The position numbers were made by a program, and so were the translations under genes. A stretch of 64,000 bases of DNA from Candidatus Binataceae bacterium. GTDB taxonomy: Bacteria; Desulfobacterota; Binatia; Binatales; Binataceae. Below the pieces are notes generated by a model. That model saw only the letters and a program-made list of their open reading frames with translations. It had not been told where the DNA came from and did not search any database. Below are positions 1-64,000 of this stretch, in pieces (the stretch's first letter is position 1; every line of letters begins with the position of its first letter). The stretch is taken from NCBI GenBank assembly GCA_963798375.1, contig CAWCTG010000032.1, positions 72,232 through 136,231 on the forward strand, in the 5' to 3' direction.

Positions 1-568
1 GAAGCCGCCGGGGCGAATTAATCGCTCGGGCGGTTCAACTTCCGTCCACGTTTTTCGAAGACCCCGGTGGGGCTTACACCGAGTATCGCGAAAGCGCCCT
101 GACATCCTGCTTGCGGCCCATCGAACAGCGCATCGCTGTTTCATCTCCCCGGGGGGTGCGCGGGATGTCAAATCTTCACACGGCACTATCCTCTGCCGGG
201 CCACACCTGTTGCAGGAATGAGTCATTGGAGCTGTATCGGAGTTGCTACGGGCCATCCCGGGTACTGATTTTCGGTAGTGATTTTCAACGCAATTTCGGG
301 GCATAAAAGTTGCTCCTAAACGATTTGGACTAATTTCGCACATTTTGTAGAAGTGTAGTGCTCGGAAACTTCGATTTATTTGCCGTTTGCTTGGAGGGTT
401 CTGCGATGAATCGCCGGCGTAGTCGTGAGCGTGGTCAAGTCCTGGCGTTGGCCACCGCTTCGATAGATGCGCTGATGGGCTCCCTGGCGATCGTTAGATC
501 CACAAGTTCGCGAAACTTGGTCGGACGCGCACCGCGCGCGGGGTGACCGCCGTTTTCGCGGGGGAATC
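1..568. repeat. Copy 1 of duplicated promoter/leader module upstream of the NHL-repeat gene (paralogous to 4141-4682, ~85% identical)
   Basis: Direct comparison of 1-568 with 4141-4682: same hairpin motif (gccggggcgaattaatcgctc[g/c]ggcgg), same leader containing a small ORF, same SD GGGGGAATCGTGATG. Confidence 0.8.
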
Positions 569-3500
569 GTGATGCTCAAATCTGGATTTTGGAAACTCGC
601 AGCGCCGTGCCTGCTGATCATAGCCGCAACCCTGGCGACTCCCTCCATCGCGGGCGACGACGTCGCCGATGTTGTGCTGGGGCAGCCTGACTTTCTGCAC
701 AACCTGCCAAACTTCCCTGACCAATACGCGCTTTACTATCCATTCGCGGTGACGATCGACGCCAGCACAACGCCCAACCGGCTTTATGTCGCGGATGACA
801 GTAACTCGAGGGTGCTGGGCTGGAACGATGTGACGACGTTCGCCAATGGCGCTCCGGCCGACCTGGTCATTGGTCAACCGGACTTTTACTCGACCGCGTG
901 CAACACCGGCGGCGTAAGCGGGAGCAGCCTGTGCTATCCCTACGGGATTTCGGTGGACGCAAGCGGCAACCTCTACGTCGCCGACTATGTCAACAGCCGG
1001 GTACTCGAATACAACACCCCATTCGCCGGATGCGGTTCGTTTCCCTGCGTTGGGGGGTCGGCAAATATGGTGTTCGGGCAGGGCGGCATCTTTACTTCGA
1101 ATACCCCGAATAGCGGCGGGGTGAGTGCGAACAGCCTCGCCTACCCTTTTGGGGTTGCGGTGGACGGAAACGGCAACCTATACGTCGCCGACGCAAGCAA
1201 CAACCGCGTGCTCGAATACAACACGCCGCTTAAGACGGGCACCACCGCCCATCTGGTGTTCGGGCAGGGCGGCATCTTTACTTCGAATACCGCGGATAAC
1301 GGCGGGGTGAGCGCGAACAGCCTCAACGAGCCCTTTGGGGTTGCGGTGGACTCAAGCGGCAATCTCTACGTGGCAGATGACGGCAACAGCCGCTTGCTCG
1401 AGTACAACACGCCGCTTAAGACGGGCACCACCGCCAATCTGGTGCTCGGGCAGCCCAACTTTATCCTCAAGTAACTGCAACAACGGCGGCGGGACGAGCG
1501 CGAGCAGCCTGTGCGCCCCCTACGGGATTACGGTGGACTCAAGCGACAACCTCTATGTCGCTGACTACGGCAACAGCCGGGTGCTGGAATACAACACGCC
1601 GCTCACCACCGACACGACCGCTGATCGCGTCTTCGGGCAGGATGACAGTTTCAGTTCCAGTGACTGCAACTTCGGCGCGACGAGCGCCAGCGCGCACAGC
1701 CTGTGCAGTCCGAGCGGCGTCGCGGTGGACGCCAGCGGCGACCTCTACGTCGCCGACACATCTAACAACCGTGTGCTCAAGTACAACCCTCCGTTCGCAA
1801 CCAACCCCATCGCCGATGTTGCGCTGGGCCAGGCCAACCTCACATACAACGCCGCCAACTTTCCCGACGCGCAAAAACTTGATTCTCCGCAGGGGGTTGC
1901 GATCGACGCCAGCACAACCCCAAACCGGCTTTATGTCGCGGACGTCCAAAACTCGCGGGTGCTGGGCTGGAACGATGTGACGGCGTTCACCAATGGCGCT
2001 CCGGCCGACCTGGTCATTGGTCAGCCGGACCCTTACTCGACTGCGTGCAATTCCGACACCGACGGCGGCAATCCCACCGCCGACGACCTGTGCAACCCCT
2101 ATGGCGTCGCGGTTGACGCCGCCGGCAACCTCTACGTCGCCGACTAAGCCAATAACCGCGTACTCGAATACAACACCCCATTCGCCGAGTGCGGTTCGTT
2201 CCCCTGCGTTGGGGGAGTCCGCCCATCTGGTGTTCGGGCAGGGCGGCAGCTTTACTTCGAATACCGCGAATAATGGCGGGGTGAGCGCGAAAAGCCTCGA
2301 CTCCCCCTGGGGGGTTGCGGTGGACGGAAACGGCAACCTCTACGTCGCCGACACGGTCAATAACCGCGTCCTCGAATACAACGCCCGCTTACGTACGGCA
2401 CCACCGCCCATCTGGTGTTCGGGCAGGGAGGCATCTTTACTTCGAATACCGCGAATAACGGCGGGGTGAGCGCGAACAGCCTCTACTACCCTAATGGCGT
2501 CGCAGTTGATGCTGCCGGCCAGCTCTACGTCGCCGACTTTAGCAACAGCCGCGTCCTCGAATACAACACTCCGCTTACCAGCAGCACCGCCAATGCCGTG
2601 TTCGGGCATGGCAGCTTTAATTCGAATACCCCGAACGACGGCGGGCTGGGCGCTAGCAGCCTCAACTACCCCAGTGGGGTCGTGGTGGATGCAACCGGCA
2701 ACCTCTACGTCGCCGACTACCTCAACAACCGCGTCCTCGAATACAACACTCCGCTTACCAGCAGCGCGGCCAACGCCGTTTTCGGGCAGGGCGACAGCTT
2801 CGACTCGGCTGACTGCAACAACAGCGGGGTGAGCGCGAGCAGCCTGTGCAGCCCCTGGGGGGTTGCGGTGGACGCCGCCGGCAACCTGTACGTCGCCGAC
2901 ACAGCCAACAACCGGGTGCTCAAGTACAACACGCCACTGATTGCGACACCAATACCCACAACTCCGGCACCCACCCCGACCGCGACGGCAACCGCGACCG
3001 CGACGGCAACTGCGACTGCGACGGCAACCGCGACGGCGACGGCAACTGCGACAGCCACAGCGACGCGCACCGCGACCGCGACGGCGACTGCGACAGCCAC
3101 AGCGACCCGCACCGCGACCGCGACGCCGACCGCGACCGCGACGCCGACCAAGACTGCGACGCCGACCGAGACCGCGACGCCGACCGCAACCGCAACGCCA
3201 ACAGTGACCGCCACTAAGACCGCCACTGCGACGGCGACGCCAACCAAGACGGCGACGTCGACCAAGACGGCCACACCAACGTCAACCAAGACGGCGACGC
3301 CGACCAAGACGGCCACACCAACGTCAACCAAGACGGCGACGCCGACCAGGACGGCCACACCAACCACGACGCCGACGCCCGCGATATCGGTGCCGGCGAA
3401 GCTGGGGCTGGGCTACTCGACGCTTGGCAACATGGTGTCCAAGAACCTCAACGTGAGGAACGCGGGGAAGGTGAACTTGTCTATTGAGAGCGTGAGCGTG

Positions 3501-4010
3501 AGCGGGGCCAACTCCGGCGATTTCGCGCCGGGCGCCTCGACCTGTCCGGCGGGCGGGCTTGCGCCCAGGGACAAGTGCACGATCGCGGTGGGATTCACGC
3601 CGAGCGCGCTCGGCCCGCACAGCGCAACGCTGACGCTCCACGACGACGCGGGCACGGGCGCGCAGAACGTGGCGCTGTCGGGGACGGGATTCGCTGACGT
3701 GATGGTATCTCCCGCCAGCATCGCTTACGGCAACGTGAGGCTGAGCGCAAAGAAGAGCAAAGCGCTTATCGTGAGGAACGCGCAGCCGGTGGAGGTGGCG
3801 CTGAGCAAGAGCATCACCGGCTCCGACGTGGGCGACTTTGCGGTGACAGGCGGGACGTGCGCGGCGACGCTAGAGGCCAAGGCGAGCTGCACCTACATCG
3901 TGACGTTCACGCCGCGGGCGGCTGGCCCGCGCACGGCGACGCTCAGCGTCAGGGCGAGCCCCGACCTGCTAAGCCCGCACGCGGTGAGCCTGACCGGCAG
4001 CGGCTCATAG
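569..4010 (+). pseudogene. NHL-repeat secreted protein, disrupted paralog of 4683-8471. Reading frame changes 2->0->1->0; it has a TAC->TAA nonsense codon at 2145-2147 and a +1 insertion near 2213 relative to copy 2. A 94-bp remnant of a further Ig-like domain lies at 4020-4113.
   Basis: Four overlapping ORFs (569-1474, 1335-2147, 1993-2469, 2415-4010) all carry NHL-repeat motifs (LYVAD, NRVLEYNTPL, VFGQGG). The signal peptide MMLKSGFWKLAAPCLLIIAATLATPSIAG matches copy 2. Alignment with copy 2 shows point nonsense and indel differences. Confidence 0.7.
2940..3370 (+). repeat. Imperfect tandem repeat (GCGACN hexamers, then a 42-bp unit repeated twice) encoding a Thr/Ala/Pro-rich linker; absent from paralog 2
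   Basis: Translation gives PTPTATATATATATATATATATATATATRTATATATATATATRTATATPTATATPTKTATPT...; the DNA shows gcgacggcaaccgcgaccgcgacggcaactgcg... periodicity. The 42-bp repeat caccaacgtcaaccaagacggcgacgccgaccaagacggcca occurs twice. Confidence 0.85.
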
Positions 4011-4140
4011 GCGGGCGCGATCAGGCGCGCTCGGTCATTGTGACATTCACGCCGGGCTCGGGATCGATCCGACCAGCCCGCACGCGGTGAGGCTGACGGG
4101 CGCCGGCAAGTAGCCGGCTTGTCTCATCCAGATCACGGAA

Positions 4141-4682
4141 CCGCCGGGGCGAATTAATCGCTCCGGCGGTTCAACTTCCTTCCACGTTTTCGAATACCGG
4201 GTGGGGCTTACACCGAGTATCGCGAAAGCGTCCGAACATCCTGCTCGCGGCCCATCGAACAGCGCATCGCCGGTTCAGCTCCAATGGCGATGATGTCAAA
4301 TCTTAACCCGACGCTATCATCTGTAGGTCAAATATGTCGCAAAATGAGTCATTTTGTATCAAAGTTGCCATCGGCCATCCCACGTGCTGATTTTCAGCGC
4401 AATTTCACGATATAAAACCTGCCTCTGAACGGTTTGACACAATTTAGCATACTTTATATAAGTATAGTGCTCGGAAGCTCGATTCATTTGTCCTCTGCTT
4501 AGCGAGAGATCTGCGATGAATCGCCTGCATAGTCATGAGCATGGTCAAGTCCTGGCGCTGGCCGCCGCTTCGATAGAGGCGCTGATCGGCTCCCTGGCGA
4601 TCGTTCCGTCCACAGGTTCACGAAACTCTGTCGGACGCGCGCCGGGCGCAGCAGCGACCGCGGCTTTCCGGGGGGAATCGTG
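4141..4682. repeat. Copy 2 of duplicated promoter/leader module upstream of the intact NHL-repeat gene
   Basis: ~85% nucleotide identity to 1-568. Confidence 0.8.
4434..4462 (+). promoter_or_regulatory. Candidate sigma-70 promoter TTGACA-N17-TATAAG for the NHL-repeat gene (about 220 nt of leader follows)
   Basis: Near-consensus -35 and -10 hexamers with a 17-nt spacer in an AT-rich patch. Copy 1 has the weaker TTGGAC-N17-TAGAAG at 325-353. Confidence 0.4.
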
Positions 4683-4683
4683 A
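4516..4683 (+). CDS. Conserved 55-codon upstream ORF in the leader. Its TGA overlaps the ATG of the NHL gene (TGATG). The copy-1 homolog is at 406-546.
   Basis: ORF MNRLHSHEHGQVLALAAASIEALIGSLAIVPSTGSRNSVGRAP... is conserved in both leader copies (MNRRRSRERGQVLALATASIDALMGSLAIV...). Copy 1 has a GGAGGG SD. The ORF could still be non-coding conserved leader. Confidence 0.3.
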   Translation: MNRLHSHEHGQVLALAAASIEALIGSLAIVPSTGSRNSVGRAPGAAATAAFRGES

Positions 4684-7600
4684 TGCCCAAATCTGGATTT
4701 TGGAAACTCACAGCGCTGTGCCTGCTGATCATCGCCACCGCCCTGGCGACTCCCTCCGTCGCGGGCGACGGCAACGCCGACATTGTGCTGGGTCAGGCCA
4801 ACTTCACATACTACGCCGCCAACTTTCCCGACGCGCGCAAACTTAATTCTCCGCAGGGGGTTGCGATCGACGCCAACACAACCCCAAACCGGCTTTATGT
4901 CGCGGACGTCTACAACTCGAGGGTGCTGGGCTGGAAGGATGTGACGGCGTTCACCAATGGCGCGCCGGCCGACCTGGTCATTGGTCAGCCGGACTCTTAC
5001 TCGACTGCGTGCAATTCTGACACCGGCGGAGGCAATCCCACCGACGACGATTTGTGCAACCCCTATGGCGTCGCAGTTGATGCCGCCGGCAACCTCTACG
5101 TCGCCGACTACACCAACAACCGCGTGCTCGTATACACCACCCCATTCGCTGGCTGCAGTTCGTTCCCCTGCGTTGGGGGGTCCGCCAATATGGTGTTCGG
5201 GCAAGGCGGCAGCTTTACTTCGAATACCGCGAATAAGGGCGGCGAGCCGAGCGCGAACAACCTCAACTCCCCCTGGGGGGTTGCGGTGGACGCAAACGGC
5301 AACCTCTACGTCGCGGACGCAAGCAACAACCGCGTGCTCGAATACAACACTCCGCTGACTCTAACCTCGACCCCCGGCAGCGGCGACACCACCGCGGACA
5401 TCGTGTTCGGGCAGGGCGGCTTCGGCTCGAATAGACTAAACGACGGCGGGCTGGGCGCGACCAGCCTGTACCTTCCCGTTGGTGTTGCGGTGGACGCAAG
5501 CGGCGACCTCTACGTCGCCGACAGCGAGAACAACCGCGTGCTCGAATACAACACCCCAATCGCGGGATGCGGTGGTTCGTTCCCCTGCATTGGGGGGGCC
5601 GCCAATATGGTGTTCGGGCAGGGCGGTTTCGACTCGAAGACCCCGAACAACGGCGGGCTGAGCGCGAGCAGCCTCAACTACCCCCGCGGGATCGCGGTGG
5701 ACGCAAGCGGCGACCTCTACATCGCGGACTTTTTAAACAACCGCGTGCTCGAATACAACACCCCACTCGCCGGATGCGGCGGTTCGTTCCCCTGCGTTGG
5801 GGGATCCGCCAATCTGGTCTTCGGGCAGGGCGGCAGCTTCGGCTCGGCTGCGTGCAATTCCGACACCGGCGGAGGCGCTCCCACCGCCAATGACCTGTGC
5901 AACCCCTGGGGAGTTGCGGCGGACGCAAGCGGCAACCTCTACGTAGCCGACACCTCCAACAACCGAGTGCTCGAGTACGACACCGCGCTTGCACCCAATA
6001 TCACTGCCGATGTTGTGCTGGGGCAGCCTGACTTTCTGCACAACCAGCCAAACTTCCCTGACCAATCCTCGCTTGACAATCCATCCGCGGTCACGATCGA
6101 CACCAGCGGAGCGAAAACCCACCTTTATGTCGCGGACCCCAGCAATTCGAGGGTGCTGGGCTGGAACGATGTGACGGCGTTCAGCAATGGCGCTCCGGCC
6201 GACCTGGTCATTGGTCAGCCGGACGCGTACACGATTGCGTGCAATTCCGACACCGACGGAGGCAATCCCACCGACGACGATTTGTGCAACCCCTATGGCG
6301 TCGCGGTTGATGCCGCCGGCAACCTCTACGTCGCGGACGCAAGCAACAACCGGGTGCTTGAATACACCACCCCATTCGCGGAGTGCGGTTCGTTCCCGTG
6401 CGTTGGGGGGTCCGCCAATCTGGTGTTCGGGCAGGGCGGCAGCTTCACCTCGGCCGGGTGCAATTCCGACGCCGAGGGAGGCAATCCCACCGCCGCCGAC
6501 CTGTGTTATCCATCTGGCACCGCAGTTGACGCCGCCGGCAACCTCTACATCGCCGACGCAAGCAACAACCGCGTGCTCGAATACAACGCACCTCTTACAA
6601 ACGGCGCCAGCGCCAACATGGTGTTCGGGCAGGGCGGCAGCTTTACTTCGAATACCGAAAATAAGGGCGGAGTGAGCAAGAAAAGCCTCAGCTACCCCTC
6701 TGGGGTTGCGGTGGACTCAACCGGCAACCTCTACGTCGCCGACTCTAACAACAGCCGCGTGCTCGAATACAACACTCCGCTTACGAACGTGAACGGCACC
6801 ACCGCCAATATGGTGTTCGGGCAGGACAGCACCTTCACCTGGGTTGGGTGCAATTCCCACACCACTGGAAGCAATCCCAGCGCCAAAAACCTGTGTTACC
6901 CCAATAGCGTCGCAGTTGATGCTGCCGGCAACCTCTACGTCGCGGACAGCGGCAACAACCGGGTGCTCGAGTACAACACGCCGCTCACCATCGGCACGAC
7001 CGCTGATCGCGTCTTCGGGCAGGGTGACAGTTTCACTTCCGGCCTTTGCAACTTCGGCGCGACGAGCGCCAGCGCGGACAGTCTATGCAATCCGAGTGCT
7101 GCCGCGTTGGACATCACCACCGGCCACCTCTACATCGCCGACACATCTAACAACCGTGTGCTCGAGTACGACGATTCGCTGCCTGCGGAGCCTACCTCGG
7201 TGTCGGTGACTGCTTCGTTCGCATTCGGTAGCTCGCCGGTTGGGGACACGGCCAGCAGGACTATCACGGTTGCAAACACCGGCACGAACCCGCTGTTCAT
7301 CGGCAGCGTTACCTCGTCCGACCAGGCTGAATATGCGGTCACCGGAGCGGGGACATGCGGTGCGATTCCCGTGACGGTCGCGCCCAAGACGTCCTGCACG
7401 CTGGGAGTCGCATTCACGCCAAACGCGGCCGGTTTGCACAGCGCAACGCTTTCGATCAACGATAACACCGCGACCAGCCCGCAGCACGTGGCGCTTAGCG
7501 GCACCGGCACGGTTGACCTGACGGTTACGCCCACCAGCTACGCATTCGGCGACGTCAAGGATGGCTCCAAGGCGATCAAGGCGATCGTCGTGCACAATTA

Positions 7601-8471
7601 TCGGAGCAACTCGGTTTCGCTCAGAGAAGGCTTCGGCGGGTCGAACCCCGACGACTTCAGCATCACGGGCGGCACCTGCACCTCGAGGCTGGCGGCCAAG
7701 ACCGCTTGTACGCTGATTGTCACTTTTGCTCCGAGCGCAGTGGGCACGGAATCGGCGACCATGACGGTTACGGACAGCCCCGATTCGCTGGGTCCGTACA
7801 CGGTTTCATTCAGCGCGTCGGCAACCATACCGGAATCCGTCTCTCCGACCAGCCTGCATTATGCAGACGTCTACCAGACCGCCTCCAAGACGCTGAACCT
7901 CACGCTCACCAACCATGCCACCAGCTCGATCACCCTGACCGGAACGACCATCGGCGGTGCCAACGCGGGAGACTTCGCAGTGACGGGCGGCGGGACCTGC
8001 ACCGGCTCGCTGGCGGCCTCGTCGAGTTGCACCTACGCGGTGACATTCACGCCCCGCACCGAGGCGGCGGAGAGCGGCACGCTTTCAATCGGGGTTGCGC
8101 AAGACCCCAATGGCGGTCCCCCGGCAGTCGCGCTTAGCGGAACCGGATTGGTGCCAGTGAGGGTAGTTCCGGCAAGCATCGCTTTCGGCACCATCGCGTC
8201 GGGCCATTCCTCACCAAACAGGACCGTGACAGTGATCAACGACGGCGCGGCGGTTTCGTTGAGCGAAAGCGTCGGCGGTGCCAACCCGGGCGACTTCGCG
8301 GTGACGGGCGGGAGCTGCGGCGCGTCGCTGGCGGGCGCTGGCGCTTCGTGCACGTACACGATGAAGTTCACGCCGAGCATCGTTGGAGCGGAGAGCGCGA
8401 CGCTTGGGGTCAGTGCGGTCGGCGACGGGGCCAGCCCGCACAATGTGAGCCTCTCGGGGACCGGCTCTTGA
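4683..8471 (+). CDS. Secreted NHL-repeat protein (~1262 aa). It has many NHL blades followed by five C-terminal Ig-like/ASH-like beta-sandwich domains (DFAVTGGTC...SCT..VTFTP...ATL...LSGTG).
   Basis: Signal peptide MMPKSGFWKLTALCLLIIATALATPSVAG. Repeated NHL motifs (LYVAD..NNRVLEY, VFGQGG) occur more than 15 times. The C-terminal ALSGTG-terminated domains repeat five times. Confidence 0.85.
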   Translation: MPKSGFWKLTALCLLIIATALATPSVAGDGNADIVLGQANFTYYAANFPDARKLNSPQGVAIDANTTPNRLYVADVYNSRVLGWKDVTAFTNGAPADLVIGQPDSYSTACNSDTGGGNPTDDDLCNPYGVAVDAAGNLYVADYTNNRVLVYTTPFAGCSSFPCVGGSANMVFGQGGSFTSNTANKGGEPSANNLNSPWGVAVDANGNLYVADASNNRVLEYNTPLTLTSTPGSGDTTADIVFGQGGFGSNRLNDGGLGATSLYLPVGVAVDASGDLYVADSENNRVLEYNTPIAGCGGSFPCIGGAANMVFGQGGFDSKTPNNGGLSASSLNYPRGIAVDASGDLYIADFLNNRVLEYNTPLAGCGGSFPCVGGSANLVFGQGGSFGSAACNSDTGGGAPTANDLCNPWGVAADASGNLYVADTSNNRVLEYDTALAPNITADVVLGQPDFLHNQPNFPDQSSLDNPSAVTIDTSGAKTHLYVADPSNSRVLGWNDVTAFSNGAPADLVIGQPDAYTIACNSDTDGGNPTDDDLCNPYGVAVDAAGNLYVADASNNRVLEYTTPFAECGSFPCVGGSANLVFGQGGSFTSAGCNSDAEGGNPTAADLCYPSGTAVDAAGNLYIADASNNRVLEYNAPLTNGASANMVFGQGGSFTSNTENKGGVSKKSLSYPSGVAVDSTGNLYVADSNNSRVLEYNTPLTNVNGTTANMVFGQDSTFTWVGCNSHTTGSNPSAKNLCYPNSVAVDAAGNLYVADSGNNRVLEYNTPLTIGTTADRVFGQGDSFTSGLCNFGATSASADSLCNPSAAALDITTGHLYIADTSNNRVLEYDDSLPAEPTSVSVTASFAFGSSPVGDTASRTITVANTGTNPLFIGSVTSSDQAEYAVTGAGTCGAIPVTVAPKTSCTLGVAFTPNAAGLHSATLSINDNTATSPQHVALSGTGTVDLTVTPTSYAFGDVKDGSKAIKAIVVHNYRSNSVSLREGFGGSNPDDFSITGGTCTSRLAAKTACTLIVTFAPSAVGTESATMTVTDSPDSLGPYTVSFSASATIPESVSPTSLHYADVYQTASKTLNLTLTNHATSSITLTGTTIGGANAGDFAVTGGGTCTGSLAASSSCTYAVTFTPRTEAAESGTLSIGVAQDPNGGPPAVALSGTGLVPVRVVPASIAFGTIASGHSSPNRTVTVINDGAAVSLSESVGGANPGDFAVTGGSCGASLAGAGASCTYTMKFTPSIVGAESATLGVSAVGDGASPHNVSLSGTGS

Positions 8472-8513
8472 GCGGCAGGGTGTAGGAGCCCGGTCCCTGC
8501 ACCTGAGTGAGGG

Positions 8514-8564
8514 AGAGAATCGGCGTCGCCATGTGAGTTTGCTCCATGTGCGGGCGATTCTCTC
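8514..8564. terminator. 10-bp perfect inverted repeat (GAGAGAATCG...CGATTCTCTC) between convergent genes; candidate bidirectional terminator or structured element
   Basis: Inverted repeat seen directly at 8514-8523 and 8555-8564 with a 31-nt loop, between the stop of the NHL gene (8471) and the stop of the DUF2231 gene (8619). Confidence 0.3.
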
Positions 8565-8618
8565 ATCGAGGTTTACAGCCGGCACCGCGCCCATCGACGA
8601 GCTTCCGCAAACCCCCTT

Positions 8619-9101
8619 CTATTTCTTGAAATCGATCGGCTGCGGGCAGGCCGAGCCGCCGGCGTTGTAGCCGTAAACCATCTCGCCGCCGAGGTCCGCG
8701 CCCGCCGCTATCAAACCCATGACTGCAATCAGACCGGCGAGAAACACGTAACGTCCCCGCATCGGCATCGGCCGCGCCGCGAGCGCCCACACCGTCAGCA
8801 CGCCCGTCACCACCGACACCGCGACCATCAGATGCTTATGATGGCGCAGCAATTCGTGGCGGACCGATACTGAAACCATCAGGCCGGGCGCCGCATAGAG
8901 ACCGCTCAAAAGCGCCGCCGCCGCGCCAAGCGCGCCCAGCACCAGCATCCAGAGCGCAGTCCACTTAAGCGCTTCGCTCGCGCGAATCGACGCGAGGAAA
9001 TAAAGCAGCGCCGCGCCATAGAGAAACGCGATCGGAAAATGCACCAGCAGGGGATGGATATTCTGCAGGTGCGATGCGCCCGGCAGAACGCGGTCTAGCA
9101 C
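8619..9101 (-). CDS. DUF2231-like integral membrane protein
   Basis: Four predicted TM helices. N-terminal HPLLVHFPIAFL motif typical of DUF2231. Confidence 0.6.
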   Translation of the reverse strand: MLDRVLPGASHLQNIHPLLVHFPIAFLYGAALLYFLASIRASEALKWTALWMLVLGALGAAAALLSGLYAAPGLMVSVSVRHELLRHHKHLMVAVSVVTGVLTVWALAARPMPMRGRYVFLAGLIAVMGLIAAGADLGGEMVYGYNAGGSACPQPIDFKK

Positions 9102-9119
9102 GACGATGTTTGTCCGCGG

Positions 9120-9473
9120 CTATTTCACGGATTCGACGACCAGGTAGTCCACCCCGTTCTTGCTGTATTCCTTGCCCGTCACCGTCACTTGGTCTTCCAT
9201 CCGCTGAATGACGCTGTCGGGAAGCGGCGACGCATCCTTGTTCGGCAACAGGATGTAGGCTTTCTCGGTCCCGCTTTCGATAAGCGTTGCGGGAATTCCC
9301 TTGGATACGCACTTTATCGCGCACGCCTTGTGGCCCGCGCCCTTCGCACCCATCGTGCCGTAGCAGTAGGAGTCTTCGATATTGCCGGTGACCGATTTCT
9401 CGCCGCCGTCGGCCGCGATCGCCGCCGGCGCAACCATCACCGTTGCGAGCAAAACCATGAGGGCGAGTTTTTT
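9120..9473 (-). CDS. Small secreted/periplasmic protein with paired Cys (KACAIKC), hypothetical
   Basis: Signal peptide MKKLALMVLLATVMVAPAAIA. ORF immediately upstream of the DUF2231 gene on the same strand. Confidence 0.5.
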   Translation of the reverse strand, partial: KKLALMVLLATVMVAPAAIAADGGEKSVTGNIEDSYCYGTMGAKGAGHKACAIKCVSKGIPATLIESGTEKAYILLPNKDASPLPDSVIQRMEDQVTVTGKEYSKNGVDYLVVESVK

Positions 9474-9541
9474 CATGACGAAATTCCTCTCCATATTCTA
9501 ATAACCGGCAAGCGCGGGCTTCACAATGACGAAACGCAAGC

Positions 9542-10528
9542 CTAGCGGCGATACGGGCGGGCTTCAACCGTCGAGCCGACGTCGCCGCCGCCGAACATTT
9601 CGCGCCACCCCTTGCGGCGCCGCGCCCCGGGCAATCGCGCACCCAGCCGCTGCAGGTGCAGCTCGAGAATCTGCTTGAGTTCGTCGTTGAGCCGCTCGAT
9701 TTCGACTTCCTCGGGCATCTTGGGCCGCGGCTGCCCTTCGGTAATTCCGCCACGGCGCCGGCCGTAGAGCTGCTGCAAGCGCAACTCCGCCTTCGCGAAC
9801 ATCGCTTTGTACTTATAGTCGAGCCGGCTGAGCGCGTCGGTCATCGCGGCCAGCGCCACGAACCTACGCCGCATCCGCCACCATTCGAACAGAGTCAGCA
9901 GCATCGCGCCGAGCATGAACAGCGCAAAGAATCCCAGGCTGACGGCGGTGCCACGCCACCACGGCAGCAACTTGATGCCAGCCTGCAAGTCCTGATTGTC
10001 GCCGCTCAGTTCCTGAACTTGCGCCTTGAGCGATTTGACCTGCTCCTCCGCCGAATCGGCCTTCTGCTCCGCCGTTTGCTGCTGCGCGCTCAGCGTCTCA
10101 ACCTGTGACTTGAGCGTGTTGACCTCGGTGGTGAAAGGATGCGGGACCTTCAACACCTCGTCCACCTGCAGTTCGTCGTCAGGATGAATCCGGTTGGCGT
10201 GGGCGAGATCATCAGCGGTGATCCCGAACATCTGCGCAATTGCGCCGAGCGAATCGCCGGGGCGAACCGTGTAAGGGATCATGTTCGCGGGATGATCCGG
10301 CTTGGCGGCGGGTTTTGGCTCCGGCTGGTCCGCGGGCTGTTCCGTGTCGCGAGCCTCAGACGGTTCGGCCTCGCTCGGCGGACTCACGACTCGCGAGGGA
10401 GGCGCAGAGGGCGGAATCGTACTCTCGTTGAAATCGGCTTGAGCGAACGCAACTCCGCAACCGGCAACGATAAACGCCGCCGCGAGGGTCAGTCTGGATA
10501 AAGTTGACCAAAACTGTCGCGCGCTCAT
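9542..10528 (-). CDS. LysM domain protein with coiled-coil and one TM segment (FimV-like architecture)
   Basis: Signal peptide/anchor MSARQFWSTLSRLTLAAAFIVAGCGVAFA. LysM motif YTVRPGDSLGAIAQMFGITADDLAHANRI. Heptad-rich segment LKSQVETLSAQQQTAEQKADSAEEQVKSLKAQVQEL. Confidence 0.7.
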   Translation of the reverse strand: MSARQFWSTLSRLTLAAAFIVAGCGVAFAQADFNESTIPPSAPPSRVVSPPSEAEPSEARDTEQPADQPEPKPAAKPDHPANMIPYTVRPGDSLGAIAQMFGITADDLAHANRIHPDDELQVDEVLKVPHPFTTEVNTLKSQVETLSAQQQTAEQKADSAEEQVKSLKAQVQELSGDNQDLQAGIKLLPWWRGTAVSLGFFALFMLGAMLLTLFEWWRMRRRFVALAAMTDALSRLDYKYKAMFAKAELRLQQLYGRRRGGITEGQPRPKMPEEVEIERLNDELKQILELHLQRLGARLPGARRRKGWREMFGGGDVGSTVEARPYRR

Positions 10529-10609
10529 GATGGACCCTTTGCCTGCGATCCCATTCCAGTATCCATGAGATTGCGCCCACGGTCTAGGATGCAGCAGCAT
10601 CCCCCGACT

Positions 10610-11602
10610 TCAGCGGGCACGGCGCGCACGCTTGACCGGATGCAGCGCCGCGTAGGCAGCCCCCACAACACCGCCTCGCGGACCCAGCGCCGCACGCACG
10701 ATCTTCGCCTGCGATGCGACCGCCGTGAAGGCCCGCTCGCGCACCTGCGTCATCATGGCTTTACGCATGTATGGCAGCGCGCCGGCGACGCCACCCCCGA
10801 TCACAATCAGCTCAGGATTGAAGATGTCAAGAAAAGCCGCAATCGCGATTCCGAGGTAATAGCCGGCCGTGGCGAAAGCCTCGAGCGCGAGTCTGTCGCC
10901 GCGGCGAGCTTGGGCCGACAGTCCGCGCACCGAGAAGTTCCCTTCCGAATCAACGATCGGTGCGGGCAACGGCGCACCCGGCGACAGTCCCAGGCGCTGT
11001 TCGACCAGGCCGCGCAGCCCCGACGCCGATGCGTATGACTCCAGGCATCCGTTCGCGCCGCAGTCGCATCGCGGACCGTCGGGATTGACCGTGACATGCC
11101 CCAATTCGCCCGCCATCCCGCTTCGCCCGTGAACCAGTTTGCCGCCGACGATCAGTCCGCCGCCGACCCCGGTGCCGAGCGTCAGCAGCACGACATCGCG
11201 CCGCCCGCGCGCCGCGCCGCGCCAGTATTCGCCGAGCGCCCACGCGTTGGCGTCGTTCTCGACGACCACCGTCCTGCCGATCAGCGCTTCGAGCTTGCGG
11301 CGCAGTGGGTATCCGCGCCATGCGGCGACGTGCGGCGCCTGCATTACGGTTCCCGAGTACACGTTTAGCGGTCCCGGCACCGCGACGCCGATCGCTCGCG
11401 GCGATCCAAGTCCGCGCCGGCGCGCGGTGTTCAGCAAATGAATGAGCTGCGCGGCGATGTTTTCAGCGACGGCTGCGGCCTGGCGCGACGCATGCGAAGG
11501 CCCGTGCTCCATCAGGATCACATCGCCGTCGCCGGCAGATACGGCTGCGCACCGGATATTGGTGCCACCCATATCCAATCCGACCGCCCATGCGCGCGTC
11601 AT
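10610..11602 (-). CDS. ROK-family sugar kinase (glucokinase-like)
   Basis: GLDMGGTNIRCA ATP-binding motif. ROK zinc motif CDCGANGCLE. Confidence 0.85.
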   Translation of the reverse strand: MTRAWAVGLDMGGTNIRCAAVSAGDGDVILMEHGPSHASRQAAAVAENIAAQLIHLLNTARRRGLGSPRAIGVAVPGPLNVYSGTVMQAPHVAAWRGYPLRRKLEALIGRTVVVENDANAWALGEYWRGAARGRRDVVLLTLGTGVGGGLIVGGKLVHGRSGMAGELGHVTVNPDGPRCDCGANGCLESYASASGLRGLVEQRLGLSPGAPLPAPIVDSEGNFSVRGLSAQARRGDRLALEAFATAGYYLGIAIAAFLDIFNPELIVIGGGVAGALPYMRKAMMTQVRERAFTAVASQAKIVRAALGPRGGVVGAAYAALHPVKRARRAR

Positions 11603-12348
11603 TTTCCGGATTCGCCCGGGAATTTCATCAGCGCGAGATATTCGCGATTTCCGGCCGCGCCTTCAATCGGCGATTCGATGGTGCCGACCACCTCGAGGCC
11701 GATACTCTGCGCGAACTCGACGATCCCCGCGATCGCTTCGCGCCGGAGTTTTTCGTCCCTGACGATGCCCCCCTTGCCGACTTTGCCCTTGCCGACTTCG
11801 AACTGCGGCTTGATGAGCGCGACTATCTCAGCGCGCGGCGCGAGCAGCGCAAGCACCGACGGAATCACCAGCCGCAGTGAGATAAAACTGGTGTCGATCG
11901 TGACCAGCTCGGGCGCGTGGGGCAAGTCTTCGGGCGACGCGAGCCGGATATTCATGCGATCAAGCACGGTGACGCGCGGATCCTGGCGCAGCTTCAGCGC
12001 CAGCTGTCCGTAGCCGACGTCCATCGCGATCACCGCCTTGGCGCCGCGGCGCAGCAGCACGTCGGTGAAGCCGCCGGTCGATGCGCCCACGTCCATCGCG
12101 AGCTTGCCCTCGACCGAGATGCCGAAATGCTCGAGTGCGGCGATAAGCTTGTACGCTCCGCGCGAGGCGAACTGCGGCGCACCTGCCATGAGCGCGATGG
12201 GAGTTTCAGCATCGACCTTGAGGTCGGCTTTGTAGGCCGGCCGCGAGTTGACGCGCACGCGCCCCGCCATTATCAGGCGTTGGGCGATTTCGCGGCTGTC
12301 GGCCAGACCGCGGCGTGCCATTTCGGCGTCGAGCCTGAAGCGGATCAA
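11599..12348 (-). CDS. tlyA: TlyA-family rRNA 2'-O-methyltransferase (S4 + FtsJ-like domains); start probably TTG at 12348
   Basis: S4-like N-terminus IRFRLDAEMARRGLADSREIAQRLIMAGRVRVN. FtsJ-like SAM motif MDVGASTGGFTDVLL. The upstream ATG (12459) would overlap xseB, so a downstream start is chosen. Confidence 0.75.
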   Translation of the reverse strand: MIRFRLDAEMARRGLADSREIAQRLIMAGRVRVNSRPAYKADLKVDAETPIALMAGAPQFASRGAYKLIAALEHFGISVEGKLAMDVGASTGGFTDVLLRRGAKAVIAMDVGYGQLALKLRQDPRVTVLDRMNIRLASPEDLPHAPELVTIDTSFISLRLVIPSVLALLAPRAEIVALIKPQFEVGKGKVGKGGIVRDEKLRREAIAGIVEFAQSIGLEVVGTIESPIEGAAGNREYLALMKFPGESGK

Positions 12349-12394
12349 GGGCGCGGGAGAGCGACGCGCTCTGGGCTTGACGCCGGAACCATTG

Positions 12395-12676
12395 CTAGCA
12401 GGATGTTTCGTCGTCGTCCCTTGCGCCGGCGGGGTGCTCGTCATCATACGATGCTTCAAAGGGCGCCGTGCGCAGTTCGCCGCCGGCGCTCCGCGTTAGC
12501 AGTTCGACCTTGCGCTCGACTTCGTCGAGTTTCCCATTGAGCGCCTTCACCAGCATGACGCCGCGTTCGAAGGCTCCGATTGATTCTTCGAGCGTAAGCT
12601 CACCCGAATCGATCTGATTGACGATCGTTTCAAGGTCCTTGAGCTCGTCCTCGAATTTTTTCGTCTTCGTGACCAT
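12395..12676 (-). CDS. xseB: Exodeoxyribonuclease VII small subunit
   Basis: FEDELKDLETIVNQIDSGELTLEESIGAFERG matches the XseB family and sits next to xseA. Confidence 0.85.
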   Translation of the reverse strand: MVTKTKKFEDELKDLETIVNQIDSGELTLEESIGAFERGVMLVKALNGKLDEVERKVELLTRSAGGELRTAPFEASYDDEHPAGARDDDETSC

Positions 12677-12679
12677 CGT

Positions 12680-14035
12680 CTAGATTGTGCGGCCGGTCGC
12701 GCGCGCGCGCAGCCGCCCCCTGGCCAGCCTGATATCGAGTTCGTCGTCCAGCTCGACCGTGGCCGCGTCGAGCACCGCGCGCGAATTGGTCTTATCGATC
12801 ACCACGGCGTAGCCGCGATCGAGAACTTTCAGCGGCGACAAAGCGTCGAGCCGGCCCGCCAGCGCGCCGAGCTGGCGCCGCCTGGCTTCGAGCGCCGACC
12901 GCGTGCCATGAACGAGACTGTTGCCGAGCCGGGAGGTCGCAAGGCGCATCTCGCGCACCATCGCATCGGGACTGCGAAGACGCAGCCGCAATTCGCGGAC
13001 GCTGCGCCGCCGCTCCGCGATTCGCGAGGACACCGCTTGCGCGAGTTCGCCCTCGATCTCGGCAACGCGTTCGCGCGCCTCGGCGATAGCGACGCCAGGA
13101 TGACGTATCCGCGCCGCCAGATCGTCGATCGATTCGCGCCGGTCCGACAGTTCGCGTTGCATCGCGCTCGCGAGCGACGCGCCTAGCGATGCGACGCGTT
13201 CGGTCAACTCGGCGAGACTGGGCACGACCATCTGCGCGGCCGCGGTGGGAGTAGGCGCGCGCAGGTCGGCGACGAAATCGGCGATCGTGTAGTCCACTTC
13301 GTGGCCGACCGCGGAAATCACCGGGATCGCCGACCGGAAAATCGCCCGCGCGACGATCTCTTCGTTGAACGCCCACAAATCTTCGAGCGAGCCGCCGCCG
13401 CGTCCAACGATCAGCACCTCGGCCCGGCCGTCGCGATTGAGATCGGCGATCGCATCCGCGATCTCCTGAGCGGAGCCGTCGCCCTGCACCTTCGCGGGCC
13501 TGAAAATCACTTGCAGGTTCGGGAATCGATCGAACAAGATGCGCAGCATGTCGCGCAGTCCCGCGCCAGCGCGCGCTGTCACGATTCCGATTCTGCGCGG
13601 CAGATACGGCATCGCGCGTTTGCGCGCCCGATCGAACAGCCCCTCGGCCTCCAGCCGCCGCTTCAACTGCTCGAAGGCGACCTGCAACGCGCCGACGCCG
13701 CGCGGCTCCATTTCCTCGGCGTAAAGCTGCAACGCGCCGCGCTGTTCGAAGATTTGCACCCGTCCGCGAACAATCACTTCCATCCCGTCGACGGCTTTGA
13801 ACCGCATCCGGTTGAACGCCGACTTGAACATCACGACGTTGATCGCGCTGCGCGAGTCCTTGAGCGTGAAGTAAAAATGATTCGACGGCGCCAGCCGCGC
13901 ATTCGAGATCTCGCCGACCACCCAATGCTCGCCGAGGCTGGCGTCGAGCGCGTCGCGTACCATCCTCACCAGGTCCGATACGCTGATCGCGCCCGAGCGG
14001 CGGCCGCGGATCGAAAGATCGAGCTGCCCGTCCAT
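12680..14035 (-). CDS. xseA: Exodeoxyribonuclease VII large subunit
   Basis: OB-fold N-terminus NHFYFTLKDSRSAINVVMF; 451 aa; adjacent xseB. Confidence 0.9.
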   Translation of the reverse strand: MDGQLDLSIRGRRSGAISVSDLVRMVRDALDASLGEHWVVGEISNARLAPSNHFYFTLKDSRSAINVVMFKSAFNRMRFKAVDGMEVIVRGRVQIFEQRGALQLYAEEMEPRGVGALQVAFEQLKRRLEAEGLFDRARKRAMPYLPRRIGIVTARAGAGLRDMLRILFDRFPNLQVIFRPAKVQGDGSAQEIADAIADLNRDGRAEVLIVGRGGGSLEDLWAFNEEIVARAIFRSAIPVISAVGHEVDYTIADFVADLRAPTPTAAAQMVVPSLAELTERVASLGASLASAMQRELSDRRESIDDLAARIRHPGVAIAEARERVAEIEGELAQAVSSRIAERRRSVRELRLRLRSPDAMVREMRLATSRLGNSLVHGTRSALEARRRQLGALAGRLDALSPLKVLDRGYAVVIDKTNSRAVLDAATVELDDELDIRLARGRLRARATGRTI

Positions 14036-14082
14036 GGTCGTTTAGCTTATCAGAACGAGTTGCCAGGCACCTATATGGCGCA

Positions 14083-14760
14083 TTAGATAAGCTGTTCGAC
14101 GATTGTCCTGGCCAGAGGCTCGCGATACCTCATCCGGCCAAGGCACGGAGCCTTGGCGATTCGCTTCAGCGCCGCCTCGGTGTCATCGGTCGCGGATGAA
14201 GCTGTCGGCTCGCAATCGCAAAGGATGTAGCCGGCGACAGCGACTTTGAGTCCCCGGCTCTCGCATCGTTGAAGCGCCAGCGTAGTCGCGTCCATACATC
14301 CGGGCCGATTTCCCACCACCACGATGACTTCGAGGCCGAGCATCGCGGCCAGATCGGCGAAATCGCTGTCGCCGGTAATCGGCGCGACGATCGCGCCCGC
14401 GCTTTCGACGAGCACGATGTCGTTATCCGCGGCGATTTCGCCAAAGCATCGCGCGATATTCGCAAGGTCGGGTGGCGGCAGCCGATCGATGGCGGCCGCA
14501 GCGGCGGGTGCGAGCGTCGAGCGATAGCGATACGGACAAATCAACTCCATTGGCAGAAGCGAACCAACTGCCAGCGCCAACGCATCCGCATCTCTGGGCT
14601 TCAGCTCGCCGTCAATTTCCGCGCATCCGGTTTCTACCGGTTTCATTACGCCCACGCGCATCCCACGCGCCCGCAATGCGAATCCGAGCGCGCATCCGAC
14701 AGTGGTCTTGCCCACGCCGGCGCCGGTCCCGGTGATCAGGAATCGTCGTCGTTGTCCCAT
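14083..14760 (-). CDS. bioD: Dethiobiotin synthetase-like P-loop ATPase
   Basis: FLITGTGAGVGKTTV P-loop; ~225 aa, BioD-like length. Confidence 0.7.
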   Translation of the reverse strand: MGQRRRFLITGTGAGVGKTTVGCALGFALRARGMRVGVMKPVETGCAEIDGELKPRDADALALAVGSLLPMELICPYRYRSTLAPAAAAAIDRLPPPDLANIARCFGEIAADNDIVLVESAGAIVAPITGDSDFADLAAMLGLEVIVVVGNRPGCMDATTLALQRCESRGLKVAVAGYILCDCEPTASSATDDTEAALKRIAKAPCLGRMRYREPLARTIVEQLI

Positions 14761-14872
14761 GCGTGATCGTCCTGAACATTGAGGCTACCATCAAAACCGG
14801 CTCTCGCGATCAGTTGCTGGCCAATGTTCGGGATGCGAGCGACCGGCGGCAACAACAACCCGCGCCGGCGTG

Positions 14873-14908
14873 AAAAAAAACGCGCCGGACATCACGATGC
14901 CCGGCGCG
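14873..14908 (-). terminator. Rho-independent terminator for ctpA on the minus strand: stem CGCGCCGG / CCGGCGCG followed by U8
   Basis: On the minus strand: cgcgccgg-gcatcgtgatgt-ccggcgcg followed by tttttttt (the plus-strand A-run is at 14873-14880). Located 25 nt downstream of the ctpA stop. Confidence 0.6.
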
Positions 14909-14933
14909 TTGCGATCGATTCTATTGCCGTCGT

Positions 14934-16370
14934 CTAGTCGCCCTTCGACTTGACGCTGTCGCCCTCGGATACCGCCGGCTGCGACTCGCCCTTGGCAAGC
15001 TGGAGCTTGAACGTGTTCCAATGCTTGAGGATGTCGATCGCGCGATCGAGCTGCACGTCCTTTTCCTCTTTGGCCTTGGCGCCCTTCGCGCCGGGGCCCT
15101 TGTCGCCCTTTCCGGTCCCGGGCACAGCAGCCGCGCCGGTCGCAGGATTCTTGTCATCCTTCTTCTGCCCGTTCTGGAAATGATGGGGCAAATCGGACTC
15201 GTGGATCTCCGGGTTTTCGTCGAACTCGGCGCCCTGCTGCGTCAGCGATGCGATCGTTTCCTTGGGCGGCTCTACATCGACGTCGGGTGTGATTCCCACC
15301 GCCTGGATCGAGCGCCCGGTGGGAGTGTAGTAGCGCGCCGTGGTCAGCCGCAGCGCGGAATGATCGTCGAGCGGCAGAATCGTCTGCACCGAGCCTTTGC
15401 CGAAGGTCTGGGTGCCGAGAATGACGGCGCGCTTCTGATCCTGCAAAGCGCCGGCGACGATTTCGCTGGCGCTCGCGCTGCCGCCGTTGACCAGCACCAC
15501 CATCGGATAGTCAACGAAGTCCGGCTTCTTGTGCGAGAAGTATTTCTGTTGCTGATTTTCCTCGCGCCCCTGCGTGTAAACGATCAGCCCGCCGTCGAGA
15601 AAATCGTCCGAAACCTTTACCGCCTGGTTCAGCAATCCGCCCGGATTGTCGCGCAGATCGAACACGATTCCCTTGAGCTTGCCGTGCTCCTTCGATTCGA
15701 ATCCGTCAATCGCCTTCTCCACCCCCTCGCCCGTGTTCTCCTGGAAGGTGGTGACGCGGATGTATCCGTAGCCGCCGTCGAGCGTCTTCGACTTGACCGA
15801 CTGAATCTTGATGACGTCGCGCGCGAGCGTCACCGTGAACAGCTCGGCCACGCCGTTGCGATGAAGCGTCAGCCTGATCTTGCTGCCCTTGGGCCCGCGC
15901 ATCCGCTTGACCGCCTCGGTGAGCGACATGTCCTTGGTGAAGTCGTCGTCGATCTTGATGATCTGGTCGCCGGCCTTGAGTCCGGCGCGATACGCCGGCG
16001 TGTCCTCGATCGGCGCAACGACGGTGAGCGCGCCGTTCTTGATGGTTATTTCGATTCCGAGTCCGCCGAAGCTGCCGCGCGTCTCGACTTCGAGGTCGCG
16101 GTACAGGTCGGGCGTGAGGTAGGCGCTATGCGGGTCGAGCGACGCCAGCATGCCGCTGATGGCGCCGTCGATCAGCTTTTTGGTCGATACCGGCTCGACG
16201 TAGTTTTTCTGCACGATTGCCAGCACGCTCGCGAATGTGTCGAGCTCCTGGTAGGTGTCGTTCGAGAGCGCCTGCGCTCGACGCACGGCGACCTCCTGGA
16301 GGACAAGGAAACAGGCAACCAGGGAGACCGCCAAGGTGATGGACCATCGATGTCTTTTGATCATTGACAT
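14934..16370 (-). CDS. ctpA: Carboxyl-terminal processing protease (S41 family, PDZ domain)
   Basis: TFGKGSVQ catalytic region; PDZ domain; N-terminal TM anchor. Confidence 0.9.
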   Translation of the reverse strand: MSMIKRHRWSITLAVSLVACFLVLQEVAVRRAQALSNDTYQELDTFASVLAIVQKNYVEPVSTKKLIDGAISGMLASLDPHSAYLTPDLYRDLEVETRGSFGGLGIEITIKNGALTVVAPIEDTPAYRAGLKAGDQIIKIDDDFTKDMSLTEAVKRMRGPKGSKIRLTLHRNGVAELFTVTLARDVIKIQSVKSKTLDGGYGYIRVTTFQENTGEGVEKAIDGFESKEHGKLKGIVFDLRDNPGGLLNQAVKVSDDFLDGGLIVYTQGREENQQQKYFSHKKPDFVDYPMVVLVNGGSASASEIVAGALQDQKRAVILGTQTFGKGSVQTILPLDDHSALRLTTARYYTPTGRSIQAVGITPDVDVEPPKETIASLTQQGAEFDENPEIHESDLPHHFQNGQKKDDKNPATGAAAVPGTGKGDKGPGAKGAKAKEEKDVQLDRAIDILKHWNTFKLQLAKGESQPAVSEGDSVKSKGD

Positions 16371-16580
16371 TTATTTAGTGCTGCTTTGGACTCTCGATTG
16401 TAAATTTGGAGATTTAATTTAAGCAGATGCCGCGCTCTAATGCATACGGCTGCGACACCGCCCCCGTTACGGTAAATAATAGCAGATTTATCGCGCCGAG
16501 CCTGCTCGACGCGATTGATTAAGCCGTTGACAGGGGCCGCGCGCGACAACGCAGCGCGGCGTTAACATTGGGTGCAGGGG

Positions 16581-17165
16581 TCACCCCTGCTTTGAGTCGA
16601 GCAGTTGCTGCAAGGCGTCCTTGACGTCAGGCCGCGACCAGTCGAATGCGCCCATGTGGTGCGCGACTATCTGGCCCTTGCGATCGATTATGAAAGTCTC
16701 GGGCACCCCGCTCACGTCGTAAGTCTCGCTGATCTTGTTTTCGGGGTCGAGCAGTATTGTGAAATGGAATCCGTTCTTCGCGACATAGGACGCCACCACC
16801 GAGCGGCCGCTGGTGTCCTGGCTGGCGGCCAGCATCACGAAGTCCTTGTTGCCCTTGAAGTCGTCGTACAGCGTCTGCATCGAGGGCATTTCTTCCCGGC
16901 ACGGGCCGCACCAGGTAGCCCATACGTTCAGAAATACGACTTTGCCGCGCAGCGATTGGAGCGAAACAGTTTGTCCGTCCAGGGTCTCGAGCTTGAAGTC
17001 GGCCGCTCGACTGCCGGCCGCCACCGTCGCCGGGGATTGCGCTGCCGTTTCCGGTGAGGTCGTAGCGATGCGTGCGCCGCGATGCCCGCTGAGCGCGACG
17101 AGCGTAAGGCCGGTCATCACGACGATGGCGGCGACGAGGTAGAGGATTTTGTCCTTGATCTCCAT
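16581..17165 (-). CDS. TlpA/ResA-like thiol-disulfide oxidoreductase (thioredoxin fold)
   Basis: WATWCGPCREEMP active site; N-terminal membrane anchor. Confidence 0.8.
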   Translation of the reverse strand: MEIKDKILYLVAAIVVMTGLTLVALSGHRGARIATTSPETAAQSPATVAAGSRAADFKLETLDGQTVSLQSLRGKVVFLNVWATWCGPCREEMPSMQTLYDDFKGNKDFVMLAASQDTSGRSVVASYVAKNGFHFTILLDPENKISETYDVSGVPETFIIDRKGQIVAHHMGAFDWSRPDVKDALQQLLDSKQG

Positions 17166-17170
17166 CGCGC

Positions 17171-18040
17171 TCAGGCCCGCGCCGCGTCCATCGCCGGACG
17201 CCGGTTTTTTTCGCCGGGCCGCTGGCCGCTTTCTGCCTGGTCCTTTTCCCTGCTGAGAATCAACGCGACGCCGCCGCCGATCATCATCGCGATCGCAATC
17301 AGTTGCGCCTCACTGAGATCATGGAAGACCCGCGGATTGATTCGTACGAACTCGACCAGAAAGCGCGCGGCGCCCGCCAGCACCAGGTACCAATACATAA
17401 TCCGGCCGGCCGGATGAGACGTCTTGCGCATCGACCACAATATCGCGAACAAGCCGAGATACAGAATAGTTTCGTAAACCGGCGCCGGATGCACGCGGAC
17501 GCCGGGGAAGAAGCCGGAGACGAGGCGGTAATGCTCGTCCAATTTCAGCACGGTCTGGGAGTTCCAGCCGACGATCGCGCGAGGATAGGCCATCGCCCAC
17601 GGCATCGTGGACGGCAGTCCCCAGTCGCCGTCGCCAGCGAGCTGGCATCCGATTCGGCCGATTGCCTGCCCGACGGCAAGCGCAGGCCCGCACATGTCCA
17701 TCGTCGCGGCGAATCCGATTCGATACCACCGCGAAACAATGTAAGCGCCGAGGATTCCACCGATCATGCCGCCGTAGAATACGAATCCCGAGCCGGAGAA
17801 GATCATCAACTTGGGATCGGCAAGGTACGTGGGCAGATCGTCCAGGATCGCGTAGATGCGCGAACCGACCAGCCCCATCACGGCTGCCGCGATCACGATC
17901 GAGGAGGAATATTCGGGATCGAAGCCGCGGCGGACGCATTCGAGGCGGATAACGTAGTCGGCCGCCAGGAATCCAAGCGCCATCATCAGCCCGAAGCTGT
18001 AAACGGTCAGCGGGCCCAGGTGGAACAAGACGGGAATCAT
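17171..18040 (-). CDS. lgt: Prolipoprotein diacylglyceryl transferase
   Basis: Lgt signature YGGMIGGILG; multi-TM. Confidence 0.9.
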   Translation of the reverse strand: MIPVLFHLGPLTVYSFGLMMALGFLAADYVIRLECVRRGFDPEYSSSIVIAAAVMGLVGSRIYAILDDLPTYLADPKLMIFSGSGFVFYGGMIGGILGAYIVSRWYRIGFAATMDMCGPALAVGQAIGRIGCQLAGDGDWGLPSTMPWAMAYPRAIVGWNSQTVLKLDEHYRLVSGFFPGVRVHPAPVYETILYLGLFAILWSMRKTSHPAGRIMYWYLVLAGAARFLVEFVRINPRVFHDLSEAQLIAIAMMIGGGVALILSREKDQAESGQRPGEKNRRPAMDAARA

Positions 18041-18125
18041 TATCGTTTCGAATTATAGTACGCGACGGCCCGCCCAGACCACAAAGGGTTTCGCCTTGCG
18101 CCGCTCGCTATTATATGACGCAAGT

Positions 18126-18572
18126 ATGCGGGCGGTGGTTCAACGCGTCAGCCGCGCGGAGGTGCGCTGCAACGGGCGCATCGTGGGCAAAATCGCTCGC
18201 GGGTTTGTCGTGCTGCTGGGAGTTGCCGGCGGCGACAGCGAGGCTGACGCGGCGTATCTTGTAGATAGAATCGTCGGCATGCGCGTATTCGCCGATGACG
18301 CCGGCAAGATGAACTGCTCGCTGGCGCAGGTCGGTGGCGCGCTGCTGGTCGTGTCGCAATTCACGTTGCTCGCCGACACGAATTCAGGCCGCCGGCCGTC
18401 GTTCATTGGGGCAGCCGCGCCCGACGAAGCGCGCCGCCTCTACCAGCACTTTCTCTCGCTCGCGCGCATTCGCGATGTTAAGGTTGAGAGCGGTGAGTTC
18501 GGCGCGATGATGGAAGTGGAAATCGTCAATGACGGCCCGGTGACGATCATCCTCGATAGTCGTGACAAGTGA
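18126..18572 (+). CDS. dtd: D-aminoacyl-tRNA deacylase
   Basis: MRAVVQRVSRAEV...SQFTLLAD motifs. Confidence 0.9.
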   Translation: MRAVVQRVSRAEVRCNGRIVGKIARGFVVLLGVAGGDSEADAAYLVDRIVGMRVFADDAGKMNCSLAQVGGALLVVSQFTLLADTNSGRRPSFIGAAAPDEARRLYQHFLSLARIRDVKVESGEFGAMMEVEIVNDGPVTIILDSRDK

Positions 18573-18601
18573 AGATGGAAGAACCGGGCAAGTAGGTTGC
18601 G

Positions 18602-19078
18602 ATGGCGCGGGCGGGATTCTATACGGCTGAATCAGGGAAGATCTCGTTTCGGCGCGACGGCAACTGGTACAGCGACGACGAGCGGATCGAGAACCCGCGA
18701 ATCTCGCTGCTCTTCAGCCGGAGCATCAAGCGCGATCCCGACGGCAGCTACTATCTGCAAGTCGCCGAAGAACGCGCGCCGATCGCGGTCGAGGACACAC
18801 CCTACGTAGTCAAGGCGCTCGAAGACGACGAGCTGGGCGGATTCCTGATGGTGCTGAACGACGAGACCTACGAGCCGCTCGATCCCACCGCGCTGGAGAT
18901 CGGCGCCGGCCACGTCCTCTACTCGCGCGTCAAGGGCGGCGATGCTCGCGCACGCTTCCTTCGCTCCGCCTACTACCATCTCAGTGACTGCTTCGAATCC
19001 GATGACGCGGGCCGTTTCTACGTCAATCTCAGGGGATATCGGTACCCTCTCGCTAGCGCGCCAGCGCCAGGCACCTGA
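18602..19078 (+). CDS. DUF1285-like conserved hypothetical protein
   Basis: FRRDGNWYSDDERIENPRISLLF resembles DUF1285. Confidence 0.45.
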   Translation: MARAGFYTAESGKISFRRDGNWYSDDERIENPRISLLFSRSIKRDPDGSYYLQVAEERAPIAVEDTPYVVKALEDDELGGFLMVLNDETYEPLDPTALEIGAGHVLYSRVKGGDARARFLRSAYYHLSDCFESDDAGRFYVNLRGYRYPLASAPAPGT

Positions 19079-19578
19079 TGCATCTGGCCGAGCCGAATCT
19101 GCACATCGTCCTGGTTCGCCCCGAGATTCCGCAGAACACGGGATCGATCGCCCGTCTGGCCGCCGCGACCAAGGCCCGGCTCCACCTGGTGGGTCCGCTC
19201 GGATTCTCGCTCGAGGATCGCTACCTCAAGCGCGCCGGCCTCGACTACTGGCCGCTGGTGGATTTGCGCACGTATGAAGGATGGGAGCAGTTCGCCGCGA
19301 TGCATCGCGATCCGCCGGCAACGAAGGTGAAAAAGACGAAATTTTTCTCGACTCACGCCGACGCGACCTATCTCGATGCGCACTATGCGCGCGGCGATTT
19401 TCTTTTCTTTGGCTGCGAGACGGCAGGCCTGGGCCGCGATTTCGTGCTTGAAAGAATTGACCGTGCGTATCGGATTCCAATCTTCGAGGCGGGCGTCCGG
19501 AGCCTCAATCTCTCCAACGCGGTGTCGATCGTGGTTTATGAAGCGCTGCGCCAGACCGGCGCGCTCAATGCTTCTTGA
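19078..19578 (+). CDS. trmL: tRNA (cytidine/uridine-2'-O)-methyltransferase, SpoU/TrmL type
   Basis: LHIVLVRPEIPQNTGSIARLAAA SPOUT motif. Confidence 0.85.
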   Translation: MHLAEPNLHIVLVRPEIPQNTGSIARLAAATKARLHLVGPLGFSLEDRYLKRAGLDYWPLVDLRTYEGWEQFAAMHRDPPATKVKKTKFFSTHADATYLDAHYARGDFLFFGCETAGLGRDFVLERIDRAYRIPIFEAGVRSLNLSNAVSIVVYEALRQTGALNAS

Positions 19579-19855
19579 CGGCGCAACTGCCGCAGCCTGT
19601 GCTGCAACCGCCCTGCTCGCCCGCGGCGGCGCCGGCGTCGGCGGGCGGCGCGCCAAAATAATAACCCGCCTGCTCGAGTTCGCCGGGCGAGACCCATTTG
19701 AGATGGTCGGCGACGGCGGTGTCGCAATGCACACAGACGCGGCGTTCGGCGCCATCGTCGTCGAGCGCGACGTAGGTCAGCACCGGCTTGCCGCAAGCCG
19801 CGCAATCCGCCATCAGAAATGACGCATCTCTGGGGATGGGCGTTAGCGTCGGCAT
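19565..19855 (-). CDS. Small zinc-ribbon protein with Gly/Cys-rich C-terminus (FmdB-like?)
   Basis: CAACGKP...CVHCDTA, a pair of CxxC motifs; C-terminus GGCSTGCGSCAV. Confidence 0.4.
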   Translation of the reverse strand: MPTLTPIPRDASFLMADCAACGKPVLTYVALDDDGAERRVCVHCDTAVADHLKWVSPGELEQAGYYFGAPPADAGAAAGEQGGCSTGCGSCAVKKH

Positions 19856-19911
19856 CGCAGATCAACCTACATCATCGCGCGCAGATGGGGAATCTGCGAG
19901 TTCACCCCTGC

Positions 19912-20862
19912 TCATTGGCGGCGATACGGTTCGCCAAGCGCGCTCGGCGCCGCCGCCTGTCCGCCAAAGCCCGCCAGTACCACCAACGTCAGCGCATAGG
20001 GGAGCGCAAGAAACAGTTGGTACGGTACGACGGTACCGAGCGCCTGCAATCCGAATTGCAACGCCATCGCGGCGCCGAACAGCACCGACGCGGCCGCCAG
20101 ACCCCACGAATTCCATCGTCCGACGATGACCACCGACAGCGCAACGAAGCCGCGGCCAGCCGAGATATTCTCGACGAACGTGTTGGCGTACGCGAGCGTC
20201 AAAAATGCGCCAGCCAGGCCCGTCAGCGCTCCCGACACGATCAGCGCCTGCCATCTGATTGCGATTACGCCGAGTCCGAGCGCGTCCGCCGCTTCGGGAC
20301 GCTCACCGCAAGCGCGAAGTCGCAGGCCATAGCGCGTGCGCGCGATCGCGTACCAAAGCGCCGGCACGAGAATGAACGTGAAGTACACCAGTCCGTTGTG
20401 ATTGAAGAGCACCGGACCGAGAAGCGGGATTCGCGCCAGCGGACCGAGCGGGATTTTCGCAATCGGCGCCACCATAAACGCCTTGCCGGTCACGCCGAAC
20501 AGCTTGCGATAGAAGACGCCGGTTAATCCCAGCGCCAGGATGCTGACCGCGGTTCCAGTCACGACCTGGTTGACGGCGAGATTCACCACCAGGATCGCAA
20601 AGATCGCATTGATCGCGACACCCGCCGCGATTGCGCCCGCCAAGCCCAGCGCGGTACTGCCGCTGAAGTACGCGATCGCAAGCGCAGCGAACGCGCCCGC
20701 CAGCATCGCGCCTTCGATGCCAATATTGATTACGCCGCTTTCCTCCACGAGCAGCTCGCCCAGCGCGGCCAGCAGGATGGGCGTCGCCATGGTGATCGCC
20801 GAGACGAGGAACGCTTCAAGCATCAGGCATCTCCGCAACCGGCGGCACCGCGGCCGCATCAT
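19912..20862 (-). CDS. ABC transporter permease (BMP/nucleoside-type)
   Basis: Multi-TM permease; adjacent permease and ATPase. Confidence 0.8.
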   Translation of the reverse strand: MMRPRCRRLRRCLMLEAFLVSAITMATPILLAALGELLVEESGVINIGIEGAMLAGAFAALAIAYFSGSTALGLAGAIAAGVAINAIFAILVVNLAVNQVVTGTAVSILALGLTGVFYRKLFGVTGKAFMVAPIAKIPLGPLARIPLLGPVLFNHNGLVYFTFILVPALWYAIARTRYGLRLRACGERPEAADALGLGVIAIRWQALIVSGALTGLAGAFLTLAYANTFVENISAGRGFVALSVVIVGRWNSWGLAAASVLFGAAMALQFGLQALGTVVPYQLFLALPYALTLVVLAGFGGQAAAPSALGEPYRRQ

Positions 20863-21891
20863 TTGGCGCGCCGAAAATCTGCTCGCGGAGTCCGCTCCAG
20901 GCCGGGGTGTCGAACGCCAGGATGATCAAAATGACGAGACCCTGGATAACCTGCACCAGCTCCGGCGAGACACCCTGAGTTCGCTGCATCGCCTGCGAGC
21001 CGTTGTCGAGCGCGCCGAACAGGATCGCGGCGGGAATGATGCCGAGTGGATTCAGGCGCGCCACCAATGCGACCGCAATTGCCTCGAAACCCCATCCGGG
21101 CGAGAGCTTCTCGTACAATCGATGCGAAATCGCGGAGATCTGCACCGCGCCGCCAAGCCCGGCCAGAGCGCCTGACAGCGCCATCACCCACAACGTGAGC
21201 GACGGGATTCGGATGCCGAAGAATGTCGCGGCGCGCCGGTTGCGGCCCATCGCGCGCAGCTCGAATCCGGCTCCGGTGCGGAACAACAGCAGGTAGCACG
21301 CGGCGGCGAGCACGACTGCGAGGATCATGCCCAGGTTGATGCGGCTCGGCGCAAAGTAGAATTCAAGCTGGGCGGCGCGTGCGATTGGCGAGCTGGTCGG
21401 ATACGCGCGCGACGGTTCCATCAGCGGTCCATGCACGACCCAACTGAGCGCCTGCACGGCGACGAAGTTCAGCATGATCGTGCTGATAACTTCGTTTACG
21501 TCGCGCCGCGCGCGCAGCCATCCCGCCACGCCGCCCCAAACCGCGCCGCCAAGCGCGCCGGCGGCGAGAATGATCGCAATTGCGATCGCATGCGGAAAAT
21601 TGCCGAGATGCGGACCGATCGCGCCGGCCGCGATCGCGCCGATCGTAAGCTGCCCGTCTGCGCCGATATTCCATAGCGCGCCCGAGAAAGCGAGCGAGAC
21701 TGCAAGCCCGGTGAAAACCAGCGGCGTGGATTTCACAATTGTATCCACGCATGCGTACCAGTTGCCGAACGCGCCTTCGCCAAGCGCCGCGAACACGCCG
21801 AGCGGAGACGCGCCGAGAGCGGCGAGCACGATCGAGATGAGCGCGGCGGCGAGCGCCAGCGCTGCAAACGGTTTCGCAATCGAGGACAGCA

Positions 21892-21892
<1 letters not shown>
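20816..21892 (-). CDS. ABC transporter permease
   Basis: Multi-TM permease; its start overlaps the downstream permease. Confidence 0.8.
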
Positions 21893-23368
<1,476 letters not shown>

Positions 23369-24691
23369 CTAGGCGGCGCTTACGCCGTAATGGATGCGCA
23401 CATATTCGAGCGCGGCTTCGCGGGTTTCGAGCGCGCCGTCGAGTTGATGATCCTCGACGTCCTTCAAAATTTCCTTGAAGCGCGGCCCGGGCGTAAATCC
23501 CAACTGCTTCAGGTCTTCGCCGCCGATTAAACGCGGTGGCCGAATCTCGGCCGCGGTCATCGTCGTCATTGCGCGGCGGCAAAAGTGCCAGAAGCCCAGG
23601 TAAGAGCTCGACGCCATCGCGTCCATAAACGCGACTTCCATCAATTCGTCAAACCCGTCTTCCGCGAGCATTCTTTTCAACGTCGCCGGGCGCATCCGCG
23701 GCGCCATGCAGAGCTTCAGATGATTCTTCACCAGGTATGCGACCCGCTCCTGGACCGCGCGCGAGCGCTTGAGCCGCGCCATGATTTCCGCCGCCATCAC
23801 GGCGCCATCCTCGGTATGCCCATAGAACGTGACCTTGTCGCCGGTGACCGCACGGCATTGCGGTTTGGCGATGTCGTGCAGCAGGATTCCGAACGCAACG
23901 GTCTCGCTGCATCCGGCGGGAAGCATCGCGACGCCGATCCGCGTATGGGTGTACACGTCGCCCTCGGGATGGAAATTTTCCGGCTGCGCGCATCCGGGCA
24001 TCAGGACGACTTCGGGCAGGATCAATTGCATCAGGCCGCTGTCCATCATCAGATCCATCGCGCGCGCGGCGGCGCCCTCGGTCATCATCATCACGATTTC
24101 TTCGCCGATTCGTTCGGCCGCTATTCCGATGATCGTCGGCGCGGCGCGTTTCATCGCGGCCCAGGTCGCCGGATCGATCGTGAAGTTGAGCCGCGCGGCG
24201 AAGCGTGCGGCGCGCAGGATGCGCAAATGATCCTCGTCGAAGCGGTCGTAGGGATTTCCGATCGCGCGGATGATTCCGGCGCGCAGATCGCGCATCCCGC
24301 CGACCAAATCGATCAGGCGGCCGGCGATCGGATCGTAAAACATTCCGCCAATGGTGAAGTCGCGGCGAACAGCATCCTCCTCGATCGCGCCGAAGCGCAC
24401 CGACGAGGGCCGGCGTCCATCGACATATTCGGCATCGGCGCGAAACGTCGCGACCTCGAACAGATCGTCGTCGATCAGCACGCCGATCACGCCGAACTTG
24501 GCCCCGACCGCCACGGTGCGATCGAACAGTTTCTGCACCACCTGGGGACGCGCGTCGGTGGCGACGTCGTAATCCTTGGGCTCGACGCCAAGAATTCGAT
24601 CGCGCACACATCCGCCGGCGAAGACGGCGCGAAAGCCGGAATCGACGAGACGTTGAACGATATAGAGCGCCTTTTGCTCTTTGTCGCTCAT
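23369..24691 (-). CDS. cca: CCA tRNA nucleotidyltransferase / poly(A) polymerase family with HD domain
   Basis: GGCVRDRILG...DYDVAT head-domain motifs; HD motif LLHDIAKP. Confidence 0.85.
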   Translation of the reverse strand: MSDKEQKALYIVQRLVDSGFRAVFAGGCVRDRILGVEPKDYDVATDARPQVVQKLFDRTVAVGAKFGVIGVLIDDDLFEVATFRADAEYVDGRRPSSVRFGAIEEDAVRRDFTIGGMFYDPIAGRLIDLVGGMRDLRAGIIRAIGNPYDRFDEDHLRILRAARFAARLNFTIDPATWAAMKRAAPTIIGIAAERIGEEIVMMMTEGAAARAMDLMMDSGLMQLILPEVVLMPGCAQPENFHPEGDVYTHTRIGVAMLPAGCSETVAFGILLHDIAKPQCRAVTGDKVTFYGHTEDGAVMAAEIMARLKRSRAVQERVAYLVKNHLKLCMAPRMRPATLKRMLAEDGFDELMEVAFMDAMASSSYLGFWHFCRRAMTTMTAAEIRPPRLIGGEDLKQLGFTPGPRFKEILKDVEDHQLDGALETREAALEYVRIHYGVSAA

Positions 24692-24786
24692 GGGCGACTC
24701 TCCAGACGCGCATTTTATAGCGGCGCGATTGGGAGGCGCCATACGGGGGGAGAGGCACCTAACAGCGAGAGTAAACCGACAGCGCC

Positions 24787-25575
24787 CTAGCCCTCGCCCA
24801 GGCGCGCTTGCCCCAGCAGGATTCCGCCATCGACGGCGATCACCTGGCCGGTCACGTTAATCGCCTTGTCGGAGCAGAGCCACGCCACCGCGCGGCCGAT
24901 ATCCTCGACGGTCTGTTCGCGGCCGAGCGGAACGAGCTGGCCCACCACCGAGTCGAAGACCGTGCGCGCGTTCGCATCGCCGCCGCCGAGCACCGCGCCC
25001 AAATCCTGCCATACTTTGGTGTAGATGAGCCCCGGGGCAACCGCGTTGACGCGAATTCCGGCCGGACCAAGCTGGAGTGCGAGCGTTTTGCTGTACGAGA
25101 TCACGCCAGCCTTGGCCGCGGCGTATGCGGCAAGCATCGGAGACGCCTGCAGGCCGGCAACCGATGAGGTGTTGCAGATCGCGGCGCCACTCTTCATCCG
25201 CGGCGCAACCTCGCGCGACACCAGATAAACCGAGTTCAGGTTGAGATCGACATAGCGGCGCCACGTTTCGACGCTGTCCCACTCGCGTTGATTCCCACTC
25301 TCGAACCATGCCCGATCGCCGCCGCCGGCGTTGTTGCATAGCACGTCCGGATGAGCGCCGAAGCGGGAGACAATCTCCTCGACCGCGCCATGCACCTGCT
25401 TCTCGTCGGTGACGTCGGCGGCGAAGCCTTGAACCTGGGCGGCGATCGCGGCGGGTGGCGGCGCCAGATCGCGATCGATGACGGCTACCCTCTCGACCAC
25501 CTTTTCTTCCAGCAGCGCGTTCACGATCCCGAGTCCGAGTCCGCGCGCTCCTCCTGTCACGATTGCGTATTTCAT
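24787..25575 (-). CDS. SDR-family oxidoreductase
   Basis: MKYAIVTGGARGLGLG Rossmann motif; YAAAKAG catalytic motif. Confidence 0.85.
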   Translation of the reverse strand: MKYAIVTGGARGLGLGIVNALLEEKVVERVAVIDRDLAPPPAAIAAQVQGFAADVTDEKQVHGAVEEIVSRFGAHPDVLCNNAGGGDRAWFESGNQREWDSVETWRRYVDLNLNSVYLVSREVAPRMKSGAAICNTSSVAGLQASPMLAAYAAAKAGVISYSKTLALQLGPAGIRVNAVAPGLIYTKVWQDLGAVLGGGDANARTVFDSVVGQLVPLGREQTVEDIGRAVAWLCSDKAINVTGQVIAVDGGILLGQARLGEG

Positions 25576-25615
25576 TGATTTTTTCTCCGGGGCGAACTGT
25601 GTGCGTGCCAGGCGC

Positions 25616-26689
25616 TCAGGCTGCTTCCTTGCGCCTGCCCGAGTATTCCTTTCTATAGACGCGCAGCAGAGCCGCAAACACCGACATAATCGCGGGGCCC
25701 AGGAACAGGCCAAGCGGCCCGTACGCTTCGAGCCCGCCGAGAATCCCGAGAAACAGCGCGATAGTGGGCAGGCCCGTGCCGTGCTTCATCGCCAGCGGCT
25801 TGACGAAATTGTCGATGACCGCGAGCGCGATCGAACACCAGATGACCAGGCCGACCGCCGCCGACCAGCTCGACGCAAAGCCCAGGTAGAGCGTCGCGGG
25901 AATCCATACCAGTGCAGTGCCGCCGATTGGCATCAGTCCCGCGGCAGACGATGCAATCGCCAGGAACAGCCAGTACGGCACGCCGAAGATCAGCATGCCC
26001 AGGCCGATCGTCACGCCCTGCAGCACGGCGGACAGCATCAGGCCGCGCATCACCGACGACAGCGTCGTGCGCAGCGTATCGAAAATCGCCTTCTTGTCAT
26101 CTTCATGCAGCGGGGTCAGCTCGCGCAGGCTGCGGTAGTAGTAGTCGCCGTCGCGCAGCATGTAGAAAAACGCGAGCAGCGTGATTCCGAAGTCGATGAT
26201 GAACGAGAGGACGTTTTTCGCGGCCTGGGTCGCATTCCTGGCCACGTAATCGCTGGTCATCTGCGCCGCTTGCAGCGTGAGCTTGGGCAGCTCCTCGTCG
26301 AGCTTGTAACCGCGTTCCCCCATCCGTTTGGCGACCCATGCGCCGAGTTCGGTGTTAACCAGCCGATCGTGCAGCTTCATCACGCCGCCGCTATTCACCA
26401 TTTCCGTGGCCTGCGCGTAGAGCGTCTGCGCCTCTACCACGAGGCGGCCCGACGCCCAGATTGCCGGCAGCACCACGACGAGGCCGACGACCACGCTGAT
26501 GATCGCCGTCGACAGCGATCGCCGCTTGACGTACTTTTCGACTTCGATCAGCGCGGGATGCGCCATGAATGCGAGCAGGATTCCCCACGCCAGGGGCGTC
26601 AGGAACGGCAACAGCAGTTCGTACAGCTCGTAGGCCATCACGGCCAGAAAGCCGAAGAAGAACAGCTGCACTATGCGCTCGCGATCCAT
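25616..26689 (-). CDS. AI-2E family transporter (UPF0118/PerM)
   Basis: Eight TM helices; family-typical N-terminus. Confidence 0.85.
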   Translation of the reverse strand: MDRERIVQLFFFGFLAVMAYELYELLLPFLTPLAWGILLAFMAHPALIEVEKYVKRRSLSTAIISVVVGLVVVLPAIWASGRLVVEAQTLYAQATEMVNSGGVMKLHDRLVNTELGAWVAKRMGERGYKLDEELPKLTLQAAQMTSDYVARNATQAAKNVLSFIIDFGITLLAFFYMLRDGDYYYRSLRELTPLHEDDKKAIFDTLRTTLSSVMRGLMLSAVLQGVTIGLGMLIFGVPYWLFLAIASSAAGLMPIGGTALVWIPATLYLGFASSWSAAVGLVIWCSIALAVIDNFVKPLAMKHGTGLPTIALFLGILGGLEAYGPLGLFLGPAIMSVFAALLRVYRKEYSGRRKEAA

Positions 26690-26880
26690 TTTCTTAAGTC
26701 CGTGACTGTCCCTCCGTGCGCGCGCGATACTTGGCGCGCAAGCTTAGCAGATGCCCCCGTTACGGTCGCCTGCCGGCCCACGCTGAATCGGGATGCGCGA
26801 TGCTTCGGTTGCCCGCCAGCCCAATATCGGTTACCGTTTGCGTTTGCTTGACGTATCTACTCAATACCCCTCGCCCGTGA

Positions 26881-26955
26881 AGGCACGTAGCTCAGTGGGA
26901 GAGCGCTTCCTTGACACGGAAGAGGTCGGCGGTTCAATCCCGCCCGTGCCTACCA
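26881..26955 (+). tRNA. tRNA-Val (anticodon GAC) with encoded CCA
   Basis: Hand-folded cloverleaf: acceptor AGGCACG/CGTGCCT, D-stem GCTC/GAGC, anticodon stem CTTCC/GGAAG with loop TTGACAC, T-arm GGCGG-TTCAATC-CCGCC, discriminator A, CCA. Confidence 0.9.
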
Positions 26956-27057
26956 GGTCCGTGCCCACCGCCTCGCGCGCGAATTTCGTCCCGCCAGTTC
27001 ATTTCATATGCGCCTGAAGTTCGCTCCGTACCCCGCAATGATTAGAATCTTCGCCTG

Positions 27058-28998
27058 ATGAGTTCCCAAGTAACCGTAACCTTGAACGGCGAATCGCGCG
27101 TCGTGCCGGTTGGCACTATCGTTCGCGACGTACTGGACGGGATTCCGAGCCGCGAGCTGGTGGCCGCGCGCGTCAACGGCAAGGTCGTCGATCTCACGCG
27201 CAAGCTCGAGCACGACGCGTCGGTCGAGCCGGTGCTGGCCGACTCGCCCGAGGGTCTCGAGGTAATCCGTCATTCCACCGCACATCTGATGGCGATGGCG
27301 GTGCAATCGCTGTATCCCGGCACGCAGGTGACGATCGGTCCGGTAATCGAGGACGGGTTCTTCTACGACTTCGCGCCTCCCGCGCCGTTCACGGTCGAGG
27401 ATCTGCCGAAGATCGAAGCGAAGATGCGCGAGCTGGTGAAGGCCGACCACAAGATCCAGCGGACCGAAGTCTCGCGCGAGGACGCCATCCGCAAATTCTC
27501 GGCGATGGGCGAGAAATACAAGGTCGAGATAATCCAGGGCATCCCGGACGATCAGGTGTCGATCTACAGCCAGGGCGACTGGATGGATCTCTGCCGCGGA
27601 CCGCACGTCCCCTCGACCCGCTATCTCAAGGCATTCAAGCTCACCAGCGTGGCCGGCGCGTATTGGCGCGGCGACGAGCACAACGCGATGCTGTCGCGAA
27701 TCTACGGCACCGCGTTCGCCGGCAAGGAGGCGCTCGAGGAGCATCTGAAACTCGTCGAGCTCGCCCGCCAGCGCGACCATCGCAAGCTCGGCCGCGAGAT
27801 GGGCCTCTACATCTTCGATCCAATCTCGCCGGGCTCGCCGTTCTACCTGCCCAAGGGCGTCATCATCTTCAACGCGCTCGTTGACTACATGCGGCGACTG
27901 TACCGGCGCTACGGCTACGACGAGGTGGTCACGCCGCTGATTTTCAAGAACGAGCTTTTCAATACCTCCGGGCATTGGGAAAATTTCCGCGAGAACATGT
28001 TCCTGTCGCCGGATCCCGACAGCGATACGCATACTATCGATACCGGTCCCGACGGATGGCATCACGGCTACGGGCTCAAGCCCATGAATTGCCCCGGCCA
28101 TGCGCTGGTGTACCGCGCCGAGAAGCGCTCGTACCGCGATCTTCCGCTGCGCCTGGCGGAGTTCAGCAGGCTGCATCGCGCGGAACGCTCGGGCACGCTG
28201 CACGGCCTGATGCGGGTGCGCGCGATGTCGCAGGACGACGCGCACATCTTCTGCCGGGAAGATCAGATCGAGGACGAAATCGCGCTGAATCTCCAAATGG
28301 TGCGCGACGTTTACGGCGCGCTGGGTTTCGAACGCGTCGAGTTCAAGCTCGCGACCATGCCGGACAAGCATCTCGGCACCGAAGAGCAATGGCGGGTGAC
28401 CGAGGCAAAGCTCGGCAACGCATTGAAGCGCAACGAAATCGCGTACGAGATAAATCCGAAGGAAGGCGCGTTCTACGGCCCCAAGATCGAGATTTACGTG
28501 TCCGACGCGCTCAAGCGCAGGTGGCAGGTCGCGACGATCCAGCTCGATCCCAACAACCCCGAGCGCTTCGACCTGACCTACACCAACAGCGCCGGCGCCG
28601 AAGAACGTCCCGTGATGATTCATCGCGCGATCCTGGGCTCGCTCGAACGCTTTATCGGCGTGCTGATCGAACATACCGGCGGCGTGCTGCCTTTGTGGCT
28701 CGCGCCGGAGCAGGTGCGGGTGCTCTCGCTCAGCGAAAAGGTCGAGACCTATGCGGGCGAAGTCACCGGCCTGCTCAGGCGCGAGGGATTCCGCGCCCAT
28801 GCCGACATCCGCAACGAGAAGCTCGGTTTCAAGGTTCGCGAGGCCGAACTCGCCAAGGTGCCGTATATGGTCGTGGTCGGCGAGCGCGAGGCCGCCGATC
28901 GATCGGTGTCGCTCCGGCTGCTGCGCGGCGAGAAGAGCAATGCGATGCCGCTTGCGGCGCTGGTCGAGCTATTGAAGAAGGAGCCGATCCCGGCTTAG
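27058..28998 (+). CDS. thrS: Threonyl-tRNA synthetase
   Basis: 646 aa; TGS domain; class II motifs; HRAILGSLERFIGVLIEH. Confidence 0.95.
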   Translation: MSSQVTVTLNGESRVVPVGTIVRDVLDGIPSRELVAARVNGKVVDLTRKLEHDASVEPVLADSPEGLEVIRHSTAHLMAMAVQSLYPGTQVTIGPVIEDGFFYDFAPPAPFTVEDLPKIEAKMRELVKADHKIQRTEVSREDAIRKFSAMGEKYKVEIIQGIPDDQVSIYSQGDWMDLCRGPHVPSTRYLKAFKLTSVAGAYWRGDEHNAMLSRIYGTAFAGKEALEEHLKLVELARQRDHRKLGREMGLYIFDPISPGSPFYLPKGVIIFNALVDYMRRLYRRYGYDEVVTPLIFKNELFNTSGHWENFRENMFLSPDPDSDTHTIDTGPDGWHHGYGLKPMNCPGHALVYRAEKRSYRDLPLRLAEFSRLHRAERSGTLHGLMRVRAMSQDDAHIFCREDQIEDEIALNLQMVRDVYGALGFERVEFKLATMPDKHLGTEEQWRVTEAKLGNALKRNEIAYEINPKEGAFYGPKIEIYVSDALKRRWQVATIQLDPNNPERFDLTYTNSAGAEERPVMIHRAILGSLERFIGVLIEHTGGVLPLWLAPEQVRVLSLSEKVETYAGEVTGLLRREGFRAHADIRNEKLGFKVREAELAKVPYMVVVGEREAADRSVSLRLLRGEKSNAMPLAALVELLKKEPIPA

Positions 28999-29077
28999 GA
29001 AGTTCATCCGGCCACCGAGCCGGAGGAGGTGCTTTATCCGAAGAGATTTCAGAACCCCGCCCTCAAGGGAGCCCGCG

Positions 29078-29569
29078 ATTCGCGTCAATAACCTGATTCG
29101 CGCTCAAGAAGTCCGTGTAATCGACGCCGACGGCAGCCAGATCGGAATCCTGCCCCTGCGTGAGGCGATCAAAGTGGCGGAGGGCCGCGGCCTGGACCTG
29201 GTCGAGGTCTCATCGACGGCGACGCCCCCGGTGTGCCGGGTCACCGACTTCGACAAGTACCGATACGCGCAGAAGAAAAAGTCGCACGACTCCAAAAAGC
29301 ACACCATCAGCATGATCAAGGAAGTGAAGATGGGGTCGGCGACCGGCAAGCATGATGTGGACTTCAAAGTTAATCACATCAAGCGCTTTGTTGGAGAAGG
29401 TCATCGTGTTAAGCTCACGGTTTCGTTCCGCGGCCGCGCGATCACCCATCCGGAACTCGGACGGGCGCTGATCGAGAGAATCATCGCGCAGGTTACGGAC
29501 ATCGCGCAGGCGGAAGGCACGCCACGGATGGAAGGACGTAACATGTCCGTGCTGCTGACGCCGCGATAG
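29078..29569 (+). CDS. infC: Translation initiation factor IF-3, predicted to start at ATT 29078
   Basis: The N-terminal domain IRVNNLIRAQEVRVIDADGSQIGILPLREAIKVAEGRGLDLVEV lies upstream of the first ATG (29174). In-frame ATT with AAGGGA 8 nt upstream. IF-3 genes classically use AUU/AUA starts. Confidence 0.75.
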   Translation: MRVNNLIRAQEVRVIDADGSQIGILPLREAIKVAEGRGLDLVEVSSTATPPVCRVTDFDKYRYAQKKKSHDSKKHTISMIKEVKMGSATGKHDVDFKVNHIKRFVGEGHRVKLTVSFRGRAITHPELGRALIERIIAQVTDIAQAEGTPRMEGRNMSVLLTPR

Positions 29570-29605
29570 GAGAAAATTTCAGGAAAGAAGCAAAGCGACT
29601 ATCGT

Positions 29606-29803
29606 ATGCCGAAAATCAGGACCAGCCGTACCGCCGCCAAGCGCTTTTCCGTGACCAAGAGCGGCAAGGTCAAGTTCAAACACGCGTATGCCCGCCACAT
29701 GTTCTCGGCCAAAAATCCGAAACAGAAAGCGCGGCTCCGCAGGACCGGTATCCTGGGCAAGGCCGACGCCGAAAAAGTTAAGATAATGATGCCGTACGCT
29801 TGA
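29606..29803 (+). CDS. rpmI: 50S ribosomal protein L35
   Basis: MPKIRTSRTAAKRF... Confidence 0.95.
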   Translation: MPKIRTSRTAAKRFSVTKSGKVKFKHAYARHMFSAKNPKQKARLRRTGILGKADAEKVKIMMPYA

Positions 29804-29853
29804 ACGCGGCCGATTAACTCACCGGATATCTACCAAGGAAGGATTCGACCCCG

Positions 29854-30219
29854 ATGCCTCGCGCCAAAGGCGGACCCAAGACGCGCCGCCGTCATAAGCG
29901 TCAACTCAAGCTCGCCTCCGGTTTCGTCGGCGGGCGCAAACTCTACCGGCAGGCTCGCTCGACGCTCGAAAAGGGCCTCACCTACGCCTATCGCGATCGC
30001 AAGCAGAAAAAGCGCGATTACCGCACGCTCTGGATTGCGCGTATCAACGCGCTCGCCCGCGAAAGCGGAATCTCGTACAGCGCGCTGATGAACGGGCTGA
30101 AGAAAGCGGGCGTCGAGGTCGATCGCAAGATGCTCGCGAAGCTCGCGCAGGAGCGCGACGGATTGTTTACCGAGCTGGTGCGCACCGCGAAGAGCGCGCT
30201 CGGCTTGCAAGCAGCATAG
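29854..30219 (+). CDS. rplT: 50S ribosomal protein L20
   Basis: MPRAKGGPKTRRRHKRQLKLASGF... Confidence 0.95.
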   Translation: MPRAKGGPKTRRRHKRQLKLASGFVGGRKLYRQARSTLEKGLTYAYRDRKQKKRDYRTLWIARINALARESGISYSALMNGLKKAGVEVDRKMLAKLAQERDGLFTELVRTAKSALGLQAA

Positions 30220-30354
30220 AGCCGCGCCGTTCCAAGCGCCGCGCACCAGGAGACCATGTGGGTGATTGCCCGCGTGGTTTTTTGTTTTTCGTTGCTGCAA
30301 CATTGCACAACGGATCAATGGCCGGACTGAGCTGGAGATGCGGGGAAGACCACG

Positions 30355-31401
30355 ATGAGAGAACAACTCGAAGAAATCAGGCACCGTGCGATGGCGGAAC
30401 TCGCCGACGACGCCGGCGAAGCGCAAATCGACGCGGTTCGGGTGCGCGTGCTCGGCCGCTCGGGTGAGCTTACGGAAATCATGCGCGGGATGCGCGAGGT
30501 TCCGGGCGCGGAGCGGCCCGCCATCGGCCAACTCATCAATCAGATCAAGCGCGAAGTCGAAGCGCGCATCGAGACTCTGAGCGAGAAACTCAAAGCCGCG
30601 GCGCTGACGAAATCGCTCAATGAAAAACGCCTCGACGTGACGCTGCCCGGCATGCGCATCGCGCGCGGCCACATCCATCCAATCACCGACATTCTCGAAA
30701 AAATGTTGCAAATTTTCGAGTCCATGGGCTTCGAAGTCGCGATGACCCAGGATATCGAGGACGACTTTCACAACTTCGCGGCGCTCAACTTCCCGCCGCA
30801 TCATCCGGCGCGCGACATGCAAGACACCTTCTACCTCGAGGGCGGGATGCTGCTGCGAACGCATACCTCGAATGGCCAGATCCGCGTGATGGAAAAACGC
30901 CGGCCGCCGCTGGCGGTCGTTTGTCCCGGCCGATGCTATCGACGCGACGACCTGACCGTGCGCAGCTCGCCGATGTTCACGCAGATCGAGGGTTTCATGG
31001 TCGATAAACGCGGCCGCATCACGATGGCACATCTCAAGGGCGTGCTGACCGAATTCGCGCGCGCGTTTTTCGGCACGACCGCGGTGCGCTTTCGCGCCAG
31101 CTATTTTCCATTTACCGAGCCGAGCGCCGAACTCGACATGCATTGCCTTCTCTGCGACGGCGCCGGATGCCCGGTCTGCAAGCATTCCGGATGGACCGAA
31201 GTGCTCGGCTGCGGAATGATCCACCCCAACGTGATGCGCGCGGTCGAGTACGATCCCGGCGAGTACCAGGGCTTCGCCTTCGGCATGGGCGTCGAGCGCA
31301 CCGGTCTGCTGGAGCTCGGCGTTGACGACATGCGTCTGTTTTTCGAGAACGACCTCCGCTTTTTGAGCCAGTTCCCGGCGCTCAGCGCAGGCGTGCGATG
31401 A
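30355..31401 (+). CDS. pheS: Phenylalanyl-tRNA synthetase alpha subunit
   Basis: Class II motifs FRASYFPFTEPS and GFAFGMGVER. Confidence 0.95.
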   Translation: MREQLEEIRHRAMAELADDAGEAQIDAVRVRVLGRSGELTEIMRGMREVPGAERPAIGQLINQIKREVEARIETLSEKLKAAALTKSLNEKRLDVTLPGMRIARGHIHPITDILEKMLQIFESMGFEVAMTQDIEDDFHNFAALNFPPHHPARDMQDTFYLEGGMLLRTHTSNGQIRVMEKRRPPLAVVCPGRCYRRDDLTVRSSPMFTQIEGFMVDKRGRITMAHLKGVLTEFARAFFGTTAVRFRASYFPFTEPSAELDMHCLLCDGAGCPVCKHSGWTEVLGCGMIHPNVMRAVEYDPGEYQGFAFGMGVERTGLLELGVDDMRLFFENDLRFLSQFPALSAGVR

Positions 31402-33818
31402 AGCTTCCGCTCAGTTGGCTGAGAGACTTCGTCAGCATCGACGCGCCGGTCGAAGAAATCTCGCGGCGCCTAAGTTACGCGGGGCTGGTTGTCGAGAATG
31501 TCGAAAAACTCGCGCCCGGATTCGCGGGCGTGTTCGCCGCCAGGGTGCTCCACGTCGAAAAGCATCCCAACGCGGACCGGCTGAATCTCTGCGACGTGGA
31601 CGCGGGCCAAAAGGGCCAATTCAAAGTCGTGTGCGGAGCGCCCAACGTGAAGGCCGGCATGGTAGCACCACTCGCTCTGGTTGGCGCGCAGCTTGGCAAG
31701 CAGCCGCCCCTGGAGGCAGCCGTCATTCGCGGTGTGCGTTCCGAAGGCATGCTCTGCTCAGAGCGCGAGCTCGGCCTGTCGCAGGATCATGCTGCAATCC
31801 TCGCGCTCGGCGCCGATGCGCCGCTTGGTAGCGACGTGGCCGCGTATTTGCACCTCGACGATACCGTGCTCGATGTCGAAATCACCCCGAATCGGGGCGA
31901 TTGCCTGTCGGTTCTCGGCCTGGCGCGCGAGGTCGCAGCATTGTTCGCCGCCAGGCTGCGCGCGCCCAGGTTACGCGCGGCGCATTGGGCTGGCTCGCCT
32001 GACGGAGCCCGCTTTTCGTTTTCGGTTTCGATCGAAGCGCCCGATCTATGCCCGCGCTACGCCGCGCTCGCGATGACCGGAATCAAGATCGGTCCTTCGC
32101 CGGCGTGGCTCAAGCGCCGGCTGGAACTGTGCGGGATGCGCGCGCTCAACAACGTCGTCGATGCGACCAACTATGTAATGCTCGAACTCGGCCAGCCGTT
32201 GCACGCGTTCGACTTCGGCAAAATCGCCGGCGGAAAGATCATCGTCCGCCGCGCCGGCGATACGCGCAAGTTCGTCACGCTCGACAACGTCCCCCGCGCG
32301 CTCGATCCGAACGATCTGCTGATCGCCGACAGCGACAAGCCGCTCGCAATCGCGGGCGTGATGGGCGGCCTCAACTCCGAGGTCGGCGATTCGACCGGGA
32401 CTATTTTGCTCGAGAGCGCATACTTCGAGCCGATGACCATAGCGCGCACGGCGCGGCGGCTGGGTTTGCGCAGCGAGGCAAGTTACCGCTTCGAGCGCGG
32501 CATCGATCGAGCGGGACAAGTCGGCGCGCTGATTCGCGCCGCCGATTTGATCCGCAGGATCGCGCGCGGACGCGAGGCGTCGCCGATCGCCGACTTCGAG
32601 CCGCGCACAGCCGAGCCGCGCGAGATTGCGCTCGACCTCGGCGCGATGGAATCGTTGCTTGGCGCCGCGATACCGCCGGCCGTCGCCAGGAGCCGTCTCA
32701 AATCGCTCGGCGCGCAAGTGAGCACGCGCGCCAAGGGTGTGCTCGCGGTCGTGCCTCCATCGTTCCGCTCCGATCTGGTCGAGGAGGCCGATCTGATCGA
32801 GGAAGTCGCGCGGCTCGGCGGTCTCGAGGACATTCCGGCCCTGCTGCCTGAACGCGTCACTGCGCTGGCTCCCGTCAATCGCGAGCGCGAGTTCTTGAAG
32901 GGCACGCGCGAAGTGATGCTGGGATGCGGCCTGACCGAGGCCGCCACCATCGCGTTTATCGCGCCCGCCGACAACGCGCGCTTTTCGGGGCTTCAAGCCG
33001 CGCCGCGGCCGGTCAAAGTAACCAACCCGCTGTCGGCGGAACTCAGCGAGCTGCGCGTGAGCCTGATGCCGGGCCTGATCACCTCGCTCAGGTTCAATTT
33101 GAACCGCGAGGCCCGCGCCTTTCACGCGTTTGAAATGGGCAAGACCTTCCGCATGGACGGCGACGTGGCGACCGAGCACCATCATCTTGCCGCCATCAGC
33201 TACGGAGCTTACGCGCTTTCTGCAATCGGCGAGCACAGCGTCACGGCGGGATTTTTTTCGATCAAGGGAATCCTCGAGACGTATTTGGAAGCGATTGGAA
33301 TTTCGCCGCGCGTGGCGTTCAAAGCCCTCGAGAGCGCCGATGCGCCGTTCCTGCATCCCGGCCGCAGCGCTATCGTTACGCTCGACGACGCGCCGATCGG
33401 CTTGATTGGCGAGTTGCATCCGGCGGAGGCGATGCGCCTTGATCTGAACGATCCCTGCGCGGTTTACGAACTTGACATGAGCAGTCTCATTGCCTATGGT
33501 TTCTCGCCGCGTAAAACTTTCCAGCCGCCGCCAAAATATCCCGCCATCAGGCGCGATCTGGCGCTGGTGCTGGATCGAAATTTCCCGGTGGATATGGTAG
33601 TCAAAACCATTCGGGAATGCGGCGCGTCGCTGCTGGAAAGCGTCGAGGTCTTCGACGCGTACGAGGGGCCGGCGGTGGCGGCCGGGAAGAAGAGTGTGGC
33701 GTTGGCTTGTCGTTACCGTGCAAAAGATCGCACGCTGACCGATGAGGAGGTTAACCGCATTCACGCCGTGTTGGTCGAGCAGGCGCGGACGCGATTAGGG
33801 GCGGAGTTGCGGCAGTAA
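31398..33818 (+). CDS. pheT: Phenylalanyl-tRNA synthetase beta subunit
   Basis: 806 aa; B3/4, B5 and FDX-ACB domains; overlaps the pheS stop. Confidence 0.95.
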   Translation: MKLPLSWLRDFVSIDAPVEEISRRLSYAGLVVENVEKLAPGFAGVFAARVLHVEKHPNADRLNLCDVDAGQKGQFKVVCGAPNVKAGMVAPLALVGAQLGKQPPLEAAVIRGVRSEGMLCSERELGLSQDHAAILALGADAPLGSDVAAYLHLDDTVLDVEITPNRGDCLSVLGLAREVAALFAARLRAPRLRAAHWAGSPDGARFSFSVSIEAPDLCPRYAALAMTGIKIGPSPAWLKRRLELCGMRALNNVVDATNYVMLELGQPLHAFDFGKIAGGKIIVRRAGDTRKFVTLDNVPRALDPNDLLIADSDKPLAIAGVMGGLNSEVGDSTGTILLESAYFEPMTIARTARRLGLRSEASYRFERGIDRAGQVGALIRAADLIRRIARGREASPIADFEPRTAEPREIALDLGAMESLLGAAIPPAVARSRLKSLGAQVSTRAKGVLAVVPPSFRSDLVEEADLIEEVARLGGLEDIPALLPERVTALAPVNREREFLKGTREVMLGCGLTEAATIAFIAPADNARFSGLQAAPRPVKVTNPLSAELSELRVSLMPGLITSLRFNLNREARAFHAFEMGKTFRMDGDVATEHHHLAAISYGAYALSAIGEHSVTAGFFSIKGILETYLEAIGISPRVAFKALESADAPFLHPGRSAIVTLDDAPIGLIGELHPAEAMRLDLNDPCAVYELDMSSLIAYGFSPRKTFQPPPKYPAIRRDLALVLDRNFPVDMVVKTIRECGASLLESVEVFDAYEGPAVAAGKKSVALACRYRAKDRTLTDEEVNRIHAVLVEQARTRLGAELRQ

Positions 33819-33861
33819 GCGTGCCTAACGCGAGCGGGTGGGGATCGTTACGCCGCAGGGC

Positions 33862-34155
33862 ATGACCAAAGCCGATCTTGTAGAGCTGATCTACGAGCGG
33901 GTAGGCTCCTCCAGGAAGGAAGCCTGTGAAGCGGTCGAAGCGGTGTTCGCGATCATCAGGGATTCGTTGCGCCACGGTCAGAAAGTGAAAATTTCCGGCT
34001 TCGGCACTTTTCTCGTCAATCAAAAACATGCGCGCCGTGGGCGCAACCCGCAGACCGGGGAGCCGATTACCATCGATTCCCGCCGCGTCCTCTCCTTCAA
34101 GCCCAGCCAGGTGTTGAGGGAGCGGGTTAACCACCTCTCCAAGCCAGCGCCATGA
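33862..34155 (+). CDS. ihfA: Integration host factor alpha subunit (HU/IHF family)
   Basis: MTKADLVELIYERVG...GFGTF...RRGRNPQTGEPI, in the conserved position after pheT. Confidence 0.85.
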   Translation: MTKADLVELIYERVGSSRKEACEAVEAVFAIIRDSLRHGQKVKISGFGTFLVNQKHARRGRNPQTGEPITIDSRRVLSFKPSQVLRERVNHLSKPAP

Positions 34156-34217
34156 CGCCGATGCCACGCCAGCCATCAGGTCTGCGGCGAAAACCCAAGC
34201 CGGATGCGCGCGCCACC

Positions 34218-34616
34218 ATGTCCTTGTTCCCCGAGCGCGGGTTGAAGATCGGCGAAGCGGCGCGCGCGCTGGGCGTCGAGACCTACGTGCTGCGTTTTTG
34301 GGAAACCCAGTTCCCATTTCTGAAACCCAGGCACACCCGCACCAAGCATCGCTTCTACCAGGAAAAGGACCTCGACGTGCTGCGCCTCATCAAGCGCCTC
34401 CTGCACGACGAAGGCTTCACGATCGCGGGCGCGAACAAGCATATCAAGGAATTTGGCATCGACACTTTGATGACTGGCAAGCCCGTCGCGAAGCCTGCCC
34501 CGTCGTCCTCGGAGCGCGCGCCGGCGCAGTCTGCCGGAATCGACGGTCACGCTCGCCGCGTACTCAATGAGGTCCGCCGCGACCTGCAATCGATCCACAA
34601 GATTTTGGAAGACTGA
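34218..34616 (+). CDS. MerR-family transcriptional regulator
   Basis: HTH LKIGEAARALGVETYVLRFWETQF; conserved partner downstream of ihfA. Confidence 0.8.
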   Translation: MSLFPERGLKIGEAARALGVETYVLRFWETQFPFLKPRHTRTKHRFYQEKDLDVLRLIKRLLHDEGFTIAGANKHIKEFGIDTLMTGKPVAKPAPSSSERAPAQSAGIDGHARRVLNEVRRDLQSIHKILED

Positions 34617-34669
34617 CCCGCGCGATCGCGCCGCAGCTCGCGACGCGGACCGATGGAATCTGAAAAAAA

Positions 34670-37201
34670 CTAGTCCGCGATGCGTTCTTGCGAGGCCAAC
34701 TGCGCGCCCGCAGGTTTGCGCGCGGCGGCTACCGCTTGCGTGCCCGAAGCCCGAGGGACCAGTACCCCCAGCGGCGCAAGATTCAGCTCGGTTGCGCACT
34801 CCTCACTCGCGCGATGCGCGATTCTTCCCGCTCCTGCCATTTCGGCGGCTATGCACACCGCGCCGGCCATCGTGAGCGCCCCCAAGCCAAGCGCGATCTC
34901 AGGCAGTCCCGCTATCGCCGCAACTGCCGCGCTCAGCGCGCCCGCCGCCAGAGCCAGCCTGGTGATTCGAGTGGACTTTATCCGCGCCAGTACGTGGTTG
35001 GTTACCTTGCCCGCCTCGTGTTCTTCGTCGGCGGTCTTGAGCTCGATTCGCGTCCACGGATTCGGCCGCACTTCCAGGTCGTAGTCGTTCCACCCCGCAT
35101 CGACGATCGCGCTATGCCCGCTGCGCGCGAACAGCTTCAGCATCCTGTCCATCAGGCGGTCACGCGTGATGCTTTCGTCGTTCCAATAGTCCAGCCGCAT
35201 TGTTCGCCTGAGCCAGTCGATGGTTGGGCGTTGGCGCACGCCGTCAGCGCCCGCGAGTCCCGTCAGGGCTTTCGCCCGCGTCTTGTAGCGCGTCATCGTT
35301 CGCACCATCGGCCCCGTGTACGCGAGATACGCGATCAGAAGTCGCGCGGCGAAACTTTCGTGAGATTTTTCGAGCGGCGCATGCCACGCATAGTACATCG
35401 CCCAAATCGGCCCCAGCGCGAGCATCGCAGCCGCGGCAATCAGCGGCACCCCAAGCACTATCGACGCGGCTAGCGCAAAAGCCGAGAGCAGCGTCCACTC
35501 GAGCGTCTGCGGGATAACCCTGGCCAGCGTGAGTCCGGGATCGAAAAGCGTCTGCGCACCTGCGCTGGCAGTCCTCCACAGCACGCGTTTGCGGCTGCCG
35601 CCCGGTATCGTCCGCGCCAGCCCGGGGATCGTGCCTCGCCACGCGATTTGGCCGATCGCGTTGAAGCGCTCGGGATAGCGCCGATGCAGCATCGCCTCGG
35701 CGCGTCCATAGCCGCGCTGCTGTCCGTAGTAAGCCTTGACCGTGTTGCGCCGGAAATGCCAGACGAATGCCGCCGGCGAGAAGCCGAGCTTGAAGCCCGC
35801 CTCGAGCAGTCGCCAGCATATGTCAACGTCGTCGCCCGCGGACGTGAACTGCGGATCGAATCCGCCAATCTTTGCGAGCGCCGCCTTCGAGAAGAGCATG
35901 TTGCAGCCAGCCAGATGCTCGGCTCGATCGTCGGCGACCAGCACGTGGCACGGCGCGCCCGGCGATGCGGCGCAACTGGCTTCGATCCAGCCGTCTTCGT
36001 GCGGCGCGTAGTTCGGTCCGCCGCATCCGTCGAAATTGTTTTCGATCATCGAGCGGACCATCAGCGTCAGCCAATGCGGATCGACGACGCAGTCCGAATC
36101 GGTGTAGGCGATTATTTCGCCGCGCGCCGCCTGCATCCCGACGTTGCGCGCAACGCTCAGCCCCTTATTGGGTTGGCGAATGAGACGGAACTCCGGAAAG
36201 TCCATCGAGATGTCGGCGGTGCGATCGCGCGAGCCGTCATCGACGATCACTACCTCGAAATTCCCGTAGTCCAGACGGCGCAGCGACTCCAGGCAAGCCC
36301 GCATGGTGCGCTCCGCGTCGTACGCGCAAATCACCACCGACACCATCGGCATCTTCGGCGGCCGCGGCGGGCAGGTGCCATTGAGCGTCACGAACGGCAT
36401 CACATCCGACGCGCGCATCATGCGCACGCCAAGCCAGTCGTGAGAAACCGGAGCAGGAACCGGCGGAGCAACCACGCCAGCCGCACCCGTGCCAAACGCC
36501 ACTGCTACCGCTTCGTCCTGCCCCGGCGATGCATCTTTGAATTCGATCACCACCGGCCGCGCTTCCGCGAGGTTATGCAGGGCGACGACGAAATCGCGAA
36601 TCTCGACCGGCTTGAGCGCGGGGATTTCCGCGTAAAGAAAATCTTCTTCAAGTATTGAAAGGGCGCGGGTTTCCGGCCGCACCTTTATTCCGACCATCGC
36701 CTCCGGCGCGCGTCCCTTGATCGTCTTGACGACGCCGCGCACGCGCCGCCGCGCGTTTTCGAGTCCGCCCGCGCGCAGCGCGTCCTGGCCGATTTCGCAA
36801 TCCAGGATGTAACCGGCCAGCGCAGGATGCGTTGCGAAAATGCTTGCCGTACGCGCGATTCGCGAGACCACGGATTTCCATCCGCGGCTGCGGGTGAGCT
36901 CATCCGCGCTGATTCTCAACTCGACCATGGCGACCAGTCCCGACTGGGCCGCGATGTCCAGGCACGGCTGCGACTGCGCCTCGCTCAGCACCACGCCGGT
37001 CGTGTGCGCGGTTCTGAGATCGTCGAGCCGCTTTCTTAGTTTGAGCTTCTGAGCAAAATCGAGCGTTGCGCTCACGTCGGCGAGGCGCATCGCCTTGAAA
37101 AAGAACTTCTGTCCTGCACGGGAAAGAAACTTGGCGTGTGGCGTGACGCGTTGAACAGACCCGGAATTGGTAAGCATCAATGGGTGTCCTGCCAAAGCCA
37201 T
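34670..37201 (-). CDS. Large membrane-anchored family-2 glycosyltransferase (843 aa) with an N-terminal extra domain and C-terminal TM helices
   Basis: GT2 core VSVVICAYDAERTMRACLESLRRLDYGNFEVVIVDDGSRD...YTDSDCVVDP; four to six predicted TM helices at the C-terminus. Confidence 0.8.
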   Translation of the reverse strand: MALAGHPLMLTNSGSVQRVTPHAKFLSRAGQKFFFKAMRLADVSATLDFAQKLKLRKRLDDLRTAHTTGVVLSEAQSQPCLDIAAQSGLVAMVELRISADELTRSRGWKSVVSRIARTASIFATHPALAGYILDCEIGQDALRAGGLENARRRVRGVVKTIKGRAPEAMVGIKVRPETRALSILEEDFLYAEIPALKPVEIRDFVVALHNLAEARPVVIEFKDASPGQDEAVAVAFGTGAAGVVAPPVPAPVSHDWLGVRMMRASDVMPFVTLNGTCPPRPPKMPMVSVVICAYDAERTMRACLESLRRLDYGNFEVVIVDDGSRDRTADISMDFPEFRLIRQPNKGLSVARNVGMQAARGEIIAYTDSDCVVDPHWLTLMVRSMIENNFDGCGGPNYAPHEDGWIEASCAASPGAPCHVLVADDRAEHLAGCNMLFSKAALAKIGGFDPQFTSAGDDVDICWRLLEAGFKLGFSPAAFVWHFRRNTVKAYYGQQRGYGRAEAMLHRRYPERFNAIGQIAWRGTIPGLARTIPGGSRKRVLWRTASAGAQTLFDPGLTLARVIPQTLEWTLLSAFALAASIVLGVPLIAAAAMLALGPIWAMYYAWHAPLEKSHESFAARLLIAYLAYTGPMVRTMTRYKTRAKALTGLAGADGVRQRPTIDWLRRTMRLDYWNDESITRDRLMDRMLKLFARSGHSAIVDAGWNDYDLEVRPNPWTRIELKTADEEHEAGKVTNHVLARIKSTRITRLALAAGALSAAVAAIAGLPEIALGLGALTMAGAVCIAAEMAGAGRIAHRASEECATELNLAPLGVLVPRASGTQAVAAARKPAGAQLASQERIAD

Positions 37202-37440
37202 GCCACCGGGAAAATCCAGTGATTATCGGGCTTTTTCGGCAAACACCCGCCTCGCACAAACCAATTGGGATGAGCCCTGTACGATTTGCGCCTCGGGCGG
37301 ACTCGGAGCGAACAGTTCGCGGGTGCAAAATCAGGCACTATGCCGCCCGAATGCACACGCTAGATTGGTTATTTTGCGAATGTTATACGTCAGTTGGTTG
37401 ACACATCAACGCTGGAGTCCTCCGGCCGGATTTTACTGCA

Positions 37441-39183
37441 ATGAAACTATCGCTCGCTTGTGGATGCTGCAGACCATCAACGTTCAAACGACACCGCGAA
37501 CCAACCGACGCGCCAATTCAGGCCACCCCCGAAGAACTACAGGCGATAAGGCTCCAGCTCGCTGAGATCGAGCAATCGCTCTCGCGCCTATGGGGTCCGA
37601 CAATTTGGAGCCGCACGCCCGAGTGCATCCAGGTTCGCGCCGAAGCCGCCGATCTGATCGACCGGCACTTCGACGGCATCGTCGAGCAGTGGGGAGAAGC
37701 GATAATCGCCCTCATCGACGGCCGCTCCGAACACGACCAGGAAGAGGGCAAAGCCAGTTTGGTCAACGCTCTCATCCGTCTCGTCGATCACCTGCGCGAT
37801 CCCGACGACATTTGCACGTACGTTTATCTGCGCCGGCATTGCCAGGAGGGGATGCTCGCGCGGGCCAAACCGTCGCAGTTCAACACCATCCACATCGCGC
37901 TCAAGCAAATAATTCTCAATCACGTAAAATCTTCAATGACCGGTCCCGCGATGGAACTGGTGCGCGACCTGGTGGTGGCGGCAATCGACGAGCGGCGCCT
38001 GATGGTCTCGCAGTTCTACATCGAATCGCGCGAACGGATGCTGCGCGAATCCGAAGAGAAGTACCGCAACACCATCGACCACGCGCCGGATCCAATGTAT
38101 GAGATCGAAGCGGATACCTGGGTCGTGACCGGGCTGAATGCGGCCGCCCTGCGACTCCATCGAACCGAGGTACCGCCAAAAGGTTGGTATGACCCCGGCC
38201 ATGAAAAGAAGCAGATTATTGGATTTCCGATCACAGATTTCGTACCGCCGGAGTTAAGGCCAAGAGTGATCGAGAGCCTGGAGACGGTTGTGCGCCAGGG
38301 ATCGGCGCAGGCCTCGGAATTTCCGATCGGGCCGCTCTTCTTCGACGTAAACTCCGCGCTCATCACCTACGGCAAGAAGCAATTCATCCAGATGATCCTG
38401 CGCGACGTAACGCAGCGGCGCGACATGCTCGACTCGCTGATCAAGGCCGAGCGATTGGCCGCGGCGGGCACCTTCGCGGCGGGCGTGGCGCATGAGGTGA
38501 ACAACCCGCTGGCGTCGATCTCATCGCTGGTTCAATCCATCCTGACCGGCGAGAACGACCCCCAGCGGCGCACCACCCTGCACACCATCCTGTCCCAGAT
38601 CACGCGCATCTCGAGCACGCTCAAGGACCTGGTGAATTTCGCGCGACCCACCACCGCGCAACGCAAACCGGTTGACGTCAACGGGCTGATCGCCGAGACG
38701 CTGCGGCTCATCACCTACAACAAACGCTTCAGCGGCATCCAGATCGAACCCATTCTTGCTCCCGATCTGCGCCGCGCGTTCGCCGACGACAACGAAATTC
38801 AGCAGGTGCTGCTCAATCTGCTCTTCAACGCCGCCGACGCCTCCCCCGCCGAGGGCGCCGTGATCAAAGTGATCACCGAGAACCAGCGCGCCGGACAGGG
38901 CGCGGACAAATCGGGCCGGGTGGTTATCAAGGTGGTTGACAACGGCATCGGAATCCCGCGCGAACATCTGGAACGCGTGTTCGATCCATTCTTTACCACC
39001 AAGCCCGCGGGCGCCGGGGTCGGACTGGGACTGTCGCTATGCCAGCGCATGATCCTGTCCAATCAGGGCACCATTCGCGTTGACAGCGAGGTCGGCCGCG
39101 GCACCTCCGTCACCGTCACGCTGGCGGCGGGCGCCCAGGATTCCGAACGCGCGGAACAGGCGGCGAGCATGGCCGCGTCTTGA
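37441..39183 (+). CDS. PAS-domain sensor histidine kinase
   Basis: H-box HEVNNPLASI; HATPase motifs DNGIGIP and GLGLSL. Confidence 0.8.
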   Translation: MKLSLACGCCRPSTFKRHREPTDAPIQATPEELQAIRLQLAEIEQSLSRLWGPTIWSRTPECIQVRAEAADLIDRHFDGIVEQWGEAIIALIDGRSEHDQEEGKASLVNALIRLVDHLRDPDDICTYVYLRRHCQEGMLARAKPSQFNTIHIALKQIILNHVKSSMTGPAMELVRDLVVAAIDERRLMVSQFYIESRERMLRESEEKYRNTIDHAPDPMYEIEADTWVVTGLNAAALRLHRTEVPPKGWYDPGHEKKQIIGFPITDFVPPELRPRVIESLETVVRQGSAQASEFPIGPLFFDVNSALITYGKKQFIQMILRDVTQRRDMLDSLIKAERLAAAGTFAAGVAHEVNNPLASISSLVQSILTGENDPQRRTTLHTILSQITRISSTLKDLVNFARPTTAQRKPVDVNGLIAETLRLITYNKRFSGIQIEPILAPDLRRAFADDNEIQQVLLNLLFNAADASPAEGAVIKVITENQRAGQGADKSGRVVIKVVDNGIGIPREHLERVFDPFFTTKPAGAGVGLGLSLCQRMILSNQGTIRVDSEVGRGTSVTVTLAAGAQDSERAEQAASMAAS

Positions 39184-39196
39184 GAATCGAAATGCG

Positions 39197-40621
39197 ATGA
39201 ACAACGACGCTTCATGGACCGCACAGGAACGCGGACCTTACCGGCTGCTGATCGTCGAAGACGAACCCTTGATGCGCTCGATCATCGTGCAGCTCGCGCG
39301 CAGCGAAGGCTACGAGGTAATGGAGGCGCCGGCCGCGGAGGTCGCGCTGCACATCTTCGAAAAAGAAAAAATCGATCTCGCGATTCTCGACCTTAACCTG
39401 ACCAGCGGCGGCAACGGACTCGATCTGCTCCGCAAAATGCGCGAACTCGACCCCGAGGTGATGGGAATAATCGTCACCGCCTACGCCAGCGTCGAGTCAG
39501 CCGTCGAGGCGCTGCACCAGGGCGCTTACGATTACATCACCAAGCCGTTTGCGAACGATCATCTGAAAAAGGTGATGCGCAACGCGCTCGAGGGCAAGGC
39601 GCTGTTCAGGGAAAACCGTTTTCTGCGCCAGGAACTGCGCGAGAAGTATCGCTTCGAGAGCATCATCGGCAAAAGCGACGCCATCGAAAGCGTGTTCCGC
39701 GTCATGGAAAAAGTCGCGCGCACCGACACCAGCGTGTTGATCACCGGCGACTCCGGCACCGGCAAGGAACTGGTGGCCCGCGCGATTCATTTCAGCTCCG
39801 AGCGCGCCAGCAACCGCTTCCTGCCGATCAATTGCGGCGCGCTGCCCGAGAACCTGCTCGAGAGCGAACTGTTCGGCTACAAACGCGGCGCATTCACCGG
39901 CGCCGGGCAGGACAAGGTCGGCCTGCTCAAGGCCGCCGACAAAGGCACCGTCCTGCTCGACGAGATTGGCGAGTTGCCGCTCGCGCTGCAGGTCAAACTG
40001 CTGCGCGCGCTTCAGGAGCGCGAGGTCTATCCGCTTGGCGCCAACGATCCGGTGGCGTTCGACGTGCGCGTGCTGTGCGCCACCAATCGCAACCTCGAAA
40101 GCGAAGTCAAGGCCGGCCGCTTCCGCGAGGAACTGCTCTACCGAATCAACGTCATCAACATCAATCTTCCCGGTTTGCGCGAGCGCCAGGACGATATTCC
40201 CCTGCTCGCCAACCATTTCCTGCGCAAGTACGAAAAGTCGATGTCGCGAACAGCGATGCGCTTTTCCAAAGGCGCGATGCGCCTGCTCATCAACTACGCC
40301 TGGCCGGGCAACGTCCGGGAGCTCGAAAACGCCGTCGAGCGCGCCGCCATTCTGGCCGAGACCGACGTCATCCACTCGCACGATTTGCCTGACAAGCTGC
40401 GCAGCACGTCGCCCGTGATGGCGAGTGTCGAGAACCCCGGCCTCACGCTCGAGGAGCTTGAGCGCGAGCATATCAAACTCGTGCTCGACAGAGTCGAAAA
40501 CGACAAGGTGAAGGCCGCGCAGGTGCTCGGGATTCACCTCTCGACGCTCTATCGCAAGGTCCAGCGTTACCACCTCGACGGCGACATCCCCGTGCATCAG
40601 GAGCCTGCGCGCTCGGCGTGA
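39197..40621 (+). CDS. Sigma-54-dependent response regulator (NtrC family: REC + AAA+ + HTH)
   Basis: [11 protein letters not shown]...; Walker [16 protein letters not shown]; GAFTGA motif ([15 protein letters not shown]); C-terminal HTH. Confidence 0.9.
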
Positions 40622-40709
40622 GGGCCGCGGAATAGGCGTGGCAATCCGCCAGTCAAGGATATAGAGTTTCCAGTGGGCCGACTGGACGGCGGCCGGCCCG
40701 GAGAAAAAT

Positions 40710-40925
40710 ATGGACCTGTTTGCGCCAACTCACCTGCTGATCATTTTGCTGATCATTTTGGTCATCTTCGGGCCTAGCAAGCTCGGCGATGTCGGCGGCG
40801 CGATGGGCAAAGCGATTCGCGATTTCAAGCGCGCGATGAACGAGCCCGACGACGCCGCCAAGACGGTCGCGAAGACCGACGACGCCAAGGCGGCCGAGGC
40901 CGTAAAACCCGACAAACTTTCCTGA
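40710..40925 (+). CDS. tatA: Twin-arginine translocase subunit TatA/E
   Basis: MDLFAPTHLLIILLIILVIFGPSKLGDVGGAMGKAIRDFK. Confidence 0.9.
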   Translation: MDLFAPTHLLIILLIILVIFGPSKLGDVGGAMGKAIRDFKRAMNEPDDAAKTVAKTDDAKAAEAVKPDKLS

Positions 40926-41029
40926 CCCGCCGCGCTTCGCTGATTTTCCCGGACATTCGCACACTGCGCCTGCGATGACGCGCGTCATGAACGCGCGAGA
41001 TCCTTTCGATCCGCTCACTTTTCACTGCG

Positions 41030-41836
41030 TCACATGTTCAGGCATGCTTCGGCGGCGAGCGCGAACAGCCGCTCGCGGATCTGATGACGGTTCCAGTTGC
41101 GATGATCCCATCGGGCGCTTAGATCGTCCCCGCCATAGAGAATCTGTCCGAACTGGACGCCGCGGAACTGCGCGACGGCGAAGAAGGCCGCCGCTTCCAT
41201 CTCGACCGTGAGGCATCCTTCGCGCCTGCGCGAGAGCATCCGGGCGCGCGTCTCGCGGAACAGCCCGTCGGTAGTCCAGGTCTTGGCGACGATATAGTCG
41301 AGGCCGTTTCGCCTCAGGGTCTTTTCGATCGCCGCCAGGGCGCGCGGATGCGGCGCGACTTCACGCGCGGGCGGCAGGTAATGGTACGAAGTGCCCTCGT
41401 CGCGAATCGCAGCGGTCGGCACCACGATATGGCCGACCGCAATCTTCGAGTCGAGCACGCCCGCGCCGCCGCATGCGATGAACTTGCGCACGCCGCGCGC
41501 GATGCATCGATCGAGCATCGCAGCGGCCATCGGAGCGCCTATGCGCGGGTGAGCCACCGCCAGCCGCTTGCCGCCGAACTCGAGCTCGTAAACGGGATGG
41601 CGCCCCACTTCGCTGATCGCGTGATCGATCTCGCGGGCGCCGCCATTGAGGATGAGGTCGTCGATCACGTCCTGGAAGAAGCAGAGCACGCAATGCTTTG
41701 GCACGTCGATCGGTTTGTACACGCGGCGCGGCTCGATGATCGCAGTCGGTGAGGGATCGTATTCGAGGATGGGGAACGGACACGCGGGCCGGCGCTTTGG
41801 GACGCGATGGGGTGATTTAGGGTGACGCGGCTTCAT
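41030..41836 (-). CDS. PNP/UDP-family nucleoside phosphorylase-like protein
   Basis: Phosphorylase fold signature FIACGGAGVLD...TVEMEAAAF; ~269 aa from MKPRHPK. Confidence 0.55.
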   Translation of the reverse strand: MKPRHPKSPHRVPKRRPACPFPILEYDPSPTAIIEPRRVYKPIDVPKHCVLCFFQDVIDDLILNGGAREIDHAISEVGRHPVYELEFGGKRLAVAHPRIGAPMAAAMLDRCIARGVRKFIACGGAGVLDSKIAVGHIVVPTAAIRDEGTSYHYLPPAREVAPHPRALAAIEKTLRRNGLDYIVAKTWTTDGLFRETRARMLSRRREGCLTVEMEAAAFFAVAQFRGVQFGQILYGGDDLSARWDHRNWNRHQIRERLFALAAEACLNM

Positions 41837-42259
41837 GACGCGATAGTAGCAGGGGCCGGCCCCTGCACCCGAGTCAGGACGAGAAGAAGAGAGGCGGCGG
41901 AGGTTATCCTGAGTGAAGTCGAAGGCGCCGTTAGAAGGGCGGGGGTAAGGTCGCGAGCGGCGAGAGACGCCTGCTGCATTCAGCTCGATTCTCGCGGCGG
42001 CACTGGAAAGGCTGTGCAACAAACCCGCCTGGAAATCTTGCACAGGGGGGCCGTTTGGACTACAAGACGGGCTGAAATCATAGAGTAAAATGCGATTGCG
42101 AGGATTGTGACGGTATAAAATTTGCTTACTTGGCAGACCGAGGTTTTTAGAAAGATTAATGAGAGGGCATTTTCTCCAAGGATCACAAGGCCGCCGCCGA
42201 AGGATCCCAAAACCATGATGATTCTTTTGGATAGGATCGCATCGCCTTTTGGATACAGT

Positions 42260-42277
42260 TGTCCCGTTTTTGGGACA
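42260..42277. promoter_or_regulatory. Perfect 6-6-6 palindrome TGTCCC-gttttt-GGGACA ~60 nt upstream of the cytochrome operon; candidate operator
   Basis: Seen directly, in a low-GC promoter region that also has two CTTTTGGATA direct repeats (42222-42231 and 42247-42256). Confidence 0.3.
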
Positions 42278-42337
42278 GCTCGTCGTTGTGAGGAGCATGT
42301 GTAACCGCCGGCGGTAAGCCGCTAGACGGGCGCGCCT

Positions 42338-43395
42338 TTGCCGACGGCGGGCGCCCGAAATGGAGACGGCAATATGGAGGGGGAACGCAGCTCGCGAAAG
42401 TTTTGGGCAGGTCTTTTGGTGGCGCTGGTCGCGTTTGGAATCGCCTCCCTGGTTTCATCGCCCCCCGCAATCGGCATGGAAGGCACCCTGCTTTCCCAAG
42501 CCACAGGATCGGGGACCCGGCTACCGCCGGGCTATGTCCATAATGACACCTGCACCAGTTGCCATGATGTATCGGTCAAGTCCTTCCGCAAGACAATGAT
42601 GGGCCATCTTATGATGGGCCAGCCGCGCGACGAGGAGGAAGGCCTCGCGTGCCAGGCCTGTCATGGTCCCGGCCGCGAGCATCTACGCCATCCGAGCAAG
42701 CCGTCGCCGGGATTTCTGAGTTTTCGCGAGACCACCTTCACCGACATCAAGATTGAGAACGACCGGTGCCTCGCATGCCATCAAAACGGCGAGCGCGGGT
42801 TCTGGCGAGCCAGCGCCCACGCCGAGCGCGGCATTCGATGCGTTGATTGCCACGCCGTGATGTGTCCGGTGACGGCGAGCGCGCTGCCGCAGGCGCAACT
42901 CAAGAAGTCACCGCTTGGCACTGAATTCATCAACCCGTTCGTCGTGACGCGGCCCGAAACGCAGGTCTGCCTGCGCTGCCATCTCGACAAAAAGATGGAA
43001 ATCAATTTGCCGTCGCACATGCCGCTGCGCGAGGGGTTGATGACGTGCACCGACTGCCACAACCCGCACGGCGGACCGTATCAGAAGCAATTGCGGGCGG
43101 CGATGGTCAATGAGGTCTGCTACCGCTGTCATGCCGAAAAGCGCGGGCCGTTCCTCTGGATGCACGCGCCGGTGGCGATGAACTGCCTCAATTGCCATAT
43201 CCCGCACGGCAGCGTCAACCAGCACATGCTGGTGATCAACATGCCGGTGCTCTGCCAGCGCTGCCACATCGGCACCCGTCATCCGAGTGAGCCACAGAGG
43301 GGGGGTCAATTTTCGTGATCAACCAGCAATGCGCCAATTGCCATTCGCAGATACACGGCTCGAGCTCGCCGGGCGGGAGATATTTCACGCGCTGA
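42338..43395 (+). CDS. Periplasmic decaheme c-type cytochrome, MtrA/MtoA/PioA family. The reading frame is broken at the G7 run 43299-43305, which places the tenth CXXCH (CANCHSQIHGS) in the +1 frame.
   Basis: Nine CXXCH motifs in ORF 42338-43318 (CTSCH, CQACH, CLACH, CVDCH, CLRCH, CTDCH, CYRCH, CLNCH, CQRCH). The next frame reads INQQCANCHSQIHGSSSPGGRYFTR*, a typical MtrA-family C-terminus. N-terminal signal/anchor present. Confidence 0.8.
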
Positions 43396-43466
43396 AGCGG
43401 GAGGCAGAGGAACGCACGGCATCGCTGGGCCGCACCGCGTCTTGCAGCCGGCCCGGGAGGAAAGTC

Positions 43467-45722
43467 ATGAACCTGAAGCGGTTGTTAGCCGGATGTGGAA
43501 CGATGGCGCTCGTGTTGTCGATGCTTTCGCCGGCGCTGGCACAGGTCGATTTCGCGCAATTCACAGCGCAGGGTTCGGTCGAGGCCGGCGCCATTCCCCA
43601 GCCTGTCCCTTATACCAATGTCGCGGAGTATCAGCAGTACCGCGATCTGGCGCAGCAGTTCATCGTTCCGCAACTGCAGTTGATCCTGGGCGACAAGGCG
43701 GAGAACTACTACGTCCAGTTCGACGCCATCAACGTCGCGCAAAAGAACCAGATGTATTCGCTGCGCTTCGGCGAGTACGGTCTGCTCGATGTTCAGGCAA
43801 AATTCTTCGAGATTCCACACAACTTCAGCAACGGCATCGCGAGCACGCCGTACAACCAGGAAGGCGGCAACTTCACTCTATCCTCGAAGCCCACTGGTAC
43901 CGGCCCCGCGCTCGATTCCTGGCTGACAGCGAACGCCAAAACGTTCGACATGAGCCTGCTCGAAGGTGTCGCGGACATCGACGTGCGCTATACGCCGACG
44001 CCGTCGCTGACCTTCAGTGCGAACATGGATTACCAGAACCCCACCGGCCAACAGCCATTCGGCGGCTCCTTTCTGTTTGGCACCAGCCCGGGTACTTACA
44101 AAGTGAACGAACTGTTCCTGCCAATCCAGTACTACACCTATAACTTCGGCACCGGCATCGAATACGCGAAAAACGGATGGATGGTGGGTTTCCAGTACCA
44201 GGGGTCCTTCTTCGTCGACGACTACAGCACCCTGACCTGGGACAACCCCCTCAATACCAGCGGAGTAGGCAGCAAATGCGTTGATTCCACCGTTTTCACT
44301 TCCACCTCGCTCACCGGCCCCTGCCAGGGACGGGCAGCCATGTACCCGAACAACCAGGCTCACAACTTCATCGTGAACGGAACGGGTCAGCTTCCATTCA
44401 ACACACACGTGATGGGGAGCCTCGAGTACGGATTCTGGCTCCAGAACGCTCCCTTCATCCCGCTTACGGCCAACAGCAAGTTGCAGCAGTCATTAAGTTC
44501 GGTAGGAGCGCCTAATAGCCTCGGCGGCGACGTGCAGCCTTTCTTTGCCAACTTCACGATCGATAGCAATCCAATCGAACCGCTGGATCTAAAGGCGACC
44601 TATTCCTATTTCGATTACGACAACCTGACGCCGGCGATCACCTTCACAGGTGTTAAGTCGCTGAATGACGTAGCGGACGCGCAGACGCCTTTCACCGCTT
44701 ATCCCTTTGCATTCTCGGAGCAGGACGTCAGCCTCGAGCCAACCTACCGCCTGACTGATACTCTCGCCACACACTTTATGTTCAAGTGGCAGACCAACCA
44801 CAACGGCGGGCTGGAGGTGCTACAGCAGGATCAAACCAGCTACGGACCCGCGCTCGATTGGAACCCATACCCGTGGCTGACTTTCCGGGCGGACTACCAG
44901 CACGCGCACCGCGACTCGCCGGGATACAACAACAACCGCGCCAGCCTGGTCCAGGTGCTTGGCGGGACCCCGGGAGAGATCGAGGAGCTTCAGAGCCTCT
45001 GGCGGTTCGACGAGGCCACGCTCGATGTGAACCAGACCTCGCTCTATGCCTCCGCGCAGCCGATCGAACAACTCACGCTGTTCGCCGCCTTCAATTACGA
45101 CGACTATAACTACCCCAACAGCGACTTCGGCCTGGAGCACACTTCGGACTATTCGCCGTCGGTGGGGGCCAGTTGGGAACCGATGCCAGGCATGCACCTT
45201 TTTAGCGACTACTCCTGGCAGGCGTACGATTGGAACCTATGGTCACAGGACGAGACTACTATTCCGGCGGCGAAGCCTCCGCCTGGAAAAACGAACGCTT
45301 GGGAGGCCAGGGGCCGCAACCAGGGCAACAATATCGATTTCGGCACGGACATCGCGATACCGCCGAATCGCATTCTGCCGCGGCCGTCGCACCTGAAACT
45401 CCAGTACACCTACACGGTTGGCAACAACAGCACCCACCAATCGGGGGCTACCTCGGCCGGGGCGTCAGGGGAGGCGATCGACTATCCCGATGTCGGCAGC
45501 CAGTTCCAAGAGTTGATAATTCAGTACCAGTACGATTTGCTTGACAACCTGGCTATCAACGTCGGCTACTACTTCACTCACTCCAACGAAAACAATTTCA
45601 TGGTGGACAACATGAGGAACTACATGCCGAATGCAAGCGCAAATTCGACATTTCTCGGCAACACCGACATAGCTCCTTACAACGTCAATGTCGCATTCAT
45701 AACCCTGAAGTACAAATTTTAG
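43467..45722 (+). CDS. Large outer-membrane beta-barrel protein (~752 aa), MtrB/MtoB/PioB-like porin partner of the decaheme cytochrome
   Basis: Signal peptide MNLKRLLAGCGTMALVLSMLSPALAQ. Y/N/G/S/T/Q-rich with alternating amphipathic strands. Ends in an aromatic C-terminus ...AFITLKYKF. Sits immediately downstream of the MtrA-like gene. The listed ORF start 43287 is an artefactual upstream extension. Confidence 0.7.
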   Translation: MNLKRLLAGCGTMALVLSMLSPALAQVDFAQFTAQGSVEAGAIPQPVPYTNVAEYQQYRDLAQQFIVPQLQLILGDKAENYYVQFDAINVAQKNQMYSLRFGEYGLLDVQAKFFEIPHNFSNGIASTPYNQEGGNFTLSSKPTGTGPALDSWLTANAKTFDMSLLEGVADIDVRYTPTPSLTFSANMDYQNPTGQQPFGGSFLFGTSPGTYKVNELFLPIQYYTYNFGTGIEYAKNGWMVGFQYQGSFFVDDYSTLTWDNPLNTSGVGSKCVDSTVFTSTSLTGPCQGRAAMYPNNQAHNFIVNGTGQLPFNTHVMGSLEYGFWLQNAPFIPLTANSKLQQSLSSVGAPNSLGGDVQPFFANFTIDSNPIEPLDLKATYSYFDYDNLTPAITFTGVKSLNDVADAQTPFTAYPFAFSEQDVSLEPTYRLTDTLATHFMFKWQTNHNGGLEVLQQDQTSYGPALDWNPYPWLTFRADYQHAHRDSPGYNNNRASLVQVLGGTPGEIEELQSLWRFDEATLDVNQTSLYASAQPIEQLTLFAAFNYDDYNYPNSDFGLEHTSDYSPSVGASWEPMPGMHLFSDYSWQAYDWNLWSQDETTIPAAKPPPGKTNAWEARGRNQGNNIDFGTDIAIPPNRILPRPSHLKLQYTYTVGNNSTHQSGATSAGASGEAIDYPDVGSQFQELIIQYQYDLLDNLAINVGYYFTHSNENNFMVDNMRNYMPNASANSTFLGNTDIAPYNVNVAFITLKYKF

Positions 45723-45845
45723 GCCAAGCCTATTAAGGTACTTGGAGCGAGAGGCCGGAACACAAACAACGAATGACCTATCGTCCGCGGCGGCCCGGCC
45801 CGCAAACCAATTGGCGGACAAGGATTGTAAGGAAGGAGAGAAGCT

Positions 45846-46259
45846 ATGTCGAAGAGTTTGAGAACGAAGATTCGATCGAGACTCTGGATTTGGACCGCGT
45901 CGGCCATACCAGCAGTTGCAGTGCTGGCGTTGATCTCAACCTGCGCCCGCGCAGCCGATCTCACGGCCGCGGCCGGCAGTTACTCGGATACCTGCGCTAA
46001 GTGTCACGGCCCGGCCGGCAAGGGCGATGGCCCCAAAGCGGCCGAACTGAAAGACAAGGACGGCAAGCCGGTCACCATCGGAGATTTATCCGATTGTGCC
46101 AAGATGAGCAAGATAACCGATGACGACATGTTCAAGGAGCTGAAAGAGGGCGGCGCGTCAGTAGGCAAGAGCAAGTTCATGACTCCCTATGGCGATGCGA
46201 TGGAGGACGACGAGATCAAAGGGCTGGTCGCTTATGTCAGAACCTTGTGCAAGAAGTAG
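45846..46259 (+). CDS. Monoheme class-I cytochrome c, secreted (MtoD/Cyc1-like candidate periplasmic shuttle), paralog 1
   Basis: Signal peptide; single CAKCH; conserved C-terminus LVAYVRTLCKK. Confidence 0.8.
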   Translation: MSKSLRTKIRSRLWIWTASAIPAVAVLALISTCARAADLTAAAGSYSDTCAKCHGPAGKGDGPKAAELKDKDGKPVTIGDLSDCAKMSKITDDDMFKELKEGGASVGKSKFMTPYGDAMEDDEIKGLVAYVRTLCKK

Positions 46260-46280
46260 CGGCGCGCGCCACATCGGCGA

Positions 46281-46406
46281 TCGACTGTATCAATACTGGC
46301 ACCCGGTTCCATGAGTTGATATTTCAGTGCGAGTACGATTTTGCGCGATAACATCGCGTCATCGCAGGCTACTACTCCAGCAATTGTGGCGAACATAATT
46401 TCATGG
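46281..46406 (+). repeat. Degraded duplicate of the porin-gene 3' region (cf. 45480-45603), footprint of a tandem segmental duplication that generated the second monoheme cytochrome gene
   Basis: ~75% identity by direct alignment. Both cytochrome genes end ...tgcaagaagtagcggcgcgcgcca. Both have an AAGGAAGGAGAG-type SD. Confidence 0.7.
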
Positions 46407-46423
46407 AGGGAAGGAGAGGAGCA

Positions 46424-46825
46424 ATGAGAACTAAGATTCGATCGATACTGTGGGTTTGGACCGTGTCGGCCATACCGGCGGTTGCAGCGCTGGCGTTGAT
46501 CTCAACCGGCGCCCGCGCAGCCGATCTCACGGCCGCGGCCAGCAGTTACTCGGATACGTGCGCTAAGTGTCACGGCCCGCTCGGCAAGGGCGACGGCCCC
46601 AAAGCTGCCGAACTGAAAGACAAGGACGGCAAGGTGGTCCCCAGCGGAGATTTGTCCGATTGCGCCAAGATGGCCAAGGTTACTGACGACGACATGTTCA
46701 AGGAGCTCAAGGAAGGCGGCCAGGCGGTCGGCAAGAGCAAGTTCATGACTCCCTATGGCGACGCGATGGAGGACGACGAGATCAAGGCGATGGTTGCGTA
46801 CGTCAGAACCTTGTGCAAGAAGTAG
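46424..46825 (+). CDS. Monoheme class-I cytochrome c, paralog 2 (tandem duplicate of 45846-46259)
   Basis: MRTKIRSILWVWTVSAIPAVAALALIS...CAKCHGP...MVAYVRTLCKK; ~85% aa identity to paralog 1. Confidence 0.8.
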   Translation: MRTKIRSILWVWTVSAIPAVAALALISTGARAADLTAAASSYSDTCAKCHGPLGKGDGPKAAELKDKDGKVVPSGDLSDCAKMAKVTDDDMFKELKEGGQAVGKSKFMTPYGDAMEDDEIKAMVAYVRTLCKK

Positions 46826-47113
46826 CGGCGCGCGCCAGGCTCCAGAATGAGCCTCGGCGCGCGGGGTTGAAAGCGAGCAGTCTCAGGCAGCGGCCGGCTT
46901 GTAGTTCGCCGGCGGTGTCGCGCAGCAGTTGTACTCGCGCTCGCCCTGACCACTCAAAGCTGGCAAGTGAAAGGCCTCGCACTGGTAACCGGCTGAACCT
47001 CACCAGAGAGCGACCCAGGACAAGCGGGTCCGATCCCAGGGATCGGACCGCTTGCCGCTCGGAAACCGGGCGTCGCTTCCCCAGATTTTCGAGAGAAGCT
47101 ACGCAGGTGGAAT

Positions 47114-48655
47114 ATGCAAACGAGCGGAGATGAGCCGGGCGCACCGGGATCGGAGCGCCCGGCACGGCAAAATGGCGCCGAGGCCGAACGCCAATTACCA
47201 AGCCTGGCTCGCAACCGGCTGAGCATCGCCGGCCTGATCATCGCCGTCATCGTCTTGGCGGACATGGTTTCCCTGGCTGGCATGACGCTGCTAGGGGTGC
47301 AGTTGAACCCCTACGTCGGCATTTTTGCCTACCTGATCGGTCCGGCCGTCATGATATTCGGCCTGTTGCTCATTCCGGCCGGGATGGCACTCGAACGGCG
47401 ACGGCGCCGGAAGTTTCTGCCGGGTGAGCTGCCGCCCTTTCCCAAGCTCGATCTCAACGAGCCTTCGGTTCGGCGCGGCTTTCTCGGCGCGGTAGGCTTT
47501 TCGATGTTTTTTGTGGTTCTGAGCCTGGCGGCAAGCTACCAAGGCTACCAGTTCACGGACTCGGTGATGTTCTGCGGCCAGACCTGTCACGTCCCGATGA
47601 AGCCGGAATTCGACGCCTACCAGGATTCGCCGCACGCGCGGGTCGCATGCGCGGACTGCCACGTAGGACCCGGCGCCACTTGGTTTGTTCGCTCCAAGCT
47701 GTCGGGCGCCTATCAGGTCTATGCGGTAATGTTCAACAAGTACCCCAGACCGATTGAAACCCCCATCAAGGATTTGCGCCCGGTTCAGGCAGCCTGCGAG
47801 CAATGCCATTGGCCGCAGAAGTTCTACGGCGCGCAACTCAAGGTCTTCGCGCATTATGCCTACGACGAGAAGAACACGCCCACGCGCATCCAGATGCTGA
47901 TCAAGACCGGAGGAGGAGCTGCCGAGTTCGGCCGCGCCACCGGAATCCACTGGCACATGAACATCGCCAACCAAGTATGGTTCGCGGCTACTGACACGCA
48001 GTCCCAGGTGATTCCATGGGTGAAGGTAAGGACCCCCGACGGAAGGACCACGGAATACACTGCCAAGGGCACTTCGCTGACCCCAAAGCAGATTGCGGCG
48101 ATTCCCATCCAGACGATGGACTGTGTGAGCTGCCATGCCCGCCCGTCCCATAAGTTTCTTCCGCCCGATCAGGCGGTCGATGCGTCGTTCGAGGCGGGCC
48201 AGCTCGACCCTACGCTTCCCTTCTTGAAGAGGCAGGCGGTCAAGGCTCTGCTCAAGCGCTATGACACGTCGGAACACGCGACCGAGGGAATCGCCACCGC
48301 CCTCGATACCTTTTACCAGGATCGCTATCCCCAGATTTATGCCGCCAAGGCGCAGCAAATCGGGGCCGCCATTGCCGCCGTGCAGCACATCTACACAACC
48401 AACATCTTTTCGTTTATGCGGGTTGATTGGCGCACGCATCCCGATAACATCGGCCACCTTTATTACGCGGGATGCTTCCGCTGTCACGACGGGCAGCACG
48501 TCAGCGCCGATGGCCGGGTGATACCCCAGCAATGCGAAACCTGTCACACGGTCCTTGCATCTCCCAACAGTGTCGCCGAGTTCAAGCATCCAGTTGATCT
48601 GAACGATGTAGGCGGCGCGACCTGCAGCACCTGTCATACCGGAGGCGTCCTGTAA
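47114..48655 (+). CDS. Membrane-anchored heptaheme c-type cytochrome, NapC/NirT-related (ImcH-like candidate quinol/quinone oxidoreductase)
   Basis: Two N-terminal TM helices; seven CXXCH (CGQTCH, CADCH, CEQCH, CVSCH, CFRCH, CETCH, CSTCH); 513 aa. Confidence 0.7.
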   Translation: MQTSGDEPGAPGSERPARQNGAEAERQLPSLARNRLSIAGLIIAVIVLADMVSLAGMTLLGVQLNPYVGIFAYLIGPAVMIFGLLLIPAGMALERRRRRKFLPGELPPFPKLDLNEPSVRRGFLGAVGFSMFFVVLSLAASYQGYQFTDSVMFCGQTCHVPMKPEFDAYQDSPHARVACADCHVGPGATWFVRSKLSGAYQVYAVMFNKYPRPIETPIKDLRPVQAACEQCHWPQKFYGAQLKVFAHYAYDEKNTPTRIQMLIKTGGGAAEFGRATGIHWHMNIANQVWFAATDTQSQVIPWVKVRTPDGRTTEYTAKGTSLTPKQIAAIPIQTMDCVSCHARPSHKFLPPDQAVDASFEAGQLDPTLPFLKRQAVKALLKRYDTSEHATEGIATALDTFYQDRYPQIYAAKAQQIGAAIAAVQHIYTTNIFSFMRVDWRTHPDNIGHLYYAGCFRCHDGQHVSADGRVIPQQCETCHTVLASPNSVAEFKHPVDLNDVGGATCSTCHTGGVL

Positions 48656-48679
48656 GCGAATCGGCGCGGCGCAGGCGGT

Positions 48680-50056
48680 GTGAGACAAATGACGCACGGA
48701 TCAGGGCGTATGGTTAGCTCAGGGCGGACGGTTAGCGGCCTCGGGCGCGCCGCGTGCGCTATTGCGGCAATGCTGCTGTACGCAGTTGCAACGGCGCAGG
48801 CCGCTCCGACCAAGGCCGCTCCGCCGAAGGCCGCTAAGACGACGAGAGCCGGTAAGACGACGAAAGCCGCTCCGGCGAAGCCGCTCACCGATAGCGATTG
48901 CCTGTCCTGTCATAATCTTAAGGCCAGCGCCAAGTTACAGGCGCGGCCGGTTAGCGTGTACGTCAATGCGGAGATATACCAGCCCTCGGTCCACGCGAAG
49001 CTGGGTTGTGTCTCCTGCCATTCTGACATCCATGCCTTTCCTCATCCCGATCCGGTCAAGCCGGTTTCCTGCGCCGGCTGCCACGCGAGTGAGACTTCGG
49101 CCTATGCGGGCAGCGTTCACGCTATCGCCGAGCGGGAGAAGAAGAGCCGCTTTCCGGCCTGTCTCAATTGTCACGGAAACCCCCACGGCCTCCGCGCCAA
49201 GACTGACCCGAAGTCGCGAGTTTACCCGCTCAACCTGCCGGGCACCTGCGGCACCTGCCACGGTAACCCCGAGCTTGCCAAGAAATATGGCTTGCCGGAC
49301 GTGTACCCGCTCTACATGGATTCGATTCACGGCTTCGCGCTGAGTGCCGACGGGCTCCTGGTGGCTGCCACCTGCAGCAAGTGCCATGGCGCGCACGATA
49401 TCCTCAGCCGAAAGGACCCGAAGAGCCGGATCTTCTATAAAAATGTGCCTGCCACCTGTGGCGCGTGCCATGCCGGCGTCGAAGTCGAGTACCTTGCCGG
49501 AGCGCACGGCGCGGCGATGATCGCCGGGCGCGCGAATGCTCCGGTATGCACGAATTGCCATACCTCGCATCAGATTACCCAGGTGGACGTCGCTAGCTGG
49601 CAAATCAAAACCGTCGCCACCTGCGGTAACTGTCACAAGACCAGGCTTAGGAGCTACGGCGATACTTTCCACGGCGAGGTGACCGAGCGCGGCTTCGTCT
49701 CCGCGGCGCAATGCTGGAGTTGCCATGGCGCTCACGAAGTTCTTAAGGCCTCCAATCCCAAGTCCAAGGTCGCGCCGGCCAACCTTCTCACCACCTGCGG
49801 CAAGTGCCACGTCGGCGCAACCGCTAGCTTTGTCAAGTACGATCCGCATCCCAATGCGCACGAGCGGCGGCGCAACCCGGCCCTGTATTACGCGGCTCTA
49901 TGCATGGGACTGCTGCGTTTGATTGACCCATTCGGACTGATGGCTGTTGGCGTGGTGCTCGCAATTACGCTCGCTCACGGAATCGGCCAGATCGTGCGGT
50001 ATAACACGGGGACGGACCACTCGGACTCTGACCGCCATTCGGGAGATGAAAAATGA
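48680..50056 (+). CDS. Undecaheme (11 x CXXCH) c-type cytochrome with Sec signal and C-terminal hydrophobic helix
   Basis: CLSCH, CVSCH, CAGCH, CLNCH, CGTCH, CSKCH, CGACH, CTNCH, CGNCH, CWSCH, CGKCH counted. Repeated ...DPKSR... spacing. C-terminal TM LYYAALCMGLLRLIDPFGLMAVGVVLAITLAH. Confidence 0.8.
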   Translation: MRQMTHGSGRMVSSGRTVSGLGRAACAIAAMLLYAVATAQAAPTKAAPPKAAKTTRAGKTTKAAPAKPLTDSDCLSCHNLKASAKLQARPVSVYVNAEIYQPSVHAKLGCVSCHSDIHAFPHPDPVKPVSCAGCHASETSAYAGSVHAIAEREKKSRFPACLNCHGNPHGLRAKTDPKSRVYPLNLPGTCGTCHGNPELAKKYGLPDVYPLYMDSIHGFALSADGLLVAATCSKCHGAHDILSRKDPKSRIFYKNVPATCGACHAGVEVEYLAGAHGAAMIAGRANAPVCTNCHTSHQITQVDVASWQIKTVATCGNCHKTRLRSYGDTFHGEVTERGFVSAAQCWSCHGAHEVLKASNPKSKVAPANLLTTCGKCHVGATASFVKYDPHPNAHERRRNPALYYAALCMGLLRLIDPFGLMAVGVVLAITLAHGIGQIVRYNTGTDHSDSDRHSGDEK

Positions 50057-50145
50057 CCTACGTCGTAGTTGATCCCGTAACGCGCATCGAGGGCCATCTA
50101 CGGATCGAAGCCGAGCTTGACGGCGGCAAGGTGAGGATTCTGTGA
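50053..50145 (+). pseudogene. 30-codon remnant of a [NiFe]-hydrogenase large subunit (N-terminal L1 motif fused to a short C-terminal tail), start/stop-coupled between the 11-heme cytochrome and cytochrome b
   Basis: MTYVVVDPVTRIEGHLRIEAELDGGKVRIL*. VVDPVTRIEGHLRIE matches the universally conserved N-terminus of NiFe hydrogenase large subunits (cf. E. coli HyaB LVVDPITRIEGHMRCEV). Its ATG overlaps the upstream TGA (ATGA) and its TGA overlaps the GTG of the cytochrome b gene. Confidence 0.65.
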
Positions 50146-50843
50146 GTGCGCCACCGCGGCTTGTGCCCGAGCCACCTGGCACTGGCCTTGTTTATGTCTG
50201 GCAACTGCCAGTGCGTTTGTCGCACTGGTTGATCGTCATATCGATAGCTGTGCTAGCGGTTACCGGCTACTTCATCGGCAATCCGTTAATAACAACCGGC
50301 GGACCTGCAAGGGATCGCATCGTCGCAGCCACCATGCGCAGCATCCATCTCTACGCCGCGTGGGTGTTTGGTGTGTCGGTGGTCGTGCGGGTTTACTGGA
50401 TGTTCGCCGGCAGTTACTACGCGCGTTGGGACCAGTTCATTCCGGTCTCGCGCGACCGGCTCAATAGCGTCTGGCAGGCGATGAGGTTTTATAGCTTCCA
50501 GCGCCGCGGCCCACAGCTTTATCCGGGTCATAGCGGCCTTGCCGCGCTGGCTTATACGGGCATCTTCATGATCTACTTTATGGAGATCGTCACCGGCCTG
50601 GCCCTGTACTTCATCTATGCTCCGGCGAATTCGGTCTTTCAGGGTTTTCGCTTTTTAGTCCCAATCTACTCTCGCTTTCTCCACCATATCGGGATGTGGA
50701 TCTTGTTGATGTTCGTGATTCAGCACGTGTACTCGACGATTCTTTTTTCGGTCGAGGAGCGCAGTGGAATCATCGACTCGATGTTCACAGGCTACAAGCG
50801 CATAAGCCCGGAAGCCGAGGAGGAGGCGCATCGCGATGCCTGA
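50142..50843 (+). CDS. Dihaem b-type cytochrome of the Ni/Fe-hydrogenase (HyaC/HydC/FdnI-like) family, membrane quinone-interacting subunit
   Basis: Four TM helices with conserved His (RLSHWLI..., IHLYAAW, HHIGMWILLMFVIQHVYS); family-typical R-x-x-H-W at TM1. Confidence 0.8.
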   Translation: MSAPPRLVPEPPGTGLVYVWQLPVRLSHWLIVISIAVLAVTGYFIGNPLITTGGPARDRIVAATMRSIHLYAAWVFGVSVVVRVYWMFAGSYYARWDQFIPVSRDRLNSVWQAMRFYSFQRRGPQLYPGHSGLAALAYTGIFMIYFMEIVTGLALYFIYAPANSVFQGFRFLVPIYSRFLHHIGMWILLMFVIQHVYSTILFSVEERSGIIDSMFTGYKRISPEAEEEAHRDA

Positions 50844-50891
50844 CGAGTTACTCGAACTCATGAACGCCGCTATCACACAAGGAGAATCGCA

Positions 50892-51656
50892 ATGATATTC
50901 GGTGTAGTCATCTTAATCGCCGCAATCTTCATTCTGAGCGGGGTCAAAGTCCTTAACGAATATCAGCGCGCCGTAGTCTTCCGCCTGGGGCGGCTCATGC
51001 GGTACCGCGGCCCCGGCATAATTTACGTGGTCCCCCTGGTGGAGCGGATGGTCCGGATCGATCTGCGTACCGTCGTGCTCGACATCCCGCCGCAGGACGT
51101 AATCACCAAGGACAACGTGACCGTCAAGGTGAGCGCGGTGCTCTACTTCCGGGTGATCGATCCGTCGCGCGCGGTCACCGAGGTGGCAAATTACCTGTTC
51201 GCCACCATGCAGCTCGCGCAGACCACCCTGCGCTCCGTTGGCGGACAGACCGAACTCGACGAACTTCTGAGCCAGCGCGACAAAGTCAACGCGCGCATCC
51301 AGGCGATCGTCGATGCCCAAACCGAGCCGTGGGGAATCAAGGTCATGCTCGTCGAGCTGAAGAACATTGATCTGCCGCAGGACATGCAGCGCGCGATCGC
51401 CGCCCAGGCCGAGGCCGAGCGCGAACGGCGCGCCAAGGTGATCGCGGCCGAGGGCGAATTTCAGGCGGCGCAGCGCCTGGCCGAGGCGGCGGAAATCATG
51501 GGCAAAAGCCCGATCACGCTCCAGCTTCGCTACCTGCAGACGCTTGCCGAGATCGCGACCGAGCATAATTCGACCACCGTGTTTCCCCTCCCGATCGATC
51601 TGCTCGAGCCCTTTCGCAAGCTGGCAGGCGGCGGCGACGCCGACAAGCCGAAGTAA
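50892..51656 (+). CDS. SPFH/band-7 (stomatin/prohibitin-like) membrane protein
   Basis: N-terminal TM; SPFH core [18 protein letters not shown]...; C-terminal coiled coil [22 protein letters not shown]. Confidence 0.85.
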
Positions 51657-51954
51657 GGGGAGGTCATCGCGGCGCCGTGGACAGATGGCGCCGGCAGTGG
51701 TCGGATCGCTGAGCTGATTTCGACGACGGCCCTGGGCACGCCTGATTGTGGTTGACAAAAGCTTGGAATAAATGTTGCTGATGCTTTAAAGTAAGCGGAT
51801 GAAGGGAGGCTAATGCGTTGGGAAAAACGGAACTGAGGATGCTATCGTCGCACGATGTTCCCAACCATTGTGTCTCAAACGAATACACCTGTGTAGCCTT
51901 TCGTCATGATGTTTGGTAGCGAAGCGAAACGCCTTAGACAAAAGAAGGAGCAGA

Positions 51955-52368
51955 ATGGTCATGTCAGAAAATTCACCGGCGAAGATTCGATCGAAGGGCT
52001 GGAGCTGGACGCCCTTGGCGGCGGGAGTAGCGATGATGCTGGCGCCGGCATTGATCCCAACCGTCGTACGTGCCGCCGAAGTCGATCTGAAGGCCGCGGC
52101 CAGTAATTATTCGGATTCGTGCGTGGACTGCCATGGTGAGTCGGGCAAAGGCGACGGTAAAAAGGCGGCCGACCTGAAGGTCAAGCCCGCCGACTATACC
52201 AATTGCGCAGAGATGACGAAGTTGAGCGACGATTATCTCTTCAACGTCATCAAAAACGGCGGCAAGTCGGTGCACAAGAGCGAGGCCATGGCCGACTTCG
52301 GCAAGGCCTACGACGACGACGAGATTCACGGGCTTGTCGCCTACGTCCGCACGTTCTGCAAAAAGTGA
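51955..52368 (+). CDS. Monoheme class-I cytochrome c, third and more divergent paralog
   Basis: Signal peptide; CVDCHGESGKGDG; C-terminus LVAYVRTFCKK. Confidence 0.75.
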   Translation: MVMSENSPAKIRSKGWSWTPLAAGVAMMLAPALIPTVVRAAEVDLKAAASNYSDSCVDCHGESGKGDGKKAADLKVKPADYTNCAEMTKLSDDYLFNVIKNGGKSVHKSEAMADFGKAYDDDEIHGLVAYVRTFCKK

Positions 52369-52917
52369 GTGCGGCTAGCCGTGCCCGACGGTAATCGCGC
52401 ACAATTTGCGGTCTCGGAAGCCGGCGAAGTTATCGAGAGCGAACCGCGGCGGAAGTTCCTGGCGCGTCTGTTCTGGGGCGCGATGGCCATTGTCAGCGCC
52501 GCCATCGCGGCGCCCGTCATTTCCTATCTGATTATCCCGCTGTTGCGGCCGGGTGAGTCCAACGATTGGGTAAAGATGGGAAACATCGCCGACCTTCCGC
52601 TCAACCTTCCCCAGCGGCTCGAGGTCGGCCGGCGCGTGGTCGAGGGATGGGAAACGGACGATTCGCAGGTGACGGCCTGGGTGGTGCGGATGCCGGACAA
52701 AATCTACGTTTTCGATCCGCATTGCACGCACTTGGGATGCGCCTACCGATGGGTCGAGCAGGAAAAGCAGTTCTTCTGCCCATGCCATGCCGGCGTATTC
52801 AGCCTAACCGGGCAGGTGGTCAGCGGCCCTCCCCCACGTCCGCTGGACGTTTACGCGCACGAGGTCCGCGAGGGCGCCCTTTATGTGGTCCCGACTCCAA
52901 CTAAGCAAGTGGTTTGA
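52369..52917 (+). CDS. Rieske [2Fe-2S] iron-sulfur protein with twin-arginine signal
   Basis: RRKFLARL Tat motif; Rieske boxes CTHLGC and CPCHAGVF; GTG start directly after the upstream stop. Confidence 0.85.
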   Translation: MRLAVPDGNRAQFAVSEAGEVIESEPRRKFLARLFWGAMAIVSAAIAAPVISYLIIPLLRPGESNDWVKMGNIADLPLNLPQRLEVGRRVVEGWETDDSQVTAWVVRMPDKIYVFDPHCTHLGCAYRWVEQEKQFFCPCHAGVFSLTGQVVSGPPPRPLDVYAHEVREGALYVVPTPTKQVV

Positions 52918-54619
52918 CGAGCGCCTCGGCACGCGGGCGATCCGCGTCGCGCTCTTCGATCGCAACATTCCGAAAAGCAGCCCGCTGGTCGAGTGGATCT
53001 ACACGCTCGGCAGCGTGCTGCTGTTCTTTTTCATCCTTCAAGCAGTGACCGGCATGATGCTGGCGATGAACTATGTGGCCAGCCCCGATCACGCCTTCGA
53101 CGCCGCGCGTTACATCTCGCTGCGCGCTCCCATGGGCCAGTTCATCCGTGGGCTTCATTCGTGGGGCGCAACCGCGATGGTGGTGGTGATCGGCGCGCAC
53201 ATGCTGACCACCTTTCTCTCCGGCAGCTACAAGTATCCGCGCGAATCGACCTGGATTACCGGCGTCGTCCTGTTCCTGATCGTGATGTTGTTCGGATTCA
53301 CCGGATATCTGCTGCCCTGGAACCAGAAGTCGTACTGGGCGACCGTGGTCGGCACCAACATCGCGGGCGCGACTCCCTACATCGGGCAGTACATCGTGCG
53401 CTTCTTCCGCGGTGGCAGCGAGGTCGGCCCGCAAACGTTGACCAGATTCTACGCCCTGCACGTGCTGATGCTGCCGGCGGCGCTGATCGTTTTCGTCTCG
53501 GTGCATCTTTTCATGGTCGTGCGCCAGGGCATCTCGGCGCCTCCCAAGCGGCATCCCGAATACGGCCGCCACGGTATCAACGCCCAGCTCGGCATCGACC
53601 CCGGGCTTGGTGTCGGCACCCAGCTCAGCGTCGACGACCAGCGCAGCCGGGCGGCCGACGAATATCATCACGAGAAAGAGGCCGGCGAGTCCTTCTATCC
53701 GTTTTATCTGTCCAAAGACGCTGTCGCCGTGCTGCTGGCGCTTTCGGTGCTGGTGATTTTGGTCTTGAAGTATCCGGCCGAGATCGGCGAGATCGCCGAC
53801 CCCGCCAGCACCAGCTACAATCCGCGCCCGGACTGGTACTTCCTGTTCCTGTTCCAGGCGCTCAAGTATTTTCCCGGCAGCATGGAATCGGTCGCGGCAG
53901 TCATGCTGCCGGGGCTTGCGTTGCTGGTCCTCGTCACAGTGCCCTTCTTCGATCGGCGGATGCGCCAGCATCCGCTGGACCGCCCGATCGCAACCGGCTT
54001 TGCGCTCTCCACGCTGGTCGGCGTGATCGCGTTGACCGTGATCGGCGCGCGATCGCCGCTGCTCAACCCATATGTGCCGGAGCTGCCGACCGTCGCCGAG
54101 GGTCACCGGCTCTTTCACACGCTCAATTGCGCATACTGCCACGCCGTCAATGGCCGCGGGAGCAGGATTGGGCCCGATCTGATGCTGGATCCCCTCAAGC
54201 ACGACAAGGCTTGGATAGTCCTCCATCTCGAGCGGCCCGGCGAAGTCTTTCGGCCCGGCGCCCGCACCGCAATGACCGGATTGTTGCCGGAGGAAAGCGC
54301 GGACCTGTTCGACTACATCAATGAGCTGCAGGGCGGCGGCCCCTATAGCGACAAGGCGTCCCGGCTGTTCTACCGAAATTGCGGCAAGTGCCACATGGTG
54401 GCAGGCCACGGCGGCGCCAAGGCTCCCGATCTGAGCGGAATCGGGCTGGTGCGGTCGGTTTCGTTCATCCACCGCTACATCGAGGATCCGAAGGCCCTCT
54501 ACAGCCAGACCAAGATGCCGCCGTTCTTGCAGCCGCAGGGCAAGCTGACCCACCCCGAAATCGAGGACATCGCGCGCTTTCTCGCGCATCAGCGCACACC
54601 GGCGCCACCTAAAAACTGA
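52883..54619 (+). CDS. Cytochrome b (b6 plus subunit-IV-like, fused) with a C-terminal dihaem cytochrome c domain: the cytochrome b/c subunit of a Rieske/cyt b complex
   Basis: Cytochrome b6 N-terminus LSKWFDERLG; haem-ligating His in TM helices; PEWY-like region PDWYFLFLFQALK; two C-terminal CXXCH (CAYCH, CGKCH). Confidence 0.85.
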   Translation: MWSRLQLSKWFDERLGTRAIRVALFDRNIPKSSPLVEWIYTLGSVLLFFFILQAVTGMMLAMNYVASPDHAFDAARYISLRAPMGQFIRGLHSWGATAMVVVIGAHMLTTFLSGSYKYPRESTWITGVVLFLIVMLFGFTGYLLPWNQKSYWATVVGTNIAGATPYIGQYIVRFFRGGSEVGPQTLTRFYALHVLMLPAALIVFVSVHLFMVVRQGISAPPKRHPEYGRHGINAQLGIDPGLGVGTQLSVDDQRSRAADEYHHEKEAGESFYPFYLSKDAVAVLLALSVLVILVLKYPAEIGEIADPASTSYNPRPDWYFLFLFQALKYFPGSMESVAAVMLPGLALLVLVTVPFFDRRMRQHPLDRPIATGFALSTLVGVIALTVIGARSPLLNPYVPELPTVAEGHRLFHTLNCAYCHAVNGRGSRIGPDLMLDPLKHDKAWIVLHLERPGEVFRPGARTAMTGLLPEESADLFDYINELQGGGPYSDKASRLFYRNCGKCHMVAGHGGAKAPDLSGIGLVRSVSFIHRYIEDPKALYSQTKMPPFLQPQGKLTHPEIEDIARFLAHQRTPAPPKN

Positions 54620-56267
54620 TCCGCGCGCCCCCCGCCGATCCCCTAAAAGCTGTTGAAATTGGAGTGGCGGTCATCCTCGCCCGATCGGAAGATCGGGTGG
54701 AGTTTAACGAGGAGGACGCCCTGAGGAAGGGTGCCAAGAGGTGAGGGAGTGGAAAGACAGCCGTTGGCGAAGGACAACTGTGGTTGCGATATGCGGGTTT
54801 GTACGCGAGGCGAAGTTCGGCCGATCGCTGGCAACGGAATCCGCGCCTGTCAGCAAATGTGGATAGCCGAATCTGCATTGCGTCAGCGCGAGAGGCGAAC
54901 CGTGAAGCGACAAGCGGAGGATGCCGCTAATGAGAATTCACGAGAACGAGAACCGGAATGTCCGAACTAAAGACAAATGGAAGAATGCAAGCAGGATTCA
55001 AGAACGCTCAACTTGAAGCAGACTGTCGAGAACGTCTTCGACAGAAGCTGACAGTTGCGTCAATGAGGCGGCATGCCTTCCTGGTAGTACGAACACCATA
55101 ATGATTCCCAGTTTCTCGAATTTGCCGAGGTTGGACAAACTCAGGGCACTTGCTATCGAACTTAATTCCGCACTGCTCGAAGAATTCGACTCTTACAATG
55201 ACGTTCCTCTAGACGAGCGGTCGCTTCTCAAAAGGGAAGGCTGAGAACTTAGCGCGATGGGATACGGGCCGATTTGGATCATACTGGGCGCGGGCGTCTG
55301 CCCGATCCGATGAAACATGTTCAAAGCGATAGCGAGCCTCGCTCGCGCTTGTGGGCCGTTTTCGTGGCTGGCACTCTTAAGAATTCTTTGGCATTTGGCG
55401 GCGGAAAGCCGATAGCAAGTAGTGGGTTCGAATTTTGTGACTAACCGGGGGACTGTTTATGTCGATTTTTCGGACCGCTCTCGGTATGCGCCACGGCTAT
55501 GGGATCAGGGAGTGGCGCAGCGCCTCCTTGAGCAGCCACCATGGAGCTCTTAGCGGAGAGTCCGACGCCCACGGGGATGCTGGCATGCGAGAATAATAAG
55601 AGTCACGCAATCAGTTTCACCATGTCGGAAAGTCGAAAAAAGTGCCAAACGATATCGCGCTCGATGGCCCAGGCCCGCAGGGCCCGCCGGGTCCAGCCTC
55701 GACAACTATCGTCCCAACCGCCTCGCAGGTCTGCGATTGCTATTGTACCGCACCCCCGTGCGATTACAATTCCCCGAACGCAGAAGTTGTTTCGCAATGC
55801 CCGGATGGTGAAGTCGTCGTCGGCGGCACCTACACCTTCGACTTTGACGAGTATTATAATAAAGCCTTTGATTTCTGGGCAGTTCGGCTTGCGGGCTTCC
55901 CGATCTCACGCGGTGACCGATGGGTTATGTCGGATAGCGCTTGAGGTCGATTCACCGTCCACTGAATCAACACGGCTATACCAACGGTTTTCCGAGCTGA
56001 TGCAGGGCAGCGCTACTGTATTGCCTACCGTCGAAGCCACCCCATCGGTGTCATACGACGGGGATTCGGCGTCGTCACCGAAGAAGAAGTAGCGACACGG
56101 AAAGGAGAGCCTGAGGGAAGAAAAGTCTTTTTGGCATACCGTCACGTCCGCCAGGTCGAACTGAGCCCGCAGCACTGCGACTTATCGTCATCGAGCGCGA
56201 GCGTACTCGCGGCCTTGAGATTTGCGACAGACGCGACGAATAGCGTCCGCTTCGATCACTCCGATGA

Positions 56268-56651
56268 CTACTTCGAACGCTTTTCTGCCGAAAAGGAACC
56301 AATGGCTTTTTCTGCTTTTTGCAGACGGTCTAGCTCCTCACGCTTATGTCTATCCTGATCGAGAATTAAAAAGATCGCCTGCTTAAGCATCTCAAAGGCG
56401 TTGAGGCATTGAGTCTCCTCAAGTTCGTGGATACCAATCGATAAAATCGCATATACCTTTTTGTTGCGAACAAGAAACTCCGGCAGGTGGTGCTTAAGGA
56501 ACTCAATCTTCTCTTCCATGCGCTTGCCAACGAAGTCGGCGTCCTTCCAGCCTTCTGGCGCCTTGAATTCTTCGAACCGCCGTGTGATCAGCCTTTCGAA
56601 TACACGCCGCAGATAGACGAAAGAACCGACGCTCGACGCCGTGGGCGGCAA
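56268..56651 (-). CDS. Hypothetical protein in low-GC island (K/E-rich, 127 aa)
   Basis: Longest ORF in the AT-richer island; no recognisable motif. Confidence 0.3.
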   Translation of the reverse strand: MPPTASSVGSFVYLRRVFERLITRRFEEFKAPEGWKDADFVGKRMEEKIEFLKHHLPEFLVRNKKVYAILSIGIHELEETQCLNAFEMLKQAIFLILDQDRHKREELDRLQKAEKAIGSFSAEKRSK

Positions 56652-57457
56652 GCCGATTGCTCGATGGAGTTCTACGCCGTCGACTGGGTTAAGAACCTGT
56701 CGATAGTTGCGGCTTTCGTCGTTGGCTATATCTGAAGCGAAGGGTACTGCCCGATTTTTTAAATCAGCGGCTTCTTGAGCTTCAACACAAAAAGGATTGT
56801 GTGCTTCGCGTTACGGGCACAGGCAATTTCGAAACCGAGAGCCGGAATATTTTCGACCGCATATTTGAGGTTCCCGATCTCTATATCGCCAGCAGTGCGG
56901 CTAAGCGTGGGAGCCTTATGGAAGTGCGGGCAGTACCCATCTACGACATGAGGGTGATTGAACATATAGAATATGCCACGCCGCTGTCGCCCAGTTTGGC
57001 AGAGTCGAAATCATACTCGGCATACAGGGGTGCACCGAACAGAAAGTCCTGAATTGAAGATAGCAACGGGAATTTAGGCCCAGAATTGGATTCGGAAATT
57101 TCCGTAGAGTCCATTCTTTCGTATCATGTTGCAACCCGATTTCGACCCCGCGCCAACGACAGTGCGCAGCCAGCTTGGAAGGAAATCGCGCCGTGGGCCG
57201 CCCCTTGCGCGCGGCGGCGAGAAGGCTTGTCGAAAGGTCGTGCCAAACGACTGACAAACCGTGCAGAAATAGACCGAGCAGCATCGACCTGATTTCGACA
57301 AAACCTTTATTTAAGGCGCGTTTTGTTCTTTCACGGATCGAATGCTCGAACTGCTAAGAATGAGAGCCTGTTCCACGCGCGCGCGAACGCGTATAGTCAG
57401 AGGGACCGATCCAGCCACTGTGCATTCTCAAAACTCTGACACCTAGGTGAAGCATCC

Positions 57458-58576
57458 ATGATGCCCTCGATCGACTTCGCGAAAGCTCCCTTTCTGGTTA
57501 TCTGGGAAACGACTCAGGCCTGCGACCTCGCCTGCAGCCATTGCCGCGCCTCGGCTCAACCGCTGCGCCATTGCGACGAACTGACCACCGCGCAAGGCTT
57601 CGCGCTGCTTGCCGAGACCGCTGCGATGGGCACTCCGGTGTTTATCTTAAGCGGTGGCGACCCGCTCAAACGTCCCGACCTGTTGGACCTCGTGCGCGAG
57701 GGCAAGCGGCTCGGTCTGCGCATGGGAACCATTCCGGCGGCGACTCCAGCACTTACTCCGACCGTGGTCCGCCAGTTGAAGGAGGCGGGCCTGGACCAGA
57801 TGGCGCTGAGCCTCGATTATCCGCGCGCTGACCTTCACGACGGTTTCCGCGGAGTACCAGGGGCCTTCAACAAGACAATGGCGGCGGTCGAATGGGCGCA
57901 CCAATGTGGTCTGCCGCTACAGATCAACACGACCCTGTGGGCTGGTTCGGCGCCGTTTCTGTCCGAGATGGCTGAATTGGTCGAACGTCTTCGAGCAGTC
58001 TTCTGGGAAGTGTTCTTCCTGGTCCCGATGGGTCGCGGCGAGGTCCTGGACGGAGTCGCGGCGAACCAGTGTGAGGAACTCTTCGCGACCTTATACGCGG
58101 TTCAGAAAAAGTCGCACTTCGTCGTGAAGGTGACCGAGGCGCCCCACTACCGGCGCTATGTCGCGCAGCACGAGGCGGGAAGCAGCGGTGCGCAGTACCA
58201 GGGCCACCCCGGCTCGGTGGCGATGCCCGACATGCTTCGGCGATCGGAAGGCCCGGGGCACACCGTTGGGCTTGCGCCTCACGGCGTCAACGCTGGCAAG
58301 GGCTTTGTCTTCGTGTCCCACCTGGGCGAGGTCTATCCGAGCGGATTCCTGCCGGTTTCTGCCGGAAACGTGCGGTCGCAAAGCTTGGCCGAGATTTATC
58401 GTGACTCCGAGCTCTTCCGCACGCTGCGTGACCCCGCCGCCCTGCGCGGCAGGTGCGGGCGGTGCGAGTATCGCAGCTTCTGCGGCGGCTCTCGCTCGCG
58501 CGCCTATGCGTTGACCGGCGACTTTCTCGCGACTGACCCGTGGTGCAACTATCAACCTGCCCGGTCTGCCGCTTAG
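57458..58576 (+). CDS. Radical SAM / SPASM-domain enzyme (AhbD/NirJ/PqqE-like)
   Basis: CxxxCxxC cluster TTQACDLACSHCRA near the N-terminus; C-terminal SPASM Cys motif CGRCEYRSFCGG. Confidence 0.85.
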   Translation: MMPSIDFAKAPFLVIWETTQACDLACSHCRASAQPLRHCDELTTAQGFALLAETAAMGTPVFILSGGDPLKRPDLLDLVREGKRLGLRMGTIPAATPALTPTVVRQLKEAGLDQMALSLDYPRADLHDGFRGVPGAFNKTMAAVEWAHQCGLPLQINTTLWAGSAPFLSEMAELVERLRAVFWEVFFLVPMGRGEVLDGVAANQCEELFATLYAVQKKSHFVVKVTEAPHYRRYVAQHEAGSSGAQYQGHPGSVAMPDMLRRSEGPGHTVGLAPHGVNAGKGFVFVSHLGEVYPSGFLPVSAGNVRSQSLAEIYRDSELFRTLRDPAALRGRCGRCEYRSFCGGSRSRAYALTGDFLATDPWCNYQPARSAA

Positions 58577-58667
58577 CAAGGCCCTGCGGCTGGCAAAAAC
58601 CTCGTCCGGTGACGCGCTCGCCGGCGATCCTCTGTGCGCCGCCATCCCGGCGAAGGCTGAGACTCCG

Positions 58668-60467
58668 CTACCCCTTGCGAAGCGCAACCGCGGCGCGGGC
58701 CGGCTCGATCGCGCCGTAGCATACGATCGGATCGAACAGGTCGAGTATGGTGCGATCGTCGGACAGCAGACCGCGCATCGGATGGCGCCCGAGATGCGCT
58801 TGCGCGAACAGATGCGCGATCACCGCCTTGCGCGCGCTGCCCGAAGTGCTGAGCTCGAAGGCGGCCTCCTGGAGCAGCAAGGCGGCGGAGGCCGCGTCAG
58901 CGAGATAGTTGCCGAACACGCGCGCGCGCAATTGCGCGACCTCGCGATCGAGACGTGAGAGATGTGCGAGCGCCTCGCGCACTTCGCCGAGCGCGCGCGC
59001 CACCGTCTCGCGCGTGGCCGCCAGCAGGGCGCCTGCGGTCTCGACCCGTTCGCCGAGCGCGGCGAAGGCGGCCTGCATCACCTGCTCGCTGCGCAGCGCG
59101 CGCAGGATGTCAAGGCAGATGATGTTCTCGGTGCCTTCCCAGATCGTGTTGCTCTGCGCGTCGCGCAACTGGCGCGCGAGCGGCCAGTTTTCGACATAAC
59201 CGTTGCCGCCATGGACTTCGACGGCCTGCGAGGCGAACTCGACCCCGCGCCGGCTGGCGCGCATCTTCGCGACCGGCACGAGCAGGCGCGCGAGCGCGCT
59301 ATCGTCCGAGGTGGAGGCGAAAACCAGCGCTGCGGCGGCCTCCAGCTCGACCATCATGCCCACCAGCATCTCGCGCATCATCGGTAGATCGCGCAGCGCG
59401 TGGCCGAACGCGCGGCGATGCCACGAGAAGATCGCAGACTCGAGGAACGAGCGGCGCATGATGCCAAGGCCCATCACGGCGATGCCGCGTCGCGAGTCGT
59501 TCACCATCTCCATCATTCGGTTGATCCCCTGGCCGTCCTTCGCCGTGCCGCCGCTGCCGGCGAGCAGAGACGCTTCGGCGTCGATGAAGTCCACTTCGGC
59601 GGTGGGCACCGCGCGGGTGCCGAGCTTGTCCTTGAGGCGGCGAATGGAGATGCCGTTGCGCGAGCCGTCGCGGCGCAGGCGCGGCAGCAGAAACAGCGCG
59701 ACGCCGCGCAGTCCGTCGTCGCCGCCCTCGGGGCGGGCGAGCGTCGCGATCGCGCTGGCATCGACATTTGAGCAGAACCACTTGGAGCCGTTCAGGATCC
59801 AGCGATCGCCGTCGCGGCGCGCGGTGGTGGTGAGCGTGGCGAGGTCGGAGCCGCCGGTTTTCTCGGTCATGAACATCGCGCCGTCCCACGCGTCGTCGAA
59901 GTGCTCAGCGGTGAGATGCGGCATGAACTCGCGCTGCACCTCCGGCGGCGCGAAGCGGCGCACCAGGCCGATCACTCCGCTGGTCATGCCGACCGAGCAG
60001 AGCATCCCAATCTCGGCCTGCGATAGCATGTAGTTGAGCGCGGTCGGGACCACCTCGGGCAGGTGGCGGCCGCGGCGGCGCGCTTCACTGTACAGACGTG
60101 GTCCGCTTACGCCGGCTTCCCACAGGTCGCGCTTGGTGGCGAGTGCGCCGGGATGGTGGCGCACTTCGTCGAGCGGATCGCCCCAGCGGTCGAACTTGAC
60201 GAGTTCGGATGAATGCTTGTCGGTGACCTCAGCGCGCGCGGCGACCGGACCGCCGCACAGCGCCCCGACCTTGCGCAGTTCCGGCTCGAGCCAGTCGAAA
60301 TCGGCGGGGTCGAGCAAACGGCGCATCTGAAGTTGCAGGTTGGGATCGATATCGTACCAGTTAAGTCCGATTGCGCTCTGGAATTGCGCGTAGTCAATCA
60401 TGGCCGGGTCTCCCGCTGCGGCAAGGCGCCAGAGATTCGAAGCACGGCGGCGCCGCGCTCGACTCAA
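58668..60467 (-). CDS. Acyl-CoA dehydrogenase family protein (long, ~600 aa)
   Basis: ACAD middle and C-terminal domain motifs; FAD-binding region TEKTGGSD. Confidence 0.85.
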   Translation of the reverse strand: MSRARRRRASNLWRLAAAGDPAMIDYAQFQSAIGLNWYDIDPNLQLQMRRLLDPADFDWLEPELRKVGALCGGPVAARAEVTDKHSSELVKFDRWGDPLDEVRHHPGALATKRDLWEAGVSGPRLYSEARRRGRHLPEVVPTALNYMLSQAEIGMLCSVGMTSGVIGLVRRFAPPEVQREFMPHLTAEHFDDAWDGAMFMTEKTGGSDLATLTTTARRDGDRWILNGSKWFCSNVDASAIATLARPEGGDDGLRGVALFLLPRLRRDGSRNGISIRRLKDKLGTRAVPTAEVDFIDAEASLLAGSGGTAKDGQGINRMMEMVNDSRRGIAVMGLGIMRRSFLESAIFSWHRRAFGHALRDLPMMREMLVGMMVELEAAAALVFASTSDDSALARLLVPVAKMRASRRGVEFASQAVEVHGGNGYVENWPLARQLRDAQSNTIWEGTENIICLDILRALRSEQVMQAAFAALGERVETAGALLAATRETVARALGEVREALAHLSRLDREVAQLRARVFGNYLADAASAALLLQEAAFELSTSGSARKAVIAHLFAQAHLGRHPMRGLLSDDRTILDLFDPIVCYGAIEPARAAVALRKG

Positions 60468-60524
60468 AAATTACTCGCGCGCGTGCAAGCTGTCCATCGA
60501 AGCGCCGGATTCTCCGCGCGGCGG

Positions 60525-61298
60525 CTACTTTTGGAACTTGCGGAAATCCGGCGTGCGCCGCTCCATGAATGCGTTGCGGCCTTCCATGGATTCTTCGGTG
60601 CGGTAGTAGAGTCCCAGCGAGATTCCGCCCATCGCTCCGATTCCTTTGATGTGGTCGGTTTCGGCGTTGAAGGAGGCCTTGGCGATCCGGATCGCGGTCG
60701 GGCTCAAGGCCAGAATTTCGCGCCCCCAAGCGCGGGCCTCGTCCATCAACTGCGCGGCGGGCACCACCTTGTTGACCAGGCCCATCTCCAGAGCTTCCTG
60801 CGCCGAATACTGGCGGCACAGAAACCAAATCTCGCGCGCTTTTTTCTCGCCGACCAGGCGCGTCAGGTAGGCGGTGCCGAAGCCGGGATCGACGCTGCCA
60901 ACCCGCGGGCCGACCTGGCCGAAGCGGGCGGTATCGGCCGCGATAGAAAGGTCGCAGATTATATGGAGGACGTGTCCTCCGCCGATTGCGTAGCCGTTGA
61001 CCGCGGCGATAACAGGCTTCGGAATGTCGCGGATGACTTCGTGCAGCGCTTCGACGTTCATCCCGCCGCGATAGCCTCCGCCACTGCGCATGGCTTGGTC
61101 ACCGCCCGAGCTGAAGGCGCGGTCGCCGGCGCCGGTCAGAATCGCCACCCCGATCGAACGGTCCTGCCAGGCGTCCCTGAACGCCTCCACCATCTCGTCC
61201 ACGGTCTGACCGCGGAACGCGTTGCGAACCTCCGGACGGTTGATTGCGATGGTGGCGATCCCGTCTTGCTTGTCGTAGATGATGTCCTCAAATGCCAT
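60525..61298 (-). CDS. Enoyl-CoA hydratase/isomerase (crotonase fold)
   Basis: Crotonase oxyanion motifs [11 protein letters not shown] and [11 protein letters not shown]... Confidence 0.85.
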
Positions 61299-61361
61299 CT
61301 GCGTCTCCTTCGGCCGCGGCCGACCTTTGCGCCACCGCGTTTATGCTACCCATCGGGAGAT

Positions 61362-62168
61362 TTATTTTCCCTGGAATCTGGGCTTGCGCTTTTCTGCGAA
61401 GGCAGTCGCCGCCTCGCGATGGTCTTCGGTGTTGAAGCTCATCATCTCATACGCGATCGACGCGTCCAGAATCAAATTGACCTGCTGCTTGAGCCACTTG
61501 TTCACCGACAGCTTGGTCCATCGGATCGCCCAAGTCGGGCCGTCGGCCAATTCGCGGGCGATTTCGCCGGCCTTGGAGAGCACCTGGTCTCCCGGCACGG
61601 CGTAGTTGACGAGCCCCATTTTGGCCGCCTCGGATCCGCTGATGAACGTCCCTCGCATCAGGAATTCCTTGGCCCGTGCCGGCCCGACCAGCAGCGGCCA
61701 GATCACTGCGCCGCTGTCGCCGGCAACGATTCCGACCTTGACATGGGTATCGGCGATCCGCGCGGTTTCAGAGGCGACGATAACGTCCGACAGCAGCGCG
61801 ATATTCGCGCCCAGGCCCATCGCGTCGCCATTTACCGCGGCTATGATCGGCTGCTCAACGTCGAGCAGGTTCTGGATGATCCTGCGGCCCGCCGCGGCGA
61901 TCTTGAGCGTCCACTTTCTGCCTTCCTCAGTGCCCCAGCGCGCCGCCATCGCCTTCACGTCGCCGCCGGCCGAAAAGGCCTTGCCCGCACCGGTCAGCAA
62001 AATCGCGTTCACTTCCTCGTCGTTGGCAAGATCGATCCAGATGTGTTCAAGTTCGTCGTGCAGCTCGGAATTGACCGCGTTAAGTGCTTCGGGCCGGTTC
62101 AGGATCACCGTGGCAAGCTTGTTCTCCCTCTCGACCTTGATGCATCGATACTTCCCGTAATCGATCAT
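61362..62168 (-). CDS. Enoyl-CoA hydratase/isomerase family protein
   Basis: AAVNGDAMGLG and TGAGKAFSAGGD crotonase motifs. Confidence 0.85.
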   Translation of the reverse strand: MIDYGKYRCIKVERENKLATVILNRPEALNAVNSELHDELEHIWIDLANDEEVNAILLTGAGKAFSAGGDVKAMAARWGTEEGRKWTLKIAAAGRRIIQNLLDVEQPIIAAVNGDAMGLGANIALLSDVIVASETARIADTHVKVGIVAGDSGAVIWPLLVGPARAKEFLMRGTFISGSEAAKMGLVNYAVPGDQVLSKAGEIARELADGPTWAIRWTKLSVNKWLKQQVNLILDASIAYEMMSFNTEDHREAATAFAEKRKPRFQGK

Positions 62169-62291
62169 GACGATTCCCTTCTCTTCCGACGCTCTGGCGG
62201 CTCGCCTCTGGCGCAGTCCGCTACATATGATGCCATCGGAAACTTCGCGCGACCCTGCTCTCGCTCTGGAGATCGAAGCCGGCGGCAGACG

Positions 62292-62561
62292 CTAGTGAGC
62301 CAATTGACTCAGGCAGCCTCGGTTACAGGCACCGCGTTCAGGCCACCGAGAACAGTCGTCCAAACGGAGTCGGTTCATCCCAACCGCCGACGTCATCGCA
62401 GCGTAAGTGGCGTCCACCGCGACCTGAGCGAGCTTGCCGTTGTCAGGGCAGATTACCTCCTTGGGCTTTCTGAAGTCCGCGAAGACGCTCAGCCCGACGG
62501 GTAAAAGGACGTAGCTGATGCCGATTGCGGCGATAGCGCCGAGTGTGACCAAGGTATCCAT
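62292..62561 (-). CDS. Small Cys-containing membrane protein, hypothetical
   Basis: One TM helix; CxxxC pairs; unsupported by homology. Confidence 0.3.
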   Translation of the reverse strand: MDTLVTLGAIAAIGISYVLLPVGLSVFADFRKPKEVICPDNGKLAQVAVDATYAAMTSAVGMNRLRLDDCSRWPERGACNRGCLSQLAH

Positions 62562-62742
62562 AGGTCATACCTCCTGCTGATGCGAGCTAGCCGAGATCAT
62601 CTACGCATTAATCGTACCAATCTTCGGCGACATGGCCTGTGCCTACTCCGACGTGTCGGAAAAGTCGAGCGCGCGCCACGTCCCGCGCACGGACACCTTC
62701 CATAAGAGGGTATCAGGACGGTCGGGGCGACGGGGGCAGAGG

Positions 62743-63687
<945 letters not shown>

Positions 63688-63798
63688 GCAAAATCTCCTT
63701 GGACCGCGCGTGATCGACAGACAGCGACCCGCGACGATCCAGAGCCCAGCGAGATACTTAAGTTAGGCGGGGCTGATAGGCAAGCGCCGGCGCGCGCC

Positions 63799-63890
63799 GC
63801 TAATCCTCGAAGCGGTGAAAGTCCGCGCGCCAATGCGCGCGGGGCTAATTCTCGAAGCGGTGAAAGTCCGCGCGCCAATGGGCGCGAAAC
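63799..63890. repeat. 46-bp tandem duplication (2 units, 3 mismatches) spanning the stop codon of the last gene
   Basis: Unit gctaat[c/t]ctcgaagcggtgaaagtccgcgcgccaatg[c/g]gcgcg at 63799-63844 and 63845-63890. Confidence 0.8.
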
Positions 63891-64000
63891 CAGGGCTCGC
63901 CGTCGCGCGTGCCGTACACGTCGGCGTTGACTATCATGTCGTCGCCGCCGATCCGGCAGTCGAGGTTGGTGGTTTCGTCAACCGCAAATGTCGCTGACGA
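63846..64000 (-). CDS. Partial CDS (C-terminal part only), unknown function; ends ...EPWFRAHWRADFHRFEN*
   Basis: Open frame on the minus strand running off the window end; stop TAG at 63846-63848. Confidence 0.4.

Follow-up and report, generated by a model that had tools for sequence, protein, structure and literature searches.

A Rieske/cytochrome b–dihaem c complex linked to an outer-membrane porin–cytochrome conduit in Candidatus Binatus

In the 64-kb stretch of DNA analysed here (the window), which derives from the uncultured soil bacterium Candidatus Binatus, the genes for a Rieske protein and for a cytochrome b with additional haem c domains lie downstream of the genes for an outer-membrane porin–cytochrome conduit. 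The question raised by this locus is whether the complex is an ordinary complex III that merely adjoins the conduit, or the point where an extracellular electron pathway reaches the inner membrane, and in which direction the electrons would then flow.

Architecture of the Rieske/cytochrome b complex

The genes and features in the 3′ part of the cluster are as follows (positions in the window).

50892–51656, + strand: stomatin-type SPFH protein (PF01145, 132 bits)
51744–51957, + strand: conserved non-coding block upstream of c3 (alignment with the sister genome L001)
51958–52368, + strand: monohaem class-I cytochrome c (c3), within the ORF 51913–52368, probable ATG at 51958 (PF13442, PF00034)
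52369–52917, + strand: Rieske [2Fe-2S] subunit (PF00355, NCBIfam, alignment of 13 orthologues)
52883–54619, + strand: cytochrome b–dihaem c fusion, 578 aa (Pfam, conserved residues, AF2 model)
52976–53527, + strand: b6-like half, residues 32–215 (PF00033)
53795–54058, + strand: subunit-IV-like half, residues 305–392 (PF00032)
53828–53839, + strand: Qo motif PDWY, within the subunit-IV-like half
54080–54340, + strand: haem c domain 1 (PF00034), CAYCH at residue 416 (54128–54142)
54353–54589, + strand: haem c domain 2 (PF00034), CGKCH at residue 500 (54380–54394)

All four genes named in a preliminary description of this locus were present on the plus strand. Its view of the cytochrome b, in which b6-like and subunit-IV-like halves are fused and two C-terminal c domains replace cytochrome c1 or f, was confirmed by the Pfam assignments (PF00033, PF00032 and two PF00034 stretches), by the homologues and by the AF2 model. 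The alternative of two genes separated by a missed stop was ruled out: the ORF is single and stop-free over 578 aa, and homologues retain the same domains. Among the best 120 of roughly 2,900 homologues, which are 430–590 aa long, every domain is present in nearly all, and the full fusion architecture is common to more than 100 full-length homologues. In the PDB sequence search, the protein gave 166 bits to cytochrome b6 and 43 bits to subunit IV, and the haem-ci Cys was found to be replaced by Thr; the cytochrome b carries two b haems and lacks haem ci. The AF2 model of the whole protein (pLDDT 86.7) has 7 TM helices, which place the c domains on the periplasmic side, and it was matched by Foldseek to the bc1 cytochrome b; the C-terminal 184 aa were modelled at pLDDT 94.1 as class-I c folds. 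These two domains stand in for cytochrome c1/f: no gene for either was found in the 64-kb window, whose c-type cytochrome genes are all located within 42.3–54.6 kb. Of the haem ligands, C416, C419, H420, C500, C503, H504 and M545 do not vary across 60 sequences. Both domains have the class-I fold and the distal Met of the second, M545, is kept, but M469, the distal Met of the first domain, varies among close relatives. The assignment of M469 is uncertain, and haem c-1 may have another axial ligand; H448 is invariant.

The Rieske protein has CTHLGC/CPCH boxes and one TM anchor. Its supposed Tat dependence agrees with the twin-arginine motif RRKFL (RR at 52447–52452) and with RRxF[LMI] in 11 of the 13 relatives in the alignment. 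The Rieske and cytochrome b genes overlap by 35 nt, as they do in L001, L007 and L173. According to the rule of Kao and Hunte (2014; PMC4122944), PDWY together with the low-potential "G-F" signature found after CPCH indicates a low-potential, menaquinol-type complex. The cytochrome b is assigned to their "PDWY-cyt c" clade by motif and architecture, and the complex is almost certainly a menaquinol-type Rieske/cytochrome b of this kind. Like the window protein, the PDWY-cyt c and PEWY-cyt c clades bear class-I cytochrome c on the C-terminus of cytochrome b and occur patchily across phyla, often as an extra copy, and PDWY goes with a low/mid-potential Rieske protein in the former. On the other hand, "a class I cyt c domain" is described there versus two c domains here, Binatota lie outside that sampling, and a link to an outer-membrane conduit is not mentioned (PMC4122944).

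Other known complexes resemble this one in part. In the actinobacterial bcc complex (QcrCAB), a dihaem "cc" acceptor likewise replaces c1 and gives a weak fold match (7q21_C, 7rh6_O), but the dihaem protein is a separate subunit and the cytochrome b is of the long 8-TM type. The Bacillus b6c complex (QcrABC) shares the subunit IV–cytochrome c fusion, the b6-type His spacing and PDWY, but its b6 is split, haem ci is present and there is only one haem c; the window, by comparison, encodes one polypeptide that lacks haem ci. Both by structure and by sequence, the C-terminal dihaem region is best matched by the Kuenenia stuttgartiensis dihaem cytochrome c Kustd1711 (PDB 7ZS0; Foldseek E = 1e-5, phmmer E = 4e-6), which is a soluble protein with a low global TM-score (0.34) and 15% identity, the second domain alone aligning well by sequence.

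The cytochrome c3 has His/Met haem ligation, carries a signal/anchor peptide and also has a conserved pair of Cys residues; its CxxCH and distal Met are invariant across 12 orthologues and paralogues. In most family loci, the gene immediately preceding the Rieske gene encodes a small cytochrome c, and in a few it encodes a multihaem cytochrome. What had been regarded as a third monohaem cytochrome embedded in the cluster is therefore the ancestral conserved partner, and the two upstream copies are its paralogues. The block at 51744–51957 contains a perfect TTGACA (51753–51758) and suggests a separate promoter or 5′ leader of c3-Rieske-cyt b; scans for consensus promoters performed no better than chance.

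Operon-level linkage of the complex to outer-membrane conduits

The remaining genes of the cluster and its surroundings are as follows.

37441–40621, + strand: histidine kinase and sigma-54-dependent response regulator, upstream of the cluster (candidate members only)
42338–43395, + strand: MtoA/MtrA/DmsE-family decahaem cytochrome, mtoA (NCBIfam TIGR03508, 205 bits)
43467–45722, + strand: MtrB/PioB-family outer-membrane porin, about 751 aa from the ATG at 43467 (PF11854, 252 bits)
45846–46259 and 46424–46825, + strand: two tandem monohaem cytochrome c paralogues of c3 (domains, alignment)
47114–48655, + strand: ImcH-like inner-membrane cytochrome (Pfam/NCBIfam, TM prediction; ImcH architecture per PMC6295460)
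48680–50843, + strand: CbcL/MtoC-like module of two genes (Pfam/NCBIfam)
48680–50056, + strand: 11-haem cytochrome with a C-terminal TM helix, of this module
50142–50843, + strand: NiFe-hydrogenase-type dihaem cytochrome b, of this module
57458–58576, + strand: radical SAM/SPASM protein (TIGR04053), related to the haem b synthase AhbD

The 13-gene cluster is wholly collinear with that of L001 at 86–92% nucleotide identity. A bare five-gene operon, mtoA-mtoB-cyt c-Rieske-cyt b, was found in four Binataceae relatives (L006, L007, L173 and L174), with gaps of 40–120 nt and no further cytochrome or oxidase genes close by. From this comparison, the five-gene cassette is taken as ancestral and the window version as enlarged by a seven-gene insert, which contains two cytochrome c copies, the ImcH-like gene, the CbcL-like pair and the SPFH gene. 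MtrAB-like genes also occur near more distant homologues (44% identity in L004 and 41% in L005). In L170/L171, the equivalent place upstream is taken by a Cyc2-like fused porin–cytochrome, and in L010 the Cyc2-like gene is separated from the Rieske gene by three small cytochrome c genes. L001, L004 and L170 likewise have the TIGR04053 gene downstream of their bc genes. In total, 10 of the 17 family loci have an outer-membrane conduit no more than 10 kb away (MtoAB/PioAB-like in 8, Cyc2-like in 2), whereas the corresponding count is 6 among 155 other Rieske/cyt b loci (Fisher p = 2.6e-8), and the association recurs across homologues of 41–98% identity. The complex is thus linked to the conduit statistically and at the operon level, which strongly reinforces the functional linkage proposed in the preliminary description.

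These data bear on the possibility that the complex is an ordinary complex III that feeds cytochrome c oxidase in aerobic growth, its adjacency to the conduit reflecting hitch-hiking or the clustering of cytochrome genes through shared maturation or regulation. Consistent with this, the conduit is missing at 5 of the 17 family loci, where c-Rieske-cyt b stands alone or beside molybdoenzymes or ACIII-like genes, so that the complex can work without an adjoining conduit; moreover, the family is widespread among aerobes, the Pfam/NCBIfam assignments are generic for bc/b6f, and a conserved intergenic region of about 300 bp parts c3-Rieske-cyt b from the upstream genes in the window. However, the tight five-gene operons and the recurrence of the linkage with two unrelated conduit types argue against it, terminal oxidase genes were found at none of the loci examined, and in Binatota the part of complex III is reported to be played by alternative complex III (ACIII; PMC8262859). 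For the last reason in particular, a housekeeping role in this lineage is unlikely, and we regard this explanation as rather improbable.

A different doubt concerns the strain itself. In this assembly, mtoA has a 1-nt deletion in or beside the G7 run at 43299–43305, so that 9 CXXCH motifs stay in frame and the 10th haem motif (CANCH) sits in the +1 frame, which ends at 43395; the conduit may thus be defective in this strain. For the porin, the start at 43287 of an 811-aa ORF was rejected as an artefact of the upstream frame after comparison of the N-terminus with orthologues. The extracellular branch could accordingly be a pseudogene remnant with the bc complex alone functional, and strain-specific rearrangements close by fit this idea: a b-cytochrome segment has been swapped and 2.8 kb have been inserted. 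The segment 49907–50858 is non-homologous to L001. Nevertheless, the tail that falls out of frame is undamaged and stops where it does in L001 and L173, the remaining genes are full-length with 80–96% identity to L001, and single-base homopolymer errors are a frequent assembly artefact. Decay of the cluster is therefore considered unlikely.

Position of the SPFH gene

The presence of a stomatin-like gene upstream was verified: besides PF01145, the protein scored 244 bits against stomatin and 220 bits against PH1511, the stomatin of P. horikoshii, and it has one N-terminal TM helix. By analogy with prohibitin/stomatin-like proteins and mitochondrial respiratory complexes, it could be a dedicated membrane scaffold of the bc complex, as the preliminary description had supposed. 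Among the family loci, SPFH genes adjoin the bc genes in the window and in L001 (the 85%-identical sister genome; 92% aa identity between the two SPFH proteins), and independently in L082, an Elusimicrobia MAG in which the complex is encoded in a split version and directly followed by the SPFH gene. Two independent cases in about 17 family loci exceed the 1–2% expected per locus by a rough estimate. However, the SPFH gene was not found in the four minimal operons or in the other family loci, it occurs at only 4 of about 170 Rieske/cyt b loci overall, which is no enrichment, and no NfeD partner adjoins it. It belongs to the seven-gene insert and starts 48 nt past the CbcL-like b-type cytochrome gene but 300 nt before c3, which makes co-transcription with the former more likely; it probably belongs to the upstream transcription unit. 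The link to the bc complex is weak, and the scaffold role appears doubtful.

Likely role and direction of electron flow

The conduit synteny, including the bare five-gene operons, makes it most likely that an extracellular electron pathway has its inner-membrane end in this complex. From gene order, the complex and the conduit appear highly likely to be functionally coupled, and the overall explanation that we favour, with some confidence, is that the complex is the inner-membrane terminus of an MtoAB/PioAB-type porin–decahaem conduit. Electrons would pass, in either direction, between the outer-membrane conduit, the monohaem c, the dihaem c tail, the Rieske [2Fe-2S] cluster, the Qo site and the menaquinone pool. 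The monohaem c encoded immediately upstream would serve as the dedicated carrier, the Q cycle would tie electron flow to the proton-motive force, and the seven-gene insert may supply alternative connections to the quinone pool. A branch point, which had been placed at the quinone pool, would sit at the periplasmic cytochrome c, if there is one.

For the direction, we lean slightly and tentatively towards inward flow, in which Fe(II) or another extracellular donor would reduce cytochrome c and the complex, driven in reverse by the proton-motive force, would reduce menaquinone. Outward flow is a serious possibility as well: menaquinol would be oxidised by a forward Q cycle, and the electrons would leave through the dihaem tail, then the monohaem c and MtoA/MtoB, for extracellular acceptors of high potential, e.g., Mn(IV) oxides, chelated Fe(III) or humics. 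The complex would then be the highest-yield member of tiered quinol oxidases (Rieske/cyt b, ImcH-like and CbcL-like) sharing one conduit. PDWY and the low-potential Rieske signature are of the forward, menaquinol-oxidising type, whereas complexes proposed to run in reverse have APWY or PPWY, the reverse operation being assigned to the APWY clade, distinct from PDWY (PMC4122944). The earlier statement that such fusions are typical of lineages using reverse electron transport was thus overstated. The cluster also encodes CbcL-like proteins and an ImcH-like protein (3 TM helices, a NapC/NrfH-like region and 7 haem motifs, 6 CXXCH and 1 CX3CH), a family reported from Fe(III) reducers only (PMC6295460), and Binatota are predicted organo- and methylotrophs (PMC8262859).

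Against outward flow, and as pointers to inward flow, no MtrC/OmcA-type surface cytochrome, the usual need of mineral reducers, was found in the window or in the minimal operons, and relatives pair the same module with Cyc2-like proteins, for which Fe(II) oxidation is the sole role demonstrated in the literature. In addition, the ancestral five-gene operon lacks the ImcH-like and CbcL-like genes, and a Q-cycle complex would yield electrons at roughly +100 mV or higher, as judged from standard potentials, a value too high for Fe(III) oxides to accept them at pH 7, so that only Mn(IV) or chelated Fe(III) would remain.

Comparable systems point both ways. In Acidithiobacillus ferrooxidans, the petI operon (cycA1-sdrA1-petA1B1C1) likewise encodes a bc complex with its own c-type cytochrome, and this complex is thought to run in reverse, driving Fe(II)-derived electrons uphill. 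Unlike the window complex, it is a canonical three-subunit bc1 with a separate c1 and PPWY, uses ubiquinone and belongs to an acidophile; the outer-membrane Cyc2 is encoded in a separate operon together with the oxidase. The Mtr cluster with PetAB of Zixibacteria RBG-1 (Castelle et al. 2013; PMC3903129) combines MtrAB-like and cytochrome b/Rieske genes with two monohaem and several multihaem cytochromes, without an extracellular MtrC-type cytochrome, and was read as Fe(II) oxidation, the same inference as the inward one here; it belongs to a different phylum, the likeness is by description, and neither the five-gene minimal operon nor the Cyc2 swap is described there. Sideroxydans and Gallionella also cluster MtoAB with small monohaem cytochrome(s) c and an inner-membrane quinone-active cytochrome (mtoA-mtoB-mtoD-cymA), and "Cytbc" of the KS-culture Gallionellaceae comprises two small cytochromes c and a b-type cytochrome fused to dihaem c (PMC5566968, PMC4412085). 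Their inner-membrane partners, CymA (NapC type) or a b561–dihaem c fusion, have no Rieske protein, and hence no Q cycle operates there; MtoD was not among the matches of the window monohaem c in the PDB search. In contrast, extHIJKLMNOPQS of Geobacter sulfurreducens (PMC5877670), which joins a porin-like protein, multihaem cytochromes, the Rieske protein ExtO and the cytochrome b ExtP, belongs to a metal reducer with outward flow. There, the b, subunit IV and c proteins are separate, versus one polypeptide here, and the porin belongs to a family other than MtrB; the b6-like half in the window scores 210 bits on the ExtP model, below the cut-off of 290, and is thus not an equivalog of ExtP.

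This kind of cluster has already been described in Zixibacteria RBG-1 and as Geobacter ext, but it is new for this phylum, and the synteny with the conduit is the main new result. The repeated co-inheritance of the complex with an outer-membrane haem "wire" suggests that the quinone pool is probably tied to extracellular iron or manganese.

Cytochrome b(cc), its Rieske partner and c3

Four genes, all on the + strand, occupy the interval 50892-54619:

50892-51656, +, SPFH protein of 254 aa (PF01145, 132 bits) with a TM helix at residues 2-20
51913-52368, +, ORF of the monohaem class-I cytochrome c, c3 (probable ATG at 51958)
52369-52917, +, Rieske protein with CTHLGC and CPCH boxes
52883-54619, +, cytochrome b(cc), 578 aa, a cytochrome b with a fused dihaem c tail, overlapping the Rieske gene by 35 nt

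The preliminary description had read the last gene as a cytochrome b fused to two C-terminal haem c domains, and the domain annotation proposed there as a check bears this out: in Pfam, residues 32-215 match PF00033 (170 bits), residues 305-392 match PF00032, and PF00034 matches twice within the final 180 residues. No stop interrupts the reading frame, and almost all of the best 120 database homologues are 530-590 aa long and carry all of these domains. The fusion is thus an architecture common to the homologues, and a missed stop between two separate genes is ruled out. In a 60-sequence alignment, the b-haem His pairs H92/H106 and H193/H208 (helices B and D; haems bL and bH) are invariant, as are P316, W318 and Y319 of the Qo motif PDWY (residues 316-319). 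Judged by the haem His pairs, the PxWY motif and the adjacent Rieske boxes, the complex is of the Rieske/cytochrome b (bc1/b6f) type. Among solved structures (PDB sequence search), the best match of the N-terminal half is cytochrome b6 (166 bits), that of residues 268-392 is b6f subunit IV (43 bits), and the spacing of the helix-D His residues is b6-like (H193-x14-H208). The Cys that binds haem ci is absent: b6 "YCLGG" aligns to "YTLGS" in the PDB alignment, and T41, which stands in its place, is nearly invariant across the 60 sequences. With Thr instead of the CxGG-motif Cys, a true b6f type with haem ci was ruled out; cytochrome b(cc) is therefore a two-b-haem protein. The AlphaFold2 model built on the 60-sequence alignment (pLDDT 86.7, pTM 0.83) has seven TM helices ahead of the c region, and since this number is odd, the c domains are predicted to lie in the periplasm. 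The membrane part of the model matches bc1 cytochromes b (Foldseek, TM 0.72-0.79).

Both c-haem motifs of the tail, C416/C419/H420 and C500/C503/H504, are invariant among the 60 sequences. It had been asked of these motifs whether they have distal Met/His ligands and a class-I fold. Domain 2, which resembles the cytochrome c of Aquifex bc1 in a sequence search, has both, its distal M545 being invariant. In domain 1, the CXXCH motif and the class-I fold are present and H448 is invariant, but the Met position is not conserved: M469 lies off the canonical "MP" position and is absent in the close relatives P0018 and P0025, and distant homologues keep the canonical Met. Modelled alone, the last 184 residues reach a pLDDT of 94.1 (AlphaFold2), and Foldseek matches them to the Kuenenia dihaem protein Kustd1711, the dihaem QcrC of actinobacterial bcc complexes, and also to SoxX, the caa3 c domain and mitochondrial cytochrome c. 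According to the model, the tail is two class-I folds.

In the Rieske protein, C119-C124 and C137-H140 are invariant across 13 orthologues. The sequence EPRRKFL precedes its membrane anchor, and 11 of 13 relatives share the pattern RRxF[LMI]; this twin-arginine motif ahead of a hydrophobic anchor agrees with the predicted Tat dependence of the protein. The genes tatC and tatA adjoin the bc genes in L004, one of the family loci, i.e., the genomic neighbourhoods of cytochrome b(cc) homologues. At positions +2 and +4 behind CPCH, the protein has G and F (CPCH-A-G-V-F), and this "G-F" signature marks a low-potential class (about 150 mV) that is paired with PDWY and menaquinol (PMC4122944). By the published rule, the Rieske protein is predicted to be of the low-potential, menaquinol type. 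A C-terminal class-I cytochrome c fusion, a PDWY Qo motif and a Rieske partner of low or mid-minus potential are also the marks of the PDWY-cyt c clade, in which cytochrome b-cytochrome c fusions have already been described (Kao & Hunte 2014). Our assignment to this clade is by motif and architecture, the Rieske signature included, and the window's protein has two c domains, not one.

The CXXCH motif and the Met of c3 are invariant in an alignment of orthologues and paralogues. In most of the family loci examined, the gene that immediately precedes the Rieske gene encodes a small cytochrome c; in L005, L169 and L172 a multihaem cytochrome takes its place. Two further monohaem genes of the window (45846-46259 and 46424-46825) are paralogues of c3. 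From the conserved position of c3 and the paralogy of the upstream copies, it follows that the protein previously described as a "third" cytochrome is in fact the original conserved partner. Two other identities for c3 were dropped: a PDB search matched Kuenenia and c552-type cytochromes, not MtoD, and the score for cytochrome-579 (26 bits vs a cut-off of 280) was not meaningful.

Upstream of c3, the region 51744-51860 contains about 110 nt that are near-identical in L001, the locus of a sister genome, with a perfect TTGACA at 51753-51758. This block may be a promoter or leader of c3-Rieske-cytochrome b. A sigma-54-like match at 51764-51779 has its spacing broken by a 4-nt insertion in L001. 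Sigma-54 promoters linking the cluster to its NtrC-type regulator were rejected (28 matches vs 27.7 expected), and scans for sigma-70 promoters and terminators were at chance level.

The conduit, its neighbours and the SPFH gene

All c-type cytochrome genes of the window lie within 42.3-54.6 kb. The genes around the bc genes are as follows:

upstream of the cytochrome cluster, histidine kinase and sigma-54-dependent regulator
42338-43395, DmsE/MtrA-family decahaem cytochrome, mtoA (TIGR03508, 205 bits)
true start 43467, MtrB/PioB porin, mtoB (PF11854, 252 bits)
45846-46259 and 46424-46825, the two monohaem c genes, between mtoB and the ImcH-like gene
47114-48655, ImcH-like protein (3 TM helices, 7 haem motifs)
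48680-50843, split CbcL/MtoC-like unit: 11-haem cytochrome with a C-terminal anchor, and a NiFe-hydrogenase-type cytochrome b
57458-58576, AhbD-related radical SAM/SPASM gene, downstream of the bc genes

By the porin and decahaem family profiles, mtoA and mtoB are a candidate pair of the MtoAB/PioAB type, which would make them an outer-membrane porin-cytochrome conduit. Compared with L001 and L173, mtoA lacks one nucleotide within or beside the G7 run 43299-43305. Nine haem motifs are in frame and the frameshift falls just before the tenth, which the orthologues possess; the +1 frame still encodes the complete tail (…CANCH…YFTR) as far as the stop at 43395. As an effect of this frameshift, the "MtrB" ORF appears to start 60 codons early, at 43287 instead of 43467. 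The frameshift reflects either a mistake in the assembly or a gene that was inactivated very recently (pseudogenisation). No MtrC/OmcA-type surface decahaem cytochrome was found: there is no other multihaem ORF in the 64-kb window, nor in the minimal operons of the relatives.

The labels ImcH-like and CbcL-like rest on architecture, and the genes are likened to GSU3259 and GSU0274 by description. The former matches the pattern of three N-terminal TM helices with about seven haem motifs; the latter matches that of a multihaem domain with a HydC/FdnI-like dihaem b, split here into two genes. The ImcH-like gene is one 513-aa ORF in the window and two genes (356 and 135 aa) at L001 4072-5560, where the gene is either genuinely split or frameshifted by the assembly. 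A single non-homologous stretch interrupts the otherwise 86-92% identical, collinear cluster: 49907-50858 vs L001 6840-7896, which takes in the 11-haem cytochrome's C-terminal anchor and the complete b cytochrome gene. Its product is a NiFe-hydrogenase-type cytochrome b in the window and an FdnI-like 276-aa protein in L001. Read from the alignment, this difference is a cassette swap of the quinone-interacting subunit.

After the cytochrome b gene, a 2.8-kb insertion (54638-57432) replaces the 134 bp of L001. Its GC content is 55-58% vs about 62% around it, it contains only short ORFs, and no Pfam, Rfam or tRNA matches were found in it. Beyond it lies the radical SAM gene, which scores 457 bits with TIGR04053 and 319 bits with the AhbD haem b synthase model, below the cut-off of the latter. 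It recurs a few genes downstream of the bc genes at L001 11951-13105, L004 14912-16012 and L170 13323-14435, i.e., across lineages only 44% identical, and may be a haem-related maturation factor. Elsewhere in the window, 2415-4010 and 4680-8471 encode large NHL-repeat/Ig-like proteins of 531 and 1263 aa, both secreted; the electron-uptake cluster Uet of Ca. Tenderia also includes NHL-repeat proteins (PMC10734462).

The SPFH protein matches stomatin (244 bits), P. horikoshii stomatin PH1511 (220 bits) and E. coli QmcA (146 bits), and by these matches it is a genuine stomatin-type Band 7 member with an N-terminal anchor. The usual operon partner of prokaryotic stomatins is NfeD/STOPP. No such partner lies beside this gene, whose neighbours encode a b-type cytochrome and a monohaem cytochrome c: 48 nt separate its start from the b cytochrome gene of the inserted block, and it is followed by a 300-nt non-coding region, containing the block conserved with L001, and then by c3. 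The gene adjoins the bc genes only in L001 and, independently, in L082 (an Elusimicrobia MAG), where it is downstream of a split complex. It is absent from the minimal operons L006, L007, L173 and L174 and is not enriched across Rieske/cytochrome b loci overall among the matches listed. With only two independent cases and no overall enrichment, a conserved partnership was dropped. Thus, of the earlier SPFH scaffold, the stomatin-like gene upstream stands and its conserved association with the bc complex does not; a scaffold role for the complex is possible but weakly supported by the gene context, and the SPFH protein is no less likely to associate with the CbcL-like unit. At L082 329-4088, there is a b6-like gene with a separate subunit IV-dihaem c gene, or else an assembly frameshift, followed by the SPFH gene and a tetrahaem cytochrome.

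Gene order among the homologues

The nearest cytochrome b(cc) homologue, 98% identical, and many other matches are annotated as Candidatus Binatus or Binataceae, which puts the window in the phylum Binatota. One kind of neighbourhood is that of L001 (cytochrome b 85% identical), where the whole cluster is collinear at 86-92% nucleotide identity. Another is a tight five-gene operon, mtoA-mtoB-cytochrome c-Rieske-cytochrome b, in four Binataceae loci (L006, L007, L173 and L174; 68-82% identical) whose flanks are unrelated. Set against these five-gene loci, the window and L001 have seven extra genes inserted between mtoB and c3, with both c copies, the ImcH-like gene, the 11-haem and b cytochromes and SPFH. 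In the more distant L004 and L005 (41-44% identity), MtrAB-like genes again lie near the bc genes, and in L170 and L171 the equivalent upstream position is filled by a protein of about 430 aa with the Cyc2 architecture, that is, a signal peptide, PxFARxxxxxCxxCH and a beta-barrel-like C-terminus ending in F. In L010, three small cytochrome c genes lie between a Cyc2-like protein and the Rieske gene, and L169 and L172 have other large multihaem cytochromes and unannotated 420-470-aa proteins.

The physical linkage to a porin-cytochrome conduit noted earlier in the window thus recurs in the family loci and is tightest as the five-gene operon. A conduit occurs within 10 kb in 10 of 17 distinct family loci vs 6 of 155 other Rieske/cytochrome b loci among the matches listed (Fisher p = 2.6e-8, a small sample). 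The loci were picked for contig size, not gene context, and the matches from the genome and metagenome contig scans are mostly distant cytochromes b, which serve as a background, not a census. The linkage is operon-level and statistically strong. Five family loci have no conduit: they show the bare c-Rieske-cytochrome b genes, or neighbouring molybdoenzymes or ACIII-like genes. That the bc complex and the conduit have no functional coupling at all is improbable.

Cyc2-like genes (L170 7647-8924, L010 6414-7724, also L112, L133, L166 and L080) adjoin Rieske/cytochrome b-cytochrome c fusions in several phyla, some with 3-4 fused haem c motifs. A paralogous secreted pair with a CarboxypepD_reg-like domain and a cupredoxin-like C…H…M motif (PF00127, weak) also recurs beside Rieske/cytochrome b loci (L069, L080, L104 and L164), including two minimal mtoAB-bc operons (L173 3912-5281 and L174 11940-13363); no homologue of this pair was found in the window.

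Neither the architecture of the complex nor the notion of Mtr-PetAB clusters in general is new to the literature. One member of the Gallionellaceae has a b561-dihaem c "Cytbc" adjoining mtoAB, Zixibacteria have Mtr-type clusters with PetAB (PMC3903129), and Geobacter has Rieske/cytochrome b genes within an outer-membrane cytochrome cluster (PMC5877670). In a survey of Binatota, the members described are aerobic methylotrophs and alkane degraders that use alternative complex III, and neither a Rieske/cytochrome b complex nor extracellular electron transfer is mentioned (PMC8262859). In the open-access literature, we found no description of the present system in Binatota, nor of the five-gene minimal operon or the apparent MtoAB/Cyc2 interchange upstream of the same bc module.

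Direction of electron flow and meaning

The analysis establishes the parts, their ligands and folds, and the periplasmic topology of the c domains. Electrons would be exchanged along a path linking the conduit, the monohaem c, the dihaem tail, the Rieske protein, the Qo site and menaquinone, and a Q cycle would couple this path to the proton-motive force. No sequence feature decides the direction.

Uptake, in which Fe(II) or some other external donor supplies the electrons and the complex, driven by pmf, reduces quinone in reverse, has in our view nearly an even chance of being right. The conduits of the window and the minimal operons lack an MtrC/OmcA-type surface cytochrome, and relatives use Cyc2-like proteins, for which Fe(II) oxidation is the only demonstrated activity. 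Judging from standard potentials, the Q cycle would poise the cytochrome c pool at a level too positive for Fe(III) oxides at pH 7 and well suited to taking electrons from Fe(II). The same reading was given to the analogous Zixibacteria cluster (PMC3903129). However, APWY or PPWY, not PDWY, is the motif of complexes for which backward operation has been proposed, and PDWY with a low-potential Rieske protein is the forward, menaquinol-oxidising type. Forward oxidation of menaquinol toward external acceptors, to which we give a chance somewhat below even, is also favoured by the ImcH-like and CbcL-like genes that the window adds, ImcH homologues having been reported only from Fe(III) reducers (PMC6295460), and by likeness to the Geobacter ext cluster, with its porin-like protein, multihaem cytochromes and Rieske/cytochrome b pair (PMC5877670).

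Tentatively, and at odds clearly short of even, the five-gene unit may be a self-contained, horizontally mobile cassette in which the proton-motive Q-cycle enzyme is the obligatory inner-membrane partner of the conduit and the outer module, MtoAB or Cyc2, is exchangeable. To our knowledge, the electron step between conduit and quinone pool is the least understood in microbial iron oxidation and metal reduction, and we know of no demonstration of the "uphill" step via a bc complex that is assumed for neutrophilic Fe(II) oxidisers. The compact conserved operon would hard-wire MtoAB or Cyc2 to Rieske/cytochrome b, and this defined five-gene unit could be transferred to a tractable host for the study of direction, proton coupling and inhibitor sensitivity. 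If the cassette reading is true, the energetics of extracellular electron transfer would be set by a reversible bc complex, not by NapC/CymA-, ImcH- or CbcL-type cytochromes. Binatota, which are abundant in soil, have up to now been described as methylotrophs and alkane degraders that live aerobically and use alternative complex III. The operon suggests that they take part in iron or manganese redox cycling; a true cassette would give these methylotrophic or alkane-degrading bacteria an unrecognised role in the iron or manganese cycle of soils, whether by pmf-driven electron uptake from Fe(II) to menaquinone or by Mn(IV)/Fe(III) respiration coupled to a Q cycle.
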